From a virus (taxonomy: Duplodnaviria; Heunggongvirae; Uroviricota; Caudoviricetes), in IMG/VR virus record IMGVR_UViG_2703719347_000006, positions 1 through 42,800 of that record: a stretch of DNA of 42,800 nt. One strand, written 5' to 3'. The position numbers were made by a program, and so were the translations under genes. Numbering within the stretch: position 1 is the first letter of the stretch; each line of letters begins with the position of its first letter. A model generated the notes under the pieces. The model made no database searches and had not been told where the DNA came from. It was given only the letters and a program-made list of their open reading frames with translations. Below, piece after piece: positions 1-42,800 of this stretch.

Positions 1-1053
1 CTAGTAGTAATGGTCATAACCTCCGCTTTCTCTTCTGGCTCTGGATGCTCTCACTCGTGCTTTTCTTAACATCCTTAACAGCGGGTGGGTTTGTACTTTG
101 TTCGAGTTTATTGTCTGTGAGGATAGTAACTCCCTGCGCTCTGTCTCTGCCTCTTTGGTGACCGCTATCACTGATAAATCCCAATCGTGTTTGCTAATTA
201 ACGGTGCTTGGAACGGGGTGATTGGTGAGCGATTTATGTCTTGTCGTTTCAATGTACGCTGTATCTGTCGCTTAACTTTGTAGTTGTCTTTCCTTGATGC
301 CTGAATGGCTTTTAGTATGCGTCTTACAGCATGAAAGCCAGTGATAGAAAGTGTTTCTTTTTTTATCTCATGCCGCGCCCAGCCATTCGAATAACCCCAA
401 ACGTTGGCATCTGACCAATCATATAGGCTCTTGCTCGCCTCTCTATTAAAGTCATTTAACTTAGTTTCGGGTTTTGCCATGTAATCAATCTGTTTACCTA
501 TACACCTTGTAGGCTCTGAATATTGCTGACCTTTCAAATCTAGATCCCACTGGGGAGGAACATTTGATGGGATTGCATTGTTTGCCAGTGTTACCCATTT
601 GCTGACAATTTTGCCTGCTTGCCCATTAATGCTTCTTTCGTTCACCATAATTATTGCGTGTACATGCGGCTCTGACTGGTGTTGAGCCCACTCCATGACG
701 TAAACCCACTGATTGCCTTTCGAAGTCAACCATCTGGTAAGTGCCTTTAACGCTTTGTTGAATTTCTCTGGCGTTGTTCCCTTAACGGGTCTGAAGGTAA
801 AGGAGTAGGGGATACCACTAGTTGATTCGACATCCAGAGTAAACAAAGCTCGCCTCATTGTACGCCATTTCTTCTTTGTCCAAGCTGGTGGTATGCAGTG
901 GTTAGCCTTTGATGATTGGCGTTTATTCTCCGCCTTTAATTCATTACGTTTGTGCGTAACTGATCTCACATAAGCTAATGTGCGACCATTGATGTGATTG
1001 ATTACGGCTTGTGATTTTGTGGATAGACTCGCGTCTTTATCGTATAATTCCAT
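1..1053 (-). CDS. Rolling-circle replication initiator-like protein (HUH endonuclease motifs)
   Basis: 350-aa ORF; motifs in canonical order FTLDV (motif I), HVHAII (HUH, motif II), DYMAKP (Y-x-x-K, motif III) with about 60-aa spacing; last visible gene of the leftward integrase operon. Confidence 0.45.
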   Translation of the reverse strand: MELYDKDASLSTKSQAVINHINGRTLAYVRSVTHKRNELKAENKRQSSKANHCIPPAWTKKKWRTMRRALFTLDVESTSGIPYSFTFRPVKGTTPEKFNKALKALTRWLTSKGNQWVYVMEWAQHQSEPHVHAIIMVNERSINGQAGKIVSKWVTLANNAIPSNVPPQWDLDLKGQQYSEPTRCIGKQIDYMAKPETKLNDFNREASKSLYDWSDANVWGYSNGWARHEIKKETLSITGFHAVRRILKAIQASRKDNYKVKRQIQRTLKRQDINRSPITPFQAPLISKHDWDLSVIAVTKEAETERRELLSSQTINSNKVQTHPLLRMLRKARVRASRARRESGGYDHYY

Positions 1054-1121
1054 GTGTAAAGTTCATATATTTCAATTGCTTCAAAGCCGACTCTCGCAAA
1101 GTCGGCTTTCTGCTTTGTCAA

Positions 1122-1508
1122 TCACAGGTATTTGGTTTCAATACCCTTGTAAACAGTTCTAAGCGTGTCTTCAGGCACTTTACCCACCAGCCCACGCAAC
1201 AACGACAACGTTATGTTTACCTTACGCAATGTCTTTACATATCTGGCGTTCGTCCTCCAGATCTTCAATGTTTCGTCTTTATCGCTGTGGTATGCTTCTA
1301 AATTGCGTTCTGTGACGTGATACGCCTCTGTTTTAAACTGCTCAACAGGAATTCCCCAATCGTTGCGTAACAGCGTTAAAACGCGACTACGTTCGTGATT
1401 TCCGGCTTTCCTTAATATGTCGTCAAACTCTTTTGGGGTAAGCTTCCTGCCACTTAGTAGGATATCGCGTATATTCGCGGCGACCTGAGAGCGTGTAAGA
1501 GTGCTCAT
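1122..1508 (-). CDS. Hypothetical protein (128 aa)
   Basis: ORF with 4-nt ATGA-type overlap with the upstream 64-aa gene (1505-1508), suggesting coupling; no recognisable motif. Confidence 0.4.
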   Translation of the reverse strand: MSTLTRSQVAANIRDILLSGRKLTPKEFDDILRKAGNHERSRVLTLLRNDWGIPVEQFKTEAYHVTERNLEAYHSDKDETLKIWRTNARYVKTLRKVNITLSLLRGLVGKVPEDTLRTVYKGIETKYL

Positions 1509-1699
1509 TTTCGTCCCCCCAGAAATCTGTCGGCAAATTGATCAAGGCTGGAGGCAAGCCACACCCGGCGCTTGCGTCCATTGATGGTCTGATTTATATA
1601 GGGAGGAAAGCTTCGGATATATCGCTTTAACTGATAGAAGCGTGACAGACAGACGCCAAGATATTCTGCTGCGTCTTTAGCGGTCAGGTAATTAATCAT
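1505..1699 (-). CDS. Small HTH DNA-binding protein (excisionase/MerR-like helix-turn-helix)
   Basis: 64-aa ORF with motif LTAKDAAEYLGVCLSRFYQL typical of HTH_17/excisionase-type DNA-binding domains. Confidence 0.4.
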   Translation of the reverse strand: MINYLTAKDAAEYLGVCLSRFYQLKRYIRSFPPYINQTINGRKRRVWLASSLDQFADRFLGGRK

Positions 1700-1780
1700 T
1701 TTATTCCCTTACTGTTGTACCAAAATGTAATATGGAGGAGACTTCCTGTCTCCCCAAATTACTCTACAATTTTTGTGCGA

Positions 1781-1972
1781 TTAAATCAGATCTATTACTA
1801 AGTAATCATCGCCAGAGGCAATGCCGATAGCTTTTCCACCGCTGGTGGATTTCACATCATAAACCCAGGTGCTGGTGCTCACCTTTTGTGGCTCTGATCT
1901 AATCAGTGCCGCGAAGGTTTCAAAATCAACATGGGTTACGTTCAGCTTTTGATTGGTAGGTTTCAACTGCAT
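1781..1972 (-). CDS. Hypothetical protein (63 aa)
   Basis: Short ORF co-oriented with neighbours; no motif recognised. Confidence 0.3.
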   Translation of the reverse strand: MQLKPTNQKLNVTHVDFETFAALIRSEPQKVSTSTWVYDVKSTSGGKAIGIASGDDYLVIDLI

Positions 1973-2020
1973 TCTTAATACCTAATAACGTATTGTTTGT
2001 ATCCTGTTTGTTTCTGTTCT

Positions 2021-2212
2021 TTAGTTACTACGCGATTCGGCTATACGTTGATCGATCCAGTCATCGATCTCGCTTTCAATAAAAGCTATTGCGCGAGCAC
2101 CAATCTTGACTGATTGGGGGAATTGTCCTCGGCTCATCAGAGCATATACCCACGCCTTGCTATAGCCAGTGCGTTTCAAAACCTCAGATAGCCGAATCAG
2201 CGACTTTTTCAT
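2021..2212 (-). CDS. AlpA-family transcriptional regulator (P4 Vis-like)
   Basis: 63-aa ORF; sequence LIRLSEVLKRTGYSKAWVYALMSRGQFPQSVKIGARAIAFIESEIDDWI matches the AlpA/Vis small HTH family pattern; downstream of a P4-type integrase. Confidence 0.6.
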   Translation of the reverse strand: MKKSLIRLSEVLKRTGYSKAWVYALMSRGQFPQSVKIGARAIAFIESEIDDWIDQRIAESRSN

Positions 2213-2368
2213 ATCTACCTCGTAATACGTTGCTTGACTATGTGAGATAGTAAATCATTGTTTTTTTAAGTTTTCTGTGAATTTGGAGAAAAAATTTTTG
2301 GGAATAGAATTACCCCAAATTGGGCGTTATTTTTTAGTTCTAACGCACAATTTGGGAACATCCTTCCT

Positions 2369-3115
2369 TTATTTTGGACGCTTTTTGGTTGCTTTTTTCT
2401 TAAATTTGGGGGCGTACTTATCCAAAGCGTTCGTTAGCAATCTCCGAAATGTATCTGGGTGGGTATCGCTGTCTTCATCGTTCCCGAATATTATGTTGTT
2501 TTCTATTACTTGGGCACTAACCCTATTGATACTAAGGTTTCCTCCACTATGGAAATCTTTGCTTGATTCAAATAAGGCAATCGCCATTCCGGCGATCATC
2601 TTTAAAGCCGTATCTTTTCCTCTCCAGTTTTGTTCTCTTTCTACTTTTTTTGACAGTGCTCCAATTTCTGGTTCGTTATCTGGAACATTCATATCCAGTT
2701 CTGGGAAGAAGTTCACAACCTCGGAGCGCTTGAAATAAAACGAATCGTAAGACCCATACCAATCATCCTCATCATCGTGATATAAAAAGTCTTCCCCTTT
2801 CCTAACGTTGAAAGTCCCTTCTTCCCCCGGTATCGGGCTCTCCCTGTATTCATGCCCCATAGCCAGAAGACCTAAAAACTCCACACACTGCTTTTCAAAG
2901 TCGTCATTAGTTGTAAAACCTGATACCCAATCGAACTGATAAAAGCCCAGCCCCCCTAAAGTATCTGGTTTAGCTTTGCTCAATCTGTAGTTACTTAAGA
3001 TAGCGGCAGCGATCATTCTTTCATTTTCATTGTTTAGTCTTGCCAGTTCGCTGATCAGATTACCAAACCAGATTTTATCTTCTGACTCGTTATAAAACGC
3101 ATCTAGTCCTGTCAT
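2369..3115 (-). CDS. Acidic hypothetical protein with basic C-terminal tail, translationally coupled to integrase
   Basis: ATG at 3115-3113 lies 1 nt after the integrase TAA stop (3119-3117); 248 aa from this ATG (ORF track gives a GTG start at 3124); D/E-rich core, C-terminal KFKKKATKKRPK; AT-rich by eye. Confidence 0.5.
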   Translation of the reverse strand: MTGLDAFYNESEDKIWFGNLISELARLNNENERMIAAAILSNYRLSKAKPDTLGGLGFYQFDWVSGFTTNDDFEKQCVEFLGLLAMGHEYRESPIPGEEGTFNVRKGEDFLYHDDEDDWYGSYDSFYFKRSEVVNFFPELDMNVPDNEPEIGALSKKVEREQNWRGKDTALKMIAGMAIALFESSKDFHSGGNLSINRVSAQVIENNIIFGNDEDSDTHPDTFRRLLTNALDKYAPKFKKKATKKRPK

Positions 3116-3116
3116 C

Positions 3117-4403
3117 TTAGTCACGGCGTGTTCTCCTTCCGAACTCGTAAGGGCTTATATGTATTTCTCGATTGGCGTCCAGATAATCTGCCCACCATTG
3201 AAGCATTAGTTTGCGCTCTTCTAAGTAATCAGCCTTGTGCTTGTAGGCTCTTTTAACGTCTTTATATTCTTTGTGGCTCATCTGGCGCTCTACTGCGTCC
3301 TCCTGCCACAAACCGGACTCCATCAGGGAACTACAGGCTGTGGCACGGAATCCATGTCCAGTTACGTCCTCTTGCGTGTTATAGCCCATTAAGCGTAATG
3401 CCTTGTTTACCGTGTTTTCACTCATCACGCCTTTGGTGTTTCTTTCATTCGGAAACACAACATCGTAGCTTCCGCTTAGTTCTCTCAACTGCTTTACAAT
3501 AGAAACAGCCTGACGGCTAAGAAGCACGATATGTTCGTCTTTTCCCGTTTTTGTGCCACGGGTGGAAAACCTCACACCATCGATAGGCTCTCTTTTTTTA
3601 GGGATAATCCACTCAGCCCGATCAAGGTCAAACTCTTTCCAACGGGCAAACCTTAACTCGCTTGAACGAACAAATGTCAACATGGTTAGCTCAATGGCAA
3701 GGCGGGTAAGAGGATTACCTTTAAAGCTGCCCAATCGAGTGAAAAAGTCTGGTAAATCTCTGGGATGTAGTGCGGCATGATGCTTAGTTTCATATTGCAT
3801 TAACCGGACATCGAGATCATTCGTGATGATTTCTGTCTTAATGCCGCTCAGACGGGCGCTATGTATGATGTCCTTAACTCGTTGTTTAAGTCGGTTGGCT
3901 GTATCGTGTTTCCCGGCGTCATCTACCTTCTTAAACAAAGGTAAAATTGTCATCGCCTCCAGTTTGCGAATATCCGAAGTGCCAATGTGAGGGAAAATAT
4001 ACATTTCAAGGCTTCTAAGTACGCGTTTTCGTTGGTCTTCGTTCCACATCTGGTGGCTTTCAACCCATTGACGTCCTATTGTCTCAAAAGTGAATGCGCC
4101 TTTTTCTTCTGCTTTTGCTGCTCTTTGCTCTGCTTTGGGATCTATCCCCTTGACTAACAACTTTTTGGCGTTGTCTCGTTTTTCTCTGGCGTCTTGTAAG
4201 CTAATGGTTGGATATACACCAAAAGCAAGTCTGTCTTCTTTCTTATCTGATGGGCGGCGATACTTCATTCGCCAATACTTCGACCCGGTCTGGGATACTT
4301 CAAGATAAAGACCACCACCATCAGACAATTTATAAGTTTTGTCTCGTGGCTTAGCTGCTTTGCACTGACGGTCTGTTAATTTGTTGAGGGTATTTCTGGA
4401 CAT
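3117..4403 (-). CDS. int: Tyrosine integrase, P4-type (arm-binding N-terminal domain)
   Basis: 428-aa ORF; N-terminus KLSDGGGLYLEVSQTGSKYWRMKYR typical of P4/CP4-57-type integrases; C-terminal catalytic region with HGFR...Y. Confidence 0.85.
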   Translation of the reverse strand: MSRNTLNKLTDRQCKAAKPRDKTYKLSDGGGLYLEVSQTGSKYWRMKYRRPSDKKEDRLAFGVYPTISLQDAREKRDNAKKLLVKGIDPKAEQRAAKAEEKGAFTFETIGRQWVESHQMWNEDQRKRVLRSLEMYIFPHIGTSDIRKLEAMTILPLFKKVDDAGKHDTANRLKQRVKDIIHSARLSGIKTEIITNDLDVRLMQYETKHHAALHPRDLPDFFTRLGSFKGNPLTRLAIELTMLTFVRSSELRFARWKEFDLDRAEWIIPKKREPIDGVRFSTRGTKTGKDEHIVLLSRQAVSIVKQLRELSGSYDVVFPNERNTKGVMSENTVNKALRLMGYNTQEDVTGHGFRATACSSLMESGLWQEDAVERQMSHKEYKDVKRAYKHKADYLEERKLMLQWWADYLDANREIHISPYEFGRRTRRD

Positions 4404-4655
4404 GTTGGGGGCACATATACAATCGAACCAGCAATGCCCCTAATTATGCCCCATAGATTTACTTGATTTCAATAGACGGAAATGGACGTCATGAGAATAA
4501 AATCTCTTTATTTTTATATGTTTACATGGGATTTATAGACAATGGTAGACGTTGGTGTACAGCGGGATGGTGTCCCCTGCAGACATCTACTTGAGGCAGC
4601 AGGGGATTGATTAGAATGGTGTTTTTGAGATGTGAGAAATATTTTACCCGCTATT

Positions 4656-4856
4656 TTACCCATTGGCGCGGCTTAAGAGCTTATTTTTGAATTCACAATG
4701 GTCACGATATAACCATCTTGCTCGTCCGTGGATAACTTTGGCTTTAGGCAGGTCGCCGGACTTAATCCGGTCATAGATGAAGGTCTTACCGAAGCCAGTA
4801 TCGGCCATGATGAATTTCAAATCAACTAGTGAATCAGGCTGTAGTTCGTGTTGCAT
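4656..4856 (-). CDS. xis: Excisionase-like small DNA-binding protein
   Basis: 66-aa ORF from internal ATG at 4856-4854 (Met75 of the track ORF 4656-5078); position between integrase and early recombination genes. Confidence 0.5.
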   Translation of the reverse strand: MQHELQPDSLVDLKFIMADTGFGKTFIYDRIKSGDLPKAKVIHGRARWLYRDHCEFKNKLLSRANG

Positions 4857-4935
4857 GAGTGCTATCTCCAAATAGGGAATCGAACCTGCAAATAAGGCAA
4901 TAAAAAACCGCATTGATGCGGCGATGGAAAATTCC

Positions 4936-5232
4936 TCAGTCATTACTGATAGCGCCAAAGCGTGAGCGGTAATTACGCAGGCGCGGGTCGATATATTCAG
5001 GGAAGTGGGTATATGTGGCTTTGCGGAATGGTCGGATTGATGTCTGGTAAATTCGCTCGCGTTCTTGTTTCTCTGCAAGCCATATACAATGGCGAAATTC
5101 CTTTTCCTCTTTCGTTTCCTGCGGTAGCGACATTATCCGGTCGTAGTTTTTCCTGAATTTATCCAGCACCTCCGATACGGAATTGCCGGAACAGCGGCGC
5201 GGGTCATCTGCACCATACTGAGGCGCTGGCAT
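4936..5232 (-). CDS. Hypothetical early protein (98 aa)
   Basis: ATG at 5232 preceded by AGGAG-type RBS; directly downstream of ssb in the leftward operon. Confidence 0.45.
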   Translation of the reverse strand: MPAPQYGADDPRRCSGNSVSEVLDKFRKNYDRIMSLPQETKEEKEFRHCIWLAEKQERERIYQTSIRPFRKATYTHFPEYIDPRLRNYRSRFGAISND

Positions 5233-5245
5233 GATTTTCTCCTGA

Positions 5246-5752
5246 TTAAATTGCGTGAATAGCGTGACGAGGGAAGGGGAGAGTTACTGGTGCAAAGGGT
5301 ATATCGTCGTCAAAATCCATCGGAGGTTCGTTGTGTTGTGCTGGTGATGATTGCTGCTGTGGCTTCTGTGATTGCCTGCTGGCTGCTTGTTGTTTGCTGT
5401 CGCCAATGCCGCCAAGCATTTGCATCACGCCATTAATTCCGACATGAACCTCGGTTGTGTAACGGTCTTGCCCTGACTGGTCTTTCCACTTTCTGGTTCT
5501 CAGCATTCCCTCGAAATAAATCTGATCACCTTTTTTCACATACTGCCCCACGACCTCAGCCAGTTTCCCGGATACAGCAACACGATGCCATTCAGTCAAT
5601 TCCTTTTGCTCGCCAGTATTTTTATCTCGCCATTGTTCTGACGTGGCTATTGTCAGGTTAGCGAACGCTGTACCTGATGGTGAGTATCGAACTTCCGGGG
5701 CTTGTCCTACCCGACCAAGGATAATCACCTTATTTACGCCTCTGCTTGCCAT
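5246..5752 (-). CDS. ssb: Single-stranded DNA-binding protein
   Basis: 168-aa ORF with OB-fold SSB N-terminus and acidic C-terminal tail DFDDDIPF. Confidence 0.85.
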
Positions 5753-6460
5753 TTATGCCGCCTGTTTTAGCTCGTTAACTCTGATGTTCATTACCTGAAC
5801 GCATTTAGCCTGCGCCTCCTCGTTGCCAGCCATTAATTGCCAGTCACGATGATAACGCTCGATGAGTTTTTTCTTGTCAGTTTCTGTTGACGCATAATCG
5901 CTGAAGTCTTTCAGGATTTGTTCGCAGTCAACCGATGGAGATTTCTGGTTGGTATTTTCTGGTGATGGTTTGTTATCTGATGCTGGGATTGCCCAGCCCG
6001 GCAGCGATGGAGGGAGCCAGTAAAATCCTGTTCCATCCTTGAGTTTTGCCCTGTGCCATCCCTGCTTTTTGTCGAGAGATGTTTGTGCGAAACCTTCCTC
6101 AAGGTTATACAGATACCGACCGATTCCCCACTGAACGGCAGCGCGCTTCATTGCACCGGAACGACCACCTTTGACGGCTTCTACCTGCGTGTTTTCAGCA
6201 GCATCCCATTTGGTTACCCATTCGGAATCAATCTTTATTGATATGCCGCATTCAACGCCGCCGTTGTTGGGAATATCGCGGTATTCATTGCGCCATCCTG
6301 CTTTGCCGCAAACATCGTCCAGGCGTTTCATGATTGCCCGGTTCGTGACATAAGCCAGCACCATAGCCCACACCTTGCCATCGCGTGTTTTACCGCTTTG
6401 CTGTATTCGCCATTCGATATCTTCAGGGCTGAATGGCTCATCGAATTTGTTCAAATCCAT
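5753..6460 (-). CDS. ssDNA-annealing recombinase (Rad52/Sak- or Erf-like)
   Basis: 235-aa ORF immediately upstream of ssb in the position of lambda bet; motif KRAAVQWGIGRYLY. Confidence 0.55.
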   Translation of the reverse strand: MDLNKFDEPFSPEDIEWRIQQSGKTRDGKVWAMVLAYVTNRAIMKRLDDVCGKAGWRNEYRDIPNNGGVECGISIKIDSEWVTKWDAAENTQVEAVKGGRSGAMKRAAVQWGIGRYLYNLEEGFAQTSLDKKQGWHRAKLKDGTGFYWLPPSLPGWAIPASDNKPSPENTNQKSPSVDCEQILKDFSDYASTETDKKKLIERYHRDWQLMAGNEEAQAKCVQVMNIRVNELKQAA

Positions 6461-6559
6461 AATTCACCTCAGAATGGACACGGCCCAAGGAAATAACGCT
6501 GATTTAATACTTCGACTCGGGACAAATTAAGGCATACCCGCATTCCTTCGCGGTCGCCA

Positions 6560-6718
6560 TTATGGCGATACCAGAGAGCTTTCTGCGTGTACATGCGTCT
6601 CTGTAACTTGCTCTCCTTCACTGTGGTTGCAAGTGACATGAATATCTCCTTCGTTACCGATTAATTCTTTCATCTGACGAATGAATTCTTCGTCTGACCA
6701 GTTATCTGTAAAACTCAT
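6560..6718 (-). CDS. Hypothetical small early protein (52 aa)
   Basis: ATG overlaps the TGA of the upstream Kil-like ORF (ATGA at 6715-6718); AGGA RBS; not in the ORF track because under 60 aa. Confidence 0.3.
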   Translation of the reverse strand: MSFTDNWSDEEFIRQMKELIGNEGDIHVTCNHSEGEQVTETHVHAESSLVSP

Positions 6719-6867
6719 TTCCTGCGATACCATGGAAGGTTGATAGCTGATTTCATCGCTTTATTTGCTTCAAGCCACATTTTTGAATCACCAATAAATC
6801 TGGCTATTACTGCTTTGTTTTGTGCTGCACGAAGCATCTGGTGATTGATGGCTATTTCATTGCGCAT
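6715..6867 (-). CDS. Kil-like small protein
   Basis: 50-aa ORF; segment AVIARFIGDSKMWLEANKAMK resembles lambda Kil as recalled; start overlaps stop of the cIII-like ORF. Confidence 0.4.
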   Translation of the reverse strand: MRNEIAINHQMLRAAQNKAVIARFIGDSKMWLEANKAMKSAINLPWYRRK

Positions 6868-6986
6868 AACGCCTCCAGTTGTTTCTTTGCTGCTCTGATT
6901 AATTGTTTAACTCGGCGTGATAATTCAGATTCGTGCGGGTAGAAAGCGGACATGACGCCGCTACCCGCGAGCTGAAAGTGCATCAT
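6852..6986 (-). CDS. cIII-like small protein (FtsH-inhibitor family)
   Basis: 44-aa ORF with strong AAGGAG RBS; HFQLAGSGVMSAFYPHESELSRRVKQLI resembles lambda cIII as recalled. Confidence 0.4.
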   Translation of the reverse strand: MMHFQLAGSGVMSAFYPHESELSRRVKQLIRAAKKQLEALCAMK

Positions 6987-7211
6987 GGGTAACTCCTTAT
7001 ATTTGATTGCATAACGAAAAACGCCTCGAGTGAAGCGTTATTGGTATGCATATAAAAAGGCCCTCACATTGGAGGGCAAAGAAGATTTCCAATAATCAGA
7101 ACAAGTCGGCTCCTGTTTAGTTACGAGCGACATTGCTCCGTGTATTCACTCGTTGGAATGAATACACAGTGCAGTGTTTATTCTGTTGTTTATGCCAAAA
7201 GTAAAGGCCGA

Positions 7212-7835
7212 CTATGCGGCCTCGGAAGGAAGTCCAATCATCTTATTCAAATCTTCTACCCGTAAAGCAGGAAGTGCTGTACTTGCTTTATCTGCTTCTT
7301 CTGGTAGCAATTCTTTGCTTTCAGGCCAAACTTCAATAAGTCGCTTAACTGTTGTGACTGAGTTCAAAGCAGCCCATACATTTGATTCGATATCCTTTTT
7401 CTTGGCTTCAAGTTTTTGTTGCAATGCGCAGATTTCATCAAACCTTTTTGTTATTTCGTGTTCTGCGCTAAACATGCATTTATCTTTGGTCGGAGTAGGG
7501 AGCAATATATCTTCGCCGTTGCCGTCTTTCCCATATGAATGCCATCCAACCCTTCTGCCAGATACAGTCAGATAAATTGAAGTAGAACTAACATCGTATG
7601 AGTAAAATGAACATCCCATCTTTTCAAGTTCTTCACTTATAGCTACCAACTTGGATGATAACTGATCCACTTCCTCAGTTTTCTTTTTACCGCCAAACGC
7701 AATAACTCTGGCGTCAAGTGCAAGCTGGTTCTTTAACTTTGTTACTTCTTTAAGTTCAGTGAAAACCCCAGACTTAATTAAAGCGTTACGAGCGATTTCC
7801 TCTTTCATTCTCGTAGTTAAGCGGATTGATGACAT
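7212..7835 (-). CDS. Hypothetical early-left protein (207 aa)
   Basis: ATG at 7835 with GAGGA RBS, 11 nt after the N stop; the track's TTG start at 7895 would overlap N and is rejected. Confidence 0.5.
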   Translation of the reverse strand: MSSIRLTTRMKEEIARNALIKSGVFTELKEVTKLKNQLALDARVIAFGGKKKTEEVDQLSSKLVAISEELEKMGCSFYSYDVSSTSIYLTVSGRRVGWHSYGKDGNGEDILLPTPTKDKCMFSAEHEITKRFDEICALQQKLEAKKKDIESNVWAALNSVTTVKRLIEVWPESKELLPEEADKASTALPALRVEDLNKMIGLPSEAA

Positions 7836-7846
7836 ATTAATTCCTC

Positions 7847-8173
7847 TCAAATAAGTGGTTTGCTGCCTAATTTCATTTTCTGGCGACCAACACAAGTCAC
7901 ACCCATTTCACTGCGTGGCTTGCTGTACCATGTGCGCTGATTCTTGCGCTCAATACGTTGCAGGTTGCTTTCAATCTGTTCGTGGTATTCAGCCAGCACC
8001 GTAAGGTCTATCGGATTCAGTGCGCTTTCTACTCGTGATTTCGGTTTGCGATTCAGCGAGAGAATAGGGCGGTTAACTGGTTTTGCGCTTACCCCAACCA
8101 ACAGGGGATTTGCTGCTTTCCATTGAGCCTGTTTCTCTGCGCGACGTTCGCGGCGGCGTGTTTGTGCATCCAT
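7847..8173 (-). CDS. N: Antitermination protein N
   Basis: 108-aa ORF beginning MDAQTRRRERRAEKQAQWKAANPLL (arginine-rich motif); matches lambda N as recalled; preceded by nutL. Confidence 0.9.
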   Translation of the reverse strand: MDAQTRRRERRAEKQAQWKAANPLLVGVSAKPVNRPILSLNRKPKSRVESALNPIDLTVLAEYHEQIESNLQRIERKNQRTWYSKPRSEMGVTCVGRQKMKLGSKPLI

Positions 8174-8371
8174 CTGGATTCTCCTGTCAGTTAGCTTTGG
8201 TGATTGGATGGCCGGCGCTGAACCCCGGCTTACTGGTTAGAGCGCCCGCACTACCAGTGACGCTGTCTTGAGGCGCAGATTGGTTACTGCTTGCCATGAG
8301 CGCTGTTTATACATTGGTCGAGCATCAGCCTGCTCATTCATCCAATCCCAAAGCCTTCTGCTTTGAATGCT

Positions 8372-8401
8372 GCCCTTCTTCAGGGCTAAATTTTTAAGAG
8401 C
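8372..8401 (-). promoter_or_regulatory. nutL (boxB hairpin plus boxA) in the N leader
   Basis: Plus-strand gcccttcttcagggc (8372-8386) is the reverse complement of boxB GCCCTGAAGAAGGGC; adjacent ttaagagc (8394-8401) gives boxA GCTCTTAA on the transcript. Confidence 0.7.
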
Positions 8402-8442
8402 CTCACCTTCAATTGTGGTCAGTGCGTCCTGCTGATGACTAA

Positions 8443-8471
8443 ATAGTACGATTTGTACTTTATCGAGTCAA
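8443..8471 (-). promoter_or_regulatory. Putative pL promoter with overlapping operator
   Basis: Minus strand: -35 TTGACT (8471-8466), 17-nt spacer, -10 TACTAT (8448-8443); dyad AGTACGATTTGTACT (8445-8459) overlaps spacer and -10. Confidence 0.45.
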
Positions 8472-8534
8472 TACAAAATGTTCTAAATATAATTAGTTTT
8501 TTATAACGCTTTGTATTTAATGGGTTTATATTTT

Positions 8535-8567
8535 GGAAAAAGAAAACCCGGCGCTGAGGCCGGGTTT
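8535..8567 (-). terminator. Rho-independent terminator after the cI-linked 348-aa gene
   Basis: Stem cccggc (8547-8552) / gccggg (8559-8564) with 6-nt loop; on the minus strand followed by a U-rich run; 12 nt past the ORF stop. Confidence 0.6.
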
Positions 8568-8575
8568 GGAGTGCA

Positions 8576-9622
8576 TCACTCTGGTTCGCTGGGGAATATA
8601 TTTATCAATTGCCCTGTTGAAATGTGCCCATTTTCTACAACCTCTAGGTATGAAATTTCAACAGTTGATTCTTTGGCTACAGCATTCAAAAACTCAAGAA
8701 GCTCATCAGTAGATGTTATGTCGGCTGAGGTCTTTATGGTGAAAGATTCACCATTTGAAACCCTTATGACGTCAATATTTATGTCCTGATTTGTTTCTCC
8801 CGAGCGACGAACGCCCGTGACATAAAAGTTATCTCTTCTAGTTTCCTTTTTTCGATCAATTGATTGTCTTTGGTTTAAGGTATTCAACTGTTCTCTATTT
8901 ACCACTCTCTGACCAATTGTTACCCTCTCAACTGACGAGTCTTGAGCAAGCTTTTTAAGCAACTTGCTTTTACCATCCTCGCCGTGAGCCAGAACCTCTC
9001 TGCTAATGTTTGTTTGACCGCTAATCAACAACTTGAGCACATTGTCTTGTGCTTCGTTTACCGCTTTGGTGCTTTTTTCCACCAATTGCACCTGAGAATC
9101 TTGGTTATGTCGCTGTGTTTCGTAGTACTCATTGATCCACTTATAGCCTACCGTGCTGGCAGCTAAGACGATAGCGGCGACGGCGCATAGTGCTTGCCTT
9201 CCTGTCATTTTGCCTATCGCTTGAGTAAACACTGTCACCACTCCGTTTACAATCGGATCTGAGTCACCATCCGCTTGGCTTGAGCCTTCGCTTATTCGGT
9301 AGACAATATCCAGCAAACCTTTCTCTGCATCTTTTAGCTTCTGCCGATTATGAGTGCTGTGACTGACTACCGTAAATGCTTTTTGTATTTCATGCGTAAG
9401 CTCTGCCATACCAAAAAGCATTGACGCAGTCAATGAAGAATTATATCTATTTGGATCGCCTTTTACATTAATATTGATCTTTGGCCATCCACTGAAAACT
9501 ACGTTAGGGAATGTGAAGTCGCTTGAGTCGATGTCCTTCCTTCCGAGCATTTCTGTTACAAAAGATACAAAGTCGTCTTCTGACTTGATAACATATTGCG
9601 CAGGTTGATCAATCGCTGACAT
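8576..9622 (-). CDS. Membrane protein of unknown function in the rexAB position (candidate lysogen-expressed exclusion protein)
   Basis: 348-aa ORF; ATG 25 nt after the cI stop with AAGGA RBS; one predicted TM segment ALCAVAAIVLAASTVGYKWI followed by a coiled-coil-like stretch; AT-rich by eye; terminator immediately downstream. Confidence 0.7.
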   Translation of the reverse strand: MSAIDQPAQYVIKSEDDFVSFVTEMLGRKDIDSSDFTFPNVVFSGWPKININVKGDPNRYNSSLTASMLFGMAELTHEIQKAFTVVSHSTHNRQKLKDAEKGLLDIVYRISEGSSQADGDSDPIVNGVVTVFTQAIGKMTGRQALCAVAAIVLAASTVGYKWINEYYETQRHNQDSQVQLVEKSTKAVNEAQDNVLKLLISGQTNISREVLAHGEDGKSKLLKKLAQDSSVERVTIGQRVVNREQLNTLNQRQSIDRKKETRRDNFYVTGVRRSGETNQDINIDVIRVSNGESFTIKTSADITSTDELLEFLNAVAKESTVEISYLEVVENGHISTGQLINIFPSEPE

Positions 9623-9647
9623 TCTTAATCCTTAACATCCATTCCTA

Positions 9648-10307
9648 TCACCCAAACGTCTCTTCTGGCCACTGGCTGGCGATAACTTTCCCTACAACGG
9701 AACAGCTATCATTGCATGGGATCATTGGATATTGCGGGTTTAGTGGTTGTAGGAACACCTGACCGCTATCCCTGATCAGTTTCTTGAAGGTAAACTCGTC
9801 ACCACCAAGTCTGGCTATGCAGAAATCACCTGGCTCAACAGCCTGCTCAGGGTCAACGAGAATTAACATCCCGTCAGGAAAGCTTGGCTTGGATCCTGTT
9901 GGTGCGGTCATGGAATTACCTTCAACTTCAAGCCAGAACGCACAATCACTGGCTTTTTTGGTTGTGCTGACCCATCTCTCCGCATCACCTTTCGTAAAGG
10001 TTCTAAGCTCAGGCGAGAACATCCCGGCCTGAACATGAGAAAAAACAGGGTACTCATATTGTTTTTTAACGGGGGCAGATGAGTATTCGCCAACAGGTGA
10101 AAATGTACCGTCGTGGTTGAATGAGACGTTATCAATACCAAGGTATTTAAACACCACACCAATCTCGTCAAGAGATGGATGACGAGATCCGCGCAACCAG
10201 TGACCAATTCCACCCTGCGTCATACCAAGCTCTTCAGCTAACTTCTCTTGAGTTATGCCGAGCTCTTTCATTCTGGATCTAGCCAGTTCATACCATTTCA
10301 TTTTCAT
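9648..10307 (-). CDS. cI: cI-type prophage repressor (HTH N-terminal domain, LexA-like S24 C-terminal domain)
   Basis: C-terminal half [21 protein letters not shown]...[15 protein letters not shown]...FTFKKL matches lambda cI as recalled; N-terminal HTH differs; start at 10307 or 10301 preferred because the track start 10370 falls inside the pR -35. Confidence 0.85.
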
Positions 10308-10316
10308 ACCCTTATT

Positions 10317-10331
10317 ATTACGCTCTGTACT
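10317..10331. promoter_or_regulatory. Putative operator site (oR, cI-proximal)
   Basis: ATTACGCTCTGTACT shares the 13-mer TACG-N5-GTACT with sites at 8447-8459 and 10377-10389. Confidence 0.45.
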
Positions 10332-10364
10332 AAAACCATCCACGCACAAGATGTATTTTTTTGT

Positions 10365-10393
10365 TTGCATTCTAAAAGTACATATCGTATTAT
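10365..10393 (+). promoter_or_regulatory. Putative pR promoter with embedded operator
   Basis: -35 TTGCAT (10365-10370), 17-nt spacer, -10 TATTAT (10388-10393); operator-like 13-mer at 10377-10389 lies in the spacer. Confidence 0.5.
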
Positions 10394-10419
10394 TGTTTCA
10401 TGGTTACTATGGAGGGCAT

Positions 10420-10635
10420 ATGAGCAACCTACGAAAATATCGAGAGTCACTGAATATCTCTCAAACAACACTTGCTAAGGCAGTTGGATGCACACAGGGA
10501 GCTATCGGACATTGGGAATCTGGTCGTCGCTTCCCAGACCTTAAAACATGCCGTGCTCTTGTTGAGTGCCTAAACAAGTTAGGCGCAAAAGTCAGTCTTG
10601 ATGACGTGTTCCCGCCGGAACACAAAGCCGCTTAA
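10420..10635 (+). CDS. cro: Cro-like HTH regulator
   Basis: 71-aa ORF from ATG 10420 with GGAGGG RBS; XRE-type HTH ISQTTLAKAVGCTQGAIGHWESG; divergent from cI. Confidence 0.75.
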   Translation: MSNLRKYRESLNISQTTLAKAVGCTQGAIGHWESGRRFPDLKTCRALVECLNKLGAKVSLDDVFPPEHKAA

Positions 10636-10643
10636 GACATTCC

Positions 10644-10675
10644 CGCTCTTACACATCCCAGCCCTGAAAAAGGGC
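10644..10675 (+). promoter_or_regulatory. nutR (boxA CGCTCTTA plus boxB hairpin)
   Basis: cgctctta at 10644-10651 and gccctgaaaaagggc at 10661-10675, matching lambda nutR as recalled. Confidence 0.75.
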
Positions 10676-10754
10676 ATCAAATTAAACCACACCTATGGTG
10701 TATGCATTTATTTGCATACATTCAATCAATTGTTATCTAAGGAAATACTTACAT

Positions 10755-11033
10755 ATGCAACTTACAAGTACTCGCAAGAAAGCGAATGCAATTACAAGCA
10801 ACATCCTGAATCGAATTGCTGTACGTGGTCAGCGAAAGGTTGCCGACGCGTTAGGGATTAATGAATCGCAAATTTCGCGATGGAAAGACAGCTTTATCCC
10901 AAAGATGGCCATGCTTCTGGCTGTGCTGGAGTGGGGTGTTGAAGACGAGGAATTAGCGGAGCTGGCAAAGAAAGTAGCCATGGTGCTGACAAAAGAAAAG
11001 CCTCAAGACTGCGGCAACAGTTTTGAGGCCTGA
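10755..11033 (+). CDS. cII: cII-like transcriptional activator
   Basis: 92-aa ORF from ATG 10755 with AAGGAAA RBS; motif ESQISRWKDSFIPKMAMLLAVLEWGV resembles lambda cII. Confidence 0.75.
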   Translation: MQLTSTRKKANAITSNILNRIAVRGQRKVADALGINESQISRWKDSFIPKMAMLLAVLEWGVEDEELAELAKKVAMVLTKEKPQDCGNSFEA

Positions 11034-11067
11034 TGTAGAAAGACTGGATCAATCCACAGGAGTAATT

Positions 11068-11229
11068 ATGACAAAACGTCGTAAGAAATACCAGGAAAAA
11101 GAAGAGATTCGACACCCTGATTCACCTGAGGGATTAGTGGTAGCCGCAGCAAATAACAGGGCGTTCGCAGAGCGCCTTGTTGGTGTTTACAGACTAGCCA
11201 AAGCAGGAGTGAAACATGGGCGTCGTTAA
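11068..11229 (+). CDS. Hypothetical basic small protein (53 aa)
   Basis: ATG at 11068 with AGGAG RBS; overlaps start of O gene. Confidence 0.3.
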   Translation: MTKRRKKYQEKEEIRHPDSPEGLVVAAANNRAFAERLVGVYRLAKAGVKHGRR

Positions 11230-12037
11230 GTTAGCTGATTACAGGCCTCAACTGGAGGTCGTGGAGCATCGCGTGGCAGATACCGAAGATGGTTTCATGC
11301 GCGTTGCTAACGAGATTACCGACAGTCTGCTGATGGCTGATTTAACCGTCCGGCAGTTGAAGGTGATGCTCGCTATCATGCGCAAGACATACGGATTCAA
11401 TAAGCCGATGGATCGACTCACAAACACGCAGATAGCAGCCATGACAGGTATTCATCACACTCATGTTTGCGCTGCCAAGCGCCAGCTTATCGAGCGTAAA
11501 TTCCTCATTGCTGATGGCGTGAAAATCGGAGTGAACAAGGTGGTTTCTCAGTGGATTAGCCAGGACAGCTTAACATTAGCTAAAACAGCTAATAAAACAT
11601 TAGCCGAGTCGGCTAATGGGTATAAGCCAAGTCAGCTAAACACAAAAGACAATATACAAAAGACAATAAATACAAATACCCCCTTACCCCCTAACGGGGG
11701 CGGCGATGGGCAGGTTAAACCTGAACGTCGCAAGGCAGAACGAATCGACTACGAATCCTTCCTGAACGCCTACAACACCGAGGTCGGTGACAGACTGCCG
11801 CACGCTGTTGCGGTCAACGAGAAACGCAAACGTCGCTTGAAGAAAATCATTCCGCAACTGAAAACGCCAAACGTGGACGGTTTCAGAGCGTATGTCAGGG
11901 CGTTTGTGCATCAGGCCAAGCCGTTTTACTTCGGAGACAACGACACGGGCTGGACGGCCGATTTTGATTACCTGCTGAGGGAAGATTCGTTAACGGGAGT
12001 ACGGGAAGGGAAGTTTGCAGACAGGGGGATTGCATGA
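11216..12037 (+). CDS. Replication initiator O-like protein
   Basis: 273-aa ORF; N-terminal region [31 protein letters not shown] typical of phage replication protein O family; contains iteron array. Confidence 0.8.
11556..11680. repeat. Putative origin of replication: four iterons plus AT-rich tract inside the O gene
   Basis: Dyad repeats TTAGCCAGGACAGCTTAA (11556), TTAGCTAAAACAGCTAA (11576), TTAGCCGAGTCGGCTAA (11600), TAAGCCAAGTCAGCTAA (11623) at about 20-24 bp spacing, followed by an AT-rich stretch 11641-11680. Confidence 0.55.
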
Positions 12038-13410
12038 GACAGGATATCGAAGCGAGCGTTATCGGTGGCCTGCTGATTGGTGGATTAACTCCAACCGCCA
12101 GCGACGTTCTGGCAACACTGGAGCCGGAAGCGTTTTCAATTCCGCTCTACCGGAAAGCCTTCGAGGTTATCCGTAAGCAGGCGAGAAACAGAAACCTAAT
12201 CGATGCGCTGATGGTTGCCGAGGAGTGCGGAGAGGAGCATTTCACGTCAATCCTGATGACCAGCAAAAACTGCCCGAGTGCCGCAAACCTGAAGGGATAT
12301 GCCGGAATGGTCGCGGATAACTATCACCGCCGTCTGGTGCTGGAAATCATGGATGAAATGCGTGAACCAATTCAGAGCGGAACCATCGACGCATCGAGTC
12401 AGGCGATGGATGAGCTTGTAAAGCGTCTCTCAGCCATCAGAAAGCCCCGTGACGAGGTTAAACCTGTACGGTTAGGGGAAATCATCACTGACTACACCGA
12501 CACGCTTGACAGGCGTCTGAGGAACGGAGAAGAGTCAGATACCCTGAAGACCGGAATCGAAGAACTTGACGCCATCACCGGAGGGATGAACGCAGAAGAC
12601 CTGGTGATTATCGCCGCTCGTCCTGGTATGGGGAAAACCGAGCTGGCGCTGAAGATTGCCGAAGGTGTTGCAAGCCGCGTTATTCCTGGTTCTGACGTCC
12701 GGCGCGGAGTGTTGATTTTCTCGATGGAAATGAGCGCATTGCAGATTGCAGAGCGAAGTATTGCCAACGCCGGGAGGATGTCGGTTAGCGTGCTGCGAAA
12801 TCCTGCATCGATGGATGACGAAGGCTGGGCGCGCGTTGCTAACGGCATGAGTCAGCTTGCAGATTTGGATGTATGGGTAGTCGATGCCTCGCGGTTATCG
12901 GTCGAAGAAATACGCTCAATCGCAGAACGGCACAAACAGGAAAATCCAAACCTCTCACTCATCATGGCGGATTATCTTGGCCTGATTGAGAAGCCGAAAG
13001 CAGACCGCAACGACCTCGCAATTGCTCACATCTCCGGAAGCCTGAAGGCGATGGCGAAAGACCTGAAAACGCCTGTTATCTCCCTAAGTCAGCTTTCACG
13101 CGATGTTGAGAAACGACCAAACAAACGCCCGACAAACGCAGATTTGCGTGATTCAGGAAGCATTGAACAGGACGCAGACTCAATCATCATGCTCTATCGT
13201 GAGGCGGTATATGACGAGAACAGTAGCGCCGCACCATTTGCTGAAATCATTGTGACAAAAAACCGTTTTGGCTCACTTGGTACGGTTTACCAGCGGTTCT
13301 GCAACGGACACTTTGTTGCATGTGACCAGGATGAAGCCAGACAGATTTGCACAGCATCAAATGCACCTGCTGCGCGTGGCAGACGATATGCACAAGGGGC
13401 TGACGTATGA
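12034..13410 (+). CDS. Replicative DNA helicase (DnaB-like)
   Basis: 458-aa ORF with Walker [10 protein letters not shown] and DnaB-type C-terminal domain; 4-nt overlap with O gene. Confidence 0.85.
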
Positions 13411-13435
13411 CCATCTACATCACTGAGCTAATAAC

Positions 13436-13467
13436 AGGCCTGCTGGTAATCGCAGGCCTTTTTATTT
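13436..13467 (+). terminator. Rho-independent terminator after helicase gene (tR2-like position)
   Basis: Stem aggcctgc (13436-13443) / gcaggcct (13452-13459), 8-nt loop, followed by ttttattt. Confidence 0.6.
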
Positions 13468-13482
13468 GGGGGAGAGTAAATC

Positions 13483-13689
13483 GTGGTTGAGTTTATGCTC
13501 GTCGCACTCAAATGCGTTGGCGTTGGATGGATTCTTCTGACGTTTTTTATTGTTCTGCATAGCTACATTCGTCTTGTGAATGACGGTAAAGATCCATGGT
13601 ATACGTTGTTTGGCGCTGCATTTGTCTGGGTGATTATCGGTGTTATGCCTGTCGCTGTAGCAAAAATGGCGTGGCGTTTTGTGAGTTGA
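13483..13689 (+). CDS. Small membrane protein (68 aa)
   Basis: Two hydrophobic segments; first gene after the terminator in the nin-like region. Confidence 0.4.
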   Translation: MVEFMLVALKCVGVGWILLTFFIVLHSYIRLVNDGKDPWYTLFGAAFVWVIIGVMPVAVAKMAWRFVS

Positions 13690-13706
13690 ACTGAGGGTAA
13701 GTATCG

Positions 13707-14021
13707 ATGGACGAATCAAGAAAGCAGTTTGAGGAATACGTTGCCAAAAAATTGAAATTACCATTCGAGATGATAACCGAGGCAAGAAATGGTGATAGGT
13801 ACTTCGCATTTTCAAGCATGGATATTCGTCACTCCTTAAATGAGTGGTGGACTTTATGGCAGGCATCGCGAGCAGCTATTGAAATAACCGCGCCAAAGTT
13901 TATCGACAGCAGAGAAGCATTAACCAAAGGGTTTACTGTTGATTATTCCAATGGCTTCGGCGATGGAATGGATGCTTATGAGGAAAACATCCGCGCTGCT
14001 GGAGTCAAGGTGAAGGAGTAA
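13707..14021 (+). CDS. Hypothetical nin-region protein (104 aa)
   Basis: ORF tightly packed before ninB-like gene; no motif recognised. Confidence 0.45.
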   Translation: MDESRKQFEEYVAKKLKLPFEMITEARNGDRYFAFSSMDIRHSLNEWWTLWQASRAAIEITAPKFIDSREALTKGFTVDYSNGFGDGMDAYEENIRAAGVKVKE

Positions 14022-14023
14022 CG

Positions 14024-14434
14024 ATGAAGCAGACAATCTTCCTCCGAAGTAAGCAACAACAGCAAGCCGCAATCAACGCCATCCTCGCAACTCCTCTCGA
14101 TAAAGAAAAGCCAGTCACCATCCGCATTACTGACTACAAGCGCAACCTTGACCAGAACGCAAAATTTCACGCGATGCTGGCGGATATCTCTCGTCAGGTT
14201 CAATGGTGCGGCAAATGGTTAAAACCAGAACAATGGAAGGTTTTGTTGATCAGCGGTCATGCAGTGGCAACAAAGCAGGAAGCTGATGTTTTGCCCGGCC
14301 TTGAAGGCGAATTCGTCAACATTCGGGAGAGTAGCGCACAGATGAGCGTGAAGCGTATGGCAAGTCTGATCGAGTACACAACAGCCTGGGCTATTGGTCA
14401 GGGTGTCAGATTTACCGACAGGAGGTACGAATGA
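14024..14434 (+). CDS. ninB: NinB-like recombination protein
   Basis: 136-aa ORF; resembles lambda NinB (Orf) as recalled, e.g. [25 protein letters not shown]. Confidence 0.75.
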
Positions 14435-14613
14435 GACGACAGCGACGAAGTTTCACCGACATCATCTGCGAAAACTGCAAATACCTTCCAACGAAACGCT
14501 CCAGAAATAAACGCAAGCCAATCCCAAAAGAATCTGACGTAAAAACCTTCAACTACACGGCTCACCTGTGGGATATCCGGTGGCTTAGAGAACGTGCGAG
14601 GAAAACAAGGTGA
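14431..14613 (+). CDS. ninE: NinE-like protein
   Basis: 60-aa [26 protein letters not shown]... near-identical to lambda NinE as recalled. Confidence 0.8.
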
Positions 14614-14780
14614 TTGACCAAAATCGAAGTTACGAACAAGGAAGTGTCGAGCGAGCTTTAACGTGCGCTAACTGCGGTCAGAAGCTGCATGTGCTGGAAG
14701 TTCACGTGTGTGAGCACTGCTGCGCAGAACTGATGAGCGATCCGAATAGCTCGATGCACGAGGAAGAAGACGATGGCTAA
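14610..14780 (+). CDS. ninF: NinF-like protein
   Basis: 56-aa ORF from GTG 14610 (overlapping ninE stop), translation [56 protein letters not shown]; absent from ORF track because under 60 aa. Confidence 0.7.
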
Positions 14781-15384
14781 ACCAGCGCGAAGACGATGTA
14801 AAAACGATGAATGTCGGGAATGGTTTCACCCTGCATTCGCCAATCAGTGGTGGTGCTCTCCAGAGTGTGGAACCAAGATAGCACTCGAACGACGAAGCAA
14901 AGAACGCGAAAAAGCGGAAAAGGCAGCAGAGAAGAAACGACGACGAGAGGAGCAGAAACAGAAAGATAAACTTAAGATTCGAAAACTCGCCTTAAAGCCC
15001 CGCAGTTACTGGATTAAACAAGCCCAACAAGCCGTAAACGCCTTCATCAGAGAAAGAGACCGCGACTTACCATGTATCTCGTGCGGAACGCTCACGTCTG
15101 CTCAGTGGGATGCCGGACATTACCGGACAACTGCTGCGGCACCTCAACTCCGATTTGATGAACGCAATATTCACAAGCAATGCGTGGTGTGCAACCAGCA
15201 CAAAAGTGGAAATCTCGTTCCGTATCGCGTCGAACTGATTATCCGCATCGGGCAGGAAGCAGTAGACGAAATCGAATCAAACCATAACCGCCATCGCTGG
15301 ACTATCGAAGAGTGCAAGGCGATCAAGGCAGAGTACCAACAGAAACTCAAAGACCTGCGAAATAGCAGAAGTGAGGCCGCATGA
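14773..15384 (+). CDS. ninG: NinG-like protein (Rap, recombination endonuclease family)
   Basis: 203-aa ORF with Cys-rich N-terminus [12 protein letters not shown]...WWCSPECG and basic linker, as in lambda NinG. Confidence 0.8.
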
Positions 15385-15587
15385 CGTTCTCAGTAAAAAC
15401 CATTCCAGACATGCTCGTTGAAGCATACGGAAACCAGACAGAAGTAGCACGCAGACTGAAATGTAGTCGCGGCACGGTCAGAAAATACGTTGATGATAAA
15501 GACGGGAAAATGCACGCCATCGTCAACGACGTTCTCATGGTTCATCGCGGATGGAGTGAAAGAGATGCGCTATTACGAAAGAATTGA
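15381..15587 (+). CDS. ninH: NinH-like protein
   Basis: 68-aa [39 protein letters not shown] with HTH-like segment; 4-nt overlap with ninG. Confidence 0.7.
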
Positions 15588-16236
15588 TGGCAGCAAATAC
15601 CGAAATATTTGGGTAGTTGGCGATCTGCACGGATGCTACACGAACCTGATGAAAAAACTGGAGACGATAGGATTCGACACCAAAAAAGACCTGCTTATCT
15701 CGGTTGGCGATTTGGTCGATCGCGGTACAGAGAACGTCGAATGTCTGGAATTAATCACATTCCCCTGGTTCAGAGCTGTACGTGGAAACCATGAGCAAAT
15801 GATGATTGATGGCTTATCAGAGCGCGGAAACGTCAATCACTGGCTGTTTAATGGCGGTGGCTGGTTCTTTAATCTCGATTACGACAAAGAAATTCTGGCT
15901 AAAGCTCTTGCCCATAAAGCAGATGAACTTCCGTTAATCATCGAACTGGTGAGCGAAGGTAAAAAATATGTCATCTGCCACGCCGATTATCCTTGTGACG
16001 AATACGAATTTGGAAAGCCAGTTGATCATCAGCAGGTAATCTGGAACCGCGAACGAATCAGCAACTCACAAGACGGGATCGTGAAAGAAATCAAAGGAGC
16101 TGACACGTTCATCTTTGGTCATACGCCAGCAGTGAAACTACTCAAGTTTGCCAACCAGATGTATATCGATACCGGCGCAGTGTTCTGCGGAAACCTCACA
16201 TTGATTCAGGTACAGGGAGAAGGCGCGTGGGCATAA
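15565..16236 (+). CDS. ninI: Ser/Thr protein phosphatase (lambda PPase / NinI-like)
   Basis: Start at internal ATG 15565 (MRYYERIDG...); metallophosphatase motifs GDLHG, GDLVDRG, GNHE. Confidence 0.85.
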
Positions 16237-16745
16237 GAGAACTAAACCTCACCAAAGAGCAGCACGAGTGGCTGAATGGCTGGCTTGAACTGTGGGGCGC
16301 ATGGGTTTATTCAGGTCGTCTGGAAAAGCGCATGAGCAGCGTAATAGCGAAGTTCATGGAGAGCGTAGAGCCGGGAAGAGTTATGACAAGGCCAATGTGC
16401 AATGATGATGATGGAATGTTGATTTCTCAGGTCGTCGATTCCGTCATGTACATTGACAAGAAAGCCTTTGGCATCCTCCTCAGCTACTACGCTCATGGTT
16501 CATCTAAGCGAGCAATTGCATCCTACTATCACGCGACTGCAAAGCCACGCAAGATGTGTGGACGTGGTGGCGAGGGATGGAGAAAACCTTCACTGGCAAC
16601 CTGTAGAAACGAAATTGACGACATCCTGAAAGCGTCATTATTTGTTTTATACCAGCCAATGCAAAATGCTTTCAAAATGCGTAAACGTGTTGAGAAAGTT
16701 AAGCATGTTGCCGTTAAAAGCCTTGACATGCAATTAGCCATTTAG
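16227..16745 (+). CDS. Late-gene antiterminator Q-like protein
   Basis: 172-aa ORF (GTG start with GGAGAAGG RBS) in the Q position between nin genes and the late promoter; Cys-containing; not lambda-Q-like in sequence. Confidence 0.5.
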
Positions 16746-16752
16746 CCATAAT
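16723..16752 (+). promoter_or_regulatory. Putative late promoter pR'
   Basis: -35 TTGACA (16723-16728), 18-nt spacer, -10 CATAAT (16747-16752), overlapping the 3' end of the Q-like gene. Confidence 0.45.
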
Positions 16753-16762
16753 TAGAGGGTAA

Positions 16763-16805
16763 GCTGCCGTTAGTGACTCTTAAGTTGCAACGGTGGCTTT
16801 TTTTA
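16763..16805 (+). terminator. Putative tR'-like terminator
   Basis: Imperfect 9-bp stem gctgccgtt (16763-16771) / aacggtggc (16789-16797) with a long loop, followed by a T-run 16798-16805. Confidence 0.35.
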
Positions 16806-16808
16806 TTT

Positions 16809-16883
16809 GGGTCAGTCGTATAAAGGTCATTACGGAAGGCTGTTAACCTTCTTATCGTGGTTCGAGTCCACGCTGTCCCGCCA
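16809..16883 (+). tRNA. tRNA-Asn (anticodon GUU), by manual cloverleaf folding
   Basis: 75 nt: acceptor gggtcag/ctgtccc (one mismatch), anticodon stem gaagg/ccttc, loop ctGTTaa, T-arm cgtgg-TTCGAGT-ccacg, discriminator g and CCA. Confidence 0.6.
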
Positions 16884-16888
16884 AATAT

Positions 16889-16964
16889 GCTGGTTTAGCT
16901 CCAATGGTAGAGCAGTCGCCTTGTAAGCGAATGGGTAGCGGTTCAAGTCCGTTAACCAGCACCA
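16889..16964 (+). tRNA. tRNA-Thr (anticodon UGU), by manual cloverleaf folding
   Basis: 76 nt: acceptor gctggtt/aaccagc, D-arm gctc/gagc with GG in loop, anticodon loop ctTGTaa, T-arm agcgg-TTCAAGT-ccgtt, discriminator a and CCA. Confidence 0.7.
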
Positions 16965-17206
16965 TAACTGAGCCGTAGCCACTGGCTATCCTGAATTCAT
17001 CAGTGATAGTTACGCTGCGGCATTCTACGCATGACCTTCGTGAAAGCGGGTGGCATGAGGTTGCCCTAACAACCTCCTGCCGTTTTGCCCGTGCATATCG
17101 GTCACGAACAAATCTGATTACTAAACACAGTAGCCTGGATTTGTTCTATCAGTAATCGACCTTATTCCTAATTAAATAGAGCAAATCCCCTTATTGGGGG
17201 TAAGAC

Positions 17207-17530
17207 ATGAAGATGCCAGAAAAAAATGACCTGTTAGCCGCCATTCTAGCGGCAAAGGAACAAGGCATCGGGGCAATCCTTGCGTTTGCAATGGCGTACC
17301 TTCGCGGCAGATATAATGGTGGTGCGTTTACAAAAACAGTAATCGACGCAACGATGTGCGCCATTATCGCCTGGTTCATTCGTGACCTTCTCGGCTTCGC
17401 CGGACTAAGTAGCAATCTCGCTTATATAACGAGCGTGTTCATCGGCTACATCGGTACTGACTCGATTGGTTCGCTTATCAAACGCTTCGCTGCTAAAAAA
17501 GCCGGAGTAGAAGATGGTGGAAATCAATAA
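17207..17530 (+). CDS. S: Holin S (class I, dual-start MKM)
   Basis: 107-aa [25 protein letters not shown]... matching lambda S as recalled. Confidence 0.9.
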
Positions 17531-17990
17531 TCAACGTAAGGCGTTCCTCGATATGCTGGCATGGTCAGAGGGAACTGATAACGGACGTCAGAAAACCAGA
17601 AATCATGGTTATGACGTCATTGTAGGAGGAGAGCTATTCACTGATTACTCCGATCACCCTCGCAAACTTGTCACGCTAAACCCAAAACTCAAATCAACAG
17701 CAGCCGGACGTTACCAGCTTCTTTCCCGTTGGTGGGATTCCTATCGTAAGCAGCTTGGCCTGAAAGACTTCTCTCCGAAAAGCCAGGACGCTGTGGCATT
17801 GCAGCAGATTAAAGAGCGTGGCGCTTTACCGATGATTGATCGCGGTGATATTCGTCAGGCTATCGACCGTTGCAGCAATATCTGGGCTTCACTGCCGGGC
17901 GCTGGTTATGGTCAGTTCGAGCATAAGGCTGACAGCCTGATTGCAAAATTCAAAGAAGCAGGCGGAACGGTCAGAGAGATTGAGGTATGA
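17514..17990 (+). CDS. R: Endolysin R (lytic transglycosylase)
   Basis: 158-aa ORF matching lambda R as recalled. Confidence 0.9.
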
Positions 17991-18454
17991 GCAGGGTCAC
18001 CGCGATTATCTCCGCTCTGGTTATCTGCATCATCGTCTGCCTGTCATGGGCTGTTAATCATTACCGTGATAACGCCATCGCCTACAAAGAACAGCGTGAT
18101 AAAAAAGCCAGTGAGCTGAAGCAGGCGACCGCCACCATTACTGACATGCAGCAGCGCCAGCGTTCTGCTGATGCACTCGATGCTAAATACACGAAGGAGT
18201 TAGCTGATGCGAAAGCTGAAAATGATGCTCTTCGGCGCAAGCTTGATAATGGTGGTCGGGTGTTCGTCAAAGGAAAATGCCCTGTGCCATCCTCAGCCGA
18301 AACCTCCAGCGCCTCCGGCATGGGCAATGATGCCACCGTCGAACTCTCTCCAGTTGCTGGACGAAACGTTCTCGGTATCCGGGACGGAATTATCCGCGAC
18401 CAAACAGCACTGAGAACGCTTCAGGAATACATCAGGACGCAATGCCTGAAATAA
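17987..18454 (+). CDS. Rz: i-spanin Rz
   Basis: 155-aa ORF with N-terminal TM segment and coiled-coil periplasmic domain. Confidence 0.85.
18207..18413 (+). CDS. Rz1: o-spanin Rz1 (lipoprotein embedded in Rz in the +1 frame)
   Basis: Signal peptide with lipobox VVGC and proline-rich [11 protein letters not shown]; wholly inside Rz. Confidence 0.8.
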
Positions 18455-18511
18455 TTTTTTTGCAAATCAATACCATGATTGCTGACATCGTTAATCATAG
18501 AAATTGGAGCA

Positions 18512-19084
18512 ATGTTTCGGAGGTGTGATTTGAAACAGCTCACACCTAAGCAGGAACTGTTCTGCAGGGAATATTTAAAAGATTTAAACGCCACTCAGGC
18601 AGCTATCAGGGCGGGTTACAGCGAGGATTCTGCCGCCTCACAGGGGTGCGAGAACCTTATAAAACCTAATATCGCAAAACGCATTGCTGAGCTAAAGGCT
18701 GAACGCAATGAAGAGGTAGGTATAGACGCTGCCTATGTATTGCGACGGCTGACTGAAATCGATCAGATGGACGTGCTTGACATTCTGCTTGCCAATGGCG
18801 AACTGAAGCCGATTAAAGACTGGCCTAAGGTGTGGCGTACAACGCTATCAGGAATGGATGTCGTCGAGATGGCATCAGCAGATAGTGCTGCTCTCCTGAA
18901 GAAAATCAAATGGCCTGATAAGGTTAAAAACCTTGAGTTGCTTGGGCGTCATGTTTCTGTTCAGGCGTTTAAAGACAACGTCAAAAATGAAGTGACTGGT
19001 GCTGACGGAGGACCAGTCAGAACAGAAATTACCAACTTAACGCCGGAGCAGGCTGCAGAGGCGTATAGAAAAATGATGGGCTAA
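18512..19084 (+). CDS. Terminase small subunit
   Basis: Start at ATG 18512 with GGAG RBS; motif [13 protein letters not shown] typical of HTH-type small terminase; immediately upstream of large terminase. Confidence 0.7.
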
Positions 19085-19086
19085 GT

Positions 19087-20709
19087 ATGCCGTTACCATT
19101 CCCCTTCGATTTTAAACATCCTGATTACCAGATGGTTTTTGAATGGCGGATGGAACGCCTACAGCGCATTCGCCAGAATCCTGAAATATTGCCTGCACTA
19201 AAACAGTTTTACCGAACCAATCCGGCTCAGTTCATCATCGACTGGGGCATGACAACGGACCCGCGTAATATTGATTATGGCCTGCCGGTGACCATTCCGT
19301 TTTTACTCTTCCCTAAGCAGGAGGAGTGGATCCACTGGATTATGGAACGCTGGGGTAATCGGGAGAATGGTATTACCGAAAAATCCCGTGAAATGGGGCT
19401 CAGTTGGACCGCGATCGGGCTGGCATGCTCGCTTTGTCTCTTCAACAAAGAAATGGTTATCGGTTTCGGCTCCCGTAAAGAGGAATACGTCGACAGCACC
19501 GGTGACCCGAAAGCATTGTTCTGGAAGGCACGCAAGTTCGTGGAAACGCTACCTGTAGAGTTTCGCGGTTCGTGGAGTGAGAAGAAGCACGCGCCATATA
19601 TGCGTGTTGAGTTTCCTGAAACTGGTGCCGTTATCAAAGGCGAGGCTGGCGATAATATTGGTCGTGGTGACCGTACCACGCTTTATCTGGTTGATGAGGC
19701 TGCATTCCTTCAGCGTCCTCTGCTGATTGATGCGGCGTTGTCACAAACGACGCGTTGCCGTATTGACCTGAGTTCAGTTAACGGCATGGCGAACCCGTTC
19801 GCTCAGAAGCGTCATGGCGGGAAGATACCGGTATTCACATTCCACTGGCGGGATGATCCTCGCAAGGATGAAGAGTGGTATCGCAGGGAATGCGAGAAAA
19901 TAGATAATCCGGTGGTGGTGGCACAGGAACTTGATCTGAACTACAGCGCATCAGCGGAAGGCGTCCTGATTCCATCCGAATGGGTACAGGCTGCTGTCGA
20001 CGCGCATATCAAGCTGGGCATCCAGCCAACAGGCAAGCGACTGGGCGCGATGGACGTCGCCGACGAAGGCAGGGACAAAAATGCCTTTTCCACCCGTCAT
20101 GGCTTCCTCCTGGAGAATGTGCGGGAATGGTCCGGTGTGGGCAGCGACATTTATCAGTCCGTCGAGAAGGTTTTCGGCTTTTGCGAACAGGACAACCTCG
20201 AAGAGTTTCGCTTTGACGAGGACGGGCTGGGCGCTGGCGTTCGCGGCGATGCACGCGCTATCAACGAACTGCGTAACGCTGCGCGTCGACCGTCAATACT
20301 TGCCACACCGTTTCGAGGTAGTGGCGCGGTATTTGATCCGGATGATGAAGCTGTTCGCGGGGACAACGGGCAAGCCGCACGTCTGAACAAGGACTTCTTC
20401 GCTAACGCCAAAGCCCAGAGCTGGTGGCGGTTACGTAAACTTTTCCAGAACACCTGGCGTGCCGTGGTTGAAGGTATGGCTTACAACCCGGACGAAATCA
20501 TCTCAATCAGCAGTAGCATGGCACTCAAAGATAAACTCATCATCGAGCTTTCGCAGCCGACCTATTCCATTAATGGTGTGGGAAAAATCGTTATTGATAA
20601 ACAGCCTGATGGAACCCGGTCGCCAAACCTTGCCGACTCGGTGATGATCAGCTATGCCCCAATGAATTCAGCCCTGAATATCTGGGAGCTGCTAGGGAGA
20701 CAGGCCTGA
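19087..20709 (+). CDS. Terminase large subunit
   Basis: 540-aa ORF; deviant Walker A-like EKSREMGLS, Walker [10 protein letters not shown], acidic nuclease-domain residues; upstream of portal with TGATG overlap. Confidence 0.7.
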
Positions 20710-22175
20710 TGGCACGAAACAAACAAGCCCTGCGGAGAACTGCGCAGGCCACCGCTGATGGCTATGAGAACTTTGTCGCCCGCGTGGGAATGCAGACGCC
20801 TAACCAGCACTCAGCATCGACCTACCGGGCTAACTTCACCAGTCGCAACCGCATGCTGGTGGAATGGTCCTATCGTTCGTCCTGGATCATCGGCGAAGCG
20901 GTCGACGCTATCCCGGATGATATGACCCGCAAAGGCATTCGCATCACTTCGGAAATTGATGCAAAAGATCGCGGCATTCTCGAATCACAACTTGATGAGT
21001 TGCAGATCTGGGATGCGCTGAACGACGTGCTGAAATGGTCTCGCCTCTACGGCGGCGCGGTGGGGTTCATCATGATTGAGGGGCAGGCACCAATGACCCC
21101 GCTGCGGCTCGAAACCATTGGAGAAGGCAAGTTTAAGGGTATTCTCCCGCTCGACCGCTGGATGATTAACCCGGTGCTGACCCGCCGCATTAAAGAGATG
21201 GGGCCAGATCTCGGCAAACCTGAGTTTTACGACGTGGTGACCACTGCAACGGGCATCCCGGCCTGGCGCATCCATCACAGCCGCCTGATTCGCTTCGATG
21301 GCGTCACGCTGCCATTCCAGCAGAAGATGACCGAGAACGAATGGGGAATGTCGGTTGTAGAGCGAATCTGGGATCGGCTTACTGCGTTCGACAGCGCCAC
21401 TGTCGGCGCGGCGCAGCTGGTCTACAAAGCGCATTTGCGTACCTACAGCGTGGAGAAGCTGCGCGAGATTATCGCGCTTGGTGGTCCTGCGTATGAAGCG
21501 CTGCTGAAGAACATCGACCTGATCCGCAAGTTCCAGAGCAATGAAGGCATGACGCTCATGGACTCGCGGGATAAGTTTGAAACGCATCAGTACAGCTTCA
21601 GTGGTCTGGATGACATCCTATCGCAGTTTGCAGAACAGATTAGTGGCGCTGTTGGTATTCCACTGGTGCGGTTGTTCGGACAGTCCCCGAAAGGATTTTC
21701 TACCGGTGATGCAGATCTTGCCAACTATTACGACCGGGTGAGCTCATTGCAGGAGCGCCGCTTACGGATGCCGATGCGCCGGATACTGGACATTATGCAC
21801 CGCTCGGAACTCGGTAAGCCGCTGCCGGACGATTTCACGTTTGAGTTTAACCCGCTCTGGCAAATGTCTGATGTCGATCGCTCAACGGTGGCGTTAAACA
21901 CTACCAACGCAATCAGTACGGCGCTGGGTGATGGTCTGATGACACTGAAAGCCGCTATGACCGATTTGCGCGAAAATTCTGACGTAACCGGCATCGGGGC
22001 ATCCATTACCGACGAGGACATAGAGAATGCCGAAGACGAAGCGCCGCCAGGCATCGGCGAACTTGGCGACAAACCGCCAGAGTCGCCAGGCGGAGATCCG
22101 ATATCGAACGAGCCTACGGCAGATAGCGCGGGCGGTCGGGGATATCGTAAATGGTCGCTACGATGGTTCAAATGA
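20709..22175 (+). CDS. Portal protein
   Basis: 488-aa ORF directly after large terminase and before the head morphogenesis gene; acidic C-terminus. Confidence 0.65.
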   Translation: MARNKQALRRTAQATADGYENFVARVGMQTPNQHSASTYRANFTSRNRMLVEWSYRSSWIIGEAVDAIPDDMTRKGIRITSEIDAKDRGILESQLDELQIWDALNDVLKWSRLYGGAVGFIMIEGQAPMTPLRLETIGEGKFKGILPLDRWMINPVLTRRIKEMGPDLGKPEFYDVVTTATGIPAWRIHHSRLIRFDGVTLPFQQKMTENEWGMSVVERIWDRLTAFDSATVGAAQLVYKAHLRTYSVEKLREIIALGGPAYEALLKNIDLIRKFQSNEGMTLMDSRDKFETHQYSFSGLDDILSQFAEQISGAVGIPLVRLFGQSPKGFSTGDADLANYYDRVSSLQERRLRMPMRRILDIMHRSELGKPLPDDFTFEFNPLWQMSDVDRSTVALNTTNAISTALGDGLMTLKAAMTDLRENSDVTGIGASITDEDIENAEDEAPPGIGELGDKPPESPGGDPISNEPTADSAGGRGYRKWSLRWFK

Positions 22176-22191
22176 CAGTGTCACCGAAATA

Positions 22192-22800
22192 ATGGATGCG
22201 CTGGAGCGCTACAGCGAAATCATCACCCCCTGGGCGACGAAGGTTGCTGAGAACTTTACCGCCGACATTGCGCGCCAGAATGAAAAGCAGTGGCGTCAGC
22301 ACAGCAGGAACATCAGCGCAGAGCTGCGCAACATGGTCGACCGCGCCCCGGTAGGCCAGGTGATGAAATCCATCGTCGCCGAGCAAATTAAGTACATCAA
22401 GTCACTGCCTCTTGAGGCCGCCGATCGGGTGTATGACATTCAGAACAAGGCCATCGAGGCCGTTGTGTCTGGTGGCCGCGCTGAGCCATTCGCGAAAGAG
22501 ATAGCTGCGTCCGGTGACGTGTCACGCTCACGAGCGAACCTTATCGCCCGTACCGAGCTTGGACGTGCAACCGGCGCGCTGGATCAGGCGCGTGCGCTGT
22601 CAATCGGCTCGAATGGTTATATCTGGCGTACAGCCGAAGATGGCGACGTCCGGCATTCTCATCGGGAGATGGAAGGTAAGTTTGTCGAATGGGGCAAACC
22701 TCCAACGCTTGATGGCATGACCGGTCACGCTGGCGAGCTCCCGAATTGTCGCTGTTATAAAGAAATCGTTTTTCCCAATCCTCATTCTTATCTCGCCTGA
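22192..22800 (+). CDS. Head morphogenesis protein (Mu F-like / SPP1 gp7 family)
   Basis: Conserved C-terminal motif GDVRHSHREMEGKFVEWGKPP...LPNCRCY; track ORF starts at 22027 overlapping portal by 149 nt, first in-frame ATG after the portal stop is 22192, true start uncertain. Confidence 0.6.
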   Translation: MDALERYSEIITPWATKVAENFTADIARQNEKQWRQHSRNISAELRNMVDRAPVGQVMKSIVAEQIKYIKSLPLEAADRVYDIQNKAIEAVVSGGRAEPFAKEIAASGDVSRSRANLIARTELGRATGALDQARALSIGSNGYIWRTAEDGDVRHSHREMEGKFVEWGKPPTLDGMTGHAGELPNCRCYKEIVFPNPHSYLA

Positions 22801-22814
22801 ATCGCAGGTAAACC

Positions 22815-24035
22815 ATGAAATATTTTTTCAATACCCGGCTGGGGGAAACCCGCTATCAGCTGGCTGACGGCTCGCTGCTGTGCAAAGACGTGCCGATAGG
22901 TCGAACGGGTAAGCAGCTTTACGGCGCTGCCGATCTGCCAAACCTCAAACCCGACAAGCTCGGCGAGATAGTCGTAACGCGCTCTCCTGATCAGGTATTC
23001 CATCCGGCCACGCTCGCCTCATTCGAAGGGATGAGCATCACGATCCTGCATCCTGAAGATGAAAACGGGAATGTGCGGCTGGTCAACCCCGAGAACTGGA
23101 AAGAGCTTGCGGTCGGGCATCTTCAGAACGTTCGGCGCGGGACTGGTGATCAGTCTGATTTGATGCTGGCTGACCTTATCGTCAAAGACGAAAGCGCCAT
23201 TCAGCTGATCGAAGATGGTCTGCGCGAAGTGTCGTGCGGCTATGACGCTGAGTACGAGCAGACCGAACCCGGAAAAGCCGAGCAGGTCGATATTACCGGA
23301 AACCATGTGGCTCTTGTCCCTAAAGGCAGAGCCGGAAATCGTTGTGCAATTGGAGACAGAGACACAATGGCAAATCAAAAGAAAAACTGGTGGAACCGCA
23401 TGCGTGCAGCCATCAAGACAGGAGATGCCGACACCATGAACGAACTGGTGGAGTCGGCTCCCGCATCGGTTACAGGAGATGAGGGGGATTTGCCGCAGGG
23501 CGTTAATCTCAACATCAACCTGTCCCCGCAGCAACCACTACCGGACAAAGCACCAGAGATGGGTGGAGGTCCAACCGGCGACAGTGATGATGACCTCAAA
23601 ACATTACTGAAAGCCCTGCTGGCTAAGCTGGAAGGAAATGCCACGGGCGATAACGATAATAAGCCTGACGATAATCCGACCGGTGACGGCGAGGATGATG
23701 AAGAGGAAACCACGATTACTGGTGACTCAGCCTGGCGTGCCGAAGTTATCGTTCCGGGTATCGATCTGAGCCGTAAGATGAAACCGACCGCGTTCAAACG
23801 CGAGGTTCTGGCTTCCGCTGACAAAACGCTGGTTCGCCAGATAGTCGGTGATGCGGATATCCGCAAATTACCGAAACAATCGGTCAACATGGCGTTTAAT
23901 GCCGTGTCTGAGATTGCCAAAGGGCGAAACACCCGCGCCACCACCGGCGATGCACAGCGCCCAAACATGGGCATGACCAGTATCGCTTCCCTGAACAAAC
24001 AAAACGCTGAATTCTGGGCAAACCGTAAAGGGTAA
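22815..24035 (+). CDS. Putative capsid scaffold/prohead protease protein
   Basis: 406-aa ORF between head morphogenesis and capsid genes; long acidic low-complexity region (GDSDDD...GEDDEEE). Confidence 0.4.
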   Translation: MKYFFNTRLGETRYQLADGSLLCKDVPIGRTGKQLYGAADLPNLKPDKLGEIVVTRSPDQVFHPATLASFEGMSITILHPEDENGNVRLVNPENWKELAVGHLQNVRRGTGDQSDLMLADLIVKDESAIQLIEDGLREVSCGYDAEYEQTEPGKAEQVDITGNHVALVPKGRAGNRCAIGDRDTMANQKKNWWNRMRAAIKTGDADTMNELVESAPASVTGDEGDLPQGVNLNINLSPQQPLPDKAPEMGGGPTGDSDDDLKTLLKALLAKLEGNATGDNDNKPDDNPTGDGEDDEEETTITGDSAWRAEVIVPGIDLSRKMKPTAFKREVLASADKTLVRQIVGDADIRKLPKQSVNMAFNAVSEIAKGRNTRATTGDAQRPNMGMTSIASLNKQNAEFWANRKG

Positions 24036-24038
24036 AAA

Positions 24039-24545
24039 ATGAATAATGTATTTCTGTACCGGATGCCTGTTGGCATTGCCGGGGCTGTCTCTCGCCCGCA
24101 GGACTTAACCGTCGAACCGGTGGTCCTTAAATCCGATAACGCCTTTGCTGCCTATGGGCTGGCTGGTAAATACGATGATGACGGTTTTTTCGTACCGCTG
24201 GCAGATGGTGATACCGCAGACAAGGTGAAGGGGATCTATGTGCGCCCTTATCCGACCACGTCGCAGCCGGACATGGTTCGCCAGGTGGGGAGTGGCAAGA
24301 ACTTCCCGGGAGACGCCATGAAGCGTGGCTACGTGACCGTTAATCTCGGTTCTGATTTTGATGCCAGCACCATCAAAAAAGGCGACCCGGTATACGTTGT
24401 CGTCTCCGCTGATGAATCCATCAAAGTGCCGCTGGGTGGATTCATGTCCACGTCAGTCAGTGGCAAAAATGTGGTGCTGACCAACGCTGAATTCACAGGT
24501 GCCGGTGATGCTAACGGCAATGCAGAAATTTCCTGGAAGATTTAA
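24039..24545 (+). CDS. Putative head structural/decoration protein
   Basis: 168-aa ORF immediately upstream of the major capsid gene. Confidence 0.35.
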   Translation: MNNVFLYRMPVGIAGAVSRPQDLTVEPVVLKSDNAFAAYGLAGKYDDDGFFVPLADGDTADKVKGIYVRPYPTTSQPDMVRQVGSGKNFPGDAMKRGYVTVNLGSDFDASTIKKGDPVYVVVSADESIKVPLGGFMSTSVSGKNVVLTNAEFTGAGDANGNAEISWKI

Positions 24546-24556
24546 GGAACAGACGA

Positions 24557-25498
24557 ATGATTACTTTTGATCAGGCAACCGTTGACAGCTCTGGTGCCTT
24601 TCTCATCGGGGAGCTGGAGCGACTCGACCAGACGCTGAACCTGCCACTGGTGGGGTACACCTGGACCCGCGATATTCAGTTGCGTGAAGATGTCTCTATC
24701 GCAGATGACATTTCCAGCTGGACGAATACCAGCTTCGCCGCTGCGGGTACTGGCGCAAATCCGAATGGCAAAAACTGGGTAGGCAAAGACTCAACCGCTA
24801 TTGCTGGCGTAAACGTGGATATCGGCAAATCCGGTAACCCGCTGAATCTCTGGGGCATGGAACTGGGCTGGACCGTTGTAGAGCTGGCAGCAGCTCAGCA
24901 GGTAGGTCGCCCGATTGACACCCAGAAGTACGACGGGATGCAGCTCAAATGGCAGATGGACAACGACGAGCAGGTGTATGTTGGCGATTCCGCATTAAAC
25001 CTGAAAGGTCTTGTTACCCTGAACGGTGTTCCTGTCAACAACGCTGCCAAAACGTGGGCAACCTCAACACCGGACGAAATCCGCGCAAGCATTAACCAGG
25101 TGCTGTCTGATGCGTGGGCCGCTTCCGGTTACTCTGTGGTTCCGCGTGATTTGCTGATCCCGCCTGAGCAGTTTGCTCTGTTGTCCAGCATCATCGTTTC
25201 ATCTGCGGGTAACCAGTCCCTGTTGACGTACCTTCAGACCAACACCATCAGCTATCACCAGAACGGTGTTCCGCTGAATATCCGCGCGGTTAAATGGCTG
25301 AAAGGCCGTGGTGTGGGGAATAAGGATCGCATGGTTGCGTACACCAACGATAAAAAATACGTCCGCTACCCGCTGGTTCCGCTTCAGAGCGTTCCTATCC
25401 AGTATCGTGGTCTGTATCAGATTGCGACCTACTACGGCAAGCTCGGTGCGGTCGAGCCAGTGTACAAAGAAACCATTTCGTACGTTGATGGCATTTAA
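24557..25498 (+). CDS. Major capsid protein
   Basis: 313-aa ORF in canonical position, followed by an 8-bp GC stem-loop. Confidence 0.6.
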   Translation: MITFDQATVDSSGAFLIGELERLDQTLNLPLVGYTWTRDIQLREDVSIADDISSWTNTSFAAAGTGANPNGKNWVGKDSTAIAGVNVDIGKSGNPLNLWGMELGWTVVELAAAQQVGRPIDTQKYDGMQLKWQMDNDEQVYVGDSALNLKGLVTLNGVPVNNAAKTWATSTPDEIRASINQVLSDAWAASGYSVVPRDLLIPPEQFALLSSIIVSSAGNQSLLTYLQTNTISYHQNGVPLNIRAVKWLKGRGVGNKDRMVAYTNDKKYVRYPLVPLQSVPIQYRGLYQIATYYGKLGAVEPVYKETISYVDGI

Positions 25499-25539
25499 CA
25501 GCCACATGGCCCCCTGGCGGGGCCATTAAGGATGACCCG

Positions 25540-25761
25540 ATGGCAAAAAATGATGCAGTAATACACGTACATACCCCGTTTGTGCTCACGCTTCCCGACG
25601 GTTCTCGGCGCGAGTTTGTTAAAGGCCGTCATGCTGTGGAGGAAGACGTTGCCACGCACTGGTTCACTCGTGCGCACGCGGAAGTATCCGTTGGCAAAGC
25701 CACAGACGCGCGTAACGAGGTAAAAAATGCCAAAGAATCAAAGTCTGCCAGCGGTAAGTGA
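25540..25761 (+). CDS. Hypothetical protein (73 aa)
   Basis: Small ORF after capsid gene. Confidence 0.3.
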
Positions 25762-26134
25762 TTTTCGCCGCGACTTCCCGCAGTTTGCTGACCCTGCCAA
25801 ATATCCCGAAGCGCAAATCCAGTTTCGTCTGAATCTGGCCGATGAACTGCTGAGCGAAAACGTCACCGGAAAAAAGTTGTTTCCGTACTTTGCCGAGTTG
25901 TTCGTGGCTCACTACATGACGCTATGGGCGGCAGATAGTCGGGCAATGCTGGTTGGCGGCCCGGGCGGTTCAACCAATGGTGTTCAATCCTCCAAGTCTG
26001 TTGACAAGGTAAGCGTCAGCTATGACACCAGCGCGACGCTAAACCCTGACGCAGGCTTCTGGAATAACACCCGATATGGCGCTGAATTTTATCAGCTGAT
26101 CACGATGTTCGGTGCGGGCGGTCGCCAGCTATGA
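25727..26134 (+). CDS. Putative head-tail connector/adaptor protein
   Basis: 135-aa ORF in the head-completion block between capsid and tail sheath genes. Confidence 0.35.
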
Positions 26135-26685
26135 GTTTCAAAAGCGGTGTAACAACGAGGGTGGATAACGCTCAGGCCATTCTGGATGCGCTCAGGTCGC
26201 TAACCAAAAAGGATGTGTTGGTCGGCATCCCTTCGGAAGACAGCGAGCGTGAAGATGTTCCGTTTGGTAATGCGGGGATCGGCTACGTCAATGAATACGG
26301 CTCACCGGCGCAAAATATCCCCCCACGCCCGCACCTGATCCCCGGCGTTAAATCGGTAGAGGAACAGACAGTGCCGCAGCTTAAAGCAGCGGCGCAGGCT
26401 GCGCTTGATGGAAATGCGGCGGGTGCGGAAAGAGCGCTTAACCGCGCCGGAATGCTGGCCGCGAATGGCGTCAGGCGTTACATGACCATTACCGGCTTTA
26501 CACCGCTTGCTGATAGCACCGTTGAAGCACGCGCACGCCGTGGGCGCAAAGGGGCAAAAGAGGAACTTGCGCGGCGCGCTGCTGGTGAGTCTCCTGGAAC
26601 CGATCTGGCGAAACCATTAATTGACACCGGGCAATATCGCAGAGCTATTACCCATGTTGTGAGGGATAAAGATGCCGACTCTTGA
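26131..26685 (+). CDS. Putative head-tail joining protein
   Basis: 184-aa ORF with 4-nt overlap to neighbours. Confidence 0.35.
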
Positions 26686-27061
26686 TGTAACAGATGTGCT
26701 TTTTGACCCCGATTTTTGCGACTTCAATTTGTGGGTAACACGCCGAGTGCAAACGGTGGATGAGGACGGGATCGGCAGCGACAGTGAAGTTAAAAAGCAG
26801 TTTGCCGGAGTCGTAACTGTTGATCGCTCTCTGGAAAACCGCCGTATGCAGGCAGGGCAGGTAATCAGCGGTGCAATTCTGATTGTGACGACTGAGCGAC
26901 TGACGCAGGGACAGACTGGTCGTGATGCCGATATCGTGACGTATCAGGGCCGTGATTATCGTGTGACCTTCGTCGACCCGTATACAGCTTATGGGGCCGG
27001 ATTCGTTCAGGCGCATTGTGAGTTGATGCCGTTTGATGGGGGAATTCCGGTTGAGCAATAA
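26672..27061 (+). CDS. Putative neck/tail completion protein
   Basis: 129-aa ORF in tightly overlapping gene series. Confidence 0.35.
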   Translation: MPTLDVTDVLFDPDFCDFNLWVTRRVQTVDEDGIGSDSEVKKQFAGVVTVDRSLENRRMQAGQVISGAILIVTTERLTQGQTGRDADIVTYQGRDYRVTFVDPYTAYGAGFVQAHCELMPFDGGIPVEQ

Positions 27062-27599
27062 CACCAGCACAGAGCGCGGATGGCTGATACCAACCAGTGG
27101 CGATCCGGATTATGACGAAGCGCTCGACAGGCTGTTAAGCCAGTGGATGCGTAACGTTTCCGGTCTGTCTGCCGGGATGGTTCGCCCGCGCTGGCAGAAA
27201 GAGCAGCCGCCACTGCTACCGGTTGAAACGAACTGGTGTGCGTTTGGGGTTATCGGATGGTCAGGTGATGACAGTCCGGCATTCACCAGACAGACCGATG
27301 ATGGCTCTCAGCTCTGGCGGCATGAAACGATTGAGTGTATGGCTTCGTTTTATGGACCGGCTGGGATGGTGTATGCGTCCCGGTTTCGTGACGGTATATC
27401 TGTGCCGCAGAACAATGCAGCACTGAATGCGCTGGGGCTGTCTCTTGGCGATTACACAGGTCTGACTCCCTTCCCTGAACTTATTAATCAGCAATGGGTC
27501 CGCCGCTACGATATGACGGTGCGCCTGCGCCGGAAGGTTGTGCGCGAGTACGGTATTAAATCGCTGGTGGAAGCACCAGTCATCTTTTTCGGAGATTAA
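27033..27599 (+). CDS. Putative tail completion protein
   Basis: 188-aa ORF; start uncertain (ATG 27033 or TTG 27051). Confidence 0.35.
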   Translation: MMGEFRLSNNTSTERGWLIPTSGDPDYDEALDRLLSQWMRNVSGLSAGMVRPRWQKEQPPLLPVETNWCAFGVIGWSGDDSPAFTRQTDDGSQLWRHETIECMASFYGPAGMVYASRFRDGISVPQNNAALNALGLSLGDYTGLTPFPELINQQWVRRYDMTVRLRRKVVREYGIKSLVEAPVIFFGD

Positions 27600-27602
27600 G
27601 CT

Positions 27603-28748
27603 ATGGCACAGGGCTTGCCTGTATCAAACGTTGTTAATGTTGATGTGATCATGTCGCCGCGTGCAGCATCAGGGCGAAATTTTGGTGCATTACTCATTCT
27701 CGGCCCGTCCACAATCATTCCGGTAAGTGAGCGCATTCGTCGTTATTCTGCCGCGGAAGATATTGGAAAAGATTTTGGCGTGGAATCACCAGAATATAAA
27801 GCTGCGCAGGTGTTTTTCTCACAATCACCGAAACCTCAGGAGGTTTTTGTTGGTCGTTGGGTGAAAACGAAGGGAGACAGCGAACAGGCCACGACTGAGA
27901 CGCTGGAGCAGGCTGTGAATGCCATGCTCGATTATACTTCATGGTATGGGCTGGGGATTGCAGACGATGAAGATATTCCGGATGCAGACTGGCTGAAAGT
28001 GGCTGCGGCGATAGAATCCTCTTCTGTAAGTCGTATTCTGGCGATTACGACAAGCGATGAGAAATGCCTGCAGACTGCATCCAGCGATGATTTGGCATCA
28101 AAACTGAAAACCGCCGGATATTCACGCAGTTTTATTCAGTATTCATCGGGTAATAAATACGCTGCGTTATCTGCATTTGGCCGGGCATTCACGGTTAATT
28201 TCAATGGCAGTAATACCGCGATTACGCTCAAGTTTAAGCAGGAGCCGGGTGTCGGGTATGAAACACTGACAGTCAGCCAGGCATCGGCACTTGATGCAAA
28301 AAACTGCAATGTGTTCGTGTACTACCAGAATGATACAGCTATCCTCCAGCAGGGAGTGATGGCTAACGGCGATTTCTTTGATGAACGCCACGGCCTGGAC
28401 TGGTTACAGAATTATGTGCAGACCAACCTCTATAACCTGCTTTATACCAGCGCCACGAAAGTTCCCCAGACTGAAGCCGGTATTACCCGACTGTTATCAA
28501 ATGTTGAAAAATCACTGGATCAGGCCGTTCAGAATGGACTGATTGCTCCGGGCGTATGGAACGGTGGCGACCTTGGTCAGTTGTCATCAGGTGACACGCT
28601 GCCCAAAGGTTATTACGTATACGCCCAGCCGCTGGATGAACAGGCACAATCAGAACGTGAAGCCCGTAAGGCTCCGGTGATTCAGGCTGCAATAAAACTT
28701 GCAGGCGCGGTTCATTACGCTGACGTACAGATTAACGTTGTTCGCTAA
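27603..28748 (+). CDS. Putative tail sheath protein
   Basis: 381-aa ORF followed by small tube-like gene, chaperone and tape measure; gene order typical of contractile tails. Confidence 0.5.
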
Positions 28749-28758
28749 GGGGAAGTGA

Positions 28759-29199
28759 ATGTCTACCTATTCTTTTATGGATGTCACTGCGACGCTGACC
28801 GGCCCGACCGGTTCGATTGACCTCGGGTACGGTTCTGCAAGTTCTGAAGAGGGGATTGTGGTTGCGATGGGCGGTCCTAAAAACACCATGACCATCGGTT
28901 CTGATGGCGAAGTGATGCACAGTCTCCATGCAGATAAAAGCGGGACGATTACCGTTAACCTTCTGAAGACATCACCGACAAATAAAAAATTGTCGCTGGC
29001 GTATAACGCACAGAGCCAGTCTTCTGCCACATGGGGGAATAACGTTATCGTGATCCGCAACAAGGTCAGCGGCGACATCATCACGGCACGCAGTGTTGCG
29101 TTCCAGAAACAACCGGATAACGCCAACGCTAAAACCGGTAATACGATGCCGTGGGTGTTTGACTGCGGCAAGATTGACCAGGTTCTCGGGGAGTTTTAA
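28759..29199 (+). CDS. Putative tail tube protein
   Basis: 146-aa ORF between sheath-like and chaperone genes. Confidence 0.5.
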   Translation: MSTYSFMDVTATLTGPTGSIDLGYGSASSEEGIVVAMGGPKNTMTIGSDGEVMHSLHADKSGTITVNLLKTSPTNKKLSLAYNAQSQSSATWGNNVIVIRNKVSGDIITARSVAFQKQPDNANAKTGNTMPWVFDCGKIDQVLGEF

Positions 29200-29202
29200 T
29201 AC

Positions 29203-29655
29203 ATGGAATTCGAAATCAAAGGCGTGAAATATCGCGCGGCAAAACTCAGCGTTTTTGATCAGCTGAAAGTGACCCGCAAACTTCTGCCTGTGCTGGCAGG
29301 AATGATGTCAGATTTCGGGAGCATTCGCTCCCGTTTGCCTGCTGATGGCAAAATCGACACCGTGAAATTCGAGCAGTTAAAACCGGTGTTTGAAACCATG
29401 CTCCCGCGTATCGCTGAGGAACTGTCTTCCCTGACCGAAGATGACACCAGTGCGATTATTCATCCCTGTCTTGCGGTGGTATCGCGGCGTCATATGGACG
29501 GATGGGTTCCGGTATTTACCCAGGGCGAACTGATGTTTGATGATATTGACTTGCTGGTCATGCTGCATCTGGTGGCGCGGGTGGTCGCCGATTCGCTGGG
29601 AAATTTTTTGCCTACACCCCTTACCAGCACGACGCAGAGCCTGCAACAGGGCTGA
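29203..29655 (+). CDS. Tail assembly chaperone
   Basis: 150-aa ORF immediately upstream of tape measure gene; contains slippery heptamer T_TTT_TTG at 29604-29610. Confidence 0.55.
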   Translation: MEFEIKGVKYRAAKLSVFDQLKVTRKLLPVLAGMMSDFGSIRSRLPADGKIDTVKFEQLKPVFETMLPRIAEELSSLTEDDTSAIIHPCLAVVSRRHMDGWVPVFTQGELMFDDIDLLVMLHLVARVVADSLGNFLPTPLTSTTQSLQQG

Positions 29656-29843
29656 CGTTTAACAGCCTGCCGGACGGGCTGTCTTACCTTCTCAATCCGG
29701 TTGACGCCGGGTTAATTCCTTATACAGCACTTAAAGATGGCTCTGTCGATTTGTACGACATTGCTCTCTTGAATGACCATCTGGCGGTAAAAGCGGATAA
29801 CCAGCGGCGCATTGAGAAATGGAGAGAGGATAATGAACGCTGA
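29203..29843 (+). CDS. Tail assembly chaperone, predicted -1 frameshift extension product
   Basis: -1 frame is open from the slippery site to TGA at 29841-29843, overlapping the tape measure ATG. Confidence 0.45.
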
Positions 29844-31821
29844 AACTATTAAAGATTTCCTCGTCTCGCTTGGCTTCAGTGTGGATGATGCAGGAGCGAA
29901 AAAGTTCGGTTCTGTCCTCGCCGGTACAACTGCAAATGTCATCAAAATGGGGCTGGCTGTTGAAGGAGCTGCGCTGTCCGTGGTGGCCTTCACGGCTAAG
30001 ATCGCCTCCGGTCTGGATAATCTCTACTGGGCGTCACAGCGCACCGGCGCGACGGTTCAGGGGATTCAGTCTATTGGCTATGCGGTTTCGCAGGTTGGCG
30101 GCAGTGTGGACGCTGCGCGATCTTCTCTGGAAAGCCTCTCCCGGTTTATTCGTAACAATCCCGGAGCAGAAGGCTTTCTGAATCGCCTGGGCGTACAGAC
30201 CCGTGATGCCAGCGGTAACATGCGTGACATGGCTGCTATCTTTACGGGCGTTGGACAGAAACTCAGCAGCATGCCGTATTACCGGGCTAACCAGTATGCG
30301 CAGATGCTGGGCATTGACGAAAATACCCTTATGGCGATGCGCCGGGGTGTGGTTGGTTTCTCCGGGCAGTACAGCGCAATGGCGAAAGCTATCGGTTTCA
30401 ATGCTGACGAGGCGGCCAGAAGCTCCAACAAATTCATGACCTCCCTGCGCGAGTTCGGCGCGATGGCAGGCATGGCCCGTGACAAAATCGGCTCTAATCT
30501 TGCGGGTGGGCTTGCGGGTTCGCTGGACACCCTGCGCCGCCATATCCTGGACAACTTCCCTCGTATCGAGCAGACCCTGACGAAAGCCATAAAAGGCATT
30601 CTGGCGATCGGAGACATCATCGGGCGGCTGTTCTTCAGGCTAATTGAGGGAACATCCAGCCTTATCACCTGGTGGCAATCGCTGGATAAGCAAACGCGGG
30701 AGCTCATCTCGCTGTTTGGTGCACTGACGATTGCGCTGCGCATTCTGAACAGTACGTTCTGGATGTCGCCGATTGGCCTCATTACCGCGCTGGCGGCGGG
30801 TATTGCCCTCCTGTGGGAGGACTATCAGACCTGGAAGGAAGGCGGCGACAGCCTGATTGACTGGGGCAAGTGGAAGCCGGAGGTCGATGCCGCGCTGAAG
30901 ATGGTTCGTGACCTGAAAGGGTCTGTTAATGAACTGGCGAAAGCGCTGGCGAAACTGCTCAATATTGACCCCAAATCATGGTCCCTGAAGTGGGATTTCA
31001 GCAACTTCATCGACCAGATGGGCGAATTCAGCAAAATGCTGAACATGATCGCCGACCTGCTCAACGCTATCAAAGATGGCCGCTGGGCTGATGCCGTCAT
31101 CATCGGCAAACAGATACTTAATCAGGGCAGCGAAAATCCGTCAGCGATGCCGATGGTTACAGACAGCGCTAACAGTGCTGCCGACTGGATTAAAGAGCGC
31201 TGGGGATTCGATCCCCGCAGTGTGGGCCGGACGGTACGCGGCTGGTTTGGTGATGATGAGCCGGAACAATATGCACAGGCTACGAAACGAGGAGAACGGA
31301 ATAACAATCCGGGAAACCTTAATTTTGCTGGTCAGGCAGGGGCTTCTCTTGAACGCCCGGGCGGGCGATTTGCCAGATTTGAAACTGCTTTTGATGGATT
31401 ACGGGCTCTTGCTCGTCAGTTAATGCTGTACGCCGGACGGGGAATAAACAGTGTGGAGAAAATTATCTCTACCTGGGCACCTGCGTCTGATAATAACAAC
31501 ACAACTGCGTATATCAGGGCTGTATCGCAACGACTGGGAGTGGATCCCCGGGCTGCCCTGAATATGAGCGATCCGCAAACCATGTCAGCATTGATGAGCA
31601 GCATTATCCAGCATGAGAATGGAAGAAATATCTATTCTCGAGAGCTGATTAATAAGGCTGCCGTGGCGGGAATCAGTGGCAAAATGACAGAGGTTAACCA
31701 GCAAAATACTTACCACATCTACGGTGGTGGTGACCCGCGTTCTGTCGGTACCGAGGTCGAGCGCCGGCAGCAGTCGGCAAACGCCCAGGTCATGCGCGGT
31801 AATCAAACGAAGGTGGGCTAA
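29833..31821 (+). CDS. Tail tape measure protein
   Basis: 662 aa from ATG 29833 (RBS GGAGAGAGGA); long helical protein with central hydrophobic segments. Confidence 0.75.
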   Translation: MNAETIKDFLVSLGFSVDDAGAKKFGSVLAGTTANVIKMGLAVEGAALSVVAFTAKIASGLDNLYWASQRTGATVQGIQSIGYAVSQVGGSVDAARSSLESLSRFIRNNPGAEGFLNRLGVQTRDASGNMRDMAAIFTGVGQKLSSMPYYRANQYAQMLGIDENTLMAMRRGVVGFSGQYSAMAKAIGFNADEAARSSNKFMTSLREFGAMAGMARDKIGSNLAGGLAGSLDTLRRHILDNFPRIEQTLTKAIKGILAIGDIIGRLFFRLIEGTSSLITWWQSLDKQTRELISLFGALTIALRILNSTFWMSPIGLITALAAGIALLWEDYQTWKEGGDSLIDWGKWKPEVDAALKMVRDLKGSVNELAKALAKLLNIDPKSWSLKWDFSNFIDQMGEFSKMLNMIADLLNAIKDGRWADAVIIGKQILNQGSENPSAMPMVTDSANSAADWIKERWGFDPRSVGRTVRGWFGDDEPEQYAQATKRGERNNNPGNLNFAGQAGASLERPGGRFARFETAFDGLRALARQLMLYAGRGINSVEKIISTWAPASDNNNTTAYIRAVSQRLGVDPRAALNMSDPQTMSALMSSIIQHENGRNIYSRELINKAAVAGISGKMTEVNQQNTYHIYGGGDPRSVGTEVERRQQSANAQVMRGNQTKVG

Positions 31822-32408
31822 TGGATATTCTCTCTACACTTTTTCATCAGCAGAGCAGAAAAATAGGAATGATTGTTCCCAGTGTTGTTATTTCAGAGAA
31901 GCATACAGATATGCTTGAAATAACAGAGCATCCGGTAGAGGTCGGGGCCGCTGTCGCTGATCATGCCTATAAAAAACCGTCAGAAGTGGTGATGGAGGTT
32001 GGTTTCGCCGGTGGCGGTGCATTGCTGGATTTTGCCAGTAATCTGACGGCTACCAGCATGCTCGGCCTGAGTCCTCAGCAGACGTATCAGGAGCTACTGG
32101 ATCTGCAGGAAAGCCGTATCCCCTTCGATGTGGTAACCGGTAAACGGCTGTACAGCAACATGTTGATCCGGGCGCTGGAAGTGACGACGGACAAGACAAC
32201 CGAAAACGTCCTGTCCGCCGTCCTCACCCTGAGGGAGGTCATTATCTCCCGGACACAGCAGATTACCGTCGCGGATAAAACCAACATGAAGGAAGGGGCC
32301 AGCACGTCGGCGGTACAGAACAGCGGCAACAAAACCACAAAGCCTCCAGATACTTCACTGCTGAAAAGCATCACGGGTAACGTGGCGTCATTACTGGGGG
32401 GCGGTTGA
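31821..32408 (+). CDS. Putative tail/baseplate protein
   Basis: 195-aa ORF directly after tape measure. Confidence 0.4.
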   Translation: MDILSTLFHQQSRKIGMIVPSVVISEKHTDMLEITEHPVEVGAAVADHAYKKPSEVVMEVGFAGGGALLDFASNLTATSMLGLSPQQTYQELLDLQESRIPFDVVTGKRLYSNMLIRALEVTTDKTTENVLSAVLTLREVIISRTQQITVADKTNMKEGASTSAVQNSGNKTTKPPDTSLLKSITGNVASLLGGG

Positions 32409-32710
32409 TGACAATTCAGGAAATTCCGCTGACAGCGGATAACCAGCAGTTCAGTATCGCCCTGAGCGGTGTCACCTGGCGGATTAGCATCATATGGCGA
32501 GATCCTTACTGGATTATGGACCTGCAGAACGACAGAGGAGAGCCGGTAATCTCCGGTATTCCTCTCGTCACTGGCGCTGATCTGCTGGCGCAGTACGCCT
32601 GTATGGGGCTTGGTTTTAAGCTGTTGGTGGTCTGCGATGACAACACACAGGATTATCCCACGAAAACTGACCTGGGCAGTCGCAGCCATTTACTGGTATC
32701 AACGGAGTAA
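32405..32710 (+). CDS. Putative baseplate protein (101 aa)
   Basis: Overlapping neighbours by 4 nt. Confidence 0.35.
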   Translation: MMTIQEIPLTADNQQFSIALSGVTWRISIIWRDPYWIMDLQNDRGEPVISGIPLVTGADLLAQYACMGLGFKLLVVCDDNTQDYPTKTDLGSRSHLLVSTE

Positions 32711-32712
32711 GC

Positions 32713-33777
32713 ATGTCACAGAACTGGATGAGACATTTCGAGCTGCAGCTTGTGGACGGGAACGGTAAGGGAATTGAGCTAAGTGATTTCAAAGTCACCT
32801 TTACGATCGACTGGTTCAACATCAGCAGCGCGTCCCGGGTAGGGACTATCAAAATTTATAACCTTTCGGCAGATACTGTGAACCGAATTACCGGGCAGGA
32901 GTTTTCGAAAGTGCGGCTGATTGCCGGTTACGACGGTATCGCGCCGGAGGTGGCAGCAAGCGACGTCGGGACTGTGCGGGAAGTTGACGCGGCGGACGTG
33001 GGCCAGAGTGATGGCCGCAACTACGGGCTGATTTTCAGCGGAGAAATTCGCTACTCGGTCACAGGAAAAGACAGTCCGGTTGATACCTACGTCCTGATTC
33101 AGGCAGCAGATACTGATCTGGCATTTGCCACCAGTATAACCTCGCAGACGCTGGCGGCCGGTTACACGGTCGCAGATGTGAACCGTGCGCTGATGAAAGA
33201 CTTTGAGGCCAAAGGCGCGACCGAAGGACTGACGCCTGAAATGCCTGCTACCGTATTCCCTCGAGGGCGGGTGCTGTTCGGCATGACACGGCATCTTATG
33301 GATAACGTGGCCGGACAATGTGGCGCAACATGGCAATTTGTGGACGGTCAGCGCCAGATGGTGGCGAATAACGAGTATGTTCACGACGCGATTGTGCTCA
33401 ACAGCGCCACCGGGCTTATCGGCATGCCGCAGCAGACTATCGGCAACGGTGTAAACGTCCGCGCTCTTATTAATCCGAACATCCGGGTTAACGGGCTTAT
33501 TCAGCTGGATCAGGCTTCCGTGTACCGCACCGCGCTGTCGAACAATGATATTGCGATGGCTGGTGGGCAGATCACCGACCAGAACACGGACGGAAATATC
33601 ACGCTCAGCGGCACCACAGCACAACCTGCCAGCATCGCAACGGATGGCGTTTATATTGTGCGCGGGATTATGTACACTGGCGATACAAGGGGCCAGGCGT
33701 GGTACATGGATATGATGTGCGAAGCGCGTGGCGCGGCGGATCTTGTTTCCTCATCAGCGAGGGAAAGAGGGCTTTAA
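32713..33777 (+). CDS. Putative baseplate hub protein
   Basis: 354-aa ORF in baseplate cluster. Confidence 0.4.
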   Translation: MSQNWMRHFELQLVDGNGKGIELSDFKVTFTIDWFNISSASRVGTIKIYNLSADTVNRITGQEFSKVRLIAGYDGIAPEVAASDVGTVREVDAADVGQSDGRNYGLIFSGEIRYSVTGKDSPVDTYVLIQAADTDLAFATSITSQTLAAGYTVADVNRALMKDFEAKGATEGLTPEMPATVFPRGRVLFGMTRHLMDNVAGQCGATWQFVDGQRQMVANNEYVHDAIVLNSATGLIGMPQQTIGNGVNVRALINPNIRVNGLIQLDQASVYRTALSNNDIAMAGGQITDQNTDGNITLSGTTAQPASIATDGVYIVRGIMYTGDTRGQAWYMDMMCEARGAADLVSSSARERGL

Positions 33778-34109
33778 TGAAACGGTTATGTTTGGCGTTA
33801 GTTATGATGGTTACTGCTCCGGCGATGGCTGCAATTCAGTGCGGCAACTACACGATGACCGGTGACGGAATGACTGTTATTAACGGTGAAACTGTCACAT
33901 CACAGAAGATAAAATTTCTGGGAAAAGATGGTGACTATTCAAACATAAAAATGGACATGGGCCTGATGCCTTCCCGTGATGGTAACAATTACGGCTTTGA
34001 GTTTGTGAAACGTAACGGAAAAGCTTTCCTGAATGTCCAACTGCTGCAGAACAGCATGGATGCGCCGAAAATCATCGGTTCCTTTCCATGCAAAAAGATT
34101 GTTGATTAA
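33777..34109 (+). CDS. Secreted (periplasmic) small protein, moron candidate
   Basis: 110 aa from ATG 33777 (TAATG overlap with baseplate gene); signal peptide MKRLCLALVMMVTAPAMA with AMA-A cleavage motif; two Cys in mature part. Confidence 0.45.
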   Translation: MKRLCLALVMMVTAPAMAAIQCGNYTMTGDGMTVINGETVTSQKIKFLGKDGDYSNIKMDMGLMPSRDGNNYGFEFVKRNGKAFLNVQLLQNSMDAPKIIGSFPCKKIVD

Positions 34110-34126
34110 TCACTCGTAATTATAAT
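34099..34126 (+). promoter_or_regulatory. Putative sigma70 promoter for the 79-aa membrane-protein gene
   Basis: -35 TTGTTG (34099-34104), 16-nt spacer, consensus -10 TATAAT (34121-34126). Confidence 0.4.
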
Positions 34127-34162
34127 GTGATACTTCTACTTTCACGATAAGGAATTTGTCGC

Positions 34163-34402
34163 ATGTTCGGATTTGATAAATTAATAACTCCAAAAATCAT
34201 CAACGTTCTGTATGGCATCACAATGTTACTTCTGGTTGTTGCCGCCATTATAACGTTTGTTAATGGGAAGGCTGCTGGCGCTTTAGTGCTTTTGTTATGT
34301 GCTGTATTTTGCCGAATATTCTTTGAGTGCATCATGGTTTCATTTAAAAACAATGAGTATCTTCGCCGAATAGCTGAAGCGTTAGAAGCAAACAAGCAGT
34401 AA
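34163..34402 (+). CDS. Small two-helix inner-membrane protein, candidate superinfection exclusion moron
   Basis: 79-aa ORF with hydrophobic segments IINVLYGITMLLLVVAAIITFV and GALVLLLCAVFCRIFFECIMV; own promoter and terminator; AT-rich. Confidence 0.5.
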   Translation: MFGFDKLITPKIINVLYGITMLLLVVAAIITFVNGKAAGALVLLLCAVFCRIFFECIMVSFKNNEYLRRIAEALEANKQ

Positions 34403-34420
34403 TGAAACTTCAATAATGAA

Positions 34421-34442
34421 CCCGCCACCCGGCGGGTTTTTT
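34421..34442 (+). terminator. Rho-independent terminator
   Basis: Stem cccgcc (34421-34426) / ggcggg (34431-34436), loop accc, then tttttt. Confidence 0.7.
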
Positions 34443-34461
34443 GCTTTCTGGAGCCTACTAA

Positions 34462-35217
34462 ATGGCAGTATCTGACCAGACCCGCAGCGGCGACCTTGCT
34501 GAAACATTCAAATCTGAACGGGAAACAACAAAGAACCAGATCCGAGTCGCCTTGCCTGGCATTATTCAGTCATTCGATCCTGATGCGGTGACGGCGGTTG
34601 TGCAGCCTGCTATCCGTTCGGTTGAAAAGGATAATGACGGCAACCGCATTACCAAAAATTACCCATTGCTGGTGGATGTTCCAGTGATATTCCCACGTGG
34701 CGGAGGATGTACGCTAACGTTTCCGATTAAAGCCGGGGATGAGTGTCTTGTCGTTTTTGCCGATCGTTGTATTGATTTCTGGTGGCAGAGCGGCGGAATA
34801 CAGGAACCGGTTGATGACAGAATGCATGATTTATCGGATGCGTTTTGTATTGTCGGTCCGCAGTCTCAGGCGCAGAAAATCAGCGGAATCAGCACCAGCG
34901 CCGCGCAACTGCGTACTGATGATGGCGCTGCGTTTGTGGAAGTTGCCGCAGGCCATAACATCACGGTTAAAACCCCCGGCGCGCTGACGGCGACAGCAGA
35001 AGGAGGAACCACGATCACATCACCCACCATCACGCTAAACGGCAACGTGACAATAAACGGGAATCTCTCTCAGGGGATGGGCGAAAGCGGCGGCACCGCG
35101 ACGATGCTTGGCCCTGTCACGGTGACTAACGATGTAAAAGCTGGTGGTAAGAGCCTGATGACGCACACGCACGGCGGAGTACAGACCGGCGGCGGTAACA
35201 CAGGAGCGCCTAACTGA
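34462..35217 (+). CDS. Baseplate spike protein (gpV-like)
   Basis: 251-aa ORF; C-terminal Gly-rich repeat region; position before W/J/I-like genes. Confidence 0.5.
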   Translation: MAVSDQTRSGDLAETFKSERETTKNQIRVALPGIIQSFDPDAVTAVVQPAIRSVEKDNDGNRITKNYPLLVDVPVIFPRGGGCTLTFPIKAGDECLVVFADRCIDFWWQSGGIQEPVDDRMHDLSDAFCIVGPQSQAQKISGISTSAAQLRTDDGAAFVEVAAGHNITVKTPGALTATAEGGTTITSPTITLNGNVTINGNLSQGMGESGGTATMLGPVTVTNDVKAGGKSLMTHTHGGVQTGGGNTGAPN

Positions 35218-35570
35218 TGCGATACAGACGCGAAGACGCCGATGGCGATTATACCTTTGGCAGCGGTGATGACACCTGGCTGATTAACTCACCGGAGGCC
35301 GTGGCGCAGGCGGTAAAAACGCGATTCGAATTGTGGTATGGGCAATGGTTTCTCGATACCACCGAAGGGACTCCGTGGATCCAGTCTGTGCTCGGTAAGC
35401 AGAAGCCGGAAACCTACAACCTGGCGATCCGTAAGCGCATCCTCGAAACGCGTGGCGTTAAATCAATCCTCTCTTTCAATACGACGGTGGATACCACGAC
35501 CCGACGTGTCATGTTTTCCGCTGAAATCGACACTCTTTATGGAATAACGACTGTTACATCGGAGGCGTAA
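35217..35570 (+). CDS. Baseplate wedge protein (gpW/gp25-like)
   Basis: 117-aa ORF in the canonical V-W-J-I order. Confidence 0.4.
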   Translation: MRYRREDADGDYTFGSGDDTWLINSPEAVAQAVKTRFELWYGQWFLDTTEGTPWIQSVLGKQKPETYNLAIRKRILETRGVKSILSFNTTVDTTTRRVMFSAEIDTLYGITTVTSEA

Positions 35571-36766
35571 TGGCTCTGAACCTTGATTCTCTTGGTTTAT
35601 CTGCAAAGGTAACCGCAGAGGGGATCAGTGCGCCTGATTATCAGACGATACTCAGCACCCTGATTAGCTATTTTCAGCAGATTTATGGCAGTGATGCCTA
35701 CCTCGAACCGGACAGCAAAGACGGCCAGATGGTCGCTCTGGTGGCTCTGGCCATTCACGATGCCAACAACACGGCCATTTCTGTTTACCGGTCATTTTCT
35801 CCGTCGACGGCGCTGGACGATGCATTAACCAGTAACGTCAAAATTAACGGCATCACTCGCCGTGCTGCGACAAACTCTACGGTCGATGAGCTGATTGAAG
35901 GCGAAGCCGGAACGTTGATCACAAACGGGTCTGTGAAAGATGCCAACGGTATCATCTGGAATCTTCCTGCTCAGGTGACAATTGGTATTGATGGGACGGT
36001 TATTGCTACAGCGACGTGTTCTGTTGCTGGTGCTGTGGCGGCCCCTGCCGGGTCAGTCAATAAGATAAACACCCCGACACGTGGCTGGGTATCAGTAACT
36101 AACCCTCAAGCGGCTACCGTTGGCGTTGCTGCCGAAACAAATGCTGAATTGCGTGTCCGGCAATCACAGAGCGTTGCTTTACCATCTCTGACGCCGTTTG
36201 AGGCGGTAGATGGTGCGATAGCAAATATCAGCGGCGTAACGCGACACAAGCTGTATGAGAACGATACAGATACCACTGATGCAAATGGCCTGCCGCCGCA
36301 CTCAATCGCGGCCATTGTAGAAGGTGGTGATGCGACAGTCATTGCGAACAGCATTCGTGGTGTGAAAGGGCAGGGCGTAACACCCTACGGTAGTACGGTG
36401 ATTGTTGTGCCTGATAAGTACGGAAACCCTCACCCGGTAGGTTTTTCAAGGCCGGTCGATGTACCCATTTACGTCAAAATCACTATCGAGCCCCTTACGG
36501 GTTACACATCCCAGGTCGGCGAAGAGATAAAGGCGGCTGTATCTGCCTACATTAACTCTCTGGCAATCGGCGCCAGCGTTCTTCTCAGTCGCGTTTACTC
36601 ACCGGCTAACCTTGGTGTTGTCAGTGGAGGTAATGCCAGGTATTACGACATTACCGAGTTGCTGATCGGGACGTCTGCCGGTGGCGTAGCCGCGGCAAAC
36701 GTGGATATTGCCTTTGACCAGTCAGCATCCTGCGCCGTCAGCAATATTAATCTGGTGGTCTCATGA
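35570..36766 (+). CDS. Baseplate J-like protein
   Basis: 398-aa ORF between W-like and I-like genes. Confidence 0.5.
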   Translation: MALNLDSLGLSAKVTAEGISAPDYQTILSTLISYFQQIYGSDAYLEPDSKDGQMVALVALAIHDANNTAISVYRSFSPSTALDDALTSNVKINGITRRAATNSTVDELIEGEAGTLITNGSVKDANGIIWNLPAQVTIGIDGTVIATATCSVAGAVAAPAGSVNKINTPTRGWVSVTNPQAATVGVAAETNAELRVRQSQSVALPSLTPFEAVDGAIANISGVTRHKLYENDTDTTDANGLPPHSIAAIVEGGDATVIANSIRGVKGQGVTPYGSTVIVVPDKYGNPHPVGFSRPVDVPIYVKITIEPLTGYTSQVGEEIKAAVSAYINSLAIGASVLLSRVYSPANLGVVSGGNARYYDITELLIGTSAGGVAAANVDIAFDQSASCAVSNINLVVS

Positions 36767-37536
36767 GCAGATACACTGACCGCATAACAAACTACCACGC
36801 CGGTAAACCAAAGTTCTTTGCCCACGTCGACCTGTCCACCAGGCCACTGAGTGATGTTTCCGATGCCATGTCACGGCTAATACCCGATTTTGACATTGAT
36901 ACCGCCGTAGGCGTGCAACTCGACGTTGTGGGCGAATGGGTTGGTCGTTCCCGTCGCGTGGCTACACCGGTAACCGGGATTTATTTTTCGTGGGACACCG
37001 AACGGGTTGGCTGGGACCAGGGGATTTGGCAGGGACCATATGACCCAAACGACGGTTTTATCGATCTAAGCGATGAAATATATCGGCTAATTCTGAAGGT
37101 GAAAGTGGCGATAAACAACTGGGATGGTCAGAACGATTCGCTGCCTTCAATTCTTGATGCCGCCCTTGCCGGGTCCGGGATCCGCATGGCTATTGTCGAC
37201 AACCAGGATATGTCGATTTCTATCTGGATACTCGGTGACCCATCGGTAGCCCTAAGTGAAATAGACCGGTTAATTCTGGATAGCGCCGTCAATAAAGGCC
37301 CCTTTATCGCATTACCGGCAGGTTACGTACCATCGCGCTATGACATTAACCCGATTGACCAGGTTAACAGCGAGCTATGGTGGGCGATTCAAAACGGTTA
37401 TATGACGGTTAAGGCCGCCGGAGTTCGTGTCCGTGAAATAGAGACCGTCAGTGATGGTTATCAGTTTTTTGGCTTCGATATCGAAAATGACTATATCGCT
37501 GGTTTCGACCGCGGGTCATGGGGAGAGAGATTTTAA
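36763..37536 (+). CDS. Baseplate/tail protein I-like
   Basis: 257-aa ORF; its C-terminal two-thirds has a paralog at 41825-42300. Confidence 0.45.
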   Translation: MSRYTDRITNYHAGKPKFFAHVDLSTRPLSDVSDAMSRLIPDFDIDTAVGVQLDVVGEWVGRSRRVATPVTGIYFSWDTERVGWDQGIWQGPYDPNDGFIDLSDEIYRLILKVKVAINNWDGQNDSLPSILDAALAGSGIRMAIVDNQDMSISIWILGDPSVALSEIDRLILDSAVNKGPFIALPAGYVPSRYDINPIDQVNSELWWAIQNGYMTVKAAGVRVREIETVSDGYQFFGFDIENDYIAGFDRGSWGERF

Positions 37537-37673
37537 TGGCGACTAACGATTTTAAGCGCTTCGCTACTGGTAGTGGGGCAAACGTATTATCTCAGGCAGA
37601 CTATGAGTCACTATCTGCCCTGGCATCAGGGAAGGGCGCTAACGGCTATGTCATCATTGAGGAGTACGCATAA
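37536..37673 (+). pseudogene. Truncated tail-fibre N-terminal remnant (45 codons)
   Basis: MATNDFKRFATGSGANVLSQADYESLSALASG aligns with the N-terminus of the fibre ORF starting at 42300, then diverges and stops. Confidence 0.45.
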
Positions 37674-37870
37674 TGGCAGGTAATTACGCAGTCATTGAAA
37701 GTGGAATAGTTAAAAACATCATAATTGCGGAAAGCGGTTATGAATATGATGGTGCTGAACTTATCGAATATCCTGAAAGTGTATTTTGCCAGCCTGGGAT
37801 GTTTTATAACAAGGCAGACGGGCTATTTTACGATGATAAAGAATATTCAAAAATAAATAGCAAGAATTAA
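37673..37870 (+). CDS. Hypothetical protein (65 aa)
   Basis: ATG overlaps stop of the fibre remnant; followed by a terminator. Confidence 0.35.
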   Translation: MAGNYAVIESGIVKNIIIAESGYEYDGAELIEYPESVFCQPGMFYNKADGLFYDDKEYSKINSKN

Positions 37871-37894
37871 GTCACTAAATTACCAGAAAGCAAA

Positions 37895-37916
37895 CTGACC
37901 TTATGGTCGGTTTTTT
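37895..37916 (+). terminator. Rho-independent terminator
   Basis: Stem ctgacc (37895-37900) / ggtcgg (37905-37910), loop ttat, then tttttt. Confidence 0.55.
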
Positions 37917-37928
37917 ATTGGGGCGACT

Positions 37929-39788
37929 ATGAGTGAATACGATACCGGCAATCCTGTGCCGTCTGCATCCATGCCTGATGCATGGGATAATATGCAGTCT
38001 ATTGACAAGTTCGTTAATAGCAGTGATGAAACCATTACCACACGCACAGGCAAACAGTTAGATACTTTGCATGGCGTTAATGTTAAAGCGGACAACCAGC
38101 TAACGCAGCAGCAAGCAGATTTTGAAACATCGCAAGAAGAAAGGGATGCTGTAGTTGAGGAAACCAGGCAAAACCTGATCCCTCTGAGCAAGCAATACAT
38201 GACGCTTGCTGATGCACAGGCAGATATTGCTAATATCCCTGCGGGAAGTGCCACTTATTACCGCAGCCCGGATGATAGCGCGCTGGCTATTGAGGTAATC
38301 AATAACGCCGGGACGTTACAACCTACCGGACGAAAAATGCCATCCATGGACAGCATCATTTCGGCTTTGGGTGTGTACTTCGACGGTAGCAACCCAGACC
38401 TGCTGATTGGCTTTAAAGACGTGGATAACAAAGTTTTCGCGGCATGGGACCTGTCGGGAAAATATATTGGGGATCTGGAGTATGCGTCATTTGATGAGAC
38501 GGGACGGATGATTGCAGATCTGGCAGTGCTGGGTGATATGCAGATAAGCCAGGCGTATCAGAACCCGGATGTAGCTATGTATATCCTCGATGATGATGGG
38601 CTTGTGCTGCTGGAGGTCCCATTCGTCGAGTCGCAGAGCGACGTCAACGAGGAAATAGAGGCAATCAATACCAGGCTGGATGTGTTTGTTCGTGATGACG
38701 GCATTTTAAAGTCGGAGTTTTACGGCCTCAATTTCATGTCGGAGACACGTCGCGCATTGATGATGGCAGAAGCTAAGGAGGGGCAATTTGTCATCAATAT
38801 CATTGGGAACTCGTGGGTAGCTAACGAGTGGAACCTTCCGCGTCGTTTAACTCAGGTCCTGCAAGACCGATTCGGTGATGCAGGCGCCGGATTTGCTGGT
38901 TACAACCGTAACTTTGCCCATCCAGGACGTGCATTTCTAGCGATTCAATCGGGAACGTGGACTGAGGAGACTGTTACGACACCTACAGCCACAAACTTCG
39001 GCCCGGCTGGCTCACAGGGGATCACCTCTACCGCAGGTGCCTCTATGGCATTCCAGTCTCTGACTGGTGATACCTCAGCGGCTATCTACCACAATGGCAG
39101 CTCCAGCGTCAGCCCTGTAATCAAAATCAAGTACAAGGACAATGTCACGGGCGACCAGACTGCTGAAACACAGGTTACCCTTTCTGGTACGGGTGTAGTC
39201 AGAACTGAGTTGCCCGTACCGCCTGTGACAGGAAACTGGACGGCTACGCTGACGCTCGTTTCAGGAACACTGGCGTTCTGTGGCATCGAGCTGAAAAAAA
39301 GTACCCCGGGTGTTCGTGTCAATAAATTAGGTACTGGCGGCTCTACCTGGCGGCAATGGACAACCCTGAACCGTGCCGGGTGGGTGCAGGGCATCACGCC
39401 GCTGGCGGCAAACCTGAATATCCTGCTGGAGTCCGTCAACGGCGCGTACAGCTACGATGCCGACTACGAGGCGACCTATACAACGGAAATGGCATCACGC
39501 GTGAGGTCAGCCTCTGCCTTCAGCGACGTTCTGGTTATCTCGCCACCACAAACACTGGGCACACCAACCTACTCGTTACGCGACTTCGCATACAAGCTGA
39601 GAGGTATCGCTGGCTCTATTCAGGCAGGGCATATCGATCTGCAACAGGTTTTCGGACAAAACATCGCAGAGTATACGGACAATGGGAAGCGCTACATCCT
39701 GTCATCAGATGTAAACCATCCAACATATCCCGCCGGGCAATGCGTTATTACTGAAACTGTACTCCGCGCCATCCTTTCTGCTTTTTAA
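37929..39788 (+). CDS. Tailspike/tail fibre with C-terminal SGNH-hydrolase-like (esterase) domain
   Basis: 619-aa ORF; block-I-like INIIGNSW and block-V-like DVNHPTY (D-x-x-H) near the C-terminus. Confidence 0.5.
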   Translation: MSEYDTGNPVPSASMPDAWDNMQSIDKFVNSSDETITTRTGKQLDTLHGVNVKADNQLTQQQADFETSQEERDAVVEETRQNLIPLSKQYMTLADAQADIANIPAGSATYYRSPDDSALAIEVINNAGTLQPTGRKMPSMDSIISALGVYFDGSNPDLLIGFKDVDNKVFAAWDLSGKYIGDLEYASFDETGRMIADLAVLGDMQISQAYQNPDVAMYILDDDGLVLLEVPFVESQSDVNEEIEAINTRLDVFVRDDGILKSEFYGLNFMSETRRALMMAEAKEGQFVINIIGNSWVANEWNLPRRLTQVLQDRFGDAGAGFAGYNRNFAHPGRAFLAIQSGTWTEETVTTPTATNFGPAGSQGITSTAGASMAFQSLTGDTSAAIYHNGSSSVSPVIKIKYKDNVTGDQTAETQVTLSGTGVVRTELPVPPVTGNWTATLTLVSGTLAFCGIELKKSTPGVRVNKLGTGGSTWRQWTTLNRAGWVQGITPLAANLNILLESVNGAYSYDADYEATYTTEMASRVRSASAFSDVLVISPPQTLGTPTYSLRDFAYKLRGIAGSIQAGHIDLQQVFGQNIAEYTDNGKRYILSSDVNHPTYPAGQCVITETVLRAILSAF

Positions 39789-39797
39789 GGTACTTTT

Positions 39798-40697
39798 ATG
39801 ACAACTATTTTTCAGGCACCAGTTCCAAGCAATAACCCAGCGCTGCAGTATGCGGTGCCAGATAACCTCTTGAAAGGGTACGGGACGAAAGAGGGGACTA
39901 CTGATGGGGTATATCTGTTCCGCCTCGATGACAAACGATCGTTTCCTCTACAGGCCGCGCCGACGAGCAATGCTGAAGGCGCAATCGTGAATCTGGCTGA
40001 TAGTGTTAGCGCGCAGGCATCCCTTGGTGGCGACGTGTCTGCATTCGTGTGGAACGGAACACGTAAATCACTGGCGATGAACAGTAAAAGCGCACCGTGT
40101 TACCTGCAGAGCGCCAGTAACTTTATGGCCCGATTTGATGCCACCACCCACCCGTCGAAACTCCAGTATTTTGCGCTTGGAATGTACGTGCGTATTCCGT
40201 CAGCTGATGATTTTGTCGCGGTCAGTACCAACTACTCAGGTATCTGCGGGACGGCGGAATCCCTGACACCGGCAAACGAGTTTGGCGGAATTGCTTTCAC
40301 TAACGTTAACGGCACAAAGGCGATCAATGCCATTCGCGGGACTGACGGCGGCGCGCTGCGCACAGTAGCTGTCCCGGCGACTAATTTCCTCGGCAAAGTG
40401 TGCCTGGTCGTCGTCTACCGGGACGCCGCAGGGATGCACCTCTATGTCGAGGCAACCGACGGGACAAAGGCTTCTGCGATGACCGCGATTGCGAATGTCC
40501 CTGTTTTGACAACGACCATGACCAGCCGGAGCCTGAAATTCGGCGTTACTGGTTTTTACTCCGGTAGCCTCGTCTATAAACATGAGTTTTTTGGCGGCTG
40601 GTTAATCGACCTGGAAACTATCACCGTTTCTGATATCCCTGCGTTTGCATCTGCCGACCTGGCCAGACAGATCGCCAGAGGGTGGATGACAAGCTAA
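39798..40697 (+). CDS. Hypothetical protein (299 aa) downstream of tailspike
   Basis: ORF 10 nt after the tailspike stop; no motif recognised. Confidence 0.4.
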   Translation: MTTIFQAPVPSNNPALQYAVPDNLLKGYGTKEGTTDGVYLFRLDDKRSFPLQAAPTSNAEGAIVNLADSVSAQASLGGDVSAFVWNGTRKSLAMNSKSAPCYLQSASNFMARFDATTHPSKLQYFALGMYVRIPSADDFVAVSTNYSGICGTAESLTPANEFGGIAFTNVNGTKAINAIRGTDGGALRTVAVPATNFLGKVCLVVVYRDAAGMHLYVEATDGTKASAMTAIANVPVLTTTMTSRSLKFGVTGFYSGSLVYKHEFFGGWLIDLETITVSDIPAFASADLARQIARGWMTS

Positions 40698-40777
40698 AAA
40701 CCATTGTGTGTTAATTTGTTGTCTGCCTGAAATGATTTTATCTGTCAGCCAACTATTGATCTGCCACTCACTTAAAA

Positions 40778-40797
40778 CTACTGTATATAAAAACAGT
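40778..40797. promoter_or_regulatory. LexA (SOS) box
   Basis: TACTGTATATAAAAACAGTA: CTGT-N8-ACAG with AT-rich spacer, 20 nt upstream of the 79-aa ORF. Confidence 0.7.
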
Positions 40798-40816
40798 ATT
40801 TATCGGAGGGCAGATC

Positions 40817-41056
40817 ATGCTTAGGCAGTCAGACATCGCCGCGGCTTTCCGCGAGTCCATTTTGCGCAGTTCCAAGGGGTTCCAGTACCTTCACACCCGC
40901 GACTTCGTTACTGCGCTTCGCCGGCGCGGCATTCATTTTACCGAGGTGGAGGCTAACGCCTGGATCGCTCGCGAGCAGACGTATTTTGTCGATAAGACGC
41001 CTGACCATAGCGAAAACAGGCTGTGGATGATGGCCAACATGGGGAGGGTGATCTAA
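40817..41056 (+). CDS. SOS-regulated hypothetical protein (79 aa)
   Basis: ATG 40817 with GGAGGG RBS just downstream of the LexA box; overlaps the next gene (TAATG). Confidence 0.45.
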   Translation: MLRQSDIAAAFRESILRSSKGFQYLHTRDFVTALRRRGIHFTEVEANAWIAREQTYFVDKTPDHSENRLWMMANMGRVI

Positions 41057-41373
41057 TGGGCTTTCCTTCGCCGGCGTCAGACTACGTTGAGCAGCGTCTG
41101 TCTGTTAACTCGATCTGCAATGTAGGCCCAAACACGCTAGTTTTCGAGCGTTCTGGTGGTTACGTTGTACTGGATATCTCCCTGAAGCCAAAGCAGGGTA
41201 GTCAGGTTCTGATCCAGCACGGCGGCGGGACGGAGCTTGCCACGCTGAGAGGGCGGTCGCTGATAACCGAAGATGGCGAAGCAATTGAAGGTGAGGCCTT
41301 GGATGATGTCACTGTCGCAGGCGTCGTGACGCACATCATTTGTGATGTGCGAAGCGATAGCCTGGCGGTTTAA
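41056..41373 (+). CDS. UmuD'-like protein (HumD-like, lacking the RecA-cleavage N-terminus)
   Basis: Starts MGFPSPASDYVEQR, aligning with UmuD from Gly25; catalytic Ser and Lys of UmuD appear replaced (SGGYV, ATLRGR). Confidence 0.65.
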   Translation: MGFPSPASDYVEQRLSVNSICNVGPNTLVFERSGGYVVLDISLKPKQGSQVLIQHGGGTELATLRGRSLITEDGEAIEGEALDDVTVAGVVTHIICDVRSDSLAV

Positions 41374-41547
41374 CAATGAAAGAGTGGTGCGCACCGTAAC
41401 TACAACAAGTATGTCCGCAGTTATGGTGCGATACCTTGCGGGTTGAGTAAACGGCCAGTGTTCATTTCTGGATATCTGCTCGCAGATCTTGGCATCTAAG
41501 GAGGTAGCGCAGATGGAACCTGACCCTGGAAGAGTTCGCGTAATGGC

Positions 41548-41820
41548 TTACTGGACTGCACGACCATCGATGTAATCAGCCCACCACTGCATCATCTACC
41601 TGCGCTTATCGAGATACTGAGCATGGTTGTAAATCCCGCGCACAGATCCGCCGTTGGCATGTGCCAGTTGCACTTCAATGGCGTCGGCAGGCCATTCGTG
41701 CTCGTTCATAATCGTGCTGAATTCATGCCTGAATCCGTGACCGCTTTCCAGACCTTCATAGCCGATTTGTTTGATCACAAGCAATACCGCGTTCTCGCAG
41801 ATTGGCTTCTTCTTATCGTT
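41548..41820 (-). pseudogene. Integrase remnant (C-terminal catalytic region only, with in-frame TAG)
   Basis: HGFRHEF...LAHANGGSVRGIYNHAQYLDKRR then TAG (41598-41596), then in-frame MMQWWADYIDGRAVQ to TAA (41550-41548); homology begins abruptly near 41820. Confidence 0.6.
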
Positions 41821-42300
41821 GAGCCAATTAGCGGCGTTTATTTCAGCTGGGACACTGACGGGCTCGGATATGACCAGGGCATCTGGCAAGGGCCATATGA
41901 TCCTGATTCTGGCTATACGACGCTAAGCGATGAGACGTACCGCATCATTCTGAAAGCGAAGATTGCGATTAATAACTGGGACGGGCGGAACGACTCGCTG
42001 CCACCAATTCTGGACGCTGCAACTGCTGGCTCTGGCCTGAAGATGCAGATCGTCGACAACCAGGACATGACGATATCGGTCTGGGTGTTCCCTGAGACTG
42101 ATATTTCTGATGTGTCTCTCGAACTGATCGCCGCTATCAAACAGGGCTATCTCACCGTTAAATCAGCTGGCGTATGGGCCGGTGATGTTGAAACGCCTTC
42201 GGTAGAAACACCGTCAGAAGGCTCTAAATTCTTTGGGTTTGATATGGATAACGAATACATCGGCGGGTTCGATGTTGGAGCATGGGGGACAATACTCTAA
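41623..42300 (+). pseudogene. 5'-truncated paralog of the gpI-like gene, fused to unrelated upstream sequence
   Basis: Residues from about 68 onward (GVYFSWDTDGLGYDQGIWQGPYDP...) parallel 36763-37536; the first ~67 codons are antisense to the integrase remnant. Confidence 0.45.
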
Positions 42301-42800
42301 TGGCAATAAACAACTTTAAACCTTTCGCGCTTGATCCGAACGCTAACGTCACCTCACAAGCTGACTGGGAAGCACTTCCGGCTCTGCTTTCAGGGTTTAC
42401 GGCAGGTAAAGCATCCAGCGCACAGGTCAACAAAGCTATTCGGCAAGCCAGCTTTATCGCGGCAGCGTTGGCGCAGTACACCGCCAACAAAAGCGGGCTG
42501 GATGTGCTTGATGATGGAGACCTGAACGGGTTTATATCCAAAATGGGGACCGCTTTCGGGAAGGATTTCCAGGCCCTTGATGCCACGCTGACGGCATTAG
42601 CTGGGCTGGAAACCGGTGCAAATAAACTCCCGTATTTCACTGGAAATGATACAGCTGCGCAGACTGATTTGACTTCTGTTGGCCGTGACATTATCGGGAA
42701 AAAGACTATTGCTGACATTCTCACATACCTTGGTTTGGGAGAAACGATAAATAAAGCCTCCGGAGCTATGCAGAAATCGGCTAATGGATCTGATATTTCT
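42300..42800 (+). CDS. Tail fibre protein, N-terminal part (runs off the window)
   Basis: Frame open from ATG 42300 to the window end; N-terminus MAINNFKPFALDPNANVTSQADWEALPALLSG. Confidence 0.55.
   Translation, partial: MAINNFKPFALDPNANVTSQADWEALPALLSGFTAGKASSAQVNKAIRQASFIAAALAQYTANKSGLDVLDDGDLNGFISKMGTAFGKDFQALDATLTALAGLETGANKLPYFTGNDTAAQTDLTSVGRDIIGKKTIADILTYLGLGETINKASGAMQKSANGSDIS

What the first reader, a model, noticed from the sequence alone, without database searches (positions are those of the whole stretch)
1..4655. Left 4.4 kb resembles an integrative satellite/island module, not a lambdoid arm
All genes run leftward: P4-type integrase, coupled cargo ORF, AlpA-like regulator, small HTH protein, 128-aa unknown and a HUH rolling-circle Rep-like protein ending at base 1. 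That gene set is typical of P4-like or PICI-like elements. The lambdoid xis-like gene (4656-4856) is separated from int by 252 nt of AT-rich non-coding DNA, so either the prophage uses this integrase and carries unusual cargo beyond it, or a separate element sits in tandem with or inside the prophage.
Basis: inference. Interest (0 to 1): 0.6.

Follow-up and report, generated by a model that had tools for sequence, protein, structure and literature searches.

The report
Integrated plasmid-like island beside a prophage
The left 4.6 kb of the window is not part of the prophage but one end of a separate, roughly 10-kb mobile island inserted in the argW tRNA gene, built from a P4-type integrase module joined to the backbone of a little-known family of small rolling-circle plasmids.

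Summary

Homology to HK620/Sf6-type phages begins exactly at base 4567, the annotated HK620 attP core. Bases 4568-4582 are the 3' end of tRNA-Arg (argW).

In 196 of 5,426 complete E. coli genomes the island lies directly against argW with no prophage. Only 36 have the island-torI junction seen here. The whole island is about 10.3 kb, bounded by 23-nt repeats of the argW end, and continues about 5.7 kb left of base 1 (cargo genes, then a resolvase).

It is a chimera of two modules:
- Int (58% identical to satellite P4 Int), an int-overlapping 251-aa gene, AlpA and a 63-aa gene form a P4-related integration module.
- HTH64, the 128-aa protein, Rep and the resolvase match, in the same order, small untyped circular Klebsiella plasmids.

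The slot after rep carries different, partly defence-like genes in different hosts.

It fails the membership tests for P4-like satellites, PICIs and PICMIs: no primase and no packaging genes. How it moves between cells is unknown. Interest is moderate; I class it as a new variant of a known kind.

The parts
1..1053 (-). HUH rolling-circle Rep, 350 aa. Its stop codon is at bases 1-3, which is a prophage-caller edge and not the end of the element.
1083..1109 (.). GC-rich hairpin (10-bp stem) between the 128-aa gene and rep. Read as a terminator- or attenuator-like element (inferred).
   Evidence: Terminator-like hit. An A-run followed by a GC hairpin lies at the same position (after the 126-128-aa gene, 40-50 nt before rep) in the Klebsiella island and in four related plasmids.
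1122..1508 (-). 128-aa protein with no known domain. It always lies directly upstream of rep and is a likely replication accessory or regulator (inferred).
   Evidence: 31-41% identical (MAFFT) and 33-46% (tblastn) to the 126/127-aa genes that precede rep on plasmids L019, L020, L023, L024 and L025. dN/dS 0.07-0.21.
1505..1699 (-). 64-aa HTH (HTH_17/excisionase-type) protein. It overlaps the 128-aa gene by 4 nt and is the first gene of the plasmid-derived module.
   Evidence: Pfam HTH_17 at E 5.6e-5, 23.8 bits, below the 27-bit curated cut-off. 42-44% identical to the 68-aa DNA-binding gene in the same position on plasmids L020, L023, L024 and L025.
1781..1972 (-). 63-aa protein of unknown function. 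It belongs to the integration-module half, since it is absent from the plasmids.
   Evidence: ORF. No Pfam, NCBIfam, PHROG or PADLOC hit. 95-98% identical in the Klebsiella, Citrobacter and E. albertii copies.
2021..2212 (-). AlpA-family winged-helix protein, 63 aa. Probable excision trigger or recombination directionality factor (inferred).
   Evidence: Pfam Phage_AlpA at E 3.6e-18. 100% identical in the Klebsiella, Citrobacter and E. albertii copies. 33% identical to P4 ORF88. 32% identical over 38 aa to the neighbouring prophage TorI.
2314..2356 (.). 16-nt inverted repeat (94% complementary, 11-nt spacer) just after the stop codon of the 251-aa gene and upstream of alpA. Read as a terminator or operator separating int-p251 from alpA (inferred).
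   Evidence: Inverted repeat I7. A promoter-like site for alpA lies at 2281-2254, but such sites are not more frequent in this region than in shuffled sequence.
2369..3124 (-). 251-aa int-overlapping gene (8-nt overlap with the int stop). It is a conserved backbone gene, not cargo, and occupies the same position as 'iolg' of PICMI satellites.
   Evidence: ORF; overlap sequence. Present next to int in the Klebsiella and Citrobacter copies. The N-terminal 143 residues are nearly invariant and the C-terminal ~100 residues diverge. No family hit. The AlphaFold model failed (pLDDT 41). iolg is required for PICMI excision, PMC10803314.
3117..4403 (-). P4-type tyrosine integrase of the island, 428 aa.
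   Evidence: Pfam Arm-DNA-bind_3, Phage_int_M and Phage_integrase. 58% identical to satellite P4 Int over 410 aa. Only 31% identical to the prophage IntS. dN/dS 0.12 against the Klebsiella copy.
4404..4567 (.). Island-side arm of the attachment site, with an int promoter-like site at 4472-4443. It is identical in genomes where the island abuts argW directly.
   Evidence: Identical to L003 19404-19567. Promoter-like match of 10/12 positions. Genomes without the prophage match the window only up to 4582.
4568..4582 (-). Shared att core: 15 nt of the argW (tRNA-Arg CCT) 3' end. It is the remnant of the island's 23-nt argW-side repeat and also the xis-side att of the prophage.
   Evidence: HK620 'attP core' 1368-1383 aligns to window 4567-4582. 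The tRNA-Arg gene in L003 starts at the equivalent base. It is the only copy in the window. The full 23-nt repeat flanks the island in L003 and L004.
4583..4856 (-). Prophage side of the junction: the phage att arm and the TorI-type excisionase gene (4656-4856). This belongs to the prophage, not the island.
   Evidence: 95-97% identical to HK620, Sf6, Kapi1 and other phages from base 4567 onward. Annotated torI in 5CRE51.

Best explanation
Window 1-4582 is the argW-proximal end of a separate integrative element of about 10.3 kb (8.1 kb in Klebsiella). It is not an arm of the prophage.

SHOWN
- The element is bounded by 23-nt direct repeats of the 3' end of tRNA-Arg (argW).
- In this strain a prophage with an HK620/Sf6/KplE1-type att site and TorI excisionase has inserted into argW between the tRNA and the island. 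The island's argW-side repeat is therefore cut to 15 nt (4568-4582) and abuts the phage xis.
- The element is a chimera of two modules. The first is a P4-related integration module: Int, the int-overlapping 251-aa gene, AlpA and a 63-aa gene. The second is the backbone of a family of small, untyped circular enterobacterial plasmids: a 64-aa HTH protein, a 128-aa protein, a hairpin, the HUH Rep, then outside the window a conserved non-coding block, a variable cargo slot, a 58-aa gene and a serine resolvase.

INFERRED (how it works)
- Int and the 251-aa protein are made from their own operon.
- AlpA acts as the excision trigger or directionality factor.
- The excised circle is nicked by Rep and copied by rolling-circle replication, with the HTH and 128-aa proteins and the hairpin limiting Rep expression.
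- The resolvase resolves multimers.
- The cargo, defence-like in several variants, benefits the host.
- Transfer between cells needs a helper, either a phage capsid or a conjugative pore. Which one is not known.
For: Boundary:
- Phage homology starts at 4567, the annotated HK620 attP core.
- Genomes without the prophage match the window only up to 4582, and tRNA-Arg starts there.
- 23-nt repeats flank the island at L003 9260-9282 and 19568-19590, in L002 and in Klebsiella L004.

Independence from the prophage:
- 196 complete E. coli genomes have the island-argW junction and 36 have the island-torI junction.
- Different prophages sit in front of the same island in different genomes.
- The prophage in 5CRE51 has its own IntS beside argW.

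Chimera:
- Int is 58% identical to P4 Int, and AlpA is 33% identical to P4 ORF88.
- HTH64 (42-44%), p128 (33-46%), Rep (24-29%) and the resolvase (28-45%) have homologues in the same order on circular plasmids L019, L020, L023, L024 and L025. Int, p251, AlpA and p63 do not.
- On those plasmids Rep is the only recognisable replication protein.
- One plasmid record is a perfect head-to-tail dimer.

Rep is intact: motifs I-III are invariant, the fold is HUH and dN/dS is 0.23-0.30.

Recent horizontal spread: Int is 96%, AlpA 100%, p128 98% and the resolvase 98% identical between E. coli and Klebsiella or Citrobacter at the same site. Rep is only 50% identical and the cargo differs.

Cargo variants:
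- 821 aa + 330 aa
- HNH_2 + 136 aa + 105 aa
- DpnII-MboI-like nuclease + 232 aa
- SIR2/STAND NTPase + 422 aa
- 470 aa

AlpA and an int-overlapping gene are required for excision in PICMI satellites (PMC10803314).
Against: - No excised or autonomous form was seen. The predicted attP junction is absent from 5,426 complete E. coli assemblies including their plasmids, from JGI metagenome contigs and from IMG/VR. Island DNA is absent from 72,556 PLSDB plasmids.
- The origin is not identified. The candidate hairpin (CTTATAGA-N10-TCTATAAG, L002 19704-19729, outside the window) is shared with plasmid L019, but its right arm is not conserved in the Klebsiella island.
- Defence function of the cargo is a guess from domains. 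PADLOC finds nothing in the E. coli cargo.
- The roles of AlpA, p251, HTH64 and p128 rest on analogy only.
- In this strain the island's argW-side repeat keeps only 15 of 23 nt, so clean solo excision may be impaired.
- The window's own flanks are not visible. The left continuation and the prophage IntS are read from other genomes that share the junction (window 1-4927 is 99.9% identical to 5CRE51; the rest of the prophage is mosaic).
Confidence: 0.75

Rival explanations
1. The block is part of the prophage: the phage uses this integrase, and the genes beyond it are phage morons.
For: The block is adjacent and in the same orientation as the early-left genes. Prophage callers include it (the window itself, and IMG/VR loci L009-L011).
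Against: - No phage record holds the block.
- Homology with HK620-type phages stops exactly at the attP core.
- The block is found without any prophage in 196 genomes, and with several unrelated prophages in others.
- HK620/Sf6/KplE1-type phages have attP between int and xis, so the prophage int lies at the other end. That is what is seen in 5CRE51 (PMC2951348, seen as title and abstract only; otherwise from my own knowledge of this phage group).
Confidence: 0.02
2. The element is a minimalist phage satellite, working like a PICMI or a stripped-down P4. A helper phage induces AlpA, the island excises, Rep makes concatemers or many copies, and these are packaged by a helper capsid, for example a headful-packaging P22-like phage. 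The cargo defends against competing phages.
For: - The Int-iolg-like-AlpA layout is the same as in PICMI115, where all three genes are needed for excision and replication feeds concatemer packaging.
- Int is 58% identical to satellite P4 Int.
- The element is small (8-10 kb), with a defence-like cargo slot.
- AlpA-family proteins and the Kapi1 Xis cross-talk (PMC11773190). Kapi1 shares this att-xis region.
Against: - There is no primase, terminase, capsid or redirecting gene.
- No P2/P4 or lambda cos pattern was found (patterns recalled from memory).
- No DNA similarity to any phage outside int.
- All IMG/VR occurrences are prophage-caller spill-over from isolate genomes.
- There is no enrichment of TorI-type prophages next to the island: 36 of about 232 island carriers, against about 1,598 of 5,426 genomes overall.
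- The closest relatives of the rep half are autonomous plasmids.
- A multimer-resolving resolvase works against concatemer formation.
Confidence: 0.15
3. The element is an integrative mobilizable element. The HUH protein acts as a Rep-type relaxase (as MobT does in Firmicutes) at an oriT in the conserved non-coding block, and a co-resident conjugative plasmid or ICE supplies the pore.
For: - HUH Rep-like proteins serve as relaxases in many IMEs (PMC5704250 and PMC7563843, seen as titles and abstracts).
- There is a weak Pfam Relaxase hit over the same residues.
- The backbone is near-identical across genera.
- Many small genomic islands are proposed to hitch on conjugation (bioRxiv 10.64898/2026.01.13.699239).
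Against: - The Relaxase hit is below threshold (17.4 against 24.6 bits).
- The motif order (HUH before Tyr) is that of replication initiators (knowledge of the HUH superfamily).
- MOB-suite types the related small plasmids as non-mobilizable, with no relaxase.
- On those plasmids the protein is the only candidate replication initiator.
- There is no coupling protein or other Mob gene.
Confidence: 0.15
4. The element is an immobile, decaying remnant fixed at argW. The genes are no longer used.
For: - It is only ever seen integrated.
- There are IS insertions in some copies.
- Deletion chimeras fuse prophage remnants to truncated Rep (L012, L014-L017, L008).
Against: - All seven ORFs are intact. 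dN/dS is 0.07-0.30 for int, p128, HTH64 and rep.
- Both att repeats are intact in most copies.
- The same backbone, at 92-94% DNA identity, lies at the same site in Klebsiella and Citrobacter and at 97-100% protein identity in E. albertii, with a swapped Rep and cargo.
- It is present in only about 4% of complete E. coli genomes.
Confidence: 0.08

Closest known systems
Satellite phage P4 (integration module)
   Same: Int is 58% identical over 410 aa, and it is the only phage-database DNA match to the island. There is an AlpA/Vis-type small winged-helix protein, 33% identical to P4 ORF88. The target is the 3' end of a tRNA gene. Int is followed in the same direction by a gene of about 250 aa.
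   Different: There is no alpha primase-helicase, no Sid, Psu, Delta or Epsilon, and no P2-type cos. The target is argW, not leuX. The 251-aa gene is unrelated to P4 cII. Replication is by an HUH Rep of plasmid origin.
PICMI (phage-inducible chromosomal minimalist islands of Vibrionaceae; PMC10803314)
   Same: Both are small islands with int, an int-overlapping gene, alpA, one replication gene and a few accessory or defence genes, and no capsid-remodelling genes.
   Different: The PICMI core is defined by a primase, integration next to fis and a Vibrionaceae host. Here the replication gene is an HUH Rep, the site is argW, the hosts are Enterobacteriaceae and a resolvase is present. Helper-phage dependence is untested.
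Small untyped circular plasmids of Klebsiella (NZ_CP073059.1, NZ_AP022186.1, NZ_CP141860.1) and circular contigs L019 and L020
   Same: They have the same operon: a small HTH gene overlapping a 126-128-aa gene, a hairpin, the HUH Rep, then a cargo slot and a serine resolvase. Protein identities are 24-46%.
   Different: The plasmids are autonomous, 4.5-6 kb, and have no integrase, AlpA, p251 or p63. They carry an extra 125-145-aa MerR/HTH_17 protein that is not seen in the island.
Actinomycete integrative and conjugative elements such as pSAM2 (PMC2440964)
   Same: The review's abstract describes them as elements integrated in specific tRNA genes. From my own knowledge, they combine a tyrosine integrase and Xis with a rolling-circle Rep and can replicate after excision.
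   Different: The host phylum is different and the proteins are unrelated. AICEs carry their own FtsK-like transfer gene, while no transfer gene is present here.
HK620/Sf6/KplE1 (CPS-53) prophage att system, which is the neighbour and not the island
   Same: The window from 4567 onward is 95-97% identical to the attP-xis region of these phages. It has the same 16-nt core in argW and a TorI-type Xis.
   Different: This describes the adjoining prophage only. Its IntS is just 31% identical to the island Int.

Membership tests
P4-like satellites | P4-type tyrosine integrase and an AlpA/Vis-type regulator | tested here: met
   Int is 58% identical to P4 Int. AlpA is 33% identical to P4 ORF88.
P4-like satellites | Alpha primase-helicase replication protein | tested here: not met
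   No primase or helicase domain in any island protein by Pfam, NCBIfam or PHROGs.
P4-like satellites | Helper-manipulating genes Sid, Psu, Delta and Epsilon | tested here: not met
   No hits in Pfam or PHROGs. No DNA similarity to P4 outside int.
P4-like satellites | P2-type cos site | tested here: not met
   The 19-nt P2/P4 cos pattern (recalled from memory) is absent from L002, which holds the whole island, at up to 3 mismatches.
PICI (Gram-negative type) | int plus alpA at one end | tested here: met
PICI (Gram-negative type) | Primase/replicase (pri-rep) module | tested here: not met
   The only replication gene is an HUH Rep.
PICI (Gram-negative type) | Packaging or capsid-redirection genes (small terminase, Rpp/Ppi, capsid morphogenesis) | tested here: not met
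   None found in the 10.3-kb island.
PICI (Gram-negative type) | Induction and packaging by a helper phage | not testable with these tools
   This needs induction and transduction experiments. The only indirect test is co-occurrence, and the island is not enriched next to TorI-type prophages.
PICMI | Core of int, alpA and primase | tested here: not met
   int and alpA are present but there is no primase. The definition is from PMC10803314.
PICMI | A gene overlapping the int stop codon (iolg) | tested here: met
   The 251-aa gene overlaps int by 8 nt. This is a positional analogue only, because no PICMI iolg sequence was available to compare.
PICMI | Integration next to fis in Vibrionaceae | tested here: not met
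   Integrated in argW of Escherichia, Klebsiella and Citrobacter.
Integrative mobilizable elements (IME) | Own integration/excision module, flanked by att repeats | tested here: met
Integrative mobilizable elements (IME) | Relaxase and/or oriT recognised by a helper conjugative system | tested here: inconclusive
   The HUH protein has Rep topology. The Pfam Relaxase hit is below cut-off (17.4 against 24.6 bits). Related plasmids are typed non-mobilizable. No oriT library was available.
HUH rolling-circle replication initiators (Rep class) | Motifs I (uuTu), II (HUH) and III (YxxK) in that order | tested here: met
   F-T-F-R-P (T86), H130-V-H132 and Y191-M-A-K194 are invariant in 14 sequences.
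HUH rolling-circle replication initiators (Rep class) | HUH nuclease fold | tested here: met
HUH rolling-circle replication initiators (Rep class) | Site-specific nicking at a double-strand origin, with single-stranded intermediates | not testable with these tools
   Only a candidate hairpin was found. This needs biochemistry.
tRNA-gene genomic island | Direct repeats derived from the tRNA 3' end, and presence/absence polymorphism at the site | tested here: met
   23-nt repeats. The island is present in about 232-234 of 5,426 complete E. coli genomes.

The most novel reading that the evidence does not exclude
This is the first enterobacterial representative of minimalist, PICMI-like phage satellites. 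Its replication module was captured from a small rolling-circle plasmid. A helper phage (virulent or temperate) triggers AlpA, the island excises, the HUH Rep amplifies it, and full-size helper capsids package multimers. The variable slot after rep carries anti-phage genes directed at the helper's competitors.
Probability: 0.15. Interest if true: 0.7.

Novelty: new variant of a known kind. Interest (0 to 1): 0.45.

Why it matters
Practical point: prophage callers merge this island with whichever prophage lands in argW. The window and at least three IMG/VR entries stop at the same Rep stop codon. A PHROG family (phrog_30534) also matches the C-terminal 215 residues of Rep at E 3e-151, although no phage record in the 50,697-record collection carries a Rep homologue. 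The block therefore contaminates viral catalogues and should be trimmed at base 4567/4582.

Biological points:
- The island links two poorly known groups: small genomic islands whose way of moving between cells is unknown, and a family of small untyped Klebsiella plasmids whose Rep has only about twenty detectable relatives among 1.84 billion representative proteins.
- It gives a compact system of 8-10 kb and about 11 genes for testing three things: whether a P4-type Int/AlpA module can park a rolling-circle replicon in a tRNA gene, which helper moves it, and whether the slot after rep is a defence-gene exchange site shared between plasmids and chromosomes.
- The E. coli cargo pair (821-aa membrane protein plus 330-aa protein) has no hit in any library used and is a candidate new defence system.

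Tried and rejected
- AlphaFold on the 251-aa protein with six homologues gave pLDDT 41, so it was unusable and no fold search was run.
- PADLOC, NCBIfam and PHROGs gave nothing informative for the 128-aa, 63-aa, 251-aa, 821-aa and 330-aa proteins. PDB sequence searches of the two cargo proteins were empty.
- The predicted circular junction (attP) was searched exactly in JGI metagenome contigs and IMG/VR, and by megablast in 5,426 E. coli genomes. It was never found joined. The whole island has no match in PLSDB.
- The P2/P4 cos and lambda cos patterns were absent.
- I first took strain 5CRE51 as the source of the window, because 1-4700 is 100% identical. A full comparison shows that the prophage body is mosaic and that no complete genome holds it. 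The left continuation and the far-end IntS are therefore inferred from genomes that share the junction, not read from the source strain.
- The GC hairpin between the 128-aa gene and rep was considered as the origin. I rejected that in favour of a terminator or attenuator reading, because it is an A-run, GC stem and T-run directly after a stop codon in all relatives.
- The CTTATAGA hairpin was considered as the double-strand origin. It is kept only as a candidate, because its right arm is not conserved in the Klebsiella island. It could equally be a resolvase or repressor site.
- EcCIMP1, the PICI mobilised by phage Kapi1, was checked as a possible identity. It is a different 20-kb primase-bearing island in a tRNA-Thr gene.
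- The profile scan of genome contigs with the 14-sequence alignment failed because it had no conserved stretch. The 6-sequence alignment found only E. albertii and a Citrobacter species.

Full report
**1. What is in the sequence**

Bases 1-4403 hold seven tightly packed ORFs, all on the minus strand, with 92% coding density. In order of transcription they are:
- Int, 428 aa, 4403-3117
- a 251-aa ORF whose GTG start overlaps the int stop by 8 nt, 3124-2369
- AlpA, 63 aa, 2212-2021
- a 63-aa ORF, 1972-1781
- an HTH_17-type protein, 64 aa, 1699-1505
- a 128-aa ORF overlapping the previous one by 4 nt, 1508-1122
- a 350-aa protein, 1053-1, whose stop codon is bases 3-1

**2. Where the prophage ends**

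Megablast of 1-4900 against 50,697 phage records finds nothing left of base 4567. From 4567 on, HK620, Sf6, Kapi1 and 16 other records match at 95-97%. In the HK620 record the match starts at position 1368, which is the first base of the annotated 16-nt 'attP core'.

E. coli genomes without a prophage here match the window from 1 to exactly 4582. In one of them (WCHEC005784, L003) the next bases are the rest of tRNA-Arg (argW), followed by yfdC. Bases 4568-4582 (TGGTGTCCCCTGCAG) are therefore the 3' end of argW. This is the only copy of that sequence in the window.

HK620/Sf6/KplE1-type phages have attP between int and xis, so in a lysogen xis and int lie at opposite ends. In strain 5CRE51, which shares this junction (window 1-4927 at 99.9%), the prophage's own intS lies beside argW about 44 kb away. 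The island Int and that IntS are only 31% identical.

**3. The island is a separate, bounded element**

In L003 a 23-nt direct repeat, TGGTGTCCCCTGCAGGAATCGAA, lies at 9260-9282 and 19568-19590 and delimits 10.3 kb. The same distal copy is present in 5CRE51. Left of window base 1 the island continues as follows:
- about 800 bp of non-coding DNA
- a convergent pair of genes of 330 and 821 aa
- a 58-aa gene
- a serine resolvase, 208 aa

Junction-specific searches over 5,426 complete E. coli genomes give 196 with the island directly at argW and 36 with the island-torI junction. The two island ends occur in 234 genomes. The prophage in front of the island differs between genomes. The torI-att region occurs in about 1,598 genomes overall, so the island is not enriched for such a neighbour.

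The left edge of the window is an artefact. Three IMG/VR prophage calls with other prophages stop at the same Rep stop codon.

**4. The island is a chimera**

*(a) Integration half.* Sensitive blastn of 1-4566 against phages hits only integrase genes, and the best is satellite P4. At protein level Int is 58% identical to P4 Int over 410 aa, and AlpA is 33% identical to P4 ORF88. The 251-aa protein is unrelated to P4 cII.

*(b) Replication half.* An exhaustive HMMER search of 1.84 billion representative proteins finds only 21 relatives of Rep at E<=1e-3. The word-index search finds only Escherichia and Klebsiella relatives.

The distant relatives lie on small circular replicons:
- a 4.5-kb Logan contig with the 30-nt terminal overlap expected of a circle (L019)
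- a 5.5-kb contig whose end genes join across the ends (L020)
- complete Klebsiella plasmids of 5.3-6.3 kb, typed non-mobilizable and without a replicon type

tblastn of all island proteins against five of these replicons shows homologues in the same order: HTH64 (42-44%), p128 (33-46%), Rep (24-29%) and the resolvase (28-45%). Int, p251, AlpA and p63 have no homologues there (p128 alignment). A GC hairpin preceded by an A-run lies between the 126-128-aa gene and rep in every member, at 1083-1109 in the window. On the plasmids Rep is the only recognisable replication protein. One plasmid record is a perfect head-to-tail dimer of 6,066 bp. The module boundary therefore falls between window 1700 and 1780.

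**5. Spread and modularity**

The same backbone lies at the same site (yfdC-argW) in Klebsiella pneumoniae (8.1 kb between the 23-nt repeats), in a Citrobacter species and in E. albertii.

Between E. coli and Klebsiella:
- the int-to-p128 segment is 92% identical in DNA and the resolvase end is 94% identical
- Int is 96% identical, AlpA 100%, p128 98% and the resolvase 98%
- Rep is only 50% identical, and the cargo is different

The 251-aa protein has an almost invariant N-terminal 143 residues and a divergent C-terminal ~100 residues.

The cargo variants seen are:
- 821 aa + 330 aa
- HNH_2 + 136 aa + 105 aa
- DpnII-MboI-like nuclease + 232 aa
- SIR2-like/STAND NTPase + 422 aa
- a 470-aa protein

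dN/dS is 0.12 for int, 0.07-0.21 for p128, 0.08-0.30 for HTH64 and 0.23-0.30 for rep. These rest on small counts but are consistent with genes in use.

**6. How it most likely works**

What is shown: site-specific insertion in the argW 3' end, with 23-nt repeats; an intact HUH Rep of Rep topology; and a plasmid-type backbone.

What is inferred:
- int-p251 form one unit, ending at a 16-nt palindrome (2314-2356).
- alpA has its own promoter-like site (not above chance).
- AlpA triggers excision, as shown for PICMI115. There int, the int-overlapping gene iolg and alpA are all required, and alpA alone suffices (PMC10803314).
- The circle is then replicated by Rep, and multimers are resolved by the resolvase.

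A candidate origin lies just outside the window. It is a conserved non-coding block about 270 bp past the rep stop, containing the hairpin CTTATAGA-AATTAATCAC-TCTATAAG and ACGT-rich repeats. The same stem occurs on plasmid L019, whose Rep is about 25% identical. Its right arm is not conserved in the Klebsiella island, so it remains only a candidate.

The transfer route is open. Against a satellite reading:
- no packaging genes
- no cos patterns
- no phage DNA similarity outside int
- no Rep homologue in any phage record
- no enrichment next to prophages

Against an IME reading:
- no relaxase above threshold
- the plasmid relatives are typed non-mobilizable

No excised form was found in assemblies or metagenomes.

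In this strain the island's argW-side repeat keeps only 15 of 23 nt, because the phage crossover replaced the rest. Solo excision may therefore be impaired, and co-excision with the prophage is conceivable. AlpA is 32% identical over 38 residues to the neighbouring TorI. AlpA-family proteins can substitute for the Xis of Kapi1, a phage with this same att-xis region (PMC11773190). Cross-talk is thus possible but untested.

**7. Comparison with known systems, and verdict**

The element works like several known things but is a member of none that I could test:
- The integration module is P4-related, but the features that define P4-like satellites (alpha primase, Sid/Psu/Delta, cos) are absent.
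- PICI and PICMI membership both fail on the primase, and PICI also on the packaging genes.
- IME membership is inconclusive.
- The general design, a tyrosine integrase plus a rolling-circle Rep in a tRNA gene, is that of actinomycete elements such as pSAM2 (PMC2440964), with unrelated proteins and no transfer gene.

I found no paper describing this island or the plasmid family. The library is limited to open-access texts.

I class it as a new variant of a known kind, of moderate interest. Its immediate practical value is that it is a recurrent contaminant of prophage calls at argW.

**8. Limits**

- The source strain of the window is not in the complete-genome collection. Everything left of base 1 and right of base 42800 is read from other genomes that share the junction.
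- Functions of AlpA, p251, p63, HTH64 and p128 are by analogy.
- A defence role for the cargo is a domain-based guess.
- No wet-lab evidence exists for excision, replication or transfer.

Noticed in passing
L002 15748-19202 (E. coli 5CRE51; about 0.8-4.3 kb left of window base 1): The E. coli cargo of the island is a convergent gene pair of 821 aa (N-terminal transmembrane helices, then a large helical region) and 330 aa. It has no hit in Pfam, NCBIfam, PHROGs, PADLOC or PDB sequences. It occupies the slot that holds nuclease or SIR2/STAND genes in other variants, so it is a candidate unknown defence system.
   Followed up: partly
window 2369-3124: The int-overlapping 251-aa protein has an almost invariant N-terminal 143 residues and a C-terminal ~100 residues that drop to low identity between variants. 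This suggests either a recombination boundary inside the gene or a diversifying specificity domain.
   Followed up: partly
window 41576-41889: A fragment homologous to the 3' end of the prophage intS gene (96.8% to 5CRE51 intS) lies inside the tail-fibre region, followed by a second set of tail-fibre genes. It looks like the scar of an earlier prophage end or a tail-fibre module swap. The window stops about 0.9 kb short of where intS and argW lie in 5CRE51.
   Followed up: partly
window 16809-16964: tRNA-Asn (GTT) and tRNA-Thr (TGT) genes lie inside the prophage. In the homologous region of 5CRE51 (window 15571-22843 is 97.5% identical to it) they lie just downstream of the Q antiterminator gene.
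   Followed up: no
L012 (IMGVR_UViG_645058835_000001), L014-L017, L008 (CP027593.1): These are deletion chimeras at argW. Remnants of P22/HK620-like prophages (IntS, tailspike, ejection proteins, Ead/DUF551) are fused directly to a full or truncated island Rep. In L008 a torI-att segment lies on the far side of the resolvase. The tandem array evidently decays by deletions that span both elements.
   Followed up: partly
L025 (Klebsiella plasmid NZ_CP141860.1, 12,132 bp): The record is a head-to-tail dimer of a 6,066-bp unit with one mismatch. It could be a real multimer of the Rep/resolvase plasmid or an assembly artefact.
   Followed up: partly
L002 13899-14051, just outside the island's distal 23-nt repeat: A 50-aa DUF4942 fragment lies between the island and the csc sucrose genes. 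In another genome (L032) the island abuts dsdC directly. This is probably the remnant of yet another element at the argW locus.
   Followed up: no
window 1-1053; PHROGs family phrog_30534: A PHROG 'phage' family of unknown function matches Rep residues 136-350 at E 3e-151, yet no phage record in the 50,697-record collection encodes a Rep homologue. The family probably derives from prophage calls that swallowed this island.
   Followed up: partly
L002 19704-19729 (outside the window); L019 1495-1519: The hairpin CTTATAGA-N9/10-TCTATAAG, with a loop ending in CAC and flanked by TTGAC, is shared between the E. coli island and a 4.5-kb circular plasmid whose Rep is about 25% identical. It is a candidate origin or protein-binding site.
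   Followed up: partly

Follow-up and report, generated by a model that had tools for sequence, protein, structure and literature searches.

Expression of AlpA is both necessary and sufficient for induction in the Gram-negative PICIs and in the PICMIs (PMC6092414, PMC10803314, PMC11773190). AlpA, the master activator or excisionase-type protein of PICI-like islands, also activates the promoter from which it is itself expressed, and a helper-phage infection switches alpA on by way of a factor yet to be named (PMC6092414). Published work openly acknowledges that it lacks an explanation of how Gram-negative satellites are kept silent and of how a helper activates alpA (Fillol-Salom et al.; Barcia-Cruz et al.). 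The closest described counterparts of the gene considered here are the integrase-overlapping or integrase-contiguous genes (iolg/icg) of the Vibrio PICMIs, which likewise lie between int and alpA in small satellite-like islands, overlap int by 1, 4 or 13 nt, are expressed constitutively with int, and fall into 13 families that are unrelated to one another and have no assigned function (Barcia-Cruz et al. 2024, PMC10803314). The iolg genes are needed for helper-induced activation; in PICMI115, neither excision nor transfer is induced by the helper once iolg is deleted, and a copy in trans complements the defect (PMC10803314). The authors propose that the product acts in an Int/IOLG/AlpA excision complex (PMC10803314); an operator array or DNA binding has not been reported for it. 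In the SaPIs and Gram-positive PICIs, induction is gated by the master repressors Stl/Rpr, island-encoded proteins located next to int. These are modular, a DNA-binding part being joined to a variable one, which in the case of Stl is the sensor of a helper-phage protein; Stl carries an N-terminal Xre-type HTH and is divergent to str/xis.

The locus described here lies in the window, meaning the whole 42.8-kb stretch of DNA that was analysed. Its left 4.6 kb hold the int-proximal part of an ~11-kb PICI-like island that is inserted in the tRNA-Arg gene argW in tandem with a prophage. The island reads int, X (the gene under study), alpA, small genes, rolling-circle Rep, variable cargo and resolvase, with the cargo slot and the resolvase lying beyond the window, and all of the island features given below are on the minus strand. 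A copy of the argW 3′ end, the att core (4568..4582), marks where the island ends on the left and meets the torI end of the prophage; the latter occupies the same site and is lambdoid/P22-like (torI excisionase, Abc2, SSB, Erf). In loci L004, L012 and L014 the island directly adjoins argW, and homology to the window begins within the final 15 nt of the tRNA. A candidate promoter for an int–X operon is found at 4443..4472 (TTGAAA, 18 nt, CATAAT; 10/12), followed by int itself (3117..4403), a P4-type tyrosine integrase with Arm-DNA-bind_3, Phage_int_M and Phage_integrase domains. X occupies 2369..3124, and alpA (2021..2212), which encodes a 63-aa protein of the Phage_AlpA family, lies 156 nt downstream of it. 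The rest of the island backbone (1..1972) consists of a 63-aa ORF, a 64-aa HTH_17 protein, a 128-aa ORF and a 350-aa rolling-circle Rep (REP_ORF2-G2P, phrog_30534). An Rfam scan of the island returned no RNA family.

X lies between int and alpA on the same strand as both and overlaps or abuts int, and by position and overlap only it is an "integrase-overlapping gene" in the PICMI sense, although the X island carries a rolling-circle Rep where the PICMIs carry a primase. The initial annotation described a 248-aa ORF (2369..3115) whose ATG lies 1 nt past the int stop (TAA 3119-3117, ATG 3115-3113, TAAgATG), and this frame is present. The true start is most likely the GTG at 3124, which gives 251 aa (MTKMTG...) and an 8-nt overlap with int (GTGACTAA), because a Shine-Dalgarno AAGGAG (3138-3133) lies 8 nt ahead of this GTG and 17 nt ahead of the ATG, because the GTG is the start used in RefSeq (WP_001535476.1, annotated "hypothetical protein") and in all gene calls, and because the L015 homologue reads ATG at the GTG position and encodes Val in place of the ATG of the window. 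Co-transcription and translational coupling with int, which had been proposed from the spacing of the two genes, are supported by the sequence and would be tighter than was claimed, given the 8-nt overlap and the probable GTG start. The protein is D/E-rich, as had been noted (43 D/E vs 31 K/R, pI 4.9); its N-terminal domain has a pI of 4.3, and the lysine-rich C-terminal tail that had also been pointed out, KFKKKATKKRPK, a pI of 11.5. The AT-richness ascribed to the region is clear only in the intergenic region (IGR) after X, at 32% GC, and is slight for the ORF itself, at 41% compared with 45% in int, 43% in the island and 50% in the window. Because dN/dS is 0.07-0.22 across the N-terminal domain against near relatives, indicating purifying selection, and because intact homologues are known down to 27% identity, the ORF is evidently a real gene.

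The lack of a recognisable motif recorded in the initial annotation is borne out by Pfam, PHROGs, NCBIfam and PADLOC, none of which matches X, and no defence model in PADLOC-DB was matched at E<=1. Over 48 members of the X family Pfam gave scattered single weak matches only, and an Xre/cI-type HTH (HTH_3, HTH_31 or similar Pfam) is absent from X and all 48. A Phage_AlpA or HTH_17 domain was not found in X by Pfam, the AlpA of the island being the neighbour at 2021-2212. Nor does X match DUF6387 (PF19924) at gathering score, whereas the slot proteins of L025 and L027 do so at 4e-38 and 1e-80. With no Pfam or PADLOC match, identification of X as DUF6387, AlpA or a known defence protein was rejected.

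An X-type gene sits between a P4-type int and alpA in every locus examined (L003, L004-L010, L012-L024 and L029-L033), the sources being Escherichia, Buttiauxella, Leclercia, Mangrovibacter, Lelliottia, Pseudocitrobacter, Rahnella, Pectobacterium and metagenomes. Distant homologues keep to this int–X–alpA arrangement in islands whose replication modules are altogether different, including ones with DUF927 primases instead of the rolling-circle Rep. Among 5426 complete E. coli genomes, X is found in 226 and this alpA (>=95% identity) in 225. By these comparisons X is evidently a core island gene, fixed in position. In other enterobacterial PICIs the same slot is taken by DUF6387 and "type-2 CTD" proteins of 240-290 aa, which have IGR repeats of their own (L025-L028). 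These proteins and X show no detectable homology, with an hhalign probability below 1% (0.1% for the X family against the DUF6387 slot protein of L027). In CP4-57 of K-12, YfjH lies between intA and alpA on the opposite strand.

X is composed of two modules. The N-terminal domain (NTD; ~aa 1-146, 2687..3124) is an acidic alpha/beta domain that has conserved residues of its own, is 96% identical at the nucleotide level among the argW islands and is inherited with int. A winged-helix-like pattern is seen in its first ~60 residues; the X-family profile compared with PDB RpoE-delta chains (HARE-HTH-like; N-terminal part) gave E values of 0.27-0.4, which are non-significant, as were the other PDB sequence-profile matches (Fis, E 0.58, and DotY). 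The linker, the C-terminal domain (CTD) and the lysine-rich tail occupy 2372..2686. The CTD comprises ~85 aa in three helices, with the motif GKDTALKMIAGMAIAL (family form GKDTALxMIAGLAIAL...NKS), and appears weakly winged-helix-like. It is a mobile domain, common to ~68 protein clusters; a word-indexed search for the family yielded 13 clusters and an exhaustive HMM search 68 representatives. A search for related loci with the CTD alignment gave 9 loci, with all X homologues found coming from Enterobacterales, and a protein search with the same alignment returned short CTD-only ORFs alone. A Fis/NinH-type HTH was considered and set aside, the weak NinH matches of P0023, a protein with 8 CTD-like repeats, being sums over those repeats. 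The CTD is the more widespread module and is joined to several unrelated N-terminal regions. Since P0024 pairs an X-like NTD with a different CTD, of type 2, both modules of X are shuffled.

The CTD coding region and ~100 bp of the downstream IGR form a swappable cassette (2267..2690). This segment cannot be aligned between the window and L012 or L014, while the flanks are 95-99% identical at the nucleotide level; AlpA is 100% identical in all three islands, as is Int in the window and L014. One edge of the cassette lies in the interdomain linker of X and the other ~100 bp beyond its stop, just past a -35-like hexamer, leaving the -10 region and alpA intact outside. Synonymous divergence is 2.8-4.3 in the CTD vs 0.12-0.17 in the NTD, and because of this disparity the CTD difference indicates old alleles that were exchanged by recombination, not drift. 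Rapid positive selection on the CTD is ruled out by the same saturated dS (2.8-4.3), with dN/dS ~0.2.

The IGR stretch of the cassette contains 4-6 direct repeats, ~22 bp apart, that run up to the alpA -35. In the window this array (2276..2410) has the core YCCAAW, with first bases at 2410, 2378, 2356, 2324, 2302 and 2287, all on the coding strand and with a main spacing of 22/32/22/22 bp. The repeat at 2410 lies within the codons of the lysine-rich tail, that at 2378 overlaps the X stop codon, and the array ends in the -35-like TTCACA (2281-2276). The layout in L003 is 21/31/23/21 bp, again on one strand. Five sites fall within 110 bp in the window array, compared with a maximum of 2 elsewhere in the 42.8 kb on either strand, so that the array region alone in the window has at least 3 such sites per 110 bp. 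Shuffled versions of the window IGR match the repeat count in 75/200 cases, which makes the repeats unremarkable by themselves; the support therefore rests on the whole-window cluster statistic together with the comparative data. Between the window and L004, whose CTDs are 58% identical at the nucleotide level, the repeats are kept and the spacers have diverged, which is a phylogenetic footprint. The putative alpA promoter (2254..2281) consists of TTCACA, a 16-nt spacer and AATGAT, matching 9/12 consensus positions; its -10 region, AAACAATGATTTA, lies just outside the cassette, and even L029, an island of 43% identity, conserves it. At the -35 position the repeat nearest the promoter takes the form of a CCAC/TCACA variant in every case. 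Nearly all sites are upstream of or at the alpA -35, and none lies over the -10 or +1. No convincing intrinsic terminator was found between X and alpA in the window.

The comparison of related loci reveals that each CTD type comes with a repeat type of its own. Of the 14 loci with a main-type CTD, 13 carry CTTCCA in 2-6 forward copies, the exception being L023, with two TTACCAA-type sites and no CTTCCA; in the form ACTTCCA(A/C), the main-type islands hold 4-8 copies in the same layout as the window. When twelve main-type loci (L031 and L032 left out) were shuffled 200 times each, the observed ACTTCCA(A/C) count was reached in 0-9/200 shuffles in 9/12 loci, in 34-36/200 in L019 and L021, and in 198/200 in L023. 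The window-type CTD (window, L004, L024 and L029) is accompanied by YCCCAA(A/T) repeats, and the P0004/P0007-type CTD (L012 and L014) by 4-5 copies of TTACYA. CTTCCA is absent from the window-type loci, from the P0004/P0007-type loci and from six control IGRs, taken from loci with other or no slot proteins. The association of CTD and repeat covers 19 loci from at least 10 genera, set against 6 controls. Other slot proteins bring their own repeats, such as the four copies of the palindrome ACCCTGAGGGT in L026.

Neither AlpA nor Int accounts for this pattern. L028 shares 97% AlpA identity with L007 and L016 but differs from them in its slot protein and lacks CTTCCA, and the AlpA of L022 is only 34-44% identical while the locus still has a main-type CTD and CTTCCA repeats. 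AlpA was therefore rejected as the determinant of repeat specificity: identical AlpA proteins occur with different repeats, and dissimilar ones with the same repeats. Int was rejected likewise, since the window and L014 integrases are 100% identical with differing repeats, and integrases only 35-37% identical go alike with CCAA-type arrays. Moreover, L025, L026 and L028, whose integrases are 93-97% identical, have three slot proteins and three IGRs. On the comparative evidence, then, the repeat sequence evidently tracks CTD type, not AlpA or Int. An incomplete search of the literature found no paper that gives the function of an int–alpA slot gene or describes these repeats.

These observations suggest that X is probably a DNA-binding regulator acting at the repeats upstream of alpA, and that it most probably governs when the island wakes. 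For the family as a whole, the best explanation is a new group of cassette-type regulators acting on the alpA switch of the satellite. For X itself, the fuller description, as a regulator built of two modules that acts sequence-specifically at the alpA promoter of its island, is a plausible reading that we put forward with some reserve. Under this description X would be produced together with Int from the overlapping genes, and the CTD, as a small winged-helix-like bundle, would bind the 4-6 direct repeats, which with their ~22-bp spacing would therefore lie on one face of the DNA. The last repeat coincides with the alpA -35; X bound at the array would control alpA, and the NTD, a separately shuffled module, would take in a signal, presumably a helper-phage product. 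Several facts tell against it. The CTD and the repeats are adjacent, and one recombination event would move both whether or not they interact; X is acidic overall and has no sequence match to known DNA-binding families. Furthermore, EcCICFT073 and EcCIMP1 have no slot gene, and their int–alpA gaps (365 and 427 bp) lack both an X homologue and a CCAA array. Because alpA is still helper-induced in these two islands, X is not generally required.

Other readings of the locus were weighed against that of an alpA regulator. The initial annotation took X to be accessory cargo next to the integrase, serving defence or anti-defence, an interpretation that we regard as very improbable. Integrase-adjacent hotspots are known in P4-like satellites, according to a published study (PMC9122126), and an acidic protein without annotation, whose C-terminal half differs among strains and whose slot in PICI-like islands also houses unrelated proteins such as DUF6387 and type-2 proteins, would not be out of place in one. 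However, X is in essentially every island copy, so that the near-equal genome counts for X and alpA do not show the presence/absence variation expected of hotspot cargo; X is also under purifying selection, is matched by no PADLOC model, and varies only by way of the CTD-plus-operator cassette. The truly variable slot is a separate one, between Rep and the resolvase, and its contents differ by strain: 821 + 330 aa, 152 + 232 aa, an AAA_15/21 ATPase with DUF4435, or a 470-aa protein. The ATPase–DUF4435 pair is the version in L012, and unrelated genes are present in L001, L004 and L014; by domain composition we take the pair to resemble PARIS. Against its own proposal the initial annotation had set a core gene with a housekeeping role, of which the core status and fixed position are what we find, and a known role is not. 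A gene of unknown function next to an integrase is thus not automatically defence cargo; here the cargo slot is elsewhere. It is also improbable, in our estimation, that some factor other than X occupies the repeats, be it a host factor, AlpA or an activator from the helper phage, with the CTD as a co-travelling protein-interaction domain. Linkage alone could explain the co-variation of the adjacent CTD and repeats, repeat arrays precede alpA in EcCICFT073, an island that has no slot protein, and AlpA and a helper-dependent factor are both already known to act on alpA expression (PMC6092414). The identity comparisons, however, remove AlpA (97-100% identical with different repeats, 34-44% identical with the same) and Int as the binder, the association holds across many genera relative to the controls, and the cassette runs from a domain boundary to the -35. 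Equally, X might serve as an integrase cofactor in an excision/integration complex with Int and AlpA and not be a transcription factor, which we judge quite unlikely. The int overlap would give coupled expression, the NTD is inherited with int, and the PICMI iolg is needed for excision, its authors proposing a complex of this kind (PMC10803314). Coupling to int is not conserved, though, as distant X homologues begin 144 nt after int, and the same NTD or CTD is found with integrases only 35-37% identical. A pure excision-complex role is also less attractive because some 2.2 kb separate the repeat array from the att core (4568-4582), and in every case the array adjoins alpA, not att.

If X is a regulator of alpA, the sign of its action has to be considered as well. 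A tentative lean, short of an even chance, is toward X as a phage-responsive activator (or adaptor) rather than a repressor of the alpA promoter. Sites upstream of or at the -35, with none over the -10 or +1, are typical of activators, and the lean rests on this placement, on the islands without a slot gene, which hold alpA silent unaided, and on iolg, the positional analogue in PICMI115, which is needed for induction and can be complemented in trans. The opposite possibility is that X is a maintenance repressor like Stl/Rpr, made constitutively with Int, that occludes the -35 of the alpA promoter and is relieved by a helper protein acting at the NTD; X coating the repeats could also block read-through from int–X. 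We consider this unlikely, even though all of the evidence on co-variation of CTD and repeats applies to it equally. The promoter-proximal repeat lies on a reasonable -35 (TTCACA, 16-nt spacer), int, X and alpA are co-directional, the X–alpA interval of the window shows no clear terminator, and the variable sensor modules are like those of Stl repressors; as AlpA auto-activates (PMC6092414), a brake would therefore be useful. The 9/12 match of the window alpA promoter to sigma-70, a fair one, fits repression as well as activation. Against repression, no site covers the -10 and +1, islands lacking a slot gene keep alpA silent without such a repressor, deletion of iolg in the PICMI abolishes induction instead of causing it, and X has no Xre-type HTH and no divergent promoters like those of stl/str. 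A Stl/Rpr repressor proper was for this reason rejected as a description of X: the HTH is missing, and int, X and alpA are on the same strand, not divergent.

Set beside the known systems, X can still be likened to Stl/Rpr as an island-encoded modular protein next to int that may gate induction, although its putative DNA-binding module is C-terminal, it is co-directional with alpA, and the sign of regulation may be the opposite one. The X cassette resembles the lambdoid immunity cassettes in that a binding part and its putative cognate sites are replaced together, giving distinct specificity types. Here, however, a single domain is swapped, with the breakpoint in the interdomain linker, and the sites are direct repeats ~22 bp apart, whereas lambdoid immunity operators are palindromic. 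A putative likeness may also be drawn to the OmpR/PhoB-type activators, in which a winged-helix domain works with head-to-tail repeats that are upstream of, replace or overlap the -35; X has no sequence similarity to these proteins and no receiver domain, and its spacing is ~22 bp rather than 10-11 bp.

This work offers a concrete candidate for the missing link between helper and alpA, consisting of an unannotated family, putative operators at base-pair resolution, and the natural specificity variants TTCCCAAA, TTACCAAAC and ACTTCCAA; because all three are at hand, the question of a regulator is directly testable. It is conceivable, if still rather speculative, that X-family proteins are adaptors which tie helper-phage infection to alpA in some Gram-negative PICI-like satellites, with the NTD as a sensor, the CTD on the repeats, and the cassettes traded between islands. 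Should this prove true, exchange of the CTD together with its operators, much like that of an immunity region, would give rise to orthogonal switch types, and the essential integrase-overlapping genes of the PICMIs would be transcriptional gatekeepers and not subunits of an excision complex.

PICIs typically carry a primase, whereas the island in argW replicates by means of a rolling-circle Rep of 350 aa in its place (window 1-1053; PF23343 REP_ORF2-G2P at 7.6e-7 and phrog_30534 at 3e-151), and the int-X-alpA front end, X being the gene between int and alpA, is retained despite this Rep. The Rep flanks one side of a cargo slot, with a resolvase gene on the other, whose content varies among strains and which lies outside the window, past its position 1. 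The slot encodes hypothetical proteins of 821 and 330 aa in the window's own lineage (L001, 7748-11202), and in the other argW islands it holds proteins of 152 and 232 aa (L004, 12052-13221), one protein of 470 aa (L014, 11791-13203), or an AAA_15/21 ATPase with a DUF4435 protein (L012, 12130-13988), a pair that is PARIS-like in its domain composition.

Integration in argW has placed the island in tandem with a lambdoid/P22-like prophage (window 4568-4860). A retained 15-nt segment of the argW 3' end marks the left end of the island, about 75 bp from the end of torI, the excisionase gene of the prophage (window 4656-4856). This prophage could be the helper of the island. Its early-left region includes a minus-strand ORF of 348 aa (window 8576-9622), possibly an accessory or exclusion gene; the same position in the related prophages of L001 and L002 is occupied by an 'SDH family Clp fold serine proteinase'. 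Downstream of the Q antiterminator region, the prophage contains a tRNA-Asn(GTT)/tRNA-Thr(TGT) pair (window 16809-16964), as does the related prophage of L002.

The codons of the lysine-rich X tail (window 2372-2413), CCC AAA TTT AAG AAA AAA GCA ACC AAA AAG CGT CCA AAA TAA, contain CCAAA repeat cores within the reading frame, and GCxCCCAAATTT, which codes for APKF, is kept in L004 and in the comparison locus L029. The basic tail may be partly a by-product of operator-like sequence extending into the gene. The alpA leader of main-family islands has a 9-bp inverted repeat, ACCTCGTAA and TTACGAGGT separated by 13 nt (L003 2540-2572; L007 7975-8006; L028 ~3430-3464); no clear counterpart is seen in the window's alpA leader. 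Because its 3' arm includes the alpA Shine-Dalgarno sequence, the repeat may form a hairpin that blocks translation.

Repeats also occur in EcCICFT073 (L035), a characterised PICI without a slot gene. Its int-alpA gap of 365 bp has six GAACAACG-like repeats with a 10-bp period directly after int, and GACACAA and ACCCAA repeats immediately upstream of alpA (L035 9185-9245 and 9440-9500).

Slot proteins other than X include those with a 'type-2' C-terminal domain, also present in P0024, and DUF6387 proteins (L025, L026, L028). A further protein, P0023 (879 aa, metagenomic), consists of eight CTD-like units in tandem, and its matches to Pfam Phage_NinH are weak and summed. The intergenic regions of the three islands bear repeats of their own: four copies of ACCCTGAGGGT in L026 (3264-3458), CCACCATT inverted repeats with TACCCA copies in L028 (3249-3464), and TCCGCT copies in L025 (3288-3485). 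Since these proteins bring their own repeats, the pairing of a C-terminal domain with putative operators may be general.

Follow-up and report, generated by a model that had tools for sequence, protein, structure and literature searches.

In phage lambda, the slot between N and cIII houses ral and sieB. Gam, P22 Abc2, and T7 gp5.9, which are encoded in recombination loci, are small non-enzymatic proteins that bind host DNA-metabolism proteins. The Nmad5 family was reportedly defined by Iyer et al. in 2013, and its name is said to derive from comparative genomics. Two of its members, M6 gp56 and SN1_019 of Pseudomonas phages, sit inside a thymidine-hypermodification cassette upstream of a DNA polymerase, adjoining aGPT-Pplase1 and with a hydroxymethylase nearby. 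Our literature search found nothing on the lambdoid gene and no biochemical study of any Nmad5 family member. The family has, however, been met genetically in Dhillonviruses, in which phages that escape Tmn carry nmad5 with the mutation K296E (ΦSMS22) or K216E (ΦSMA8), and reversion of the mutation brings back Tmn sensitivity (PMC11846954). In the same study, phages with nmad5 deleted still formed plaques and did not escape Tmn, and the gene could not be cloned, being apparently toxic (PMC11846954). A later preprint shows that Tmn is directly triggered by RIIB in the case of T2 and regards RIIB as an early protein associated with the replisome. The DefensePredictor paper also mentions an 'NMAD' domain, which one being unspecified. 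Here, we describe a lambdoid Nmad5 gene in a 42,800-nucleotide stretch of caudoviral DNA, which is referred to in its entirety as the window, and compare it with these systems.

The gene and its place in the early-left operon

A sequence-only reading of the window had singled out a 207-aa early-left gene that starts 11 nt after the stop codon of N and has a good ribosome-binding site. The coordinates, together with the 98.5% DNA identity between the window N and the annotated N of HK542, bear out the position, and the Shine-Dalgarno sequence GAGAGGAA at 7848-7841 bears out the ribosome-binding site. The features of the region are as follows.

8443..8471, minus strand: pL-like sigma-70 promoter, TTGACT-17-TACTAT, driving the early-left operon (consensus scan)
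8372..8402, minus strand: nutL, with a boxA-like GGCTCTTA at 8402-8395 and boxB GCCCTGAAGAAGGGC at 8386-8372
7847..8173, minus strand: N antiterminator gene, lambda-type, 108 aa (open reading frame and HK542 identity)
7841..7848, minus strand: Shine-Dalgarno GAGAGGAA of the Nmad5 gene (read from the sequence)
7212..7835, minus strand: Nmad5-family gene, 207 aa plus TAG, with the ATG at 7835-7833 and the TAG at 7214-7212
7195..7223, minus strand: terminator-like hairpin GAGGCCG-catagt-CGGCCUU with a U-rich run, overlapping the Nmad5 stop codon (scan)
7077-7060 and 7039-7020, minus strand: two more terminator-like hairpins, past the Nmad5 cassette and ahead of cIII (scan)
6852-6986, early-left operon: cIII (Pfam)
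6715-6867, early-left operon: Kil (Pfam)
5753-6460, pL operon: Rad52/22-type annealing protein (Pfam)
5246-5752, pL operon: SSB (Pfam)
4936-5232, pL operon: Abc2 anti-RecBCD protein (Pfam PF11043, E 5e-60)
3117-4403, left of Abc2: integrase (Pfam)

The TGA of N lies at 7849-7847, 11 nt ahead of the Nmad5 ATG, and overlaps the Shine-Dalgarno sequence. A mechanical list of open reading frames contains a 227-aa version of the protein starting from a TTG at 7895; we took the ATG at 7835 as the start because the TTG extension overlaps N and because alignments showed the ATG start (M-S/T-x-R-L-T) to be common to all homologues. The site equivalent to the pL-like promoter is annotated in HK542 as 'similar to coliphage lambda PL', and we take the promoter sequence and the leader downstream of it to resemble the lambda pL leader. 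The boxB at 8386-8372, the hairpin of which was also detected in the scan for promoters and hairpins, is identical in sequence to the boxB of lambda nutL. The pL-like promoter and nutL upstream place the Nmad5 gene in the early-left operon, and the consensus scan found no promoter-like site between pL and the gene. A search of Rfam over 6900-8600 gave no match near gathering scores.

The leftward order of the operon is N, the Nmad5 gene, two to three terminator-like hairpins, cIII, Kil, and two small open reading frames, after which it continues, by Pfam scans, with the Rad52/22-type annealing protein, SSB, Abc2, and the integrase. The right arm is that of a standard lambdoid phage, with O, a DnaB-type helicase, NinB, NinG, a phosphoesterase, Q, a holin, and the small terminase. 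The gene thus occupies the N-to-cIII slot, and the sequence-only reading, which had compared its position with that of ral and sieB, is supported by synteny on this point. The same reading had regarded the gene as an accessory one, which agrees with its presence in 211 of 5,426 complete E. coli genomes, its cassette-like behavior, and the finding that the Dhillonvirus homologue can be deleted.

The cassette-like behavior was apparent from a comparison of 74 full-length lambdoid copies. The last ~20 nt upstream of the gene (TTATTTGAGAGGAATTAAT), which include the ribosome-binding site and travel with it, are constant in these copies, and the sequence beyond them varies. The hairpin over the stop codon is also kept in nearly all of them, most having a better T-run (TTTATTTTT) than the window, in which the T-run behind the hairpin is interrupted (TTTACTTTT). 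The hairpin folds at -13 kcal/mol with a z-score of only -1.2. In view of the interrupted T-run and the modest fold stability, we rank it only as a candidate for the first pL terminator, equivalent to tL1. As judged from these alignments, the Nmad5 gene behaves as a cassette that moves as a unit consisting of its own ribosome-binding site, coding sequence, and terminator-like hairpin. This cassette would have entered the pL operon behind N and ahead of the first terminator-like site, a position from which co-transcription with N, as an immediate-early product upon infection or induction, would be expected. If the hairpin is functional, transcription of the gene from pL would be immediate-early and independent of N. 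In lysogens, in which pL is repressed, the gene would be silent.

Family membership, conservation, and predicted fold

The protein had been described as unassigned and without a recognizable motif in the sequence-only reading, which proved to be wrong, since the curated Pfam family PF18757 (Nmad5, 'Nucleotide modification associated domain 5') covers the whole of it. The match has an E-value of 1.3e-71 and a score of 241.4 bits against a cut-off of 27, with residues 4-203 aligned to profile positions 1-206 of 206, and the protein also matches PHROG 1965. Hence, the remote homology search that had been proposed yielded a full-length relationship to Nmad5, but no characterized anti-defense or recombination/replication homologue; the association with replication and recombination is by neighborhood only. 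NCBIfam gave no significant match, and no PDB sequence matched either the protein itself or the profile built from the family.

Near-identical copies are found in well-known phages. HK542 (HK542_033), HK244, mEp235, Kapi1, the Stx1a and Stx2a prophages, and PhiR12 have the gene at the same position after N, with the same ribosome-binding site and stop-codon hairpin, and only the flanking mosaic (recombinase type and N variant) differs from that of the window. The DNA identity is ~97-99% in HK542 (about 98.5%), HK244, mEp235, Kapi1, and PhiR12. At the protein level, the identity to the window protein is ~97% for the copies of mEp235, HK244, and the Stx1a-converting phage, ~95% over residues 34-207 for the Stx2a phage copies, and 95-100% for prophage copies. 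The copies in those phages are annotated as hypothetical; in the E. coli genomes, the RefSeq name is 'Nmad5 family putative nucleotide modification protein'. The gene was also found in 80 fetched prophage contigs. An exhaustive profile search put the size of the family at 2,489 clusters (50% identity); the 150 that scored best are single-domain proteins of 131-229 aa, nearly all of ~190-215 aa, and the window protein, with its 207 aa, is likewise a standalone single-domain protein within this range. A profile search of a database of 5.8 billion sequences revealed no domain fusion among the best 120 of 162 matches, all of which are single-domain PF18757 proteins of about 200 aa. The pN/pS value was 0.33 among 60 distinct lambdoid alleles and as low as 0.06 for residues 161-183. 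Judging from the Pfam E-value, the number of clusters, and the pN/pS value, this is a real gene under purifying selection, far beyond a chance open reading frame, and, by sequence comparison, it can securely be regarded as an already catalogued, near-identical member of the known family Nmad5.

Two AlphaFold2 runs, based on 30 and 86 aligned sequences, were concordant, with a pLDDT of 86 and 87 and a pTM of 0.71 and 0.74, respectively. The model has helices at residues 8-22, 24-47, and 50-72, a long one at 127-158, three short ones within 163-183, and a short one at 193-199, as well as a β-hairpin region at 86-100 and short strands; the stretch of 183-192 is of low confidence. No solved structural relative of the model was found. 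The protein can be divided into the following segments.

Residues 1-160: bundle of helices, interrupted by a β-hairpin insert (AlphaFold)
Residues 161-183: 'TVKR-L---WPE--ELLP' module (alignment)
Residues 184-192: disordered linker (AlphaFold)
Residues 188-205: conserved terminal peptide, LPA--V-DLN--IGLPSE (alignment)

Alignments of 59 and 86 sequences indicated that R5, K21, R43, the G48-G49 turn, and G93 are invariant or nearly so, as are T162, K164, R/K165, L166, W170-P171-E172, K174-E175-L176, and P178 in the module and L188-P189-A190, D195-L196-N197, and I200-G201-L202-P203-S/T-E in the tail. All these signature residues are present in the window protein. The same two alignments contained no conserved set of Asp, His, Cys, or Ser residues such as transferases, kinases, or hydrolases would be expected to have.

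The tail (residues 183-207) is among the best-conserved segments and yet has a pLDDT of 44-52 even with 86 sequences. Conservation combined with apparent disorder is what short linear motifs that become folded upon partner binding usually show, and the tail may be one of them, although it could equally mediate self-assembly. The β-sliding-clamp binding motif has the consensus QL[SD]LF or QLxLxL. The consensus of the tail, (D/E)-L-N-x-(L/M)-(I/V)-G-L-P, has invariant Asn, Gly, and Pro residues and lacks the Gln, and it was set aside as bearing a resemblance only. A SAP/HeH DNA-binding motif was also rejected for the tail, as the protein stops after the first helix and gave no Pfam SAP match. 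The protein has a pI of 6.2 and a net charge of -1, and the family has a median pI of 6.9 with a range of 5.0-9.8. A DNA mimic of the Ocr or ArdA type was discarded because of this near-neutral charge, and there was no similarity in Pfam, PHROG, or the PDB.

Genomic neighborhoods across phages

To describe the surroundings of more distant members, 80 loci of relatives with 25-48% identity were fetched, their open reading frames were called, and the neighbors were clustered and scanned with Pfam. On either side of Nmad5, the first two genes of the same strand were then counted, as raw counts, in 77 diverse viral loci. Upstream, the most frequent neighbors were a DUF2800 PD-(D/E)XK nuclease (29 loci), an Enc34-type SSB (28 loci), and a cI-type repressor (11 loci). 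Downstream, a family-A DNA polymerase (PolA) was found in 30 loci, ParB-HTH and DinI in five each, RecT in three, AAA_24 (Sak4-like) and ExoX/RNase T in two each, and Arf, T7 gp5.9, and three methyltransferases in one each. The recurrent order is DUF2800 nuclease, SSB, Nmad5, PolA, and VRR-NUC. The 28 SSB-Nmad5-PolA loci represent about three lineages at 70% Nmad5 identity, between which the identity is only 30-50%, so the arrangement survives deep divergence, with few independent observations. As early phage genes are generally likelier to adjoin replication genes, the raw neighbor counts are thin evidence in themselves. Independent contexts were Nmad5-DUF7173-AAA_24-DUF669, Nmad5 with an Rv2179c-type exonuclease and, further on, PolA, an early-left lambdoid layout with MT-A70 and SSB, and DUF3799 exonuclease-Nmad5-AAA_24 in the Pseudomonas phage Amjad_SA.

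Among the 67 lambdoid loci with enough flanking sequence, the annealing protein is of the Rad52 type in 23, the Erf type in 18, and the RecT type in 13, and Abc2 co-occurs in 47. The co-occurrence with three different families of annealing proteins argues against a fixed phage partner, and the possibility that Nmad5 is dedicated to one recombinase family was therefore dropped.

Proposed role and comparison with known systems

The Nmad5 protein is most likely not an enzyme, as suggested by the helical-bundle model, the lack of catalytic-type residues in the alignments, the single-domain architecture without fusions, and the lack of base-modification partner genes in this phage; catalysis may nevertheless persist, even though no catalytic site is recognizable in the model. 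We tentatively propose, as a reading that is quite possible rather than probable, that the protein is accessory and non-catalytic, and that it binds a partner conserved among Proteobacteria and acts on phage DNA replication and recombination or on host takeover. In structural terms, it would be an elongated helical bundle with a β-hairpin cap, followed by a basic/acidic module (K164-R165-L166 … W170-P171-E172 … E175-L176-x-P178), a flexible linker, and a near-invariant C-terminal peptide (L188-P-A … D195-L-N197 … I200-G-L-P203). Docking would be through the module and the terminal peptide, and the Proteobacteria-conserved partner would, we infer, belong either to the DNA metabolism of the host or to the machinery of the replisome and recombination. 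Nmad5 would then serve as an accessory adaptor or a host-takeover factor within the early toolkit for replication and recombination. This binding role is suggested by the non-enzyme fold, the conserved module and disordered tail, the early replication/recombination neighborhoods, and the absence of fusions, and also by the dispensability and toxicity in Dhillonvirus and the phenotype of a charge change in the module. The window itself, with SSB, Abc2, and an annealing protein of the Rad52 type encoded in the same pL operon as Nmad5, lends support to it, as does the description of RIIB, the T2 trigger of Tmn, as replisome-associated. The solitary place of the Dhillonvirus gene among head genes and the varied annealing proteins of the lambdoid loci speak against it.

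The family name points to a different role, in which Nmad5 would be an accessory subunit for the modification of bases in DNA or nucleotides and might either scaffold the hypermodification or methylation enzymes or give them their specificity. The homologues of M6 and SN1 within the thymidine-hypermodification cassette are in favor of it, and a DNA methyltransferase, ParB-like, or PAPS-reductase gene lies near Nmad5 in a few loci. However, Pfam scans detected no base-modification enzyme on either early arm of the window, aGPT-Pplase, hydroxymethylase, and 5-hmdU kinase are all outside the top 25 neighbor families of the 77 loci, the Dhillonvirus copy is solitary, and the protein has neither a catalytic residue set nor an enzyme fold. 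Furthermore, the M6 cassette lies upstream of PolA, which is also the slot that Nmad5 occupies in cassette-free phages, and the association in M6 and SN1 may therefore be a positional coincidence resulting from the insertion of the cassette into the same pre-polymerase slot. The lack of a base-modification neighborhood leaves the Nmad5 membership intact, because such a neighborhood is a contextual attribute of some members and not a sequence criterion. On the whole, we consider this role improbable. As far as the gene content tells, the Nmad5 protein has no place in DNA base modification in this phage, which has no partner enzyme for it, and the name, having been given by association, is probably misleading, as it fails for this phage and most of the relatives examined. 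The suggestion that Nmad5 is instead a transcription or antitermination accessory that acts with N on RNA polymerase draws on the lambdoid copies, 55 of 74 of which follow N with the same 11-nt junction, and on the co-inheritance of the last ~24 residues of N with the Nmad5 gene even where the rest of N differs. Yet the sequence ahead of the gene is another one in at least nine lambdoid copies, and the shared C-terminus of N is most simply understood, from the alignments, as a mosaic recombination boundary. Since phages that lack N harbor the greater part of the family, with the gene in a replication module or on its own, a functional link with N seems very improbable indeed.

The remaining alternative is that Nmad5 is a counter-defense factor, an immediate-early protein that neutralizes host restriction, abortive infection, or a nuclease such as RecBCD before the phage DNA is attacked. 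The sequence-only reading had leaned to this kind of role, and the ral/sieB slot, the expected presence on one transcript with N before any terminator-like hairpin is reached, and the sporadic, cassette-like occurrence are all in line with it, as are the occasional neighbors that modulate host nucleases or the SOS response, namely Abc2 (47 of the 67 lambdoid loci), T7 gp5.9, DinI, and Arf. The lambdoid recombination locus has also been described in the literature as a hotspot of such conflicts. An anti-restriction role was, however, unsupported by homology: no similarity to a characterized anti-defense or anti-restriction family was found in Pfam, PHROG, or the PDB, the defense-system HMMs of PADLOC matched in zero families, Pfam gave no match to the RecBCD inhibitors Gam, Abc2, and gp5.9, and a Pfam scan at E≤1, in a copy of the database that may lack models for Ral and SieB, returned Nmad5 as the only significant match. 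The near-neutral protein is not acidic and hence no DNA mimic, and the phage of the window already has Abc2 against RecBCD. In Dhillonvirus, the gene is dispensable and a point mutant escapes Tmn, which can be read in favor of counter-defense, but wild-type Nmad5 does not protect against Tmn, and the phage lacking Nmad5 remains sensitive, only the K296E mutant escaping (PMC11846954). Thus, the link of Nmad5 to defense is genetic and indirect, through Tmn and the K-to-E change at the equivalent of R165 only. In addition, the position between SSB and PolA is fixed in replication modules down to 30% identity, and the motifs are near-invariant across phages of Escherichia, Pseudomonas, Vibrio, and Bordetella, which is atypical of a protein chasing variable defense targets; a conserved housekeeping target fits such motifs better than a fast-evolving defense target. 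We therefore regard counter-defense as rather unlikely, with the reservation that it overlaps with the adaptor role, since Gam, Abc2, and gp5.9 are both residents of recombination loci and counter-defense factors.

A bolder form of the proposed binding role would connect it to Tmn. Nmad5 would in that case be a misnamed, non-catalytic early hub, represented by at least 2,489 clusters, that docks by its C-terminal peptide and basic WPE module onto a replisome or recombination protein conserved in Proteobacteria and thereby couples or hijacks this machinery for phage DNA. Membrane sensors such as Tmn would then monitor the resulting complex and not a DNA modification; we consider this version doubtful. 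K296 of the ΦSMS22 protein aligns with R165 of the window protein within the block T-V-K-R165-L-I-E-V-W-P-E, the most conserved segment of the family. The numbering of ΦSMS22 and ΦSMA8 differs by 80 residues. According to the alignment, the ~80 residues with which the annotated ΦSMS22 protein begins, in a stretch shared with the scaffold gene, are probably not translated, which would account for this offset. The window gene in itself is an ordinary one, belonging to a catalogued family and found in well-known laboratory phages. The family deserves attention for its 2,489 clusters and for a product that would be expected at the very start of lambdoid infection. If the binding or adaptor role holds, HK542 and mEp235 would be tractable systems for finding the conserved partner. 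They could also help to explain why a single charge change alters sensing by Tmn, which would be relevant to the engineering of therapeutic phages.

In comparison with the systems described so far, the Nmad5 protein of Dhillonvirus (ΦSMS22 CDS6 and ΦSMA8 CDS7) is homologous to the window protein over the C-terminal half, with ~31% identity for residues 104-203, shares with it the WPE module and the LN--(I/C)G(L/I)P tail, and is deletable and accessory like the window gene. It differs in having a larger insert in the β region, and its gene stands alone on the opposite strand among head genes, whereas the window gene is in an early operon. M6 gp56 and SN1_019 belong to the same family as the window protein; the identity over residues 121-207 is ~32%, and the C-terminal module is shared. 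The gene of M6 gp56 lies upstream of a family-A DNA polymerase, and the cassette that surrounds it (aGPT-Pplase, kinase, rSAM, PLP enzyme, and hydroxymethylase) is entirely absent from the window. Finally, Ral and SieB, Gam, Abc2, and gp5.9 resemble Nmad5 in being small and accessory, in residing in an early-left or recombination neighborhood, and in the mode of action by binding that is predicted for it, but they share no sequence or fold similarity with Nmad5, the conservation of which extends to a much broader set of phages.

Start and numbering of the Dhillonvirus Nmad5

The gene designated 'Nmad5' in the study of Tmn escape (PMC11846954) is annotated in Escherichia phage SM_S22 as follows:

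L162:4296-5300 (PP627283.1 5005-6009), plus strand, 'Nmad5', annotated as 334 aa

The initial ~200 nt of this annotation coincide with part of the head scaffold gene, which runs on the opposite strand, and the alignment of the Nmad5 family starts at around residue 80 of the annotated protein (MRLTKDIKNQ). Judged by this alignment start, the real protein is probably ~254 aa in length, compared with the 334 aa annotated, and K296 of ΦSMS22 and K216 of ΦSMA8, the residues changed to E in the escape phages, are probably one residue whose numbering differs by the same offset, owing to the start annotation. SMS22 K296/SMA8 K216 was aligned with R165 of the 207-aa Nmad5-family protein of the window (7212-7835).

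Genes accompanying Nmad5

In the lambdoid phage and prophage loci carrying near-identical Nmad5 copies (L002-L081), the N proteins encoded upstream of Nmad5 differed in their N-terminal and central parts, whereas the last ~24 residues (…KPRSEMGVTCVGRQKMKLGSKPLI), adjoining the Nmad5 cassette, were common to these otherwise divergent proteins. This common end suggests that a mosaic recombination boundary lies within N.

The recurrent replication module near the distant Nmad5 genes (viral loci among L100-L161) was found to include two more conserved proteins, both without a Pfam family: one of ~300 aa, present upstream of the DUF2800 nuclease in 28 loci, and one of ~80 aa, present after PolA in 16 loci. 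Example coordinates are:

L121:4653-5555, conserved module protein
L117:10686-10925, conserved module protein

Additional ORFs of the window

The window extends leftward of the integrase on the minus strand (1-3124):

3117-4403, minus strand, integrase
2369-3124, minus strand, 251-aa ORF matching no known family
1122-1508, minus strand, 128-aa ORF
1-1053, minus strand, ORF with a weak match to rolling-circle Rep ORF2/G2P

In E. coli genomes, the gene annotated next to this integrase is likewise a 'rolling circle replication-associated protein', and the 1-3124 stretch may be phage cargo or part of a neighbouring element.

Further ORFs lie to the right:

6469-6733, minus strand, pair of short, mutually overlapping ORFs of 56 and 57 aa, with Kil on one side and the Rad52-type gene on the other
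13462-13866, minus strand, 134-aa ORF flanked by the DnaB-type helicase and NinB, in the nin region, which is otherwise on the plus strand

The small pair matched PHROGs 1723 and 2123 (category 'other', label 'recombinase'); because they share ~80 nt, read in different frames, the start or the call of at least one of them may be wrong. The 134-aa ORF, with no match in Pfam or PHROG, is possibly a moron, or else spurious.

8576-9622, minus strand, 348-aa ORF flanked by the cI-type repressor (9648-10370) and pL
8567-8544, minus strand, strong hairpin with T-run after this ORF

The sole match of the 348-aa ORF was PHROG 6191 (unknown function), with none in Pfam or PADLOC. It is a candidate for a lysogen-expressed exclusion or defence gene; in lambda, the same slot, from the repressor to pL, is occupied by rexAB.

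Follow-up and report, generated by a model that had tools for sequence, protein, structure and literature searches.

A probable VT2-Sakai-type immunity module with lambda-type N/nut flanks in a lambdoid phage, and two undescribed elements that it carries

The VT2-Sakai class of phage repressors constitutes CI clade I of the Stx phages, to which the CI protein of lambda is the closest outgroup (PMC8951638). The VT2-Sakai repressor has been described as having a lambda-like C-domain with a dissimilar N-domain (PMC10742460, citing Fattah 2000; the contents of Fattah et al. 2000 and Sato et al. 2003 are taken here as relayed by PMC10742460, PMC4587872 and the annotation of AP005153). Six 17-bp operators are annotated as putative in AP005153, and Table S1 of PMC10742460 gives them for VT2-Sakai. 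The sole repressor tested on them is that of lambda, with micromolar apparent Kd (PMC10742460), and the literature searched yielded no measurements of native repressor-operator binding for this type. Mosaic diversity is known to concentrate in the slot that follows the repressor gene, where abortive-infection genes are carried (PMC8585504).

The window analysed here is the whole stretch of 42,800 nt from a complete lambdoid phage, with no stx genes observed in it. The interval 8372-10760 is very probably a lambdoid immunity module of the VT2-Sakai / Sp5 / Stx1-converting-phage type with lambda-type N and nut flanks, operating by the mechanism set out below. Judged from its sequence, the immunity type is already known, not new, and the region is ordinary for lambdoid phages; more interesting than the switch are two undescribed elements carried by it, a gene of 348 codons (ORF348) and a structured RNA in the leader of N. 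By blastn against lambda (NC_001416, immunity region 35.0-38.7 kb), identity is 94.0% at 7872-8202 (N), 95.6% at 8347-8437 (nutL to the start of pL), 100% at 8539-8566 (the terminator after rexB), 93.6% at 9634-10058 (the CI C-terminal domain) and 99.1% at 10642-10757 (nutR and the tR1 region, as far as the start codon of cII), and no match is found at 8438-8538 (OL), 8567-9633 or 10059-10641 (the CI N-domain, OR and cro). The preliminary description, which matched N, nutL, nutR, the stretch before cII and the CI C-domain to lambda and set apart the CI N-domain helix-turn-helix (HTH), cro and the operators, agrees on both counts with these alignments, in which the former blocks are approximately 94-99% identical and the latter are blank. 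Its reading of a mosaic region with non-lambda specificity is likewise supported, since such a specificity is the natural reading of a repressor DNA-binding domain, Cro and operators that are unrelated in sequence to those of lambda. The lambda-like genes and sites, with cII, are as follows.

7847-8173, minus strand: N antiterminator gene, 108 aa (Pfam N36, E 1.5e-26)
8372-8402, minus strand: nutL, with boxB GCCCTGAAGAAGGGC at 8372-8386 and boxA GGCTCTTAA at 8394-8402
8544-8567, minus strand: intrinsic terminator closing the cI operon, a stem of nine pairs with a T run after it
10644-10675, plus strand: nutR, with boxA CGCTCTTAC at 10644-10652 and boxB GCCCTGAAAAAGGGC at 10661-10675, inside the 99.1% lambda-identical block
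10755-11033, plus strand: cII, 92 aa (Pfam Phage_CII, E 7e-45)

The N protein has 91% amino acid identity to that of lambda, except that its final 20 or so codons are unlike lambda, and positions 7846-7899 are 100% identical to the Stx1-converting phage. The boxA and the boxB hairpin of nutR are identical to those of lambda, as is the boxB of nutL, the boxA of which has its first base changed from C to G. With an arginine-rich N-terminus in N and boxA-boxB elements in the predicted pL and pR transcripts, the features of lambda N/nut antitermination are present, and N would act at boxB hairpins identical to those of lambda. The terminator stretch is the lambda sequence directly 3' of rexB. The lambda-identical part of cII consists of the upstream leader and ATG only, the protein being 55% identical to lambda CII.

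Between these flanks lie the repressor gene and cro.

9648-10307, minus strand: cI repressor gene, 219 aa, starting MKMKWYEL (Pfam HTH_3 and Peptidase_S24)
9648-10058, minus strand: lambda-like part of cI, encoding the C-domain
10059-10307, minus strand: VT2-Sakai-type part of cI, encoding the N-domain
10420-10635, plus strand: cro, 71 aa, HTH_3 type (Pfam HTH_3, E 1.4e-12)

The DNA from 9650 to 10635 is 93.3% identical to VT2-Sakai, Nil2, AP005153 and PA4-type Sakai Stx2a phages. CI is identical to that of AP005153 at 213 of 219 residues (97%), with no change in residues 1-45, which span the HTH, and Cro is identical at 70 of 71 (99%). On these identities the repressor N-domain and Cro belong to the VT2-Sakai type (Stx-phage CI clade I) and would fall outside imm lambda: the N-domain has weak similarity to that of lambda and is without its N-terminal arm, and no similarity of Cro to lambda Cro was detected (no alignment at E <= 100). 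The preliminary description had considered that an already characterised immunity type would make the region unremarkable, and with CI, Cro and all six operators conserved its finding is indeed unremarkable, not wrong. Overall, CI has 71% amino acid identity to lambda CI, and from residue 83 onward it differs by two substitutions. It has the attributes of a LexA/S24 self-cleaving repressor, namely the Peptidase_S24 domain (PF00717, E 9e-29), an Ala94-Gly95 pair aligned with the lambda cleavage site, and Ser132 and Lys175 aligned with the catalytic dyad, from which self-cleavage is predicted. Because the C-terminal domain is that of lambda with two substitutions, dimerisation, pairwise and long-range OL-OR cooperativity and RecA-stimulated self-cleavage would be expected to resemble those of lambda.

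The candidate operators and promoters are the following, the operators being given without a strand.

8443-8471, minus strand: pL, from a consensus scan, with -35 TTGACT (8466-8471), a 17-bp spacer and -10 TACTAT (8443-8448)
8444-8460: OL1, TAGTACGATTTGTACTT, one central-base change from VT2-Sakai OL1; contains the site 8447-8459
8469-8485: OL2, CAATACAAAATGTTCTA, two central-base changes from VT2-Sakai OL2
8502-8518: OL3, TATAACGCTTTGTATTT, one change from VT2-Sakai OL3
10314-10342, minus strand: putative pRM, read from the sequence, with -35 TGGATG (10337-10342), a 17-bp spacer and -10 AATAAT (10314-10319)
10316-10332: OR3, TATTACGCTCTGTACTA, one end-base change from VT2-Sakai OR3; contains the site 10319-10331
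10342-10358: OR2, ACGCACAAGATGTATTT, three changes from VT2-Sakai OR2
10365-10393, plus strand: pR, with -35 TTGCAT (10365-10370), a 17-bp spacer and -10 TATTAT (10388-10393)
10376-10392: OR1, AAGTACATATCGTATTA, two changes from VT2-Sakai OR1; contains the site 10377-10389

The preliminary description had reported a 13-mer, TACG-N5-GTACT, at three related sites (8447-8459, 10319-10331 and 10377-10389). The sites and their coordinates hold, with the gap corrected to TACG-N4-GTACT; a spacing of N5 fits the symmetric reading AGTAC-N5-GTACT. The sites are real: TACGNNNNGTACT has exactly three matches on both strands of the 42.8 kb, compared to 0.07 expected, and none of 100 shuffles reaches three. 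They correspond to OL1, OR3 and OR1, half of a set of six putative operators that are all kept here with one to three changes each, mostly in central bases, so that the set is assigned by sequence to the VT2-Sakai type. The changes affect 2 of 60 core half-site positions versus 8 of 42 other operator positions, and the half-site is approximately T-A-g-T-A-C. OR2, which was not picked up in the preliminary description, is the poorest match to the consensus. When OL and OR are aligned with lambda, no homology to lambda-type operators (TATCACCGCCAGTGGTA family) appears, which places the set outside imm lambda. Measured centre to centre, OL1-OL2 (25 bp) and OR2-OR3 (26 bp) form tight pairs. The OR2-OR3 distance is constant among relatives and the OR1-OR2 distance is 32-34 bp; here, owing to an extra T, it is 34 bp, compared to 24 bp in lambda, and cooperativity between OR1 and OR2 may therefore depart from the lambda pattern.

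In the proposed switch, CI dimers would bind the six roughly symmetric 17-bp operators, and Cro, being of the HTH_3 type, would use the same ones. OL1 lies over the -10 hexamer and spacer of pL, OL2 over its -35 hexamer, OR1 over the spacer and -10 hexamer of pR, and OR3 over the putative pRM. OR2 adjoins the -35 hexamer of pRM and is centred at about -43, the location at which bound CI stimulates pRM in lambda; the acidic residues aligned with E34 and D38 of the lambda positive-control patch are conserved here as E and E. The hexamers of pRM are weak, and the annotation of AP005153 places a putative promoter there. A pRM transcript would start at approximately the cI ATG, giving a leaderless cI mRNA like that of lambda. 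Homology to lambda restarts at 8437, near the predicted start of pL transcription.

Lambda-like flanks around a non-lambda core, together with OR intergenic DNA just 81.6% identical to the VT2-Sakai subtype, might instead betray a recent and unique chimera with an unprecedented immunity specificity. This is extremely improbable, being refuted at the sequence level by identity to the VT2-Sakai class: the HTH region of the repressor and the whole of Cro are virtually unchanged and the operator cores are conserved, and near-identical regions occur in phage phi458 and hundreds of E. coli genomes. The fusion is old, as VT2-Sakai, Nil2 and AP005153 have this lambda-like C-domain junction too. It is unlikely that the real operators are OL1, OR1 and OR3 only, with OL2, OL3 and OR2 over-read from the three-plus-three layout of lambda. 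A degenerate 17-mer consensus with two mismatches allowed is found 11 times across the window versus 9.3 expected by chance, so it has by itself no statistical power and the weak operators rest on homology and position; moreover, OR2 has C at half-site position 4 and the OR1-OR2 spacing varies among relatives. However, the weak sites are kept across two subtypes with diverged inter-operator DNA, OL2 and OR2 have the placements at pL and pRM noted above, and A5-C6 is invariant in all 12 half-sites.

Quite unlikely, too, is a specificity that partly overlaps that of lambda, through the repressor itself or through oligomers mixed by way of the C-domains, resulting in partial cross-immunity or interference. 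PMC10742460 credits Fattah et al. 2000 with the report that VT2-Sakai and lambda are cross-immune even though their immunity DNA is dissimilar, and also gives an apparent Kd of 3.7-6.4 uM for lambda CI on VT2-Sakai operators versus 0.2-3 uM on its own; C-domains that differ by just two residues make heterodimers with lambda CI plausible. Such heterodimers would weaken repression, not extend it, and micromolar binding to 37-mers is near non-specific; the recognition-helix residues differ (QSGVGALFN in lambda, QGGIGHWLR here), and the operators have no recognisable half-site in common with those of lambda (TATCACCGC). The preferred reading remains a module of the known VT2-Sakai type. This type is very common, its specific segment being present in 786 of 5426 complete E. 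coli genomes (approximately 1 in 7). The set of phages excluded by a lysogen, and the prophages that co-induce, are determined by immunity type. Because its repressor, Cro and operators are shared with the Sakai-type Stx2a and Stx1 phages, this non-Stx phage is predicted to have the same immunity as they do and to be capable of swapping modules with them, which would bear on the spread and induction of Shiga toxin phages.

The two elements carried by the switch are located on either side of OL.

8202-8347, minus strand: structured RNA core of approximately 145 nt in the leader of N, in place of the inner part of the lambda N-leader hairpin
8576-9622, minus strand: ORF348, 348 aa, uncharacterised and predicted to be membrane-anchored, in the rexAB slot, 25 nt 3' of the cI stop

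ORF348, which occupies 44% of the interval, was absent from the preliminary description. It has a GC content of 42% versus 50% for the window, and belongs to phrog_6191, of unknown function, in a family of approximately 930 clusters at 50% identity with no Pfam model; no match was obtained in Pfam, NCBIfam or PADLOC (PADLOC families at E <= 1). One hydrophobic membrane helix is predicted (residues 144-163), together with a C-terminal OB-like barrel; the AlphaFold2 model has a pLDDT of 85.7, and a profile search of PDB sequences returned only weak membrane-helix-plus-stalk matches, to MotB and ATP synthase subunit b. Three full-length matches in BFVD (E ~6e-5) are uncharacterised phage proteins, one of them having DUF6575 in its name. 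Vassallo et al. 2022 count this domain among those of defence, but it is absent from the supplements of that paper and is matched in Pfam by none of 54 members of the ORF348 family, so that it constitutes a weak lead. In other prophages a counterpart with 25% identity fills exactly the same slot. The stretch between cI and N behaves as a cassette site, carrying in this case an uncharacterised gene family. Located after cI and before the lambda-identical terminator, ORF348 would be co-transcribed with cI in lysogens.

The N-leader RNA has a minimum free energy of -78.2 kcal/mol (z = -4.7), and across 46 distinct variants its 41 pairs are 99.4% paired, with eight compensatory pairs in four helices. 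It sits 5' of several different N-type antiterminator genes, and a search of Rfam found nothing above noise (E <= 10 on 231 nt; E <= 1 on 5 kb). The alternative of a MITE- or RSA-like repeat was considered and rejected: the element occurs in only 144 of 5426 genomes, where its median copy number is one, and its low copy number and internal helix covariation make a structured RNA the better reading. We tentatively propose, as a possibility somewhat short of probable, that ORF348 and its slot counterpart are a new superinfection-exclusion or abortive-infection factor and that the RNA represents a new cis-regulatory class. If so, ORF348 would be a single-gene, predicted membrane-anchored factor expressed with cI and the first member of its family with a function, and the RNA would govern how N-type antiterminators are expressed across the lambdoid phages.

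In comparison with known systems, the slot of ORF348, between cI and OL/N and before the same terminator, is like that of rexAB in lambda and bstA in Salmonella phage BTP1, but ORF348 is a single gene without sequence or domain similarity to either; PADLOC and Pfam detected no homology to RexA, RexB or the KilA-N domain of BstA, leaving the genomic slot alone in common. The module resembles lambda in gene order, three-plus-three operator logic and an apparently leaderless cI start, and is approximately 94-100% identical to it in N, nutL, nutR, the CI C-domain, the cI-operon terminator and the cII leader; it differs in the CI N-domain, the Cro fold, operator sequence, OR1-OR2 spacing, the replaced interior of the N-leader hairpin and the substitution of ORF348 for rexA and rexB. 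With VT2-Sakai (Sp5, NC_000902), AP005153, Stx2 phage II and Nil2 it has in common CI (97%), Cro (99%) and the lambda-like C-domain, and with the VT2-Sakai class the six 17-bp operators with OL spacings of 25 and 33 bp and an OR2-OR3 spacing of 26 bp. Relative to that class its DNA forms a second subtype, with an identity of 93% overall and approximately 82% in OR intergenic DNA; it has lambda-type N, nutL and nutR where Stx phages have an HK97-like N, and with ORF348 where VT2-Sakai has a 173-aa ORF between cI and OL. Escherichia phage phi458 (OP434518) is 99.1% identical over 8349-10757, ORF348 included, but is without the N-leader element (8200-8348 finds no match there) and has another replication module 3' of cII. 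As phi458 is a spontaneously induced APEC prophage (PMC9701743) that carries the whole region, the module is in use in a live phage.

The interval 8372-10760 belongs to the complete genome of a lambdoid phage and lies in its early region, which is laid out as follows from the sequence and an ORF list with refined starts.

Features of the early region (window coordinates, strand where assigned)
7847-8173, minus: N
8372-8402, minus: nutL
8443-8518: pL with OL1-OL3
8444-8460: OL1 (putative), containing the 13-mer site 8447-8459
8469-8485: OL2 (putative)
8502-8518: OL3 (putative)
8544-8567, minus: intrinsic terminator
8576-9622, minus: ORF348, an ORF of 348 aa
9648-10307, minus: cI
10316-10392: OR3-OR2-OR1
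10316-10332: OR3 (putative), containing the 13-mer site 10319-10331
10342-10358: OR2 (putative)
10376-10392: OR1 (putative), containing the 13-mer site 10377-10389
10420-10635, plus: cro
10644-10675, plus: nutR
10755-11033, plus: cII

When DNA blocks were compared with lambda (NC_001416) by blastn, identity was 94.0% for N, 95.6% from nutL to the pL start, 93.6% for the cI C-terminal domain, 99.1% from nutR to the cII ATG, and 100% for a 28-bp terminator segment that matches lambda DNA downstream of rexB; no blastn match to lambda was obtained for OL, the ORF348 region, the cI N-domain, OR or cro. The preliminary description, which had called N, nutL, nutR, the DNA preceding cII and the cI C-domain lambda-like, is thus borne out by blocks of 93.6-99.1% identity, as is its statement that the cI N-domain, cro and the operators are unlike lambda's. 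In protein comparisons, two substitutions are all that separates cI from lambda cI between residue 83 and the C-terminus, whereas the two N-domains resemble each other only weakly and the N-terminal arm of lambda cI is missing here; for Cro, an HTH_3 protein, no similarity to its lambda counterpart was detected; identity to the lambda protein is 91% for N and only 55% for cII. The last ~20 codons of N (7846-7899) are unlike lambda, and this stretch matches the Stx1-converting phage AP005153 at 100% identity, so N is itself mosaic. The boxA of nutL (8394-8402, minus) is GGCTCTTAA here and CGCTCTTAA in lambda, and the Stx1-converting phage also has G at the aligned position. An ORF of ~200 aa (7212-7835, minus) lies directly downstream of N at the position of lambda ral/sieB, with no counterpart in the stretches of lambda and of phi458 (OP434518) that were compared. 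Elsewhere in the window, adjacent tRNA genes for Asn(GTT) and Thr(TGT) occupy 16809-16964 (plus), between ORFs 16227-16745 and 17514-17990.

The immunity type is an already characterised one, that of the Stx phage VT2-Sakai. The cI-OR-cro segment (9650-10635) has 93.3% DNA identity to VT2-Sakai, AP005153, Stx2 phage II, Nil2 and the PA4-type phages (the Sakai Stx2a prophage; PMC4587872); cI is identical to that of AP005153 at 213 of 219 residues, with an unchanged helix-turn-helix, and Cro at 70 of 71. The cI of VT2-Sakai type also has a lambda-like C-domain, its DNA 92.9% identical to lambda's, and such a domain is not peculiar to the present phage. According to PMC10742460, Fattah et al. (2000) had already noted that homology to lambda cI is high in the C-terminal part and low in the N-terminal part, and lambda cI is nearest to Stx-phage CI clade I (PMC8951638). 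Of 5426 complete E. coli genomes, 786 carry the immunity-specific segment (10059-10641). Over the whole interval, identity is 99.1% to phi458, an APEC prophage that is induced spontaneously, and 99.7% to E. coli strain 167. A mosaic region with an immunity specificity distinct from lambda's is therefore supported, as a VT2-Sakai-type module in lambda-type flanks, so the switch carries no novelty: the immunity finding is correct and already known.

In the AP005153 record, OL and OR each carry three annotated putative operators of 17 bp; the same six sequences are given for VT2-Sakai (PMC10742460, Table S1), and the window contains every one of them, with one to three differences each. The three 13-mer sites described earlier are at the right coordinates, but their gap is of four nucleotides (TACG-N4-GTACT) and not five, a spacing that fits the symmetric AGTAC-N5-GTACT; the window has no further match to TACG-N4-GTACT, where 0.07 matches are expected. 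Relative to VT2-Sakai, differences fall at 2 of 60 positions in the half-site cores versus 8 of 42 other operator positions, and A5-C6 is invariant in all 12 half-sites; OR is 81.6% identical between the two subtypes, with much of the divergence between operators. At position 2 of OR2 (10343), this phage and strain 167 have C, and the other relatives examined have T. From centre to centre, the OL operators are 25 and 33 bp apart, OR3 and OR2 26 bp, and OR2 and OR1 34 bp, a distance that owing to a T-run indel is 33 bp in the nearest relatives and 32 bp for VT2-Sakai. The run between OR2 and the pR -35 (10356-10362) has seven T here and six in strain 167, phi458, JNQH497 and 720R6, which places OR2 one base further from OR1. 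Between OR2 and OR1 of lambda the distance is 24 bp, and because of the spacings found here the geometry of operator pairing may differ from lambda's. No footprinting of the native repressor on these operators was found in the literature searched; PMC10742460 assayed only lambda cI on them, with a micromolar apparent Kd.

The pL hexamers (TTGACT, 17 bp, TACTAT) would lie under putative OL2 and OL1, and OR1 would cover the spacer and -10 of pR (TTGCAT, 17 bp, TATTAT). The candidate pRM is a weak leftward promoter (TGGATG, 17 bp, AATAAT) at the position of a putative promoter annotated in AP005153; it would lie beneath OR3 and adjoining OR2, and its transcript would begin approximately at the cI ATG and so be leaderless, like lambda's. 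The centre of OR2 would be near -43 of pRM, where lambda cI is bound when it activates that promoter; E34 and D38 of lambda cI act in this activation, and the aligned residues here are E and E. Since the S24 domain of cI retains A94-G95, S132 and K175, RecA-stimulated self-cleavage, and with it SOS induction, is expected.

The items worth following up are the gene family in the rex slot and the N-leader RNA. ORF348 starts 25 nt past cI, has an AAGGA ribosome-binding site of its own and stops shortly ahead of the terminator that follows rexB in lambda, which places it in the rexAB slot; it is probably co-transcribed with cI. Its predicted features are a single membrane helix and, at the C-terminus, an OB-like barrel. 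It matches phrog_6191, which has no assigned function, and no family in Pfam, NCBIfam or PADLOC. A word-indexed search gave 56 clusters, the organism-attributed ones all from Enterobacterales, and a profile search gave 929 representatives at E <= 0.001 (573 at E <= 1e-10), mostly of 300-380 aa, the count of ~930 being at 50% identity. Just 18 of 5426 E. coli genomes have the gene, which is of 42% GC. In E. coli JNQH497 the cassette is precisely exchanged (3216-4253 of that sequence, L008, versus 8567-9652 of the window) between flanks 99.4% and 99.6% identical, and the slot from cI stop codon to terminator holds a 345-aa protein only 25% identical to ORF348 over the first 160 residues; in P22-like phages of the same immunity it holds no cargo. 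Homologues at other accessory-gene positions in prophages lie beside the integrase at the icd site, near tail-fibre genes or at the prophage end. The cI-N interval is a recognised hotspot, with rexAB and bstA (PMC8585504). Slot, low GC, cassette exchange and prophage-only contexts agree in making prophage-expressed exclusion or abortive infection the likeliest role, a tentative assignment at somewhat under even chances.

The N-leader RNA, a structured core of ~145 nt (8202-8347, minus) just outside the interval examined, makes up the inside of the N-leader hairpin: 8203-8346, which lies between nutL and the start codon of N, stands in place of lambda 35390-35493. Folding of the transcript strand gives -78.2 kcal/mol (z = -4.7), and in 46 distinct variants a structure of 41 pairs in seven helices is 99.4% paired, with eight compensatory pairs over four helices (0-2 in slid controls). 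The core has no match in Rfam 15; 103 IMG/VR contigs and 144 of 5426 E. coli genomes contain it, and so do unrelated phages such as Jilinvirus ep3 and Uetakevirus BUCT554, where it forms a second class with another closing stem. At least five different genes for arginine-rich antiterminators of N type have the class closed by GATTGGATG/CATCCAATC directly upstream, which suggests a cis-acting role in N expression. Lambda's leader hairpin shares the outer stem (GGCUUUGG...CCAAAGC) but differs in its interior, and the lambda leader, which RNase III processes, plays a similar part in N expression.

Follow-up and report, generated by a model that had tools for sequence, protein, structure and literature searches.

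The open reading frame (ORF) at 8576..9622 (-) of a 42,800-nt stretch of phage DNA (hereafter the window) is a real gene that lies where lambda carries rexA and rexB, between a cI-type repressor and the terminator of the immunity transcript. We consider it a 'moron', an accessory gene carried by a lambda-like prophage, and think that it most likely guards the lysogen against other phages. From its genomic context, the product is best read as a lysogen-expressed, membrane-associated phage-exclusion protein, and we give a role in anti-phage exclusion or defence a slightly better than even chance. Prophage genes co-expressed with the repressor decide which other phages infect a lysogen, a matter of relevance to phage therapy, to the ecology of E. 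coli and related bacteria, and to the search for new immune mechanisms.

A single gene in the rex position

The prophage carrying the ORF is lambda-like and shares about 99.5% identity with Escherichia phage phi458. The features that define the position of the gene, in window coordinates, are as follows:

7847-8173: N, lying beyond nutL, with an N36 Pfam domain and 91% identity to lambda N
8372..8471 (-): downstream boundary of the slot, with a pL-like promoter (8471..8443), a boxA-like element of nutL (8389-8402) and boxB (8372-8386)
8534..8567 (-): intrinsic terminator of the immunity transcript, from a terminator scan, with a 26-nt core at 8539-8564
8576..9622 (-): cargo gene, a member of phrog_6191
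9629..9633 (-): Shine-Dalgarno sequence AAGGA, read from the sequence
9648..10370 (-): cI-type repressor with Pfam HTH_3 and Peptidase_S24 domains, the upstream gene in the transcription unit of the ORF

Exactly as the initial annotation described, one 348-aa ORF fills the space between the cI stop and the terminator. Measured against an 87%-identical homologue, it has a pN of 0.071 and a pS of 0.70 (dN/dS of about 0.04), indicating strong purifying selection. These values, together with 952 homologous clusters at 50% identity, place the ORF far beyond chance. It is also AT-rich relative to its flanks, as had been suspected, with a GC content of 0.42 compared to 0.46 for cI and 0.50 for the whole window. 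The allele is found in just 18 of 5426 complete E. coli genomes.

The lambda-like character claimed for N, nutL and cI is borne out. In addition to the similarity of N, the boxB of nutL is identical to that of lambda and the repressor is 65% identical to lambda cI; its counterparts in phi458 and in E. coli genomes are annotated as CI or LexA family, and translation may in fact begin downstream of 10370. The cI stop is at 9648 and the ATG of the ORF at 9622, leaving the gap of 25 nt that was originally reported. Within this gap, the AAGGA sequence 6 nt before the ATG provides the good ribosome-binding site that had been proposed, and no other in-frame start with a Shine-Dalgarno sequence occurs within the first 80 codons. 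A terminator does follow the ORF, with a hairpin at 8567..8544 (-) that has a 9-bp stem with 6 GC pairs and a T-run; however, it begins 8 nt past the ORF stop (11 nt if counted to the CCCGGC core) rather than the 12 nt first given. Its 26-nt core is the same as that of the hairpin which directly follows lambda rexB, and recurs unchanged in mEp332 and in E. coli CFS3246.

No terminator intervenes between the cI stop and the ORF. This layout suggests that the ORF lies inside the cI transcription unit, bounded by the same terminator that closes the lambda cI-rexA-rexB operon, and predicts that it is transcribed along with cI in the lysogen. Genes in the position downstream of a repressor presumably share the repressor promoter (Owen et al., PMC8585504; PMC12315714). 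For an internal promoter like lambda pLIT, the sole weak -35/-10 match within the ORF is at the level found in shuffled sequence.

An exchangeable slot and a widespread family

The cassette between cI and the terminator is exchangeable. In the related phages Dewey and vB_EcoP-720R6 the slot is empty and the terminator stands directly behind cI, with a compensatory change in its stem, while in E. coli CFS3246 the mEp332 allele, which is 24% identical to that of the window, sits between the same flanks. Additionally, the ORF is found at 99-100% identity behind at least four different S24 repressors, and diverged members lie behind repressors in Yersinia lambdoid prophages and in a P2/186-like phage. 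A survey of 80 loci with the same terminator revealed about 30 cargo arrangements, among them RexAB, BstA (E 4e-106), a PD-T4-6-type kinase (E 1e-37) and PD-Lambda-2 A/B (E 2.5e-42 and 3.8e-50). PD-lambda-2 has been described as an abortive-infection system (10.1101/2022.05.12.491691). The initial annotation had called the rex position a site for defence genes, and indeed elsewhere the slot holds validated systems (RexAB, BstA, PD-Lambda-2). The rex-slot position makes the ORF a strong candidate for a new anti-phage defence gene. Furthermore, the fixed 26-nt terminator offers a handle for the systematic harvest of cargo from this hotspot, most of which is uncharacterised too.

In PHROGs v4 the protein matches phrog_6191 with an E-value of 4.4e-36 and 125.7 bits, residues 7-342 aligning with profile positions 5-331 of 338. 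This is the sole family match and it carries no function annotation, so membership is uninformative on the role of the protein. At E≤1e-3 the family comprises the 952 representatives mentioned above, which are spread over Gammaproteobacteria, are nearly all 310-360 aa in length and match end-to-end. Relatives first matched over the N-terminal half only did not have alternative C-terminal domains; all are diverged copies of one architecture.

The family is uncharacterised, being without a name, a Pfam or NCBIfam model or an entry in a defence database. Searches of Pfam, NCBIfam and the PDB gave no family match for the ORF protein, and the 5027 models of PADLOC-DB v2.0.0, which include predicted PDC candidates, gave 0 matches, with singleton hits at noise level only across 76 members. 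Weak Pfam or NCBIfam hits to FtsH_ext, an fvmX3-analog and PriA were far under their cut-offs and did not recur across the 76 members. The single sequence found nothing in the PDB, and the best profile match there, the MotB transmembrane region (E 0.01), is helix-driven noise. The absence of a recognisable motif, noted at the outset, is thus matched by an absence of structural or housekeeping homology in these four databases. Literature searches under phage names, accessions and the PHROG identifier returned nothing on the protein, with one probably relevant 2025 paper outside their coverage. The genome records of PhiR12 and mEp332 presumably stem from Brenes & Laub 2025, which we assume from the ΦR phage names. 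The phi458 paper never mentions the ORF (PMC9701743).

Outside the slot, family members occur at the prophage edge next to int, following smpB-tmRNA and alongside tail-fibre genes, and chromosomal relatives adjoin TIR-like, NERD/AbiE and PLD-like genes. There is no conserved partner gene, as the neighbours change in every context examined. At one locus (L027), a large multi-helix membrane protein is encoded two genes downstream; judged from sequence alone, we take it to be a lipid A phosphoethanolamine-transferase-type enzyme.

Predicted architecture and membrane topology

AlphaFold (AF2) gave a confident model with three parts, an N-domain, a hydrophobic helix and a C-terminal OB-fold. The regions of the protein, with their coding positions, are:

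9209..9622 (-): N-terminal alpha/beta domain, aa 1-138, acidic and the best-conserved part
9140..9208 (-): M139-x-G141 juxtamembrane motif and single hydrophobic helix, aa 141-161, from Kyte-Doolittle values and conservation
8855..9139 (-): linker (aa 162-185), two helices (186-226) and small beta unit (231-242), from AF2 secondary structure and pLDDT
8594..8854 (-): C-terminal OB-fold, aa 257-343, from the AF2 model, evolving faster than the N-domain

The N-domain contains the motifs F43-x-G-W-P47, G55, Y60-x-S-S-x-T65 and G113-S-S115, and its AlphaFold model found no fold match. The region from the linker to the beta unit has the lowest conservation of all; residues 172-184 are disordered in the model (pLDDT <50), and in relatives the linker region varies in length and has low-complexity inserts, for example in P0147. 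Where the initial annotation saw a coiled-coil-like stretch after the hydrophobic helix, we instead find a predicted disordered linker, helices and the OB-fold. In the model, residues 257-343 form a barrel of five strands, with a helix between strands, and can be superposed on known OB-folds; the domain is mildly acidic. The best OB matches include periplasmic or secreted proteins (SilF/CusF, YgiW and AB5 B subunits). The conserved residues of the protein are chiefly Gly, Trp, Pro, Phe, Leu and Met, and no catalytic or pore-forming signature was found.

The one central hydrophobic helix of the initial description, ALCAVAAIVLAASTVGYKWI, is the only such segment of the protein and is kept across 209 members. 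With a Kyte-Doolittle value of 1.72 it is marginal; the 19-mer median is 1.77, and 98% of the 209 members reach at least 1.2. One face of the helix carries small residues (A/G150, G/A156 and G159), with G159 present in 162/209 members and M139 of the juxtamembrane motif in 199/209. None of the 76 aligned members tested has a second hydrophobic segment, and no signal peptide was found. It is this one conserved helix that suggests the label 'membrane protein'.

A simple bitopic topology is put in doubt by the AlphaFold result, if the model is taken at face value. The pTM is 0.77 even with pLDDT <50 at residues 172-184, meaning that the halves are placed confidently relative to each other and suggesting that they touch. 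We therefore considered an anatomical alternative, independent of function, in which the anchor is monotopic or re-entrant with both halves cytoplasmic, or in which the helix is buried in a soluble, perhaps oligomeric, resting state and exposed on activation only. We judge this arrangement less likely than not. The conserved Gly159 marks a break in the helix, beyond which lies an aromatic amphipathic helix, YKWINEYYETQR (muH 0.45). The marginal hydrophobicity of the helix in the window protein points the same way, as does the equal K/R content of the helix flanks (2.14 vs 2.21), which is expected if both are cytoplasmic. On the other hand, the uncharged stretch has a median of 17 residues, which does not give it the length for a hairpin, and some alleles have a strongly hydrophobic helix (mEp332, 2.09). 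AF2 also ignores membranes, and contacts between subunits can be read as contacts within a chain. Two further topology guides were set aside: the positive-inside rule is uninformative (N>C in 104 members, C>N in 75), and the two Cys that are invariant in the mEp332 branch gave no disulfide clue, since only 8/209 members have both and 8/209 a single Cys.

Candidate functions and relation to named systems

The case for a defence role is one of guilt by association, suggested by position and neighbours. Against it weigh the lack of a PADLOC match and of a catalytic or pore-forming signature, the doubt over topology and the small number of E. coli genomes with the allele. In the mechanism we favour, the hydrophobic helix would serve as an inner-membrane anchor. 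The variable OB module at the C-terminus would recognise a component of the infecting phage, either a protein or something else other than nucleic acid, and the conserved N-domain and helix would be the constant output module. Upon recognition the helices would self-associate via their small-residue face, membrane integrity would be lost and the infection aborted, an outcome like that of RexB. We put this specific abortive mechanism forward tentatively, and our slight preference for it over a non-abortive block of genome entry is held with low confidence. A more particular reading, which we think rather unlikely, is a new and widespread single-protein immune sensor across or at the inner membrane, in which the hypervariable OB-fold would detect an envelope-level phage component and the N-domain, with a fold not seen before, would respond; the hydrophobic helix and the juxtamembrane Met-x-Gly, which is invariant, would couple the two. 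If true, this receptor-like architecture would be without counterpart among described bacterial defence systems, and the cI-terminator slot would yield about 20 more systems as yet unknown. More generally, a confirmed defence role would make this a new family of defence proteins, with a conserved domain that has no match. The gene is single and ~1 kb long, its structure is modelled with confidence and its alleles vary in nature, which makes these ideas directly testable.

Non-abortive superinfection exclusion has a limited chance of being correct. Here the product would be an inner-membrane protein with a periplasmic stalk and OB-fold that blocks genome entry while the cell survives, its target being either a host channel used by incoming phages or a part of the phages themselves, such as their tail tip, tape measure or ejection proteins. 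HK97 gp15, lactococcal Sie2009 and TP-J34 Ltp are prophage membrane proteins that block entry. Most known single-gene prophage membrane proteins act in this way, for example P22 SieA (PMC10883804). A helix followed by a variable-length linker with helices and then a globular domain is a typical layout for bitopic proteins facing the periplasm, several of the best OB matches are themselves periplasmic or secreted, and an acidic, fast-evolving OB domain is what would be expected of a surface tracking phage proteins. The lack of a signal peptide also fits, since the N-domain would then remain cytoplasmic. However, a pure entry block leaves a highly conserved cytoplasmic domain of 140 residues without an obvious role, the suggested contact between the halves argues against it, the helix flanks have no clear positive-inside bias, and the validated cargos of the slot (RexAB, BstA and PD-lambda-2) are abortive systems.

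We regard as improbable a lysogenic-conversion or prophage-housekeeping factor with no anti-phage role, either an envelope protein with effects on, for example, virulence, biofilm or the fitness of the host, or a factor that modulates the switch of the prophage itself between lysogeny and lysis. Not all slot genes are for defence. Deletion of phi458 alters biofilm formation and virulence of its APEC host, in a study that did not examine the ORF (PMC9701743), and bstA was first known through virulence phenotypes (PMC8585504). Switch modulation is a reported second role of RexA/RexB, which also influence lambda's own switch; RexA is reported to bias it (PMC11077077). Prophage-edge positions likewise hold non-defence morons, such as the putative enzyme at L027. 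Nevertheless, the swapping of 24%-identical alleles between identical flanks and the fast C-terminal half fit an arms race better, and the chromosomal relatives have defence-type neighbours. Moreover, the linkage of the gene to repressors does not depend on their type, and this speaks against a function in any one switch alone.

The unnamed family, of at least 952 clusters, shares its lysogen slot with RexAB, BstA, PD-lambda-2 and a defence kinase. Like lambda RexA/RexB, the ORF follows cI in the same transcription unit and ends at the same 26-nt terminator. The lambda pair is lysogen-expressed and has a membrane component, RexB; the ORF is predicted to be expressed likewise and may encode a membrane protein. 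The ORF differs in being one gene rather than two and in its unmatched N-domain and OB-fold. RexB is a multi-pass membrane protein, whereas the ORF protein has one hydrophobic helix. An hhalign comparison of the 76-sequence family profile gave a probability of 0.3% for RexA (11 aligned columns) and 0.2% for RexB, with no PADLOC Rex match, and the ORF is therefore not the frameshifted rexA/rexB fusion that the initial annotation had allowed for. Despite the rexAB position and a length roughly that of rexA plus part of rexB, the chance that the ORF is spurious or a rexA/rexB remnant is negligible given these probabilities, the dN/dS value, the 952 end-to-end clusters and the confident AF2 model. 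RexAB itself is described as an abortive-infection system (PMC8585504).

The distant homologues in PhiR12 and mEp332 bear the GenBank label 'T2SS GspM containing protein'. The likeness to GspM (PF04612) is superficial, in that a first helix precedes further helices and a small alpha/beta domain at the C-terminus. GspM has a ferredoxin-like periplasmic domain, while the ORF protein has a C-terminal OB-fold barrel, a 140-residue N-domain that is absent from GspM, and a prophage context instead of a secretion operon. The T2SSM model scored 13.4 bits (E 0.094), where the cut-off is 27.8, and matched 0/76 members at E≤0.01, and we rejected this assignment. Small OB-fold proteins (CusF/SilF, AB5-toxin B subunits, BOF/YgiW and SSB/PriB) are similar at the level of the fold only, with 4-15% identity; no ligand-binding motif is in common, and the acidic domain is unlike that of typical ssDNA binders.

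Lactococcal AbiP is a membrane-anchored prophage protein that protects the lysogen. P22 SieA and S. aureus PdpSau are likewise prophage membrane proteins that protect lysogens (PMC10883804, PMC10127798), and the ORF product, as proposed, would resemble all three as a single membrane-anchored protector encoded by a prophage. None of them matches it in sequence, the Abi and Sie-type models of PADLOC are silent, and none has a central helix between a large conserved N-domain and an OB-fold at the C-terminus. Lastly, BstA of prophage BTP1 and relatives is also a single-gene cargo downstream of a repressor, whose promoter it presumably shares (PMC8585504). The family differs from it in having no PADLOC BstA match, and the abstract on BstA places that protein at phage DNA replication sites and describes no membrane helix. 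A BstA homologue does, however, occupy the same slot in other phages with the identical terminator.

The gene downstream of cI

The window is a lambda-like prophage that shares ~99.5% identity with Escherichia phage phi458 across the region compared.

Genes around the window ORF
9648-10370, minus strand, cI-type repressor (HTH_3 and Peptidase_S24 in Pfam), upstream of the window ORF
8576-9622, minus strand, window ORF, 348 residues
7212-7895, minus strand, Nmad5 (nucleotide modification associated domain 5) gene (Pfam E 1.8e-71; phrog_1965)

The initial annotation described a single 348-aa ORF, 25 nt after the cI stop codon and behind a good ribosome-binding site. We confirmed these coordinates and the 25-nt spacing to the ATG. 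The gap carries AAGGA, spaced 6 nt from the ATG, and among in-frame starts within the first 80 codons only this one is preceded by a Shine-Dalgarno sequence. As proposed, the ORF is followed by an intrinsic terminator (9-bp stem, 6 GC pairs, T-run), which starts 8 nt past the stop codon rather than the 12 nt claimed. Past it lie a pL-like promoter, nutL and the N gene. The lambda-like character assigned to this region holds, with 65% identity to lambda for cI, 91% for N and an identical boxB, and the ORF is AT-rich as reported (GC content 0.42 vs 0.50 for the window).

The window ORF is a real gene under selection, with pN of 0.071 vs pS of 0.70 (dN/dS ~0.04) against an 87%-identical homologue. 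Since profile comparison gave probabilities of only 0.3% against lambda RexA and 0.2% against lambda RexB, it is not a rex remnant; rexA and rexB are replaced, with no frameshifted fusion of the two.

A consensus scan also returned a terminator-like match on the plus strand at 8372-8386. We rejected it as a terminator: it is the nutL hairpin of the opposite strand, where the minus strand reads boxB GCCCTGAAGAAGGGC, identical to lambda. The cI start is annotated inconsistently (240 aa for the longest ORF, 191 aa in the phi458 GenBank record, ~231 aa in a close RefSeq homologue). In the phi458 record N is named just 'hypothetical protein; gene 37 protein', and cro is unannotated. The Nmad5 gene directly follows N in the pL operon and is also annotated in E. 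coli CFS3246; its longest ORF overlaps the N 3' end, and the real start is probably an ATG near 7835.

The protein family and its predicted structure

A word-indexed search found 56 Enterobacterales relatives, every one named 'hypothetical protein' and all lacking a Pfam domain. The exhaustive profile search, covering 1.84 billion cluster representatives, returned 952 at E<=1e-3, of which 600 reached E<=1e-10; almost all have 310-360 residues and end-to-end matches. Named members include Pseudoalteromonas and Pseudomonas cichorii, and one is encoded by a Pasteurella phage. The initial annotation recognised no motif, and profile searches agree: the window protein matched no Pfam, NCBIfam or PADLOC model (PADLOC v2.0.0, dated 2023), 76 diverse members matched nothing in Pfam or PADLOC, and no PDB sequence match to the family was found. 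The sole match was phrog_6191, which has no assigned function.

In GenBank the homologues from phages PhiR12 and mEp332 are named 'T2SS GspM containing protein'; from the phage names (ΦR40.1 and similar phages serve as a challenge panel in the Laub-lab SNIPE preprint), we take these genome records to come from Brenes & Laub 2025. The GspM identity was rejected, given a Pfam score of 13.4 bits vs a cut-off of 27.8, no match at E<=0.01 among the 76 diverse members, and a different fold. Six members (P0005, P0006, P0044, P0045, P0047 and P0050) are annotated as 279-281 aa. Many NCBI records begin such genes at the Met68 equivalent, losing conserved residues 9-60 and with them the F-x-G-W-P and G55 motifs, and one Rahnella contig carries 343-aa and 279-aa versions of apparently the same gene. 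The short forms are probably start-codon mis-annotations.

AlphaFold gave a mediocre model from a 20-sequence alignment (pLDDT 63) and a better one from 76 diverse sequences (pLDDT 87.4, pTM 0.77).

Architecture of the window protein in the AlphaFold model
Residues 1-138, alpha/beta N-domain
Residues 141-155, hydrophobic helix, broken at 156-159 and resuming to 171
Residues 172-184, disordered linker
Residues 186-226, two helices
Residues 231-242, small beta unit
Residues 257-343, C-terminal barrel (OB domain)

The central helix of the initial annotation is thus present, while the coiled-coil-like stretch said to follow it is modelled as the linker, two helices and barrel. Among 209 members, conservation is highest in the N-domain and lowest in the linker and C-half. 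For many distant relatives the profile match is confined to the N-half; we rejected different C-terminal domains in these proteins, whose C-halves show the family architecture in diverged form. Conservation falls mostly on Gly, Trp, Pro, Phe, Leu and Met (F43, W46, P47, G55, L96, G113, M139), and the family lacks near-invariant acidic or basic residues; we therefore see no sign of an enzyme. With a median net charge of -6, and a positive charge in 2% of members, the N-domain is acidic; the OB domain is mildly so. This argues against general nucleic-acid binding.

The helix is common to the family (median Kyte-Doolittle 19-mer 1.77; >=1.2 in 98% of members). It is the only hydrophobic segment, and the N-terminus does not resemble a signal peptide. 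The helix bears a conserved small-residue face and is preceded by a near-invariant Met139-x-Gly141, and for these reasons the protein likely associates with the membrane. K/R counts are equal on its two flanks (2.14 vs 2.21), and a cysteine-pair clue to topology was tested and rejected. The model confidently places the two halves relative to each other across the disordered linker (pTM 0.77), which would be unexpected with halves on opposite sides of a membrane. The protein may be bitopic (N-in/C-out) or monotopic with both halves cytoplasmic, or its helix may be buried until activation.

The slot and its cargo

A 26-nt terminator core, CCCGGCCTCAGCGCCGGGTTTTCTTT, is identical in the window, lambda, mEp332 and E. 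coli CFS3246. In lambda it begins directly past the rexB stop codon, and in phages Dewey and vB_EcoP-720R6 the hairpin lies directly 3' of cI with no cargo; the slot therefore runs from the cI stop codon to the immunity-transcript terminator. The hairpin of the two empty-slot phages (2639-2664 in both L006 and L007) differs from window 8539-8564 at one base pair of the stem (5' arm G to A, 3' arm C to T) and at one loop position. This compensatory G-C to A-T stem change is covariation that keeps the hairpin intact. The lambda cI-rexA-rexB transcript from pRM ends at the site of this terminator. Genes in the repressor-downstream position presumably use the repressor's promoter (PMC8585504), as was also inferred independently (PMC12315714).

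The gene behaves as a cassette. E. coli CFS3246 has the flanks of the window, Nmad5 gene and N included, and carries the mEp332 allele as cargo (100% identical to the mEp332 protein, ~24% to the window protein). Among IMG/VR prophages, at least four distinct S24 repressors precede the window-type gene (99-100% identity), and yet others precede diverged copies. A place behind the repressor is also seen for diverged members in Yersinia lambdoid prophages and one P2/186-like phage, and a second P2-like phage has a family gene at the same place. Others adjoin int/xis at the prophage edge beside host icd, lie directly 3' of smpB and the tmRNA gene, or adjoin tail-tip or tail-fibre genes. Family loci share no conserved partner gene, and of 5426 complete E. 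coli genomes just 18 carry the window allele.

Viral contigs were scanned for exact copies of the terminator, and we analysed 80 loci among the matches listed. These held ~30 gene arrangements and ~25 unrelated cargo families between repressor and terminator, with RexAB once and the window-type gene twice. The initial annotation proposed to check whether related prophages hold rexAB or other cargo at this locus; empty slots, the diverged allele, rexAB and unrelated genes were all found. Among 25 cargo representatives, PADLOC matched BstA (E 4e-106), PD-Lambda-2 A and B (E 2.5e-42 and 3.8e-50), PD-T4-6 (a Ser/Thr kinase, E 1e-37; Pkinase in Pfam) and the candidate systems PDC-M63 and PDC-S43. 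BstA (PMC8585504) and PD-lambda-2 (10.1101/2022.05.12.491691) are experimentally validated abortive-infection systems. The hotspot itself is already known, since Owen et al. described the cI-N interval as a mosaic hotspot (PMC8585504).

Possible function and further candidate genes

The best-supported reading, which we consider somewhat probable, is a lysogen-expressed, membrane-associated phage-exclusion protein. Its variable OB module would act as sensor and its conserved N-domain and helix as output; operon anatomy, cassette behaviour, selection and architecture have been demonstrated, whereas the anti-phage role, the membrane anchoring and the outcome of infection are proposed from them. 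We lean slightly towards an abortive, membrane-compromising outcome, because the validated systems in the slot are abortive, the conserved half includes a helix with a packing face and the protein lacks an enzymatic domain. Nearly as likely is a non-abortive block of entry; less probably, the protein may serve host fitness or act on the prophage's own switch.

Our literature search found no publication on the window protein; Brenes & Laub 2025 lay outside the search and may have tested the gene. The phi458 paper does not discuss the ORF. Repressor-linked prophage exclusion cargo is already known as a kind; within the literature searched and PADLOC v2.0.0, the family, its N-domain and its architecture have no described counterpart.

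Among the terminator-carrying loci (L058-L137), most cargo families had no Pfam or PADLOC match and are further candidate defence genes, for whose collection the 26-nt terminator is a handy handle. Among the matches listed, a 98-aa hydrophobic-helix protein occurs in 12 loci and a 258-aa DUF1828 protein with a 180/185-aa partner in ~10; others are a ParA/MinD-like 347-aa protein, a 334-aa SDH-protease-like protein and several uncharacterised 285-310-aa proteins.

Example loci of slot cargo
L136, 11111-11407, plus strand
L068, 7237-8013, plus strand
L096, 2056-2613, minus strand
L100, 1568-2611, plus strand
L114, 692-1696, plus strand
L104, 4612-5511, minus strand

A 113-aa protein recurs directly 3' of cI (L079, 10424-10765, minus strand; L033, 2672-3013, plus strand), upstream of the Ser/Thr-kinase cassette (13 loci among the matches listed) or, in L033, of the family gene. 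The protein could be an adaptor, or else a small cargo in its own right.

Chromosomal, non-prophage relatives have as neighbours a TIR-effector-like protein (E 5e-7), a NERD-domain protein accompanied by AbiEi/AbiEii, or a PLD-family protein. Several of their large neighbours carry no annotation, and these loci may be uncharted defence islands.

Loci of chromosomal relatives
L055, 3961-4842, plus strand
L056, 6152-8191, minus strand, and 9096-10980
L177, 5912-7186, minus strand

Follow-up and report, generated by a model that had tools for sequence, protein, structure and literature searches.

The locus studied here raises the question of why a temperate phage should carry a pair of tRNA genes, one for asparagine and one for threonine, between its late antiterminator gene and its lysis genes. 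The analysis was made on the window, this being the whole stretch of DNA of 42.8 kb, and the pair and its surroundings consist of the following features:

16227..16745, plus strand: late antiterminator Q of the phage 21 type, an ORF of 172 aa
16723..16752, plus strand: late promoter pR′ (TTGACA-18-CATAAT), sigma-70-like with 11 of 12 matches, overlapping the 3′ end of Q
16759..16808, plus strand: late leader of 50 nt with the qut region and the intrinsic terminator tR′
16809..16883, plus strand: tRNA-Asn(GUU), 75 nt, called by ARAGORN (gtt) and Rfam RF00005, with an encoded CCA and G73
16884..16888, plus strand: 5-nt spacer AATAT between tRNA-Asn and tRNA-Thr
16889..16964, plus strand: tRNA-Thr(UGU), 76 nt, called by ARAGORN (tgt) and Rfam RF00005, with an encoded CCA and A73; marked by G1:C72, C2:G71, a G27·A43 mismatch that leaves an anticodon stem of 4 bp, U28:A42 and C14
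17207..18454, plus strand: lysis cassette of S (17207-17530), R (17514-17990) and Rz (17987-18454), the first late genes past the tRNAs

Two adjacent tRNA genes 5 nt apart had been proposed at this site by the initial annotation; the ARAGORN check was run and its calls, together with those of Rfam, bear this out, with ARAGORN giving the same anticodons, GUU (Asn) and UGU (Thr), as had been assigned. The cmscan scores against RF00005 are 55.3 bits for tRNA-Asn and 61.5 bits for tRNA-Thr, the gathering score being 29, with E-values over the whole window of 2.3e-9 and 4.6e-11 respectively. No third tRNA was called by ARAGORN in the 42.8 kb window and an Rfam scan of 16600-17300 at a permissive E-value found no other RNA family, leaving the two tRNAs alone in that interval. 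Both possess a four-helix cloverleaf, an anticodon loop of 7 nt in which position 33 is U and position 37 a purine, the GG of the D-loop and a TTCRA T loop. The cmscan alignment gives the one acceptor-stem and one D-stem mismatch that had been noted for tRNA-Asn, these being U4·U69 and U13·U22, and adds one that the earlier account lacked, namely G27·A43 at the top of the anticodon stem of tRNA-Thr. Single-sequence minimum free energy folding gave modest z-scores (-1.7) and partly non-cloverleaf folds, and evidence from the covariance model and from covariation was preferred.

In E. coli, AsnRS recognises its tRNA by the anticodon G34-U35-U36 and the discriminator G73, while the identity set of ThrRS consists of G1:C72, C2:G71, G35 and U36. 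The tRNA-Asn of the window, with an anticodon loop CUGUUAA and a G ahead of its CCA end, has what is expected of an Asn(GUU) isoacceptor, and tRNA-Thr, with an acceptor stem GCUGGUU/AACCAGC, a loop CUUGUAA and an A73-CCA end, what is expected of a Thr(UGU) isoacceptor. Charging of the two by AsnRS and ThrRS is predicted from these identity elements.

The placement of the pair between a Q-like gene and the lysis cassette, downstream of pR′, agrees with the ORF, promoter and homologue annotation, as the initial annotation had it. Residues 1-162 of the Q ORF match the solved Q21 structures 6JNX and 6P18 (E about 1e-92) and its Sf6 homologue is annotated as 'similar to phage 21 Q'. pR′ sits where phage 21 (AJ237660) and Sf6 have their annotated late promoter, and the leader has its counterparts in the 50-nt 'aRNA' of phage 21 and in the 'qut' and 'tR′' features of Sf6. 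The leader hairpin (-20.2 kcal/mol, z-score -5.4) is followed by UUUUUUUAUUU, and this U-tract abuts G1 of tRNA-Asn. S, R and Rz are genes of the lambda type, with Sf6 homologues annotated as holin, endolysin and Rz, and the interval from the tRNAs to the S gene contains no cargo gene. RNA polymerase starting from pR′ would reach the tRNAs only with antitermination of the Q21 type through tR′, after which RNase P and 3′ processing would be expected to excise both from the late transcript. For such tRNAs the phage L paper offers two options, cutting from the late mRNA or a promoter of their own. From the arrangement of these elements we infer that the tRNAs head the late operon, with an expression that should depend on Q.

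The cassette does not represent a new kind of element, as it is the already-described Asn(GUU)-Thr(UGU) pair of phages 21, Sf6, SfI and HK446, with the same two tRNAs lying directly after tR′ and ahead of the holin gene. It matches phage 21 (AJ237660) and Sf6 in 155 of 156 nt and HK446 in all 156; both tRNAs are base-for-base identical to those of the three phages, and the sole difference from phage 21 and Sf6 is one base of the spacer (AATAT here, AACAT there). The two spacers occur at similar counts among viral contigs (AACAT 45, AATAT 43). Annotation of the pair goes back years: record AF547987 of Sf6 lists tRNA-Asn and tRNA-Thr as 'similar to phage 21', the tandem genes were described downstream of Q for SfI, Sf6, ST64T, PS3 and phage 21 in the SfI paper (2013), and the phage L paper (2020) treated them again. 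The HK446 record (NC_019714) has no tRNA annotation at the cassette site. There are 97 phage records which share the region, and the cassette, with PGAP tRNA annotations, is carried by 369 of 5,426 complete E. coli genomes.

Natural variants from IMG/VR viral contigs, gathered in two scans anchored on tRNA-Asn and on tRNA-Thr, provided 20 distinct variants for each tRNA. Pairs changed on both sides are 6:67, 7:66 and 28:42 in tRNA-Asn and 3:70, 5:68, 6:67, 49:65 and 51:63 in tRNA-Thr. The covariation score is 0.138 for tRNA-Asn (shuffled mean 0.060) and 0.152 for tRNA-Thr (shuffled mean 0.077), values reached by none of 500 shuffles in either case, and for both tRNAs the cloverleaf leaves 90-95% of cells paired as against 22-53% in slid-partner controls. 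The mismatches persist as well, with Asn 13:22 unpaired in all 20 variants, Asn 4:69 in 18 of 20 and Thr G27·A43 in all 20, while U28:A42, G1:C72 and C2:G71 of tRNA-Thr are invariant. At position 14 of tRNA-Thr the usual A is absent throughout the viral variants, the base being mostly C and otherwise T or G. With such compensatory changes among the natural variants, the cloverleaves are real; both genes are under selection as tRNAs and their mismatches are conserved features, not signs of decay. The two also travel together, in 104 of 120 Asn-anchored and 117 of 120 Thr-anchored loci (the scans overlap). Some cassettes have an extra tRNA, for Phe(GAA), Arg(UCU) or Gly(UCC). A tRNA-Lys(UUU) was found neither by ARAGORN in the window nor in the cassettes listed by either scan (120 loci each, overlapping).

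As to what the pair is for, it is probably a functional late-operon tRNA pair whose main role is to provide nuclease-resistant substitutes for host tRNAs, which would replace those destroyed by abortive-infection nucleases of the ABC-ATPase/Toprim type. The best grounds for this come from tRNA-Thr. Govande et al. reported that P2 Old cleaves the host tRNA-ThrU and that phage Thr(UGU) tRNAs rescue cells by replacing it; the 'tRNA-Thr21' of phage 21, described with a shorter anticodon stem and with C28U/G42A, resists cleavage and protects against P2 Old. With HK446 as with phage 21, the Thr(UGU) tRNA resists cleavage and brings back the decoding of ACA, and in the published experiments a rescue tRNA whose anticodon is changed no longer protects. 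A preprint of July 2026 independently ascribes 'strong counter-defense' to the HK446 Thr(UGU) tRNA, but not to E. coli tRNA-ThrU, for HK97, HK542 and Bas34, which are phages sensitive to Old. One viral Thr(UGU) tRNA failed to rescue lambda or recB-deficient cells from Old (2026 preprint). In the rescue experiments the tRNA was always expressed from a plasmid and in none from the phage's own late operon, and late-operon expression may come too late against a nuclease that is triggered early.

Three features were taken as marks of a tRNA directed against Old: the anticodon of the cleaved host tRNA, no paired C28-N-G30 / C40-N-G42 motif, and an anticodon stem of reduced length. The host thrU has the anticodon stem ACUGA/UCAGU, with CUG and CAG, whereas the window tRNA-Thr has GUCGC/GCGAA, with G27·A43 and U28:A42 and with CNG on neither strand. 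It therefore has all three, namely UGU, UCG/CGA in place of CUG/CAG, and a stem shortened by G27·A43. Judging from AJ237660 and the features described by Govande et al. (NAR), the window tRNA-Thr would be the published tRNA-Thr21. In two viral contigs the tRNA-Thr has an anticodon arm of the host type. The role proposed for tRNA-Thr is one shown experimentally with molecules of identical sequence, while that of tRNA-Asn is one which we infer.

The case for tRNA-Asn begins with the targets of the nucleases. Published work has tRNA-Asn(GUU) cut by Old as well, at a lower rate than tRNA-ThrU, and Asn(GUU) is not one of the five tRNAs for which the 2026 preprint gives a depletion above 2-fold under Old. 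Belukhina et al. (2025) found that AriB of the PARIS system cleaves Lys(UUU) and, as a further prime target, Thr(UGU), while Asn(GUU) is a secondary target cut with lower efficiency, the cut falling between positions 40 and 41 in U36-A-A-U39-C40|N41; in tRNA-Lys, U39A abolishes cleavage and U16C impairs it, and the T5 versions of the Lys, Thr and Asn tRNAs jointly neutralise PARIS (Belukhina et al., 2025). Both host tRNAs, thrU and asnT, carry the paired CNG motif together with U36-A-A-U39-C40, the motif in asnT being CGG/CCG and the AriB site UAAUCC. The window tRNA-Asn has AAG/CUU, in which A28:U42 leaves no CNG, and UAACCU, in which C39 leaves no UAAU. It thus has two of the three marks against Old, the motif being lost but the anticodon stem keeping its full 5 bp. 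Among the 20 Asn variants, eight have C28:G42, which brings back the paired CNG motif, including those of the two Klebsiella phages examined, Mulock and 2b LV-2017. At the AriB site the two window tRNAs read UAACCU (Asn) and UAAGCG (Thr), against UAAUCC and UAAUCA in the host, and position 16 is A in both. These substitutions are consistent with resistance to AriB, though as weak evidence, because most unrelated tRNAs differ at the site too. The cassette cannot be expected to neutralise PARIS fully, since the principal target of AriB, Lys(UUU), is absent from it.

A narrower form of the proposal, which we put forward tentatively as a possibility, is that the pair forms a two-tRNA counter-defence cassette against tRNases of the Old and PARIS kind, with tRNA-Asn as its second half. 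Enzymes of this kind share Thr(UGU) and Asn(GUU) as targets, and the oddities of the two molecules (U4·U69 and U13·U22 in tRNA-Asn, C14 and G27·A43 in tRNA-Thr) would then serve in evading the nuclease.

Two further genes of the window bear on Old, both on the minus strand:

6560..6733, minus strand: homologue of Gp33 of HK75/HK446, the reported trigger of P2 Old (tblastn, 88% identity over 52 of 56 aa), in an intact ORF of 57 aa
4936..5232, minus strand: Abc2 anti-RecBCD protein (Pfam PF11043, E 5e-60), 94% identical to HK446 gp30

Gp33 is sufficient to trigger Old (2026 preprint), and no homologue of Oad2, the Old inhibitor encoded by HK446 gp27, was found in the window by tblastn. Because the trigger homologue is present and the inhibitor absent, the cassette would appear to be the only known anti-Old device in the window. 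It should also be mentioned that self-immunity of the prophage to a tRNA nuclease or defence system of its own was considered as a role; PADLOC gave no significant match among ten accessory ORFs, and Pfam and PHROGs likewise gave nothing suggestive in the prophage ORFs, and this idea was rejected.

The traditional explanation, and the one suggested in the initial annotation, is that they supplement codons for late genes or cargo. In its pure form it would hold that the tRNAs only raise the supply for codons the phage prefers and so speed the synthesis of late proteins, which on the present evidence is unlikely. Genes were called identically in the window and in a 50-kb sample of K-12. ACA stands at 15.1 per 1000 codons in the window and at 5.5 in the K-12 sample (OR 2.8, p 4e-15), a 2.7-fold excess which makes it the fourth most enriched codon, and tRNA-ThrU is the sole reader of ACA in E. 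coli. The same ACA bias is reported in the SfI paper (17.3% vs 7.1%), and in the phage L paper 24 of the 25 Asn codons of the capsid gene are AAC. The suggestion stands to this extent. However, ACA is commoner in the early genes (19.3 per 1000 codons) than in the late genes (12.6), and the early genes are translated before Q acts; in the putative major capsid ORF it accounts for just one of 21 Thr codons. The Asn codons are just 1.29-fold up by odds ratio (47.7 per 1000 in the window, 37.3 in the K-12 sample), AGG, AGA and AUA show a larger excess, of 3.5- to 6-fold, without any phage tRNA to read them, and cargo, the other beneficiary suggested, is lacking ahead of S. Codon supplementation is plausible for Thr but explains neither Asn nor the choice of these two tRNAs.

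Two further points tell against supply alone. Overexpression of E. coli tRNA-ThrU gave little or no protection against Old, whereas the phage versions protected, and therefore sequence matters beside dose. The invariant G27·A43 and U28:A42 of tRNA-Thr are also left unexplained by a role in supply. Counter-defence is the better explanation. Codon supplementation and tRNA replacement are nevertheless compatible, since heavy use of ACA leaves a phage more vulnerable to the loss of tRNA-ThrU, and an extra tRNA-Thr would also help in decoding a codon 2.7 times commoner in the phage than in its host.

Still less likely is a reading in which decoding is incidental and the cassette serves chiefly in RNA processing or recombination, or has survived as a hitch-hiking relic. 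On such an account the tRNAs could be entry sites for RNase P/E at which the late mRNA is parted from its leader, or could form a conserved module junction. The beginning of tRNA-Asn right at the end of the tR′ U-tract fits with this, as does the homology to HK446, which starts within the U-tract at 16799 so that the cassette marks a module boundary, and so does the Thr slot of the ST64T/L lineage, which holds a tRNA-like sequence of 72 nt that ARAGORN does not call. Against it, the anticodons and identity elements are all conserved, as are the encoded CCA and the loops of the T and D arms, and the stems covary; a rescue tRNA with a changed anticodon loses its protection in the published work; P22 and lambda, moreover, have no tRNA at this position (phage L paper). 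Very improbable is the idea, raised for HK446 in the 2026 Old preprint, that the cassette makes up for a host tRNA gene broken by the integrating prophage. It is in keeping with the many temperate phages that integrate into tRNA genes and with the use of thrW by HK446 and SfI. However, thrW encodes an isoacceptor other than Thr(UGU), and its sequence is restored by attP when the phage integrates. The window has no other tRNA and matches thrU, asnT and thrT by chance stretches of 13-14 nt at most. The cassette is internal, next to the lysis genes, and the terminator ahead of it should silence it in the lysogen; it is also found unchanged in phages whose integrases differ.

Taking the pair as nuclease-resistant substitutes for host tRNAs, it would offer a worked example of a temperate-phage tRNA that was long put down to codon usage and is better explained by counter-defence. 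Its tRNA-Thr member was tested functionally in 2025-2026. The role of tRNA-Asn is described as 'not clear' in the literature and the molecule is absent from the 2026 HK446 study, and it matches a secondary target of the nuclease family. If the narrower, two-tRNA form of the proposal is true, a prophage such as this, with Gp33 and without Oad2, would rely on the cassette alone to permit its late proteins in hosts bearing P2 or P4. With the cassette present in about 7% of complete E. coli genomes, an effect on prophage competition, meaning that of lambdoid phages with P2/P4-borne Old and PARIS, could be widespread.

Among known systems, the closest to the window are coliphage 21, the Shigella phages Sf6 and SfI, and coliphage HK446, which have the cassette at the same position from tR′ to the holin gene; phage 21 and Sf6 match also in the Q21-type Q, pR′ and leader. 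HK446 shares the spacer of the window, but there the cassette sits behind a Q, pR′ and tR′ of the lambda type, and its homology to the window (97.9%) spans 16799 to 18103, beginning inside the tR′ U-tract. The late regions that follow differ also: in the window the cassette is joined to a SEN34-like one with a contractile tail, unlike the lambda-like or P22-like late regions, whereas Sf6 and BTP1 have it with a P22-like virion and HK446 with an HK97-like virion. The cassette is a module that moves between phage types. The ST64T/L lineage departs from the others in the Thr slot, as described above.

Stx-converting lambdoid phages of the 933W type have the tRNA genes ileZ-argN-argO between Q and stx, whose products decode the rare codons AUA, AGA and AGG, in keeping with codon supplementation. 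They occupy the same late-leader slot between Q/pR′ and the first late genes as the pair of the window, but with other anticodons; AUA, AGA and AGG are the most enriched codons of the window and yet are without a phage tRNA there.

Virulent phages supply the other comparison. The Thr(UGU) tRNAs of T4, T5, Bas32 and Bas33, which act against P2 Old, and the T5 rescue tRNAs for Lys, Thr and Asn, which act against AriB, share their anticodons with the host targets and are without U39 or the paired CNG motif, as are the two tRNAs of the window. In most of these rescue tRNAs the anticodon stem is weakened, whereas the window tRNA-Asn keeps its full 5 bp. The sequences of these virulent-phage tRNAs are unrelated to those of the window beyond general tRNA features, and the setting differs too, with two tRNAs in the late operon of a temperate phage and no Lys(UUU) on one side and, in T5, a large array of tRNA genes on the other.

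Phage P1 has an Asn and a Thr(UGU) tRNA with the same two anticodons in the same order, 2 nt apart and downstream of dmt. Its tRNA-Asn is 59% identical to that of the window, indicating a separate origin, and its tRNA-Thr 83%; the P1 tRNA-Asn keeps UAAUCA and the P1 tRNA-Thr the paired CNG motif. That an unrelated Asn-Thr pair occurs there in the same order suggests that the pairing of these two tRNAs is functional and not just inherited linkage.

The tRNA-Thr(UGU) of the cassette has a C at position 14 (window position 16902). An A at this position is nearly universal in tRNAs, where it pairs with U8, and none of 20 distinct variants of the cassette tRNA-Thr has it: all carry C, T or G there. 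This unusual D loop may be of consequence, since the PARIS nuclease AriB has been modelled as contacting tRNA at D-loop positions 16-17.

Several relatives of the cassette possess altered tRNAs. Two IMG/VR contigs, L124 (1359-1434) and L113, carry a chimeric tRNA-Thr in which the 5′ 25 nt, C14 included, are of the phage type; its anticodon arm, its T arm and the 3′ strand of its acceptor stem match the host gene thrU exactly or almost exactly. From this mosaic of sequence the gene looks like the product of gene conversion with its host counterpart. The motifs of both Old (the P2 nuclease that cleaves host tRNA-ThrU) and AriB are back in the chimeric tRNA, and the next gene in both contigs is a tRNA-Gly(UCC). 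In Salmonella phage L (L005, 481-552) the Thr slot is occupied by a 72-nt tRNA-like sequence, also found in ST64T and ST160, with a Thr-like acceptor stem and a CCA end but an aberrant anticodon arm. It is labelled tRNA-Leu(TAA) in the phage L record and is not called by ARAGORN; it may be a decayed or non-canonical tRNA. On a further IMG/VR contig (L134), a U35A change in a tRNA body of the Asn type gives the anticodon GAU, and ARAGORN calls the gene as tRNA-Ile. The switch of anticodon may be natural, or the change may be a sequencing error.

Enlarged cassettes are present in the same slot in Klebsiella phage Mulock (L006, 401-720) and at several IMG/VR loci, an example being the order Asn-Phe(GAA)-Thr-Arg(UCU), to which Gly(UCC) is sometimes added. 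The latter is among the tRNAs reported to be depleted by Old (2026 Old preprint). The same preprint describes one Thr(UGU) tRNA in phage HK446 and makes no mention of the adjoining tRNA-Asn; both genes are present at 35097-35252 of the HK446 record (NC_019714.1), which has no tRNA annotation there.

Other ORFs stand out in the left part of the window:

8576-9622, minus strand: 348-aa ORF, directly downstream of the CI-like repressor (9648-10370)
7212-7835, minus strand: Nmad5 protein, with a full-length Nmad5 domain (E-value 1e-71)
1-1053 (minus strand) and 1122-3115: region past the integrase (3117-4403), with an ORF possessing a REP_ORF2-G2P domain

In lambdoid prophages the slot downstream of the repressor harbours genes expressed in the lysogen, such as rexAB. 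The 348-aa ORF is a candidate lysogeny-expressed accessory gene; Pfam and PADLOC searches gave no match for it, its sole match, with PHROGs also searched, being the uncharacterised PHROG 6191. The Nmad5 ORF, whose domain name stands for "nucleotide modification associated domain 5", belongs to the early-left operon and adjoins the N-like antiterminator. The match to the REP_ORF2-G2P replication-initiator domain is just above the Pfam threshold (E-value 8e-7), and the ORF, which extends beyond the window edge, has a strong match to PHROG 30534 and may be part of a second mobile element adjoining the prophage.

The late region (window 17001-42000) is neither P22-like nor lambda-like. It is 94.8% identical over 65% of the query to the contractile-tailed phage vB_EcoM-689R2 and is similar to the contractile-tailed Salmonella SEN34. 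Because of this resemblance in sequence, the Q21-tRNA-SRRz module is here joined to a third virion type.
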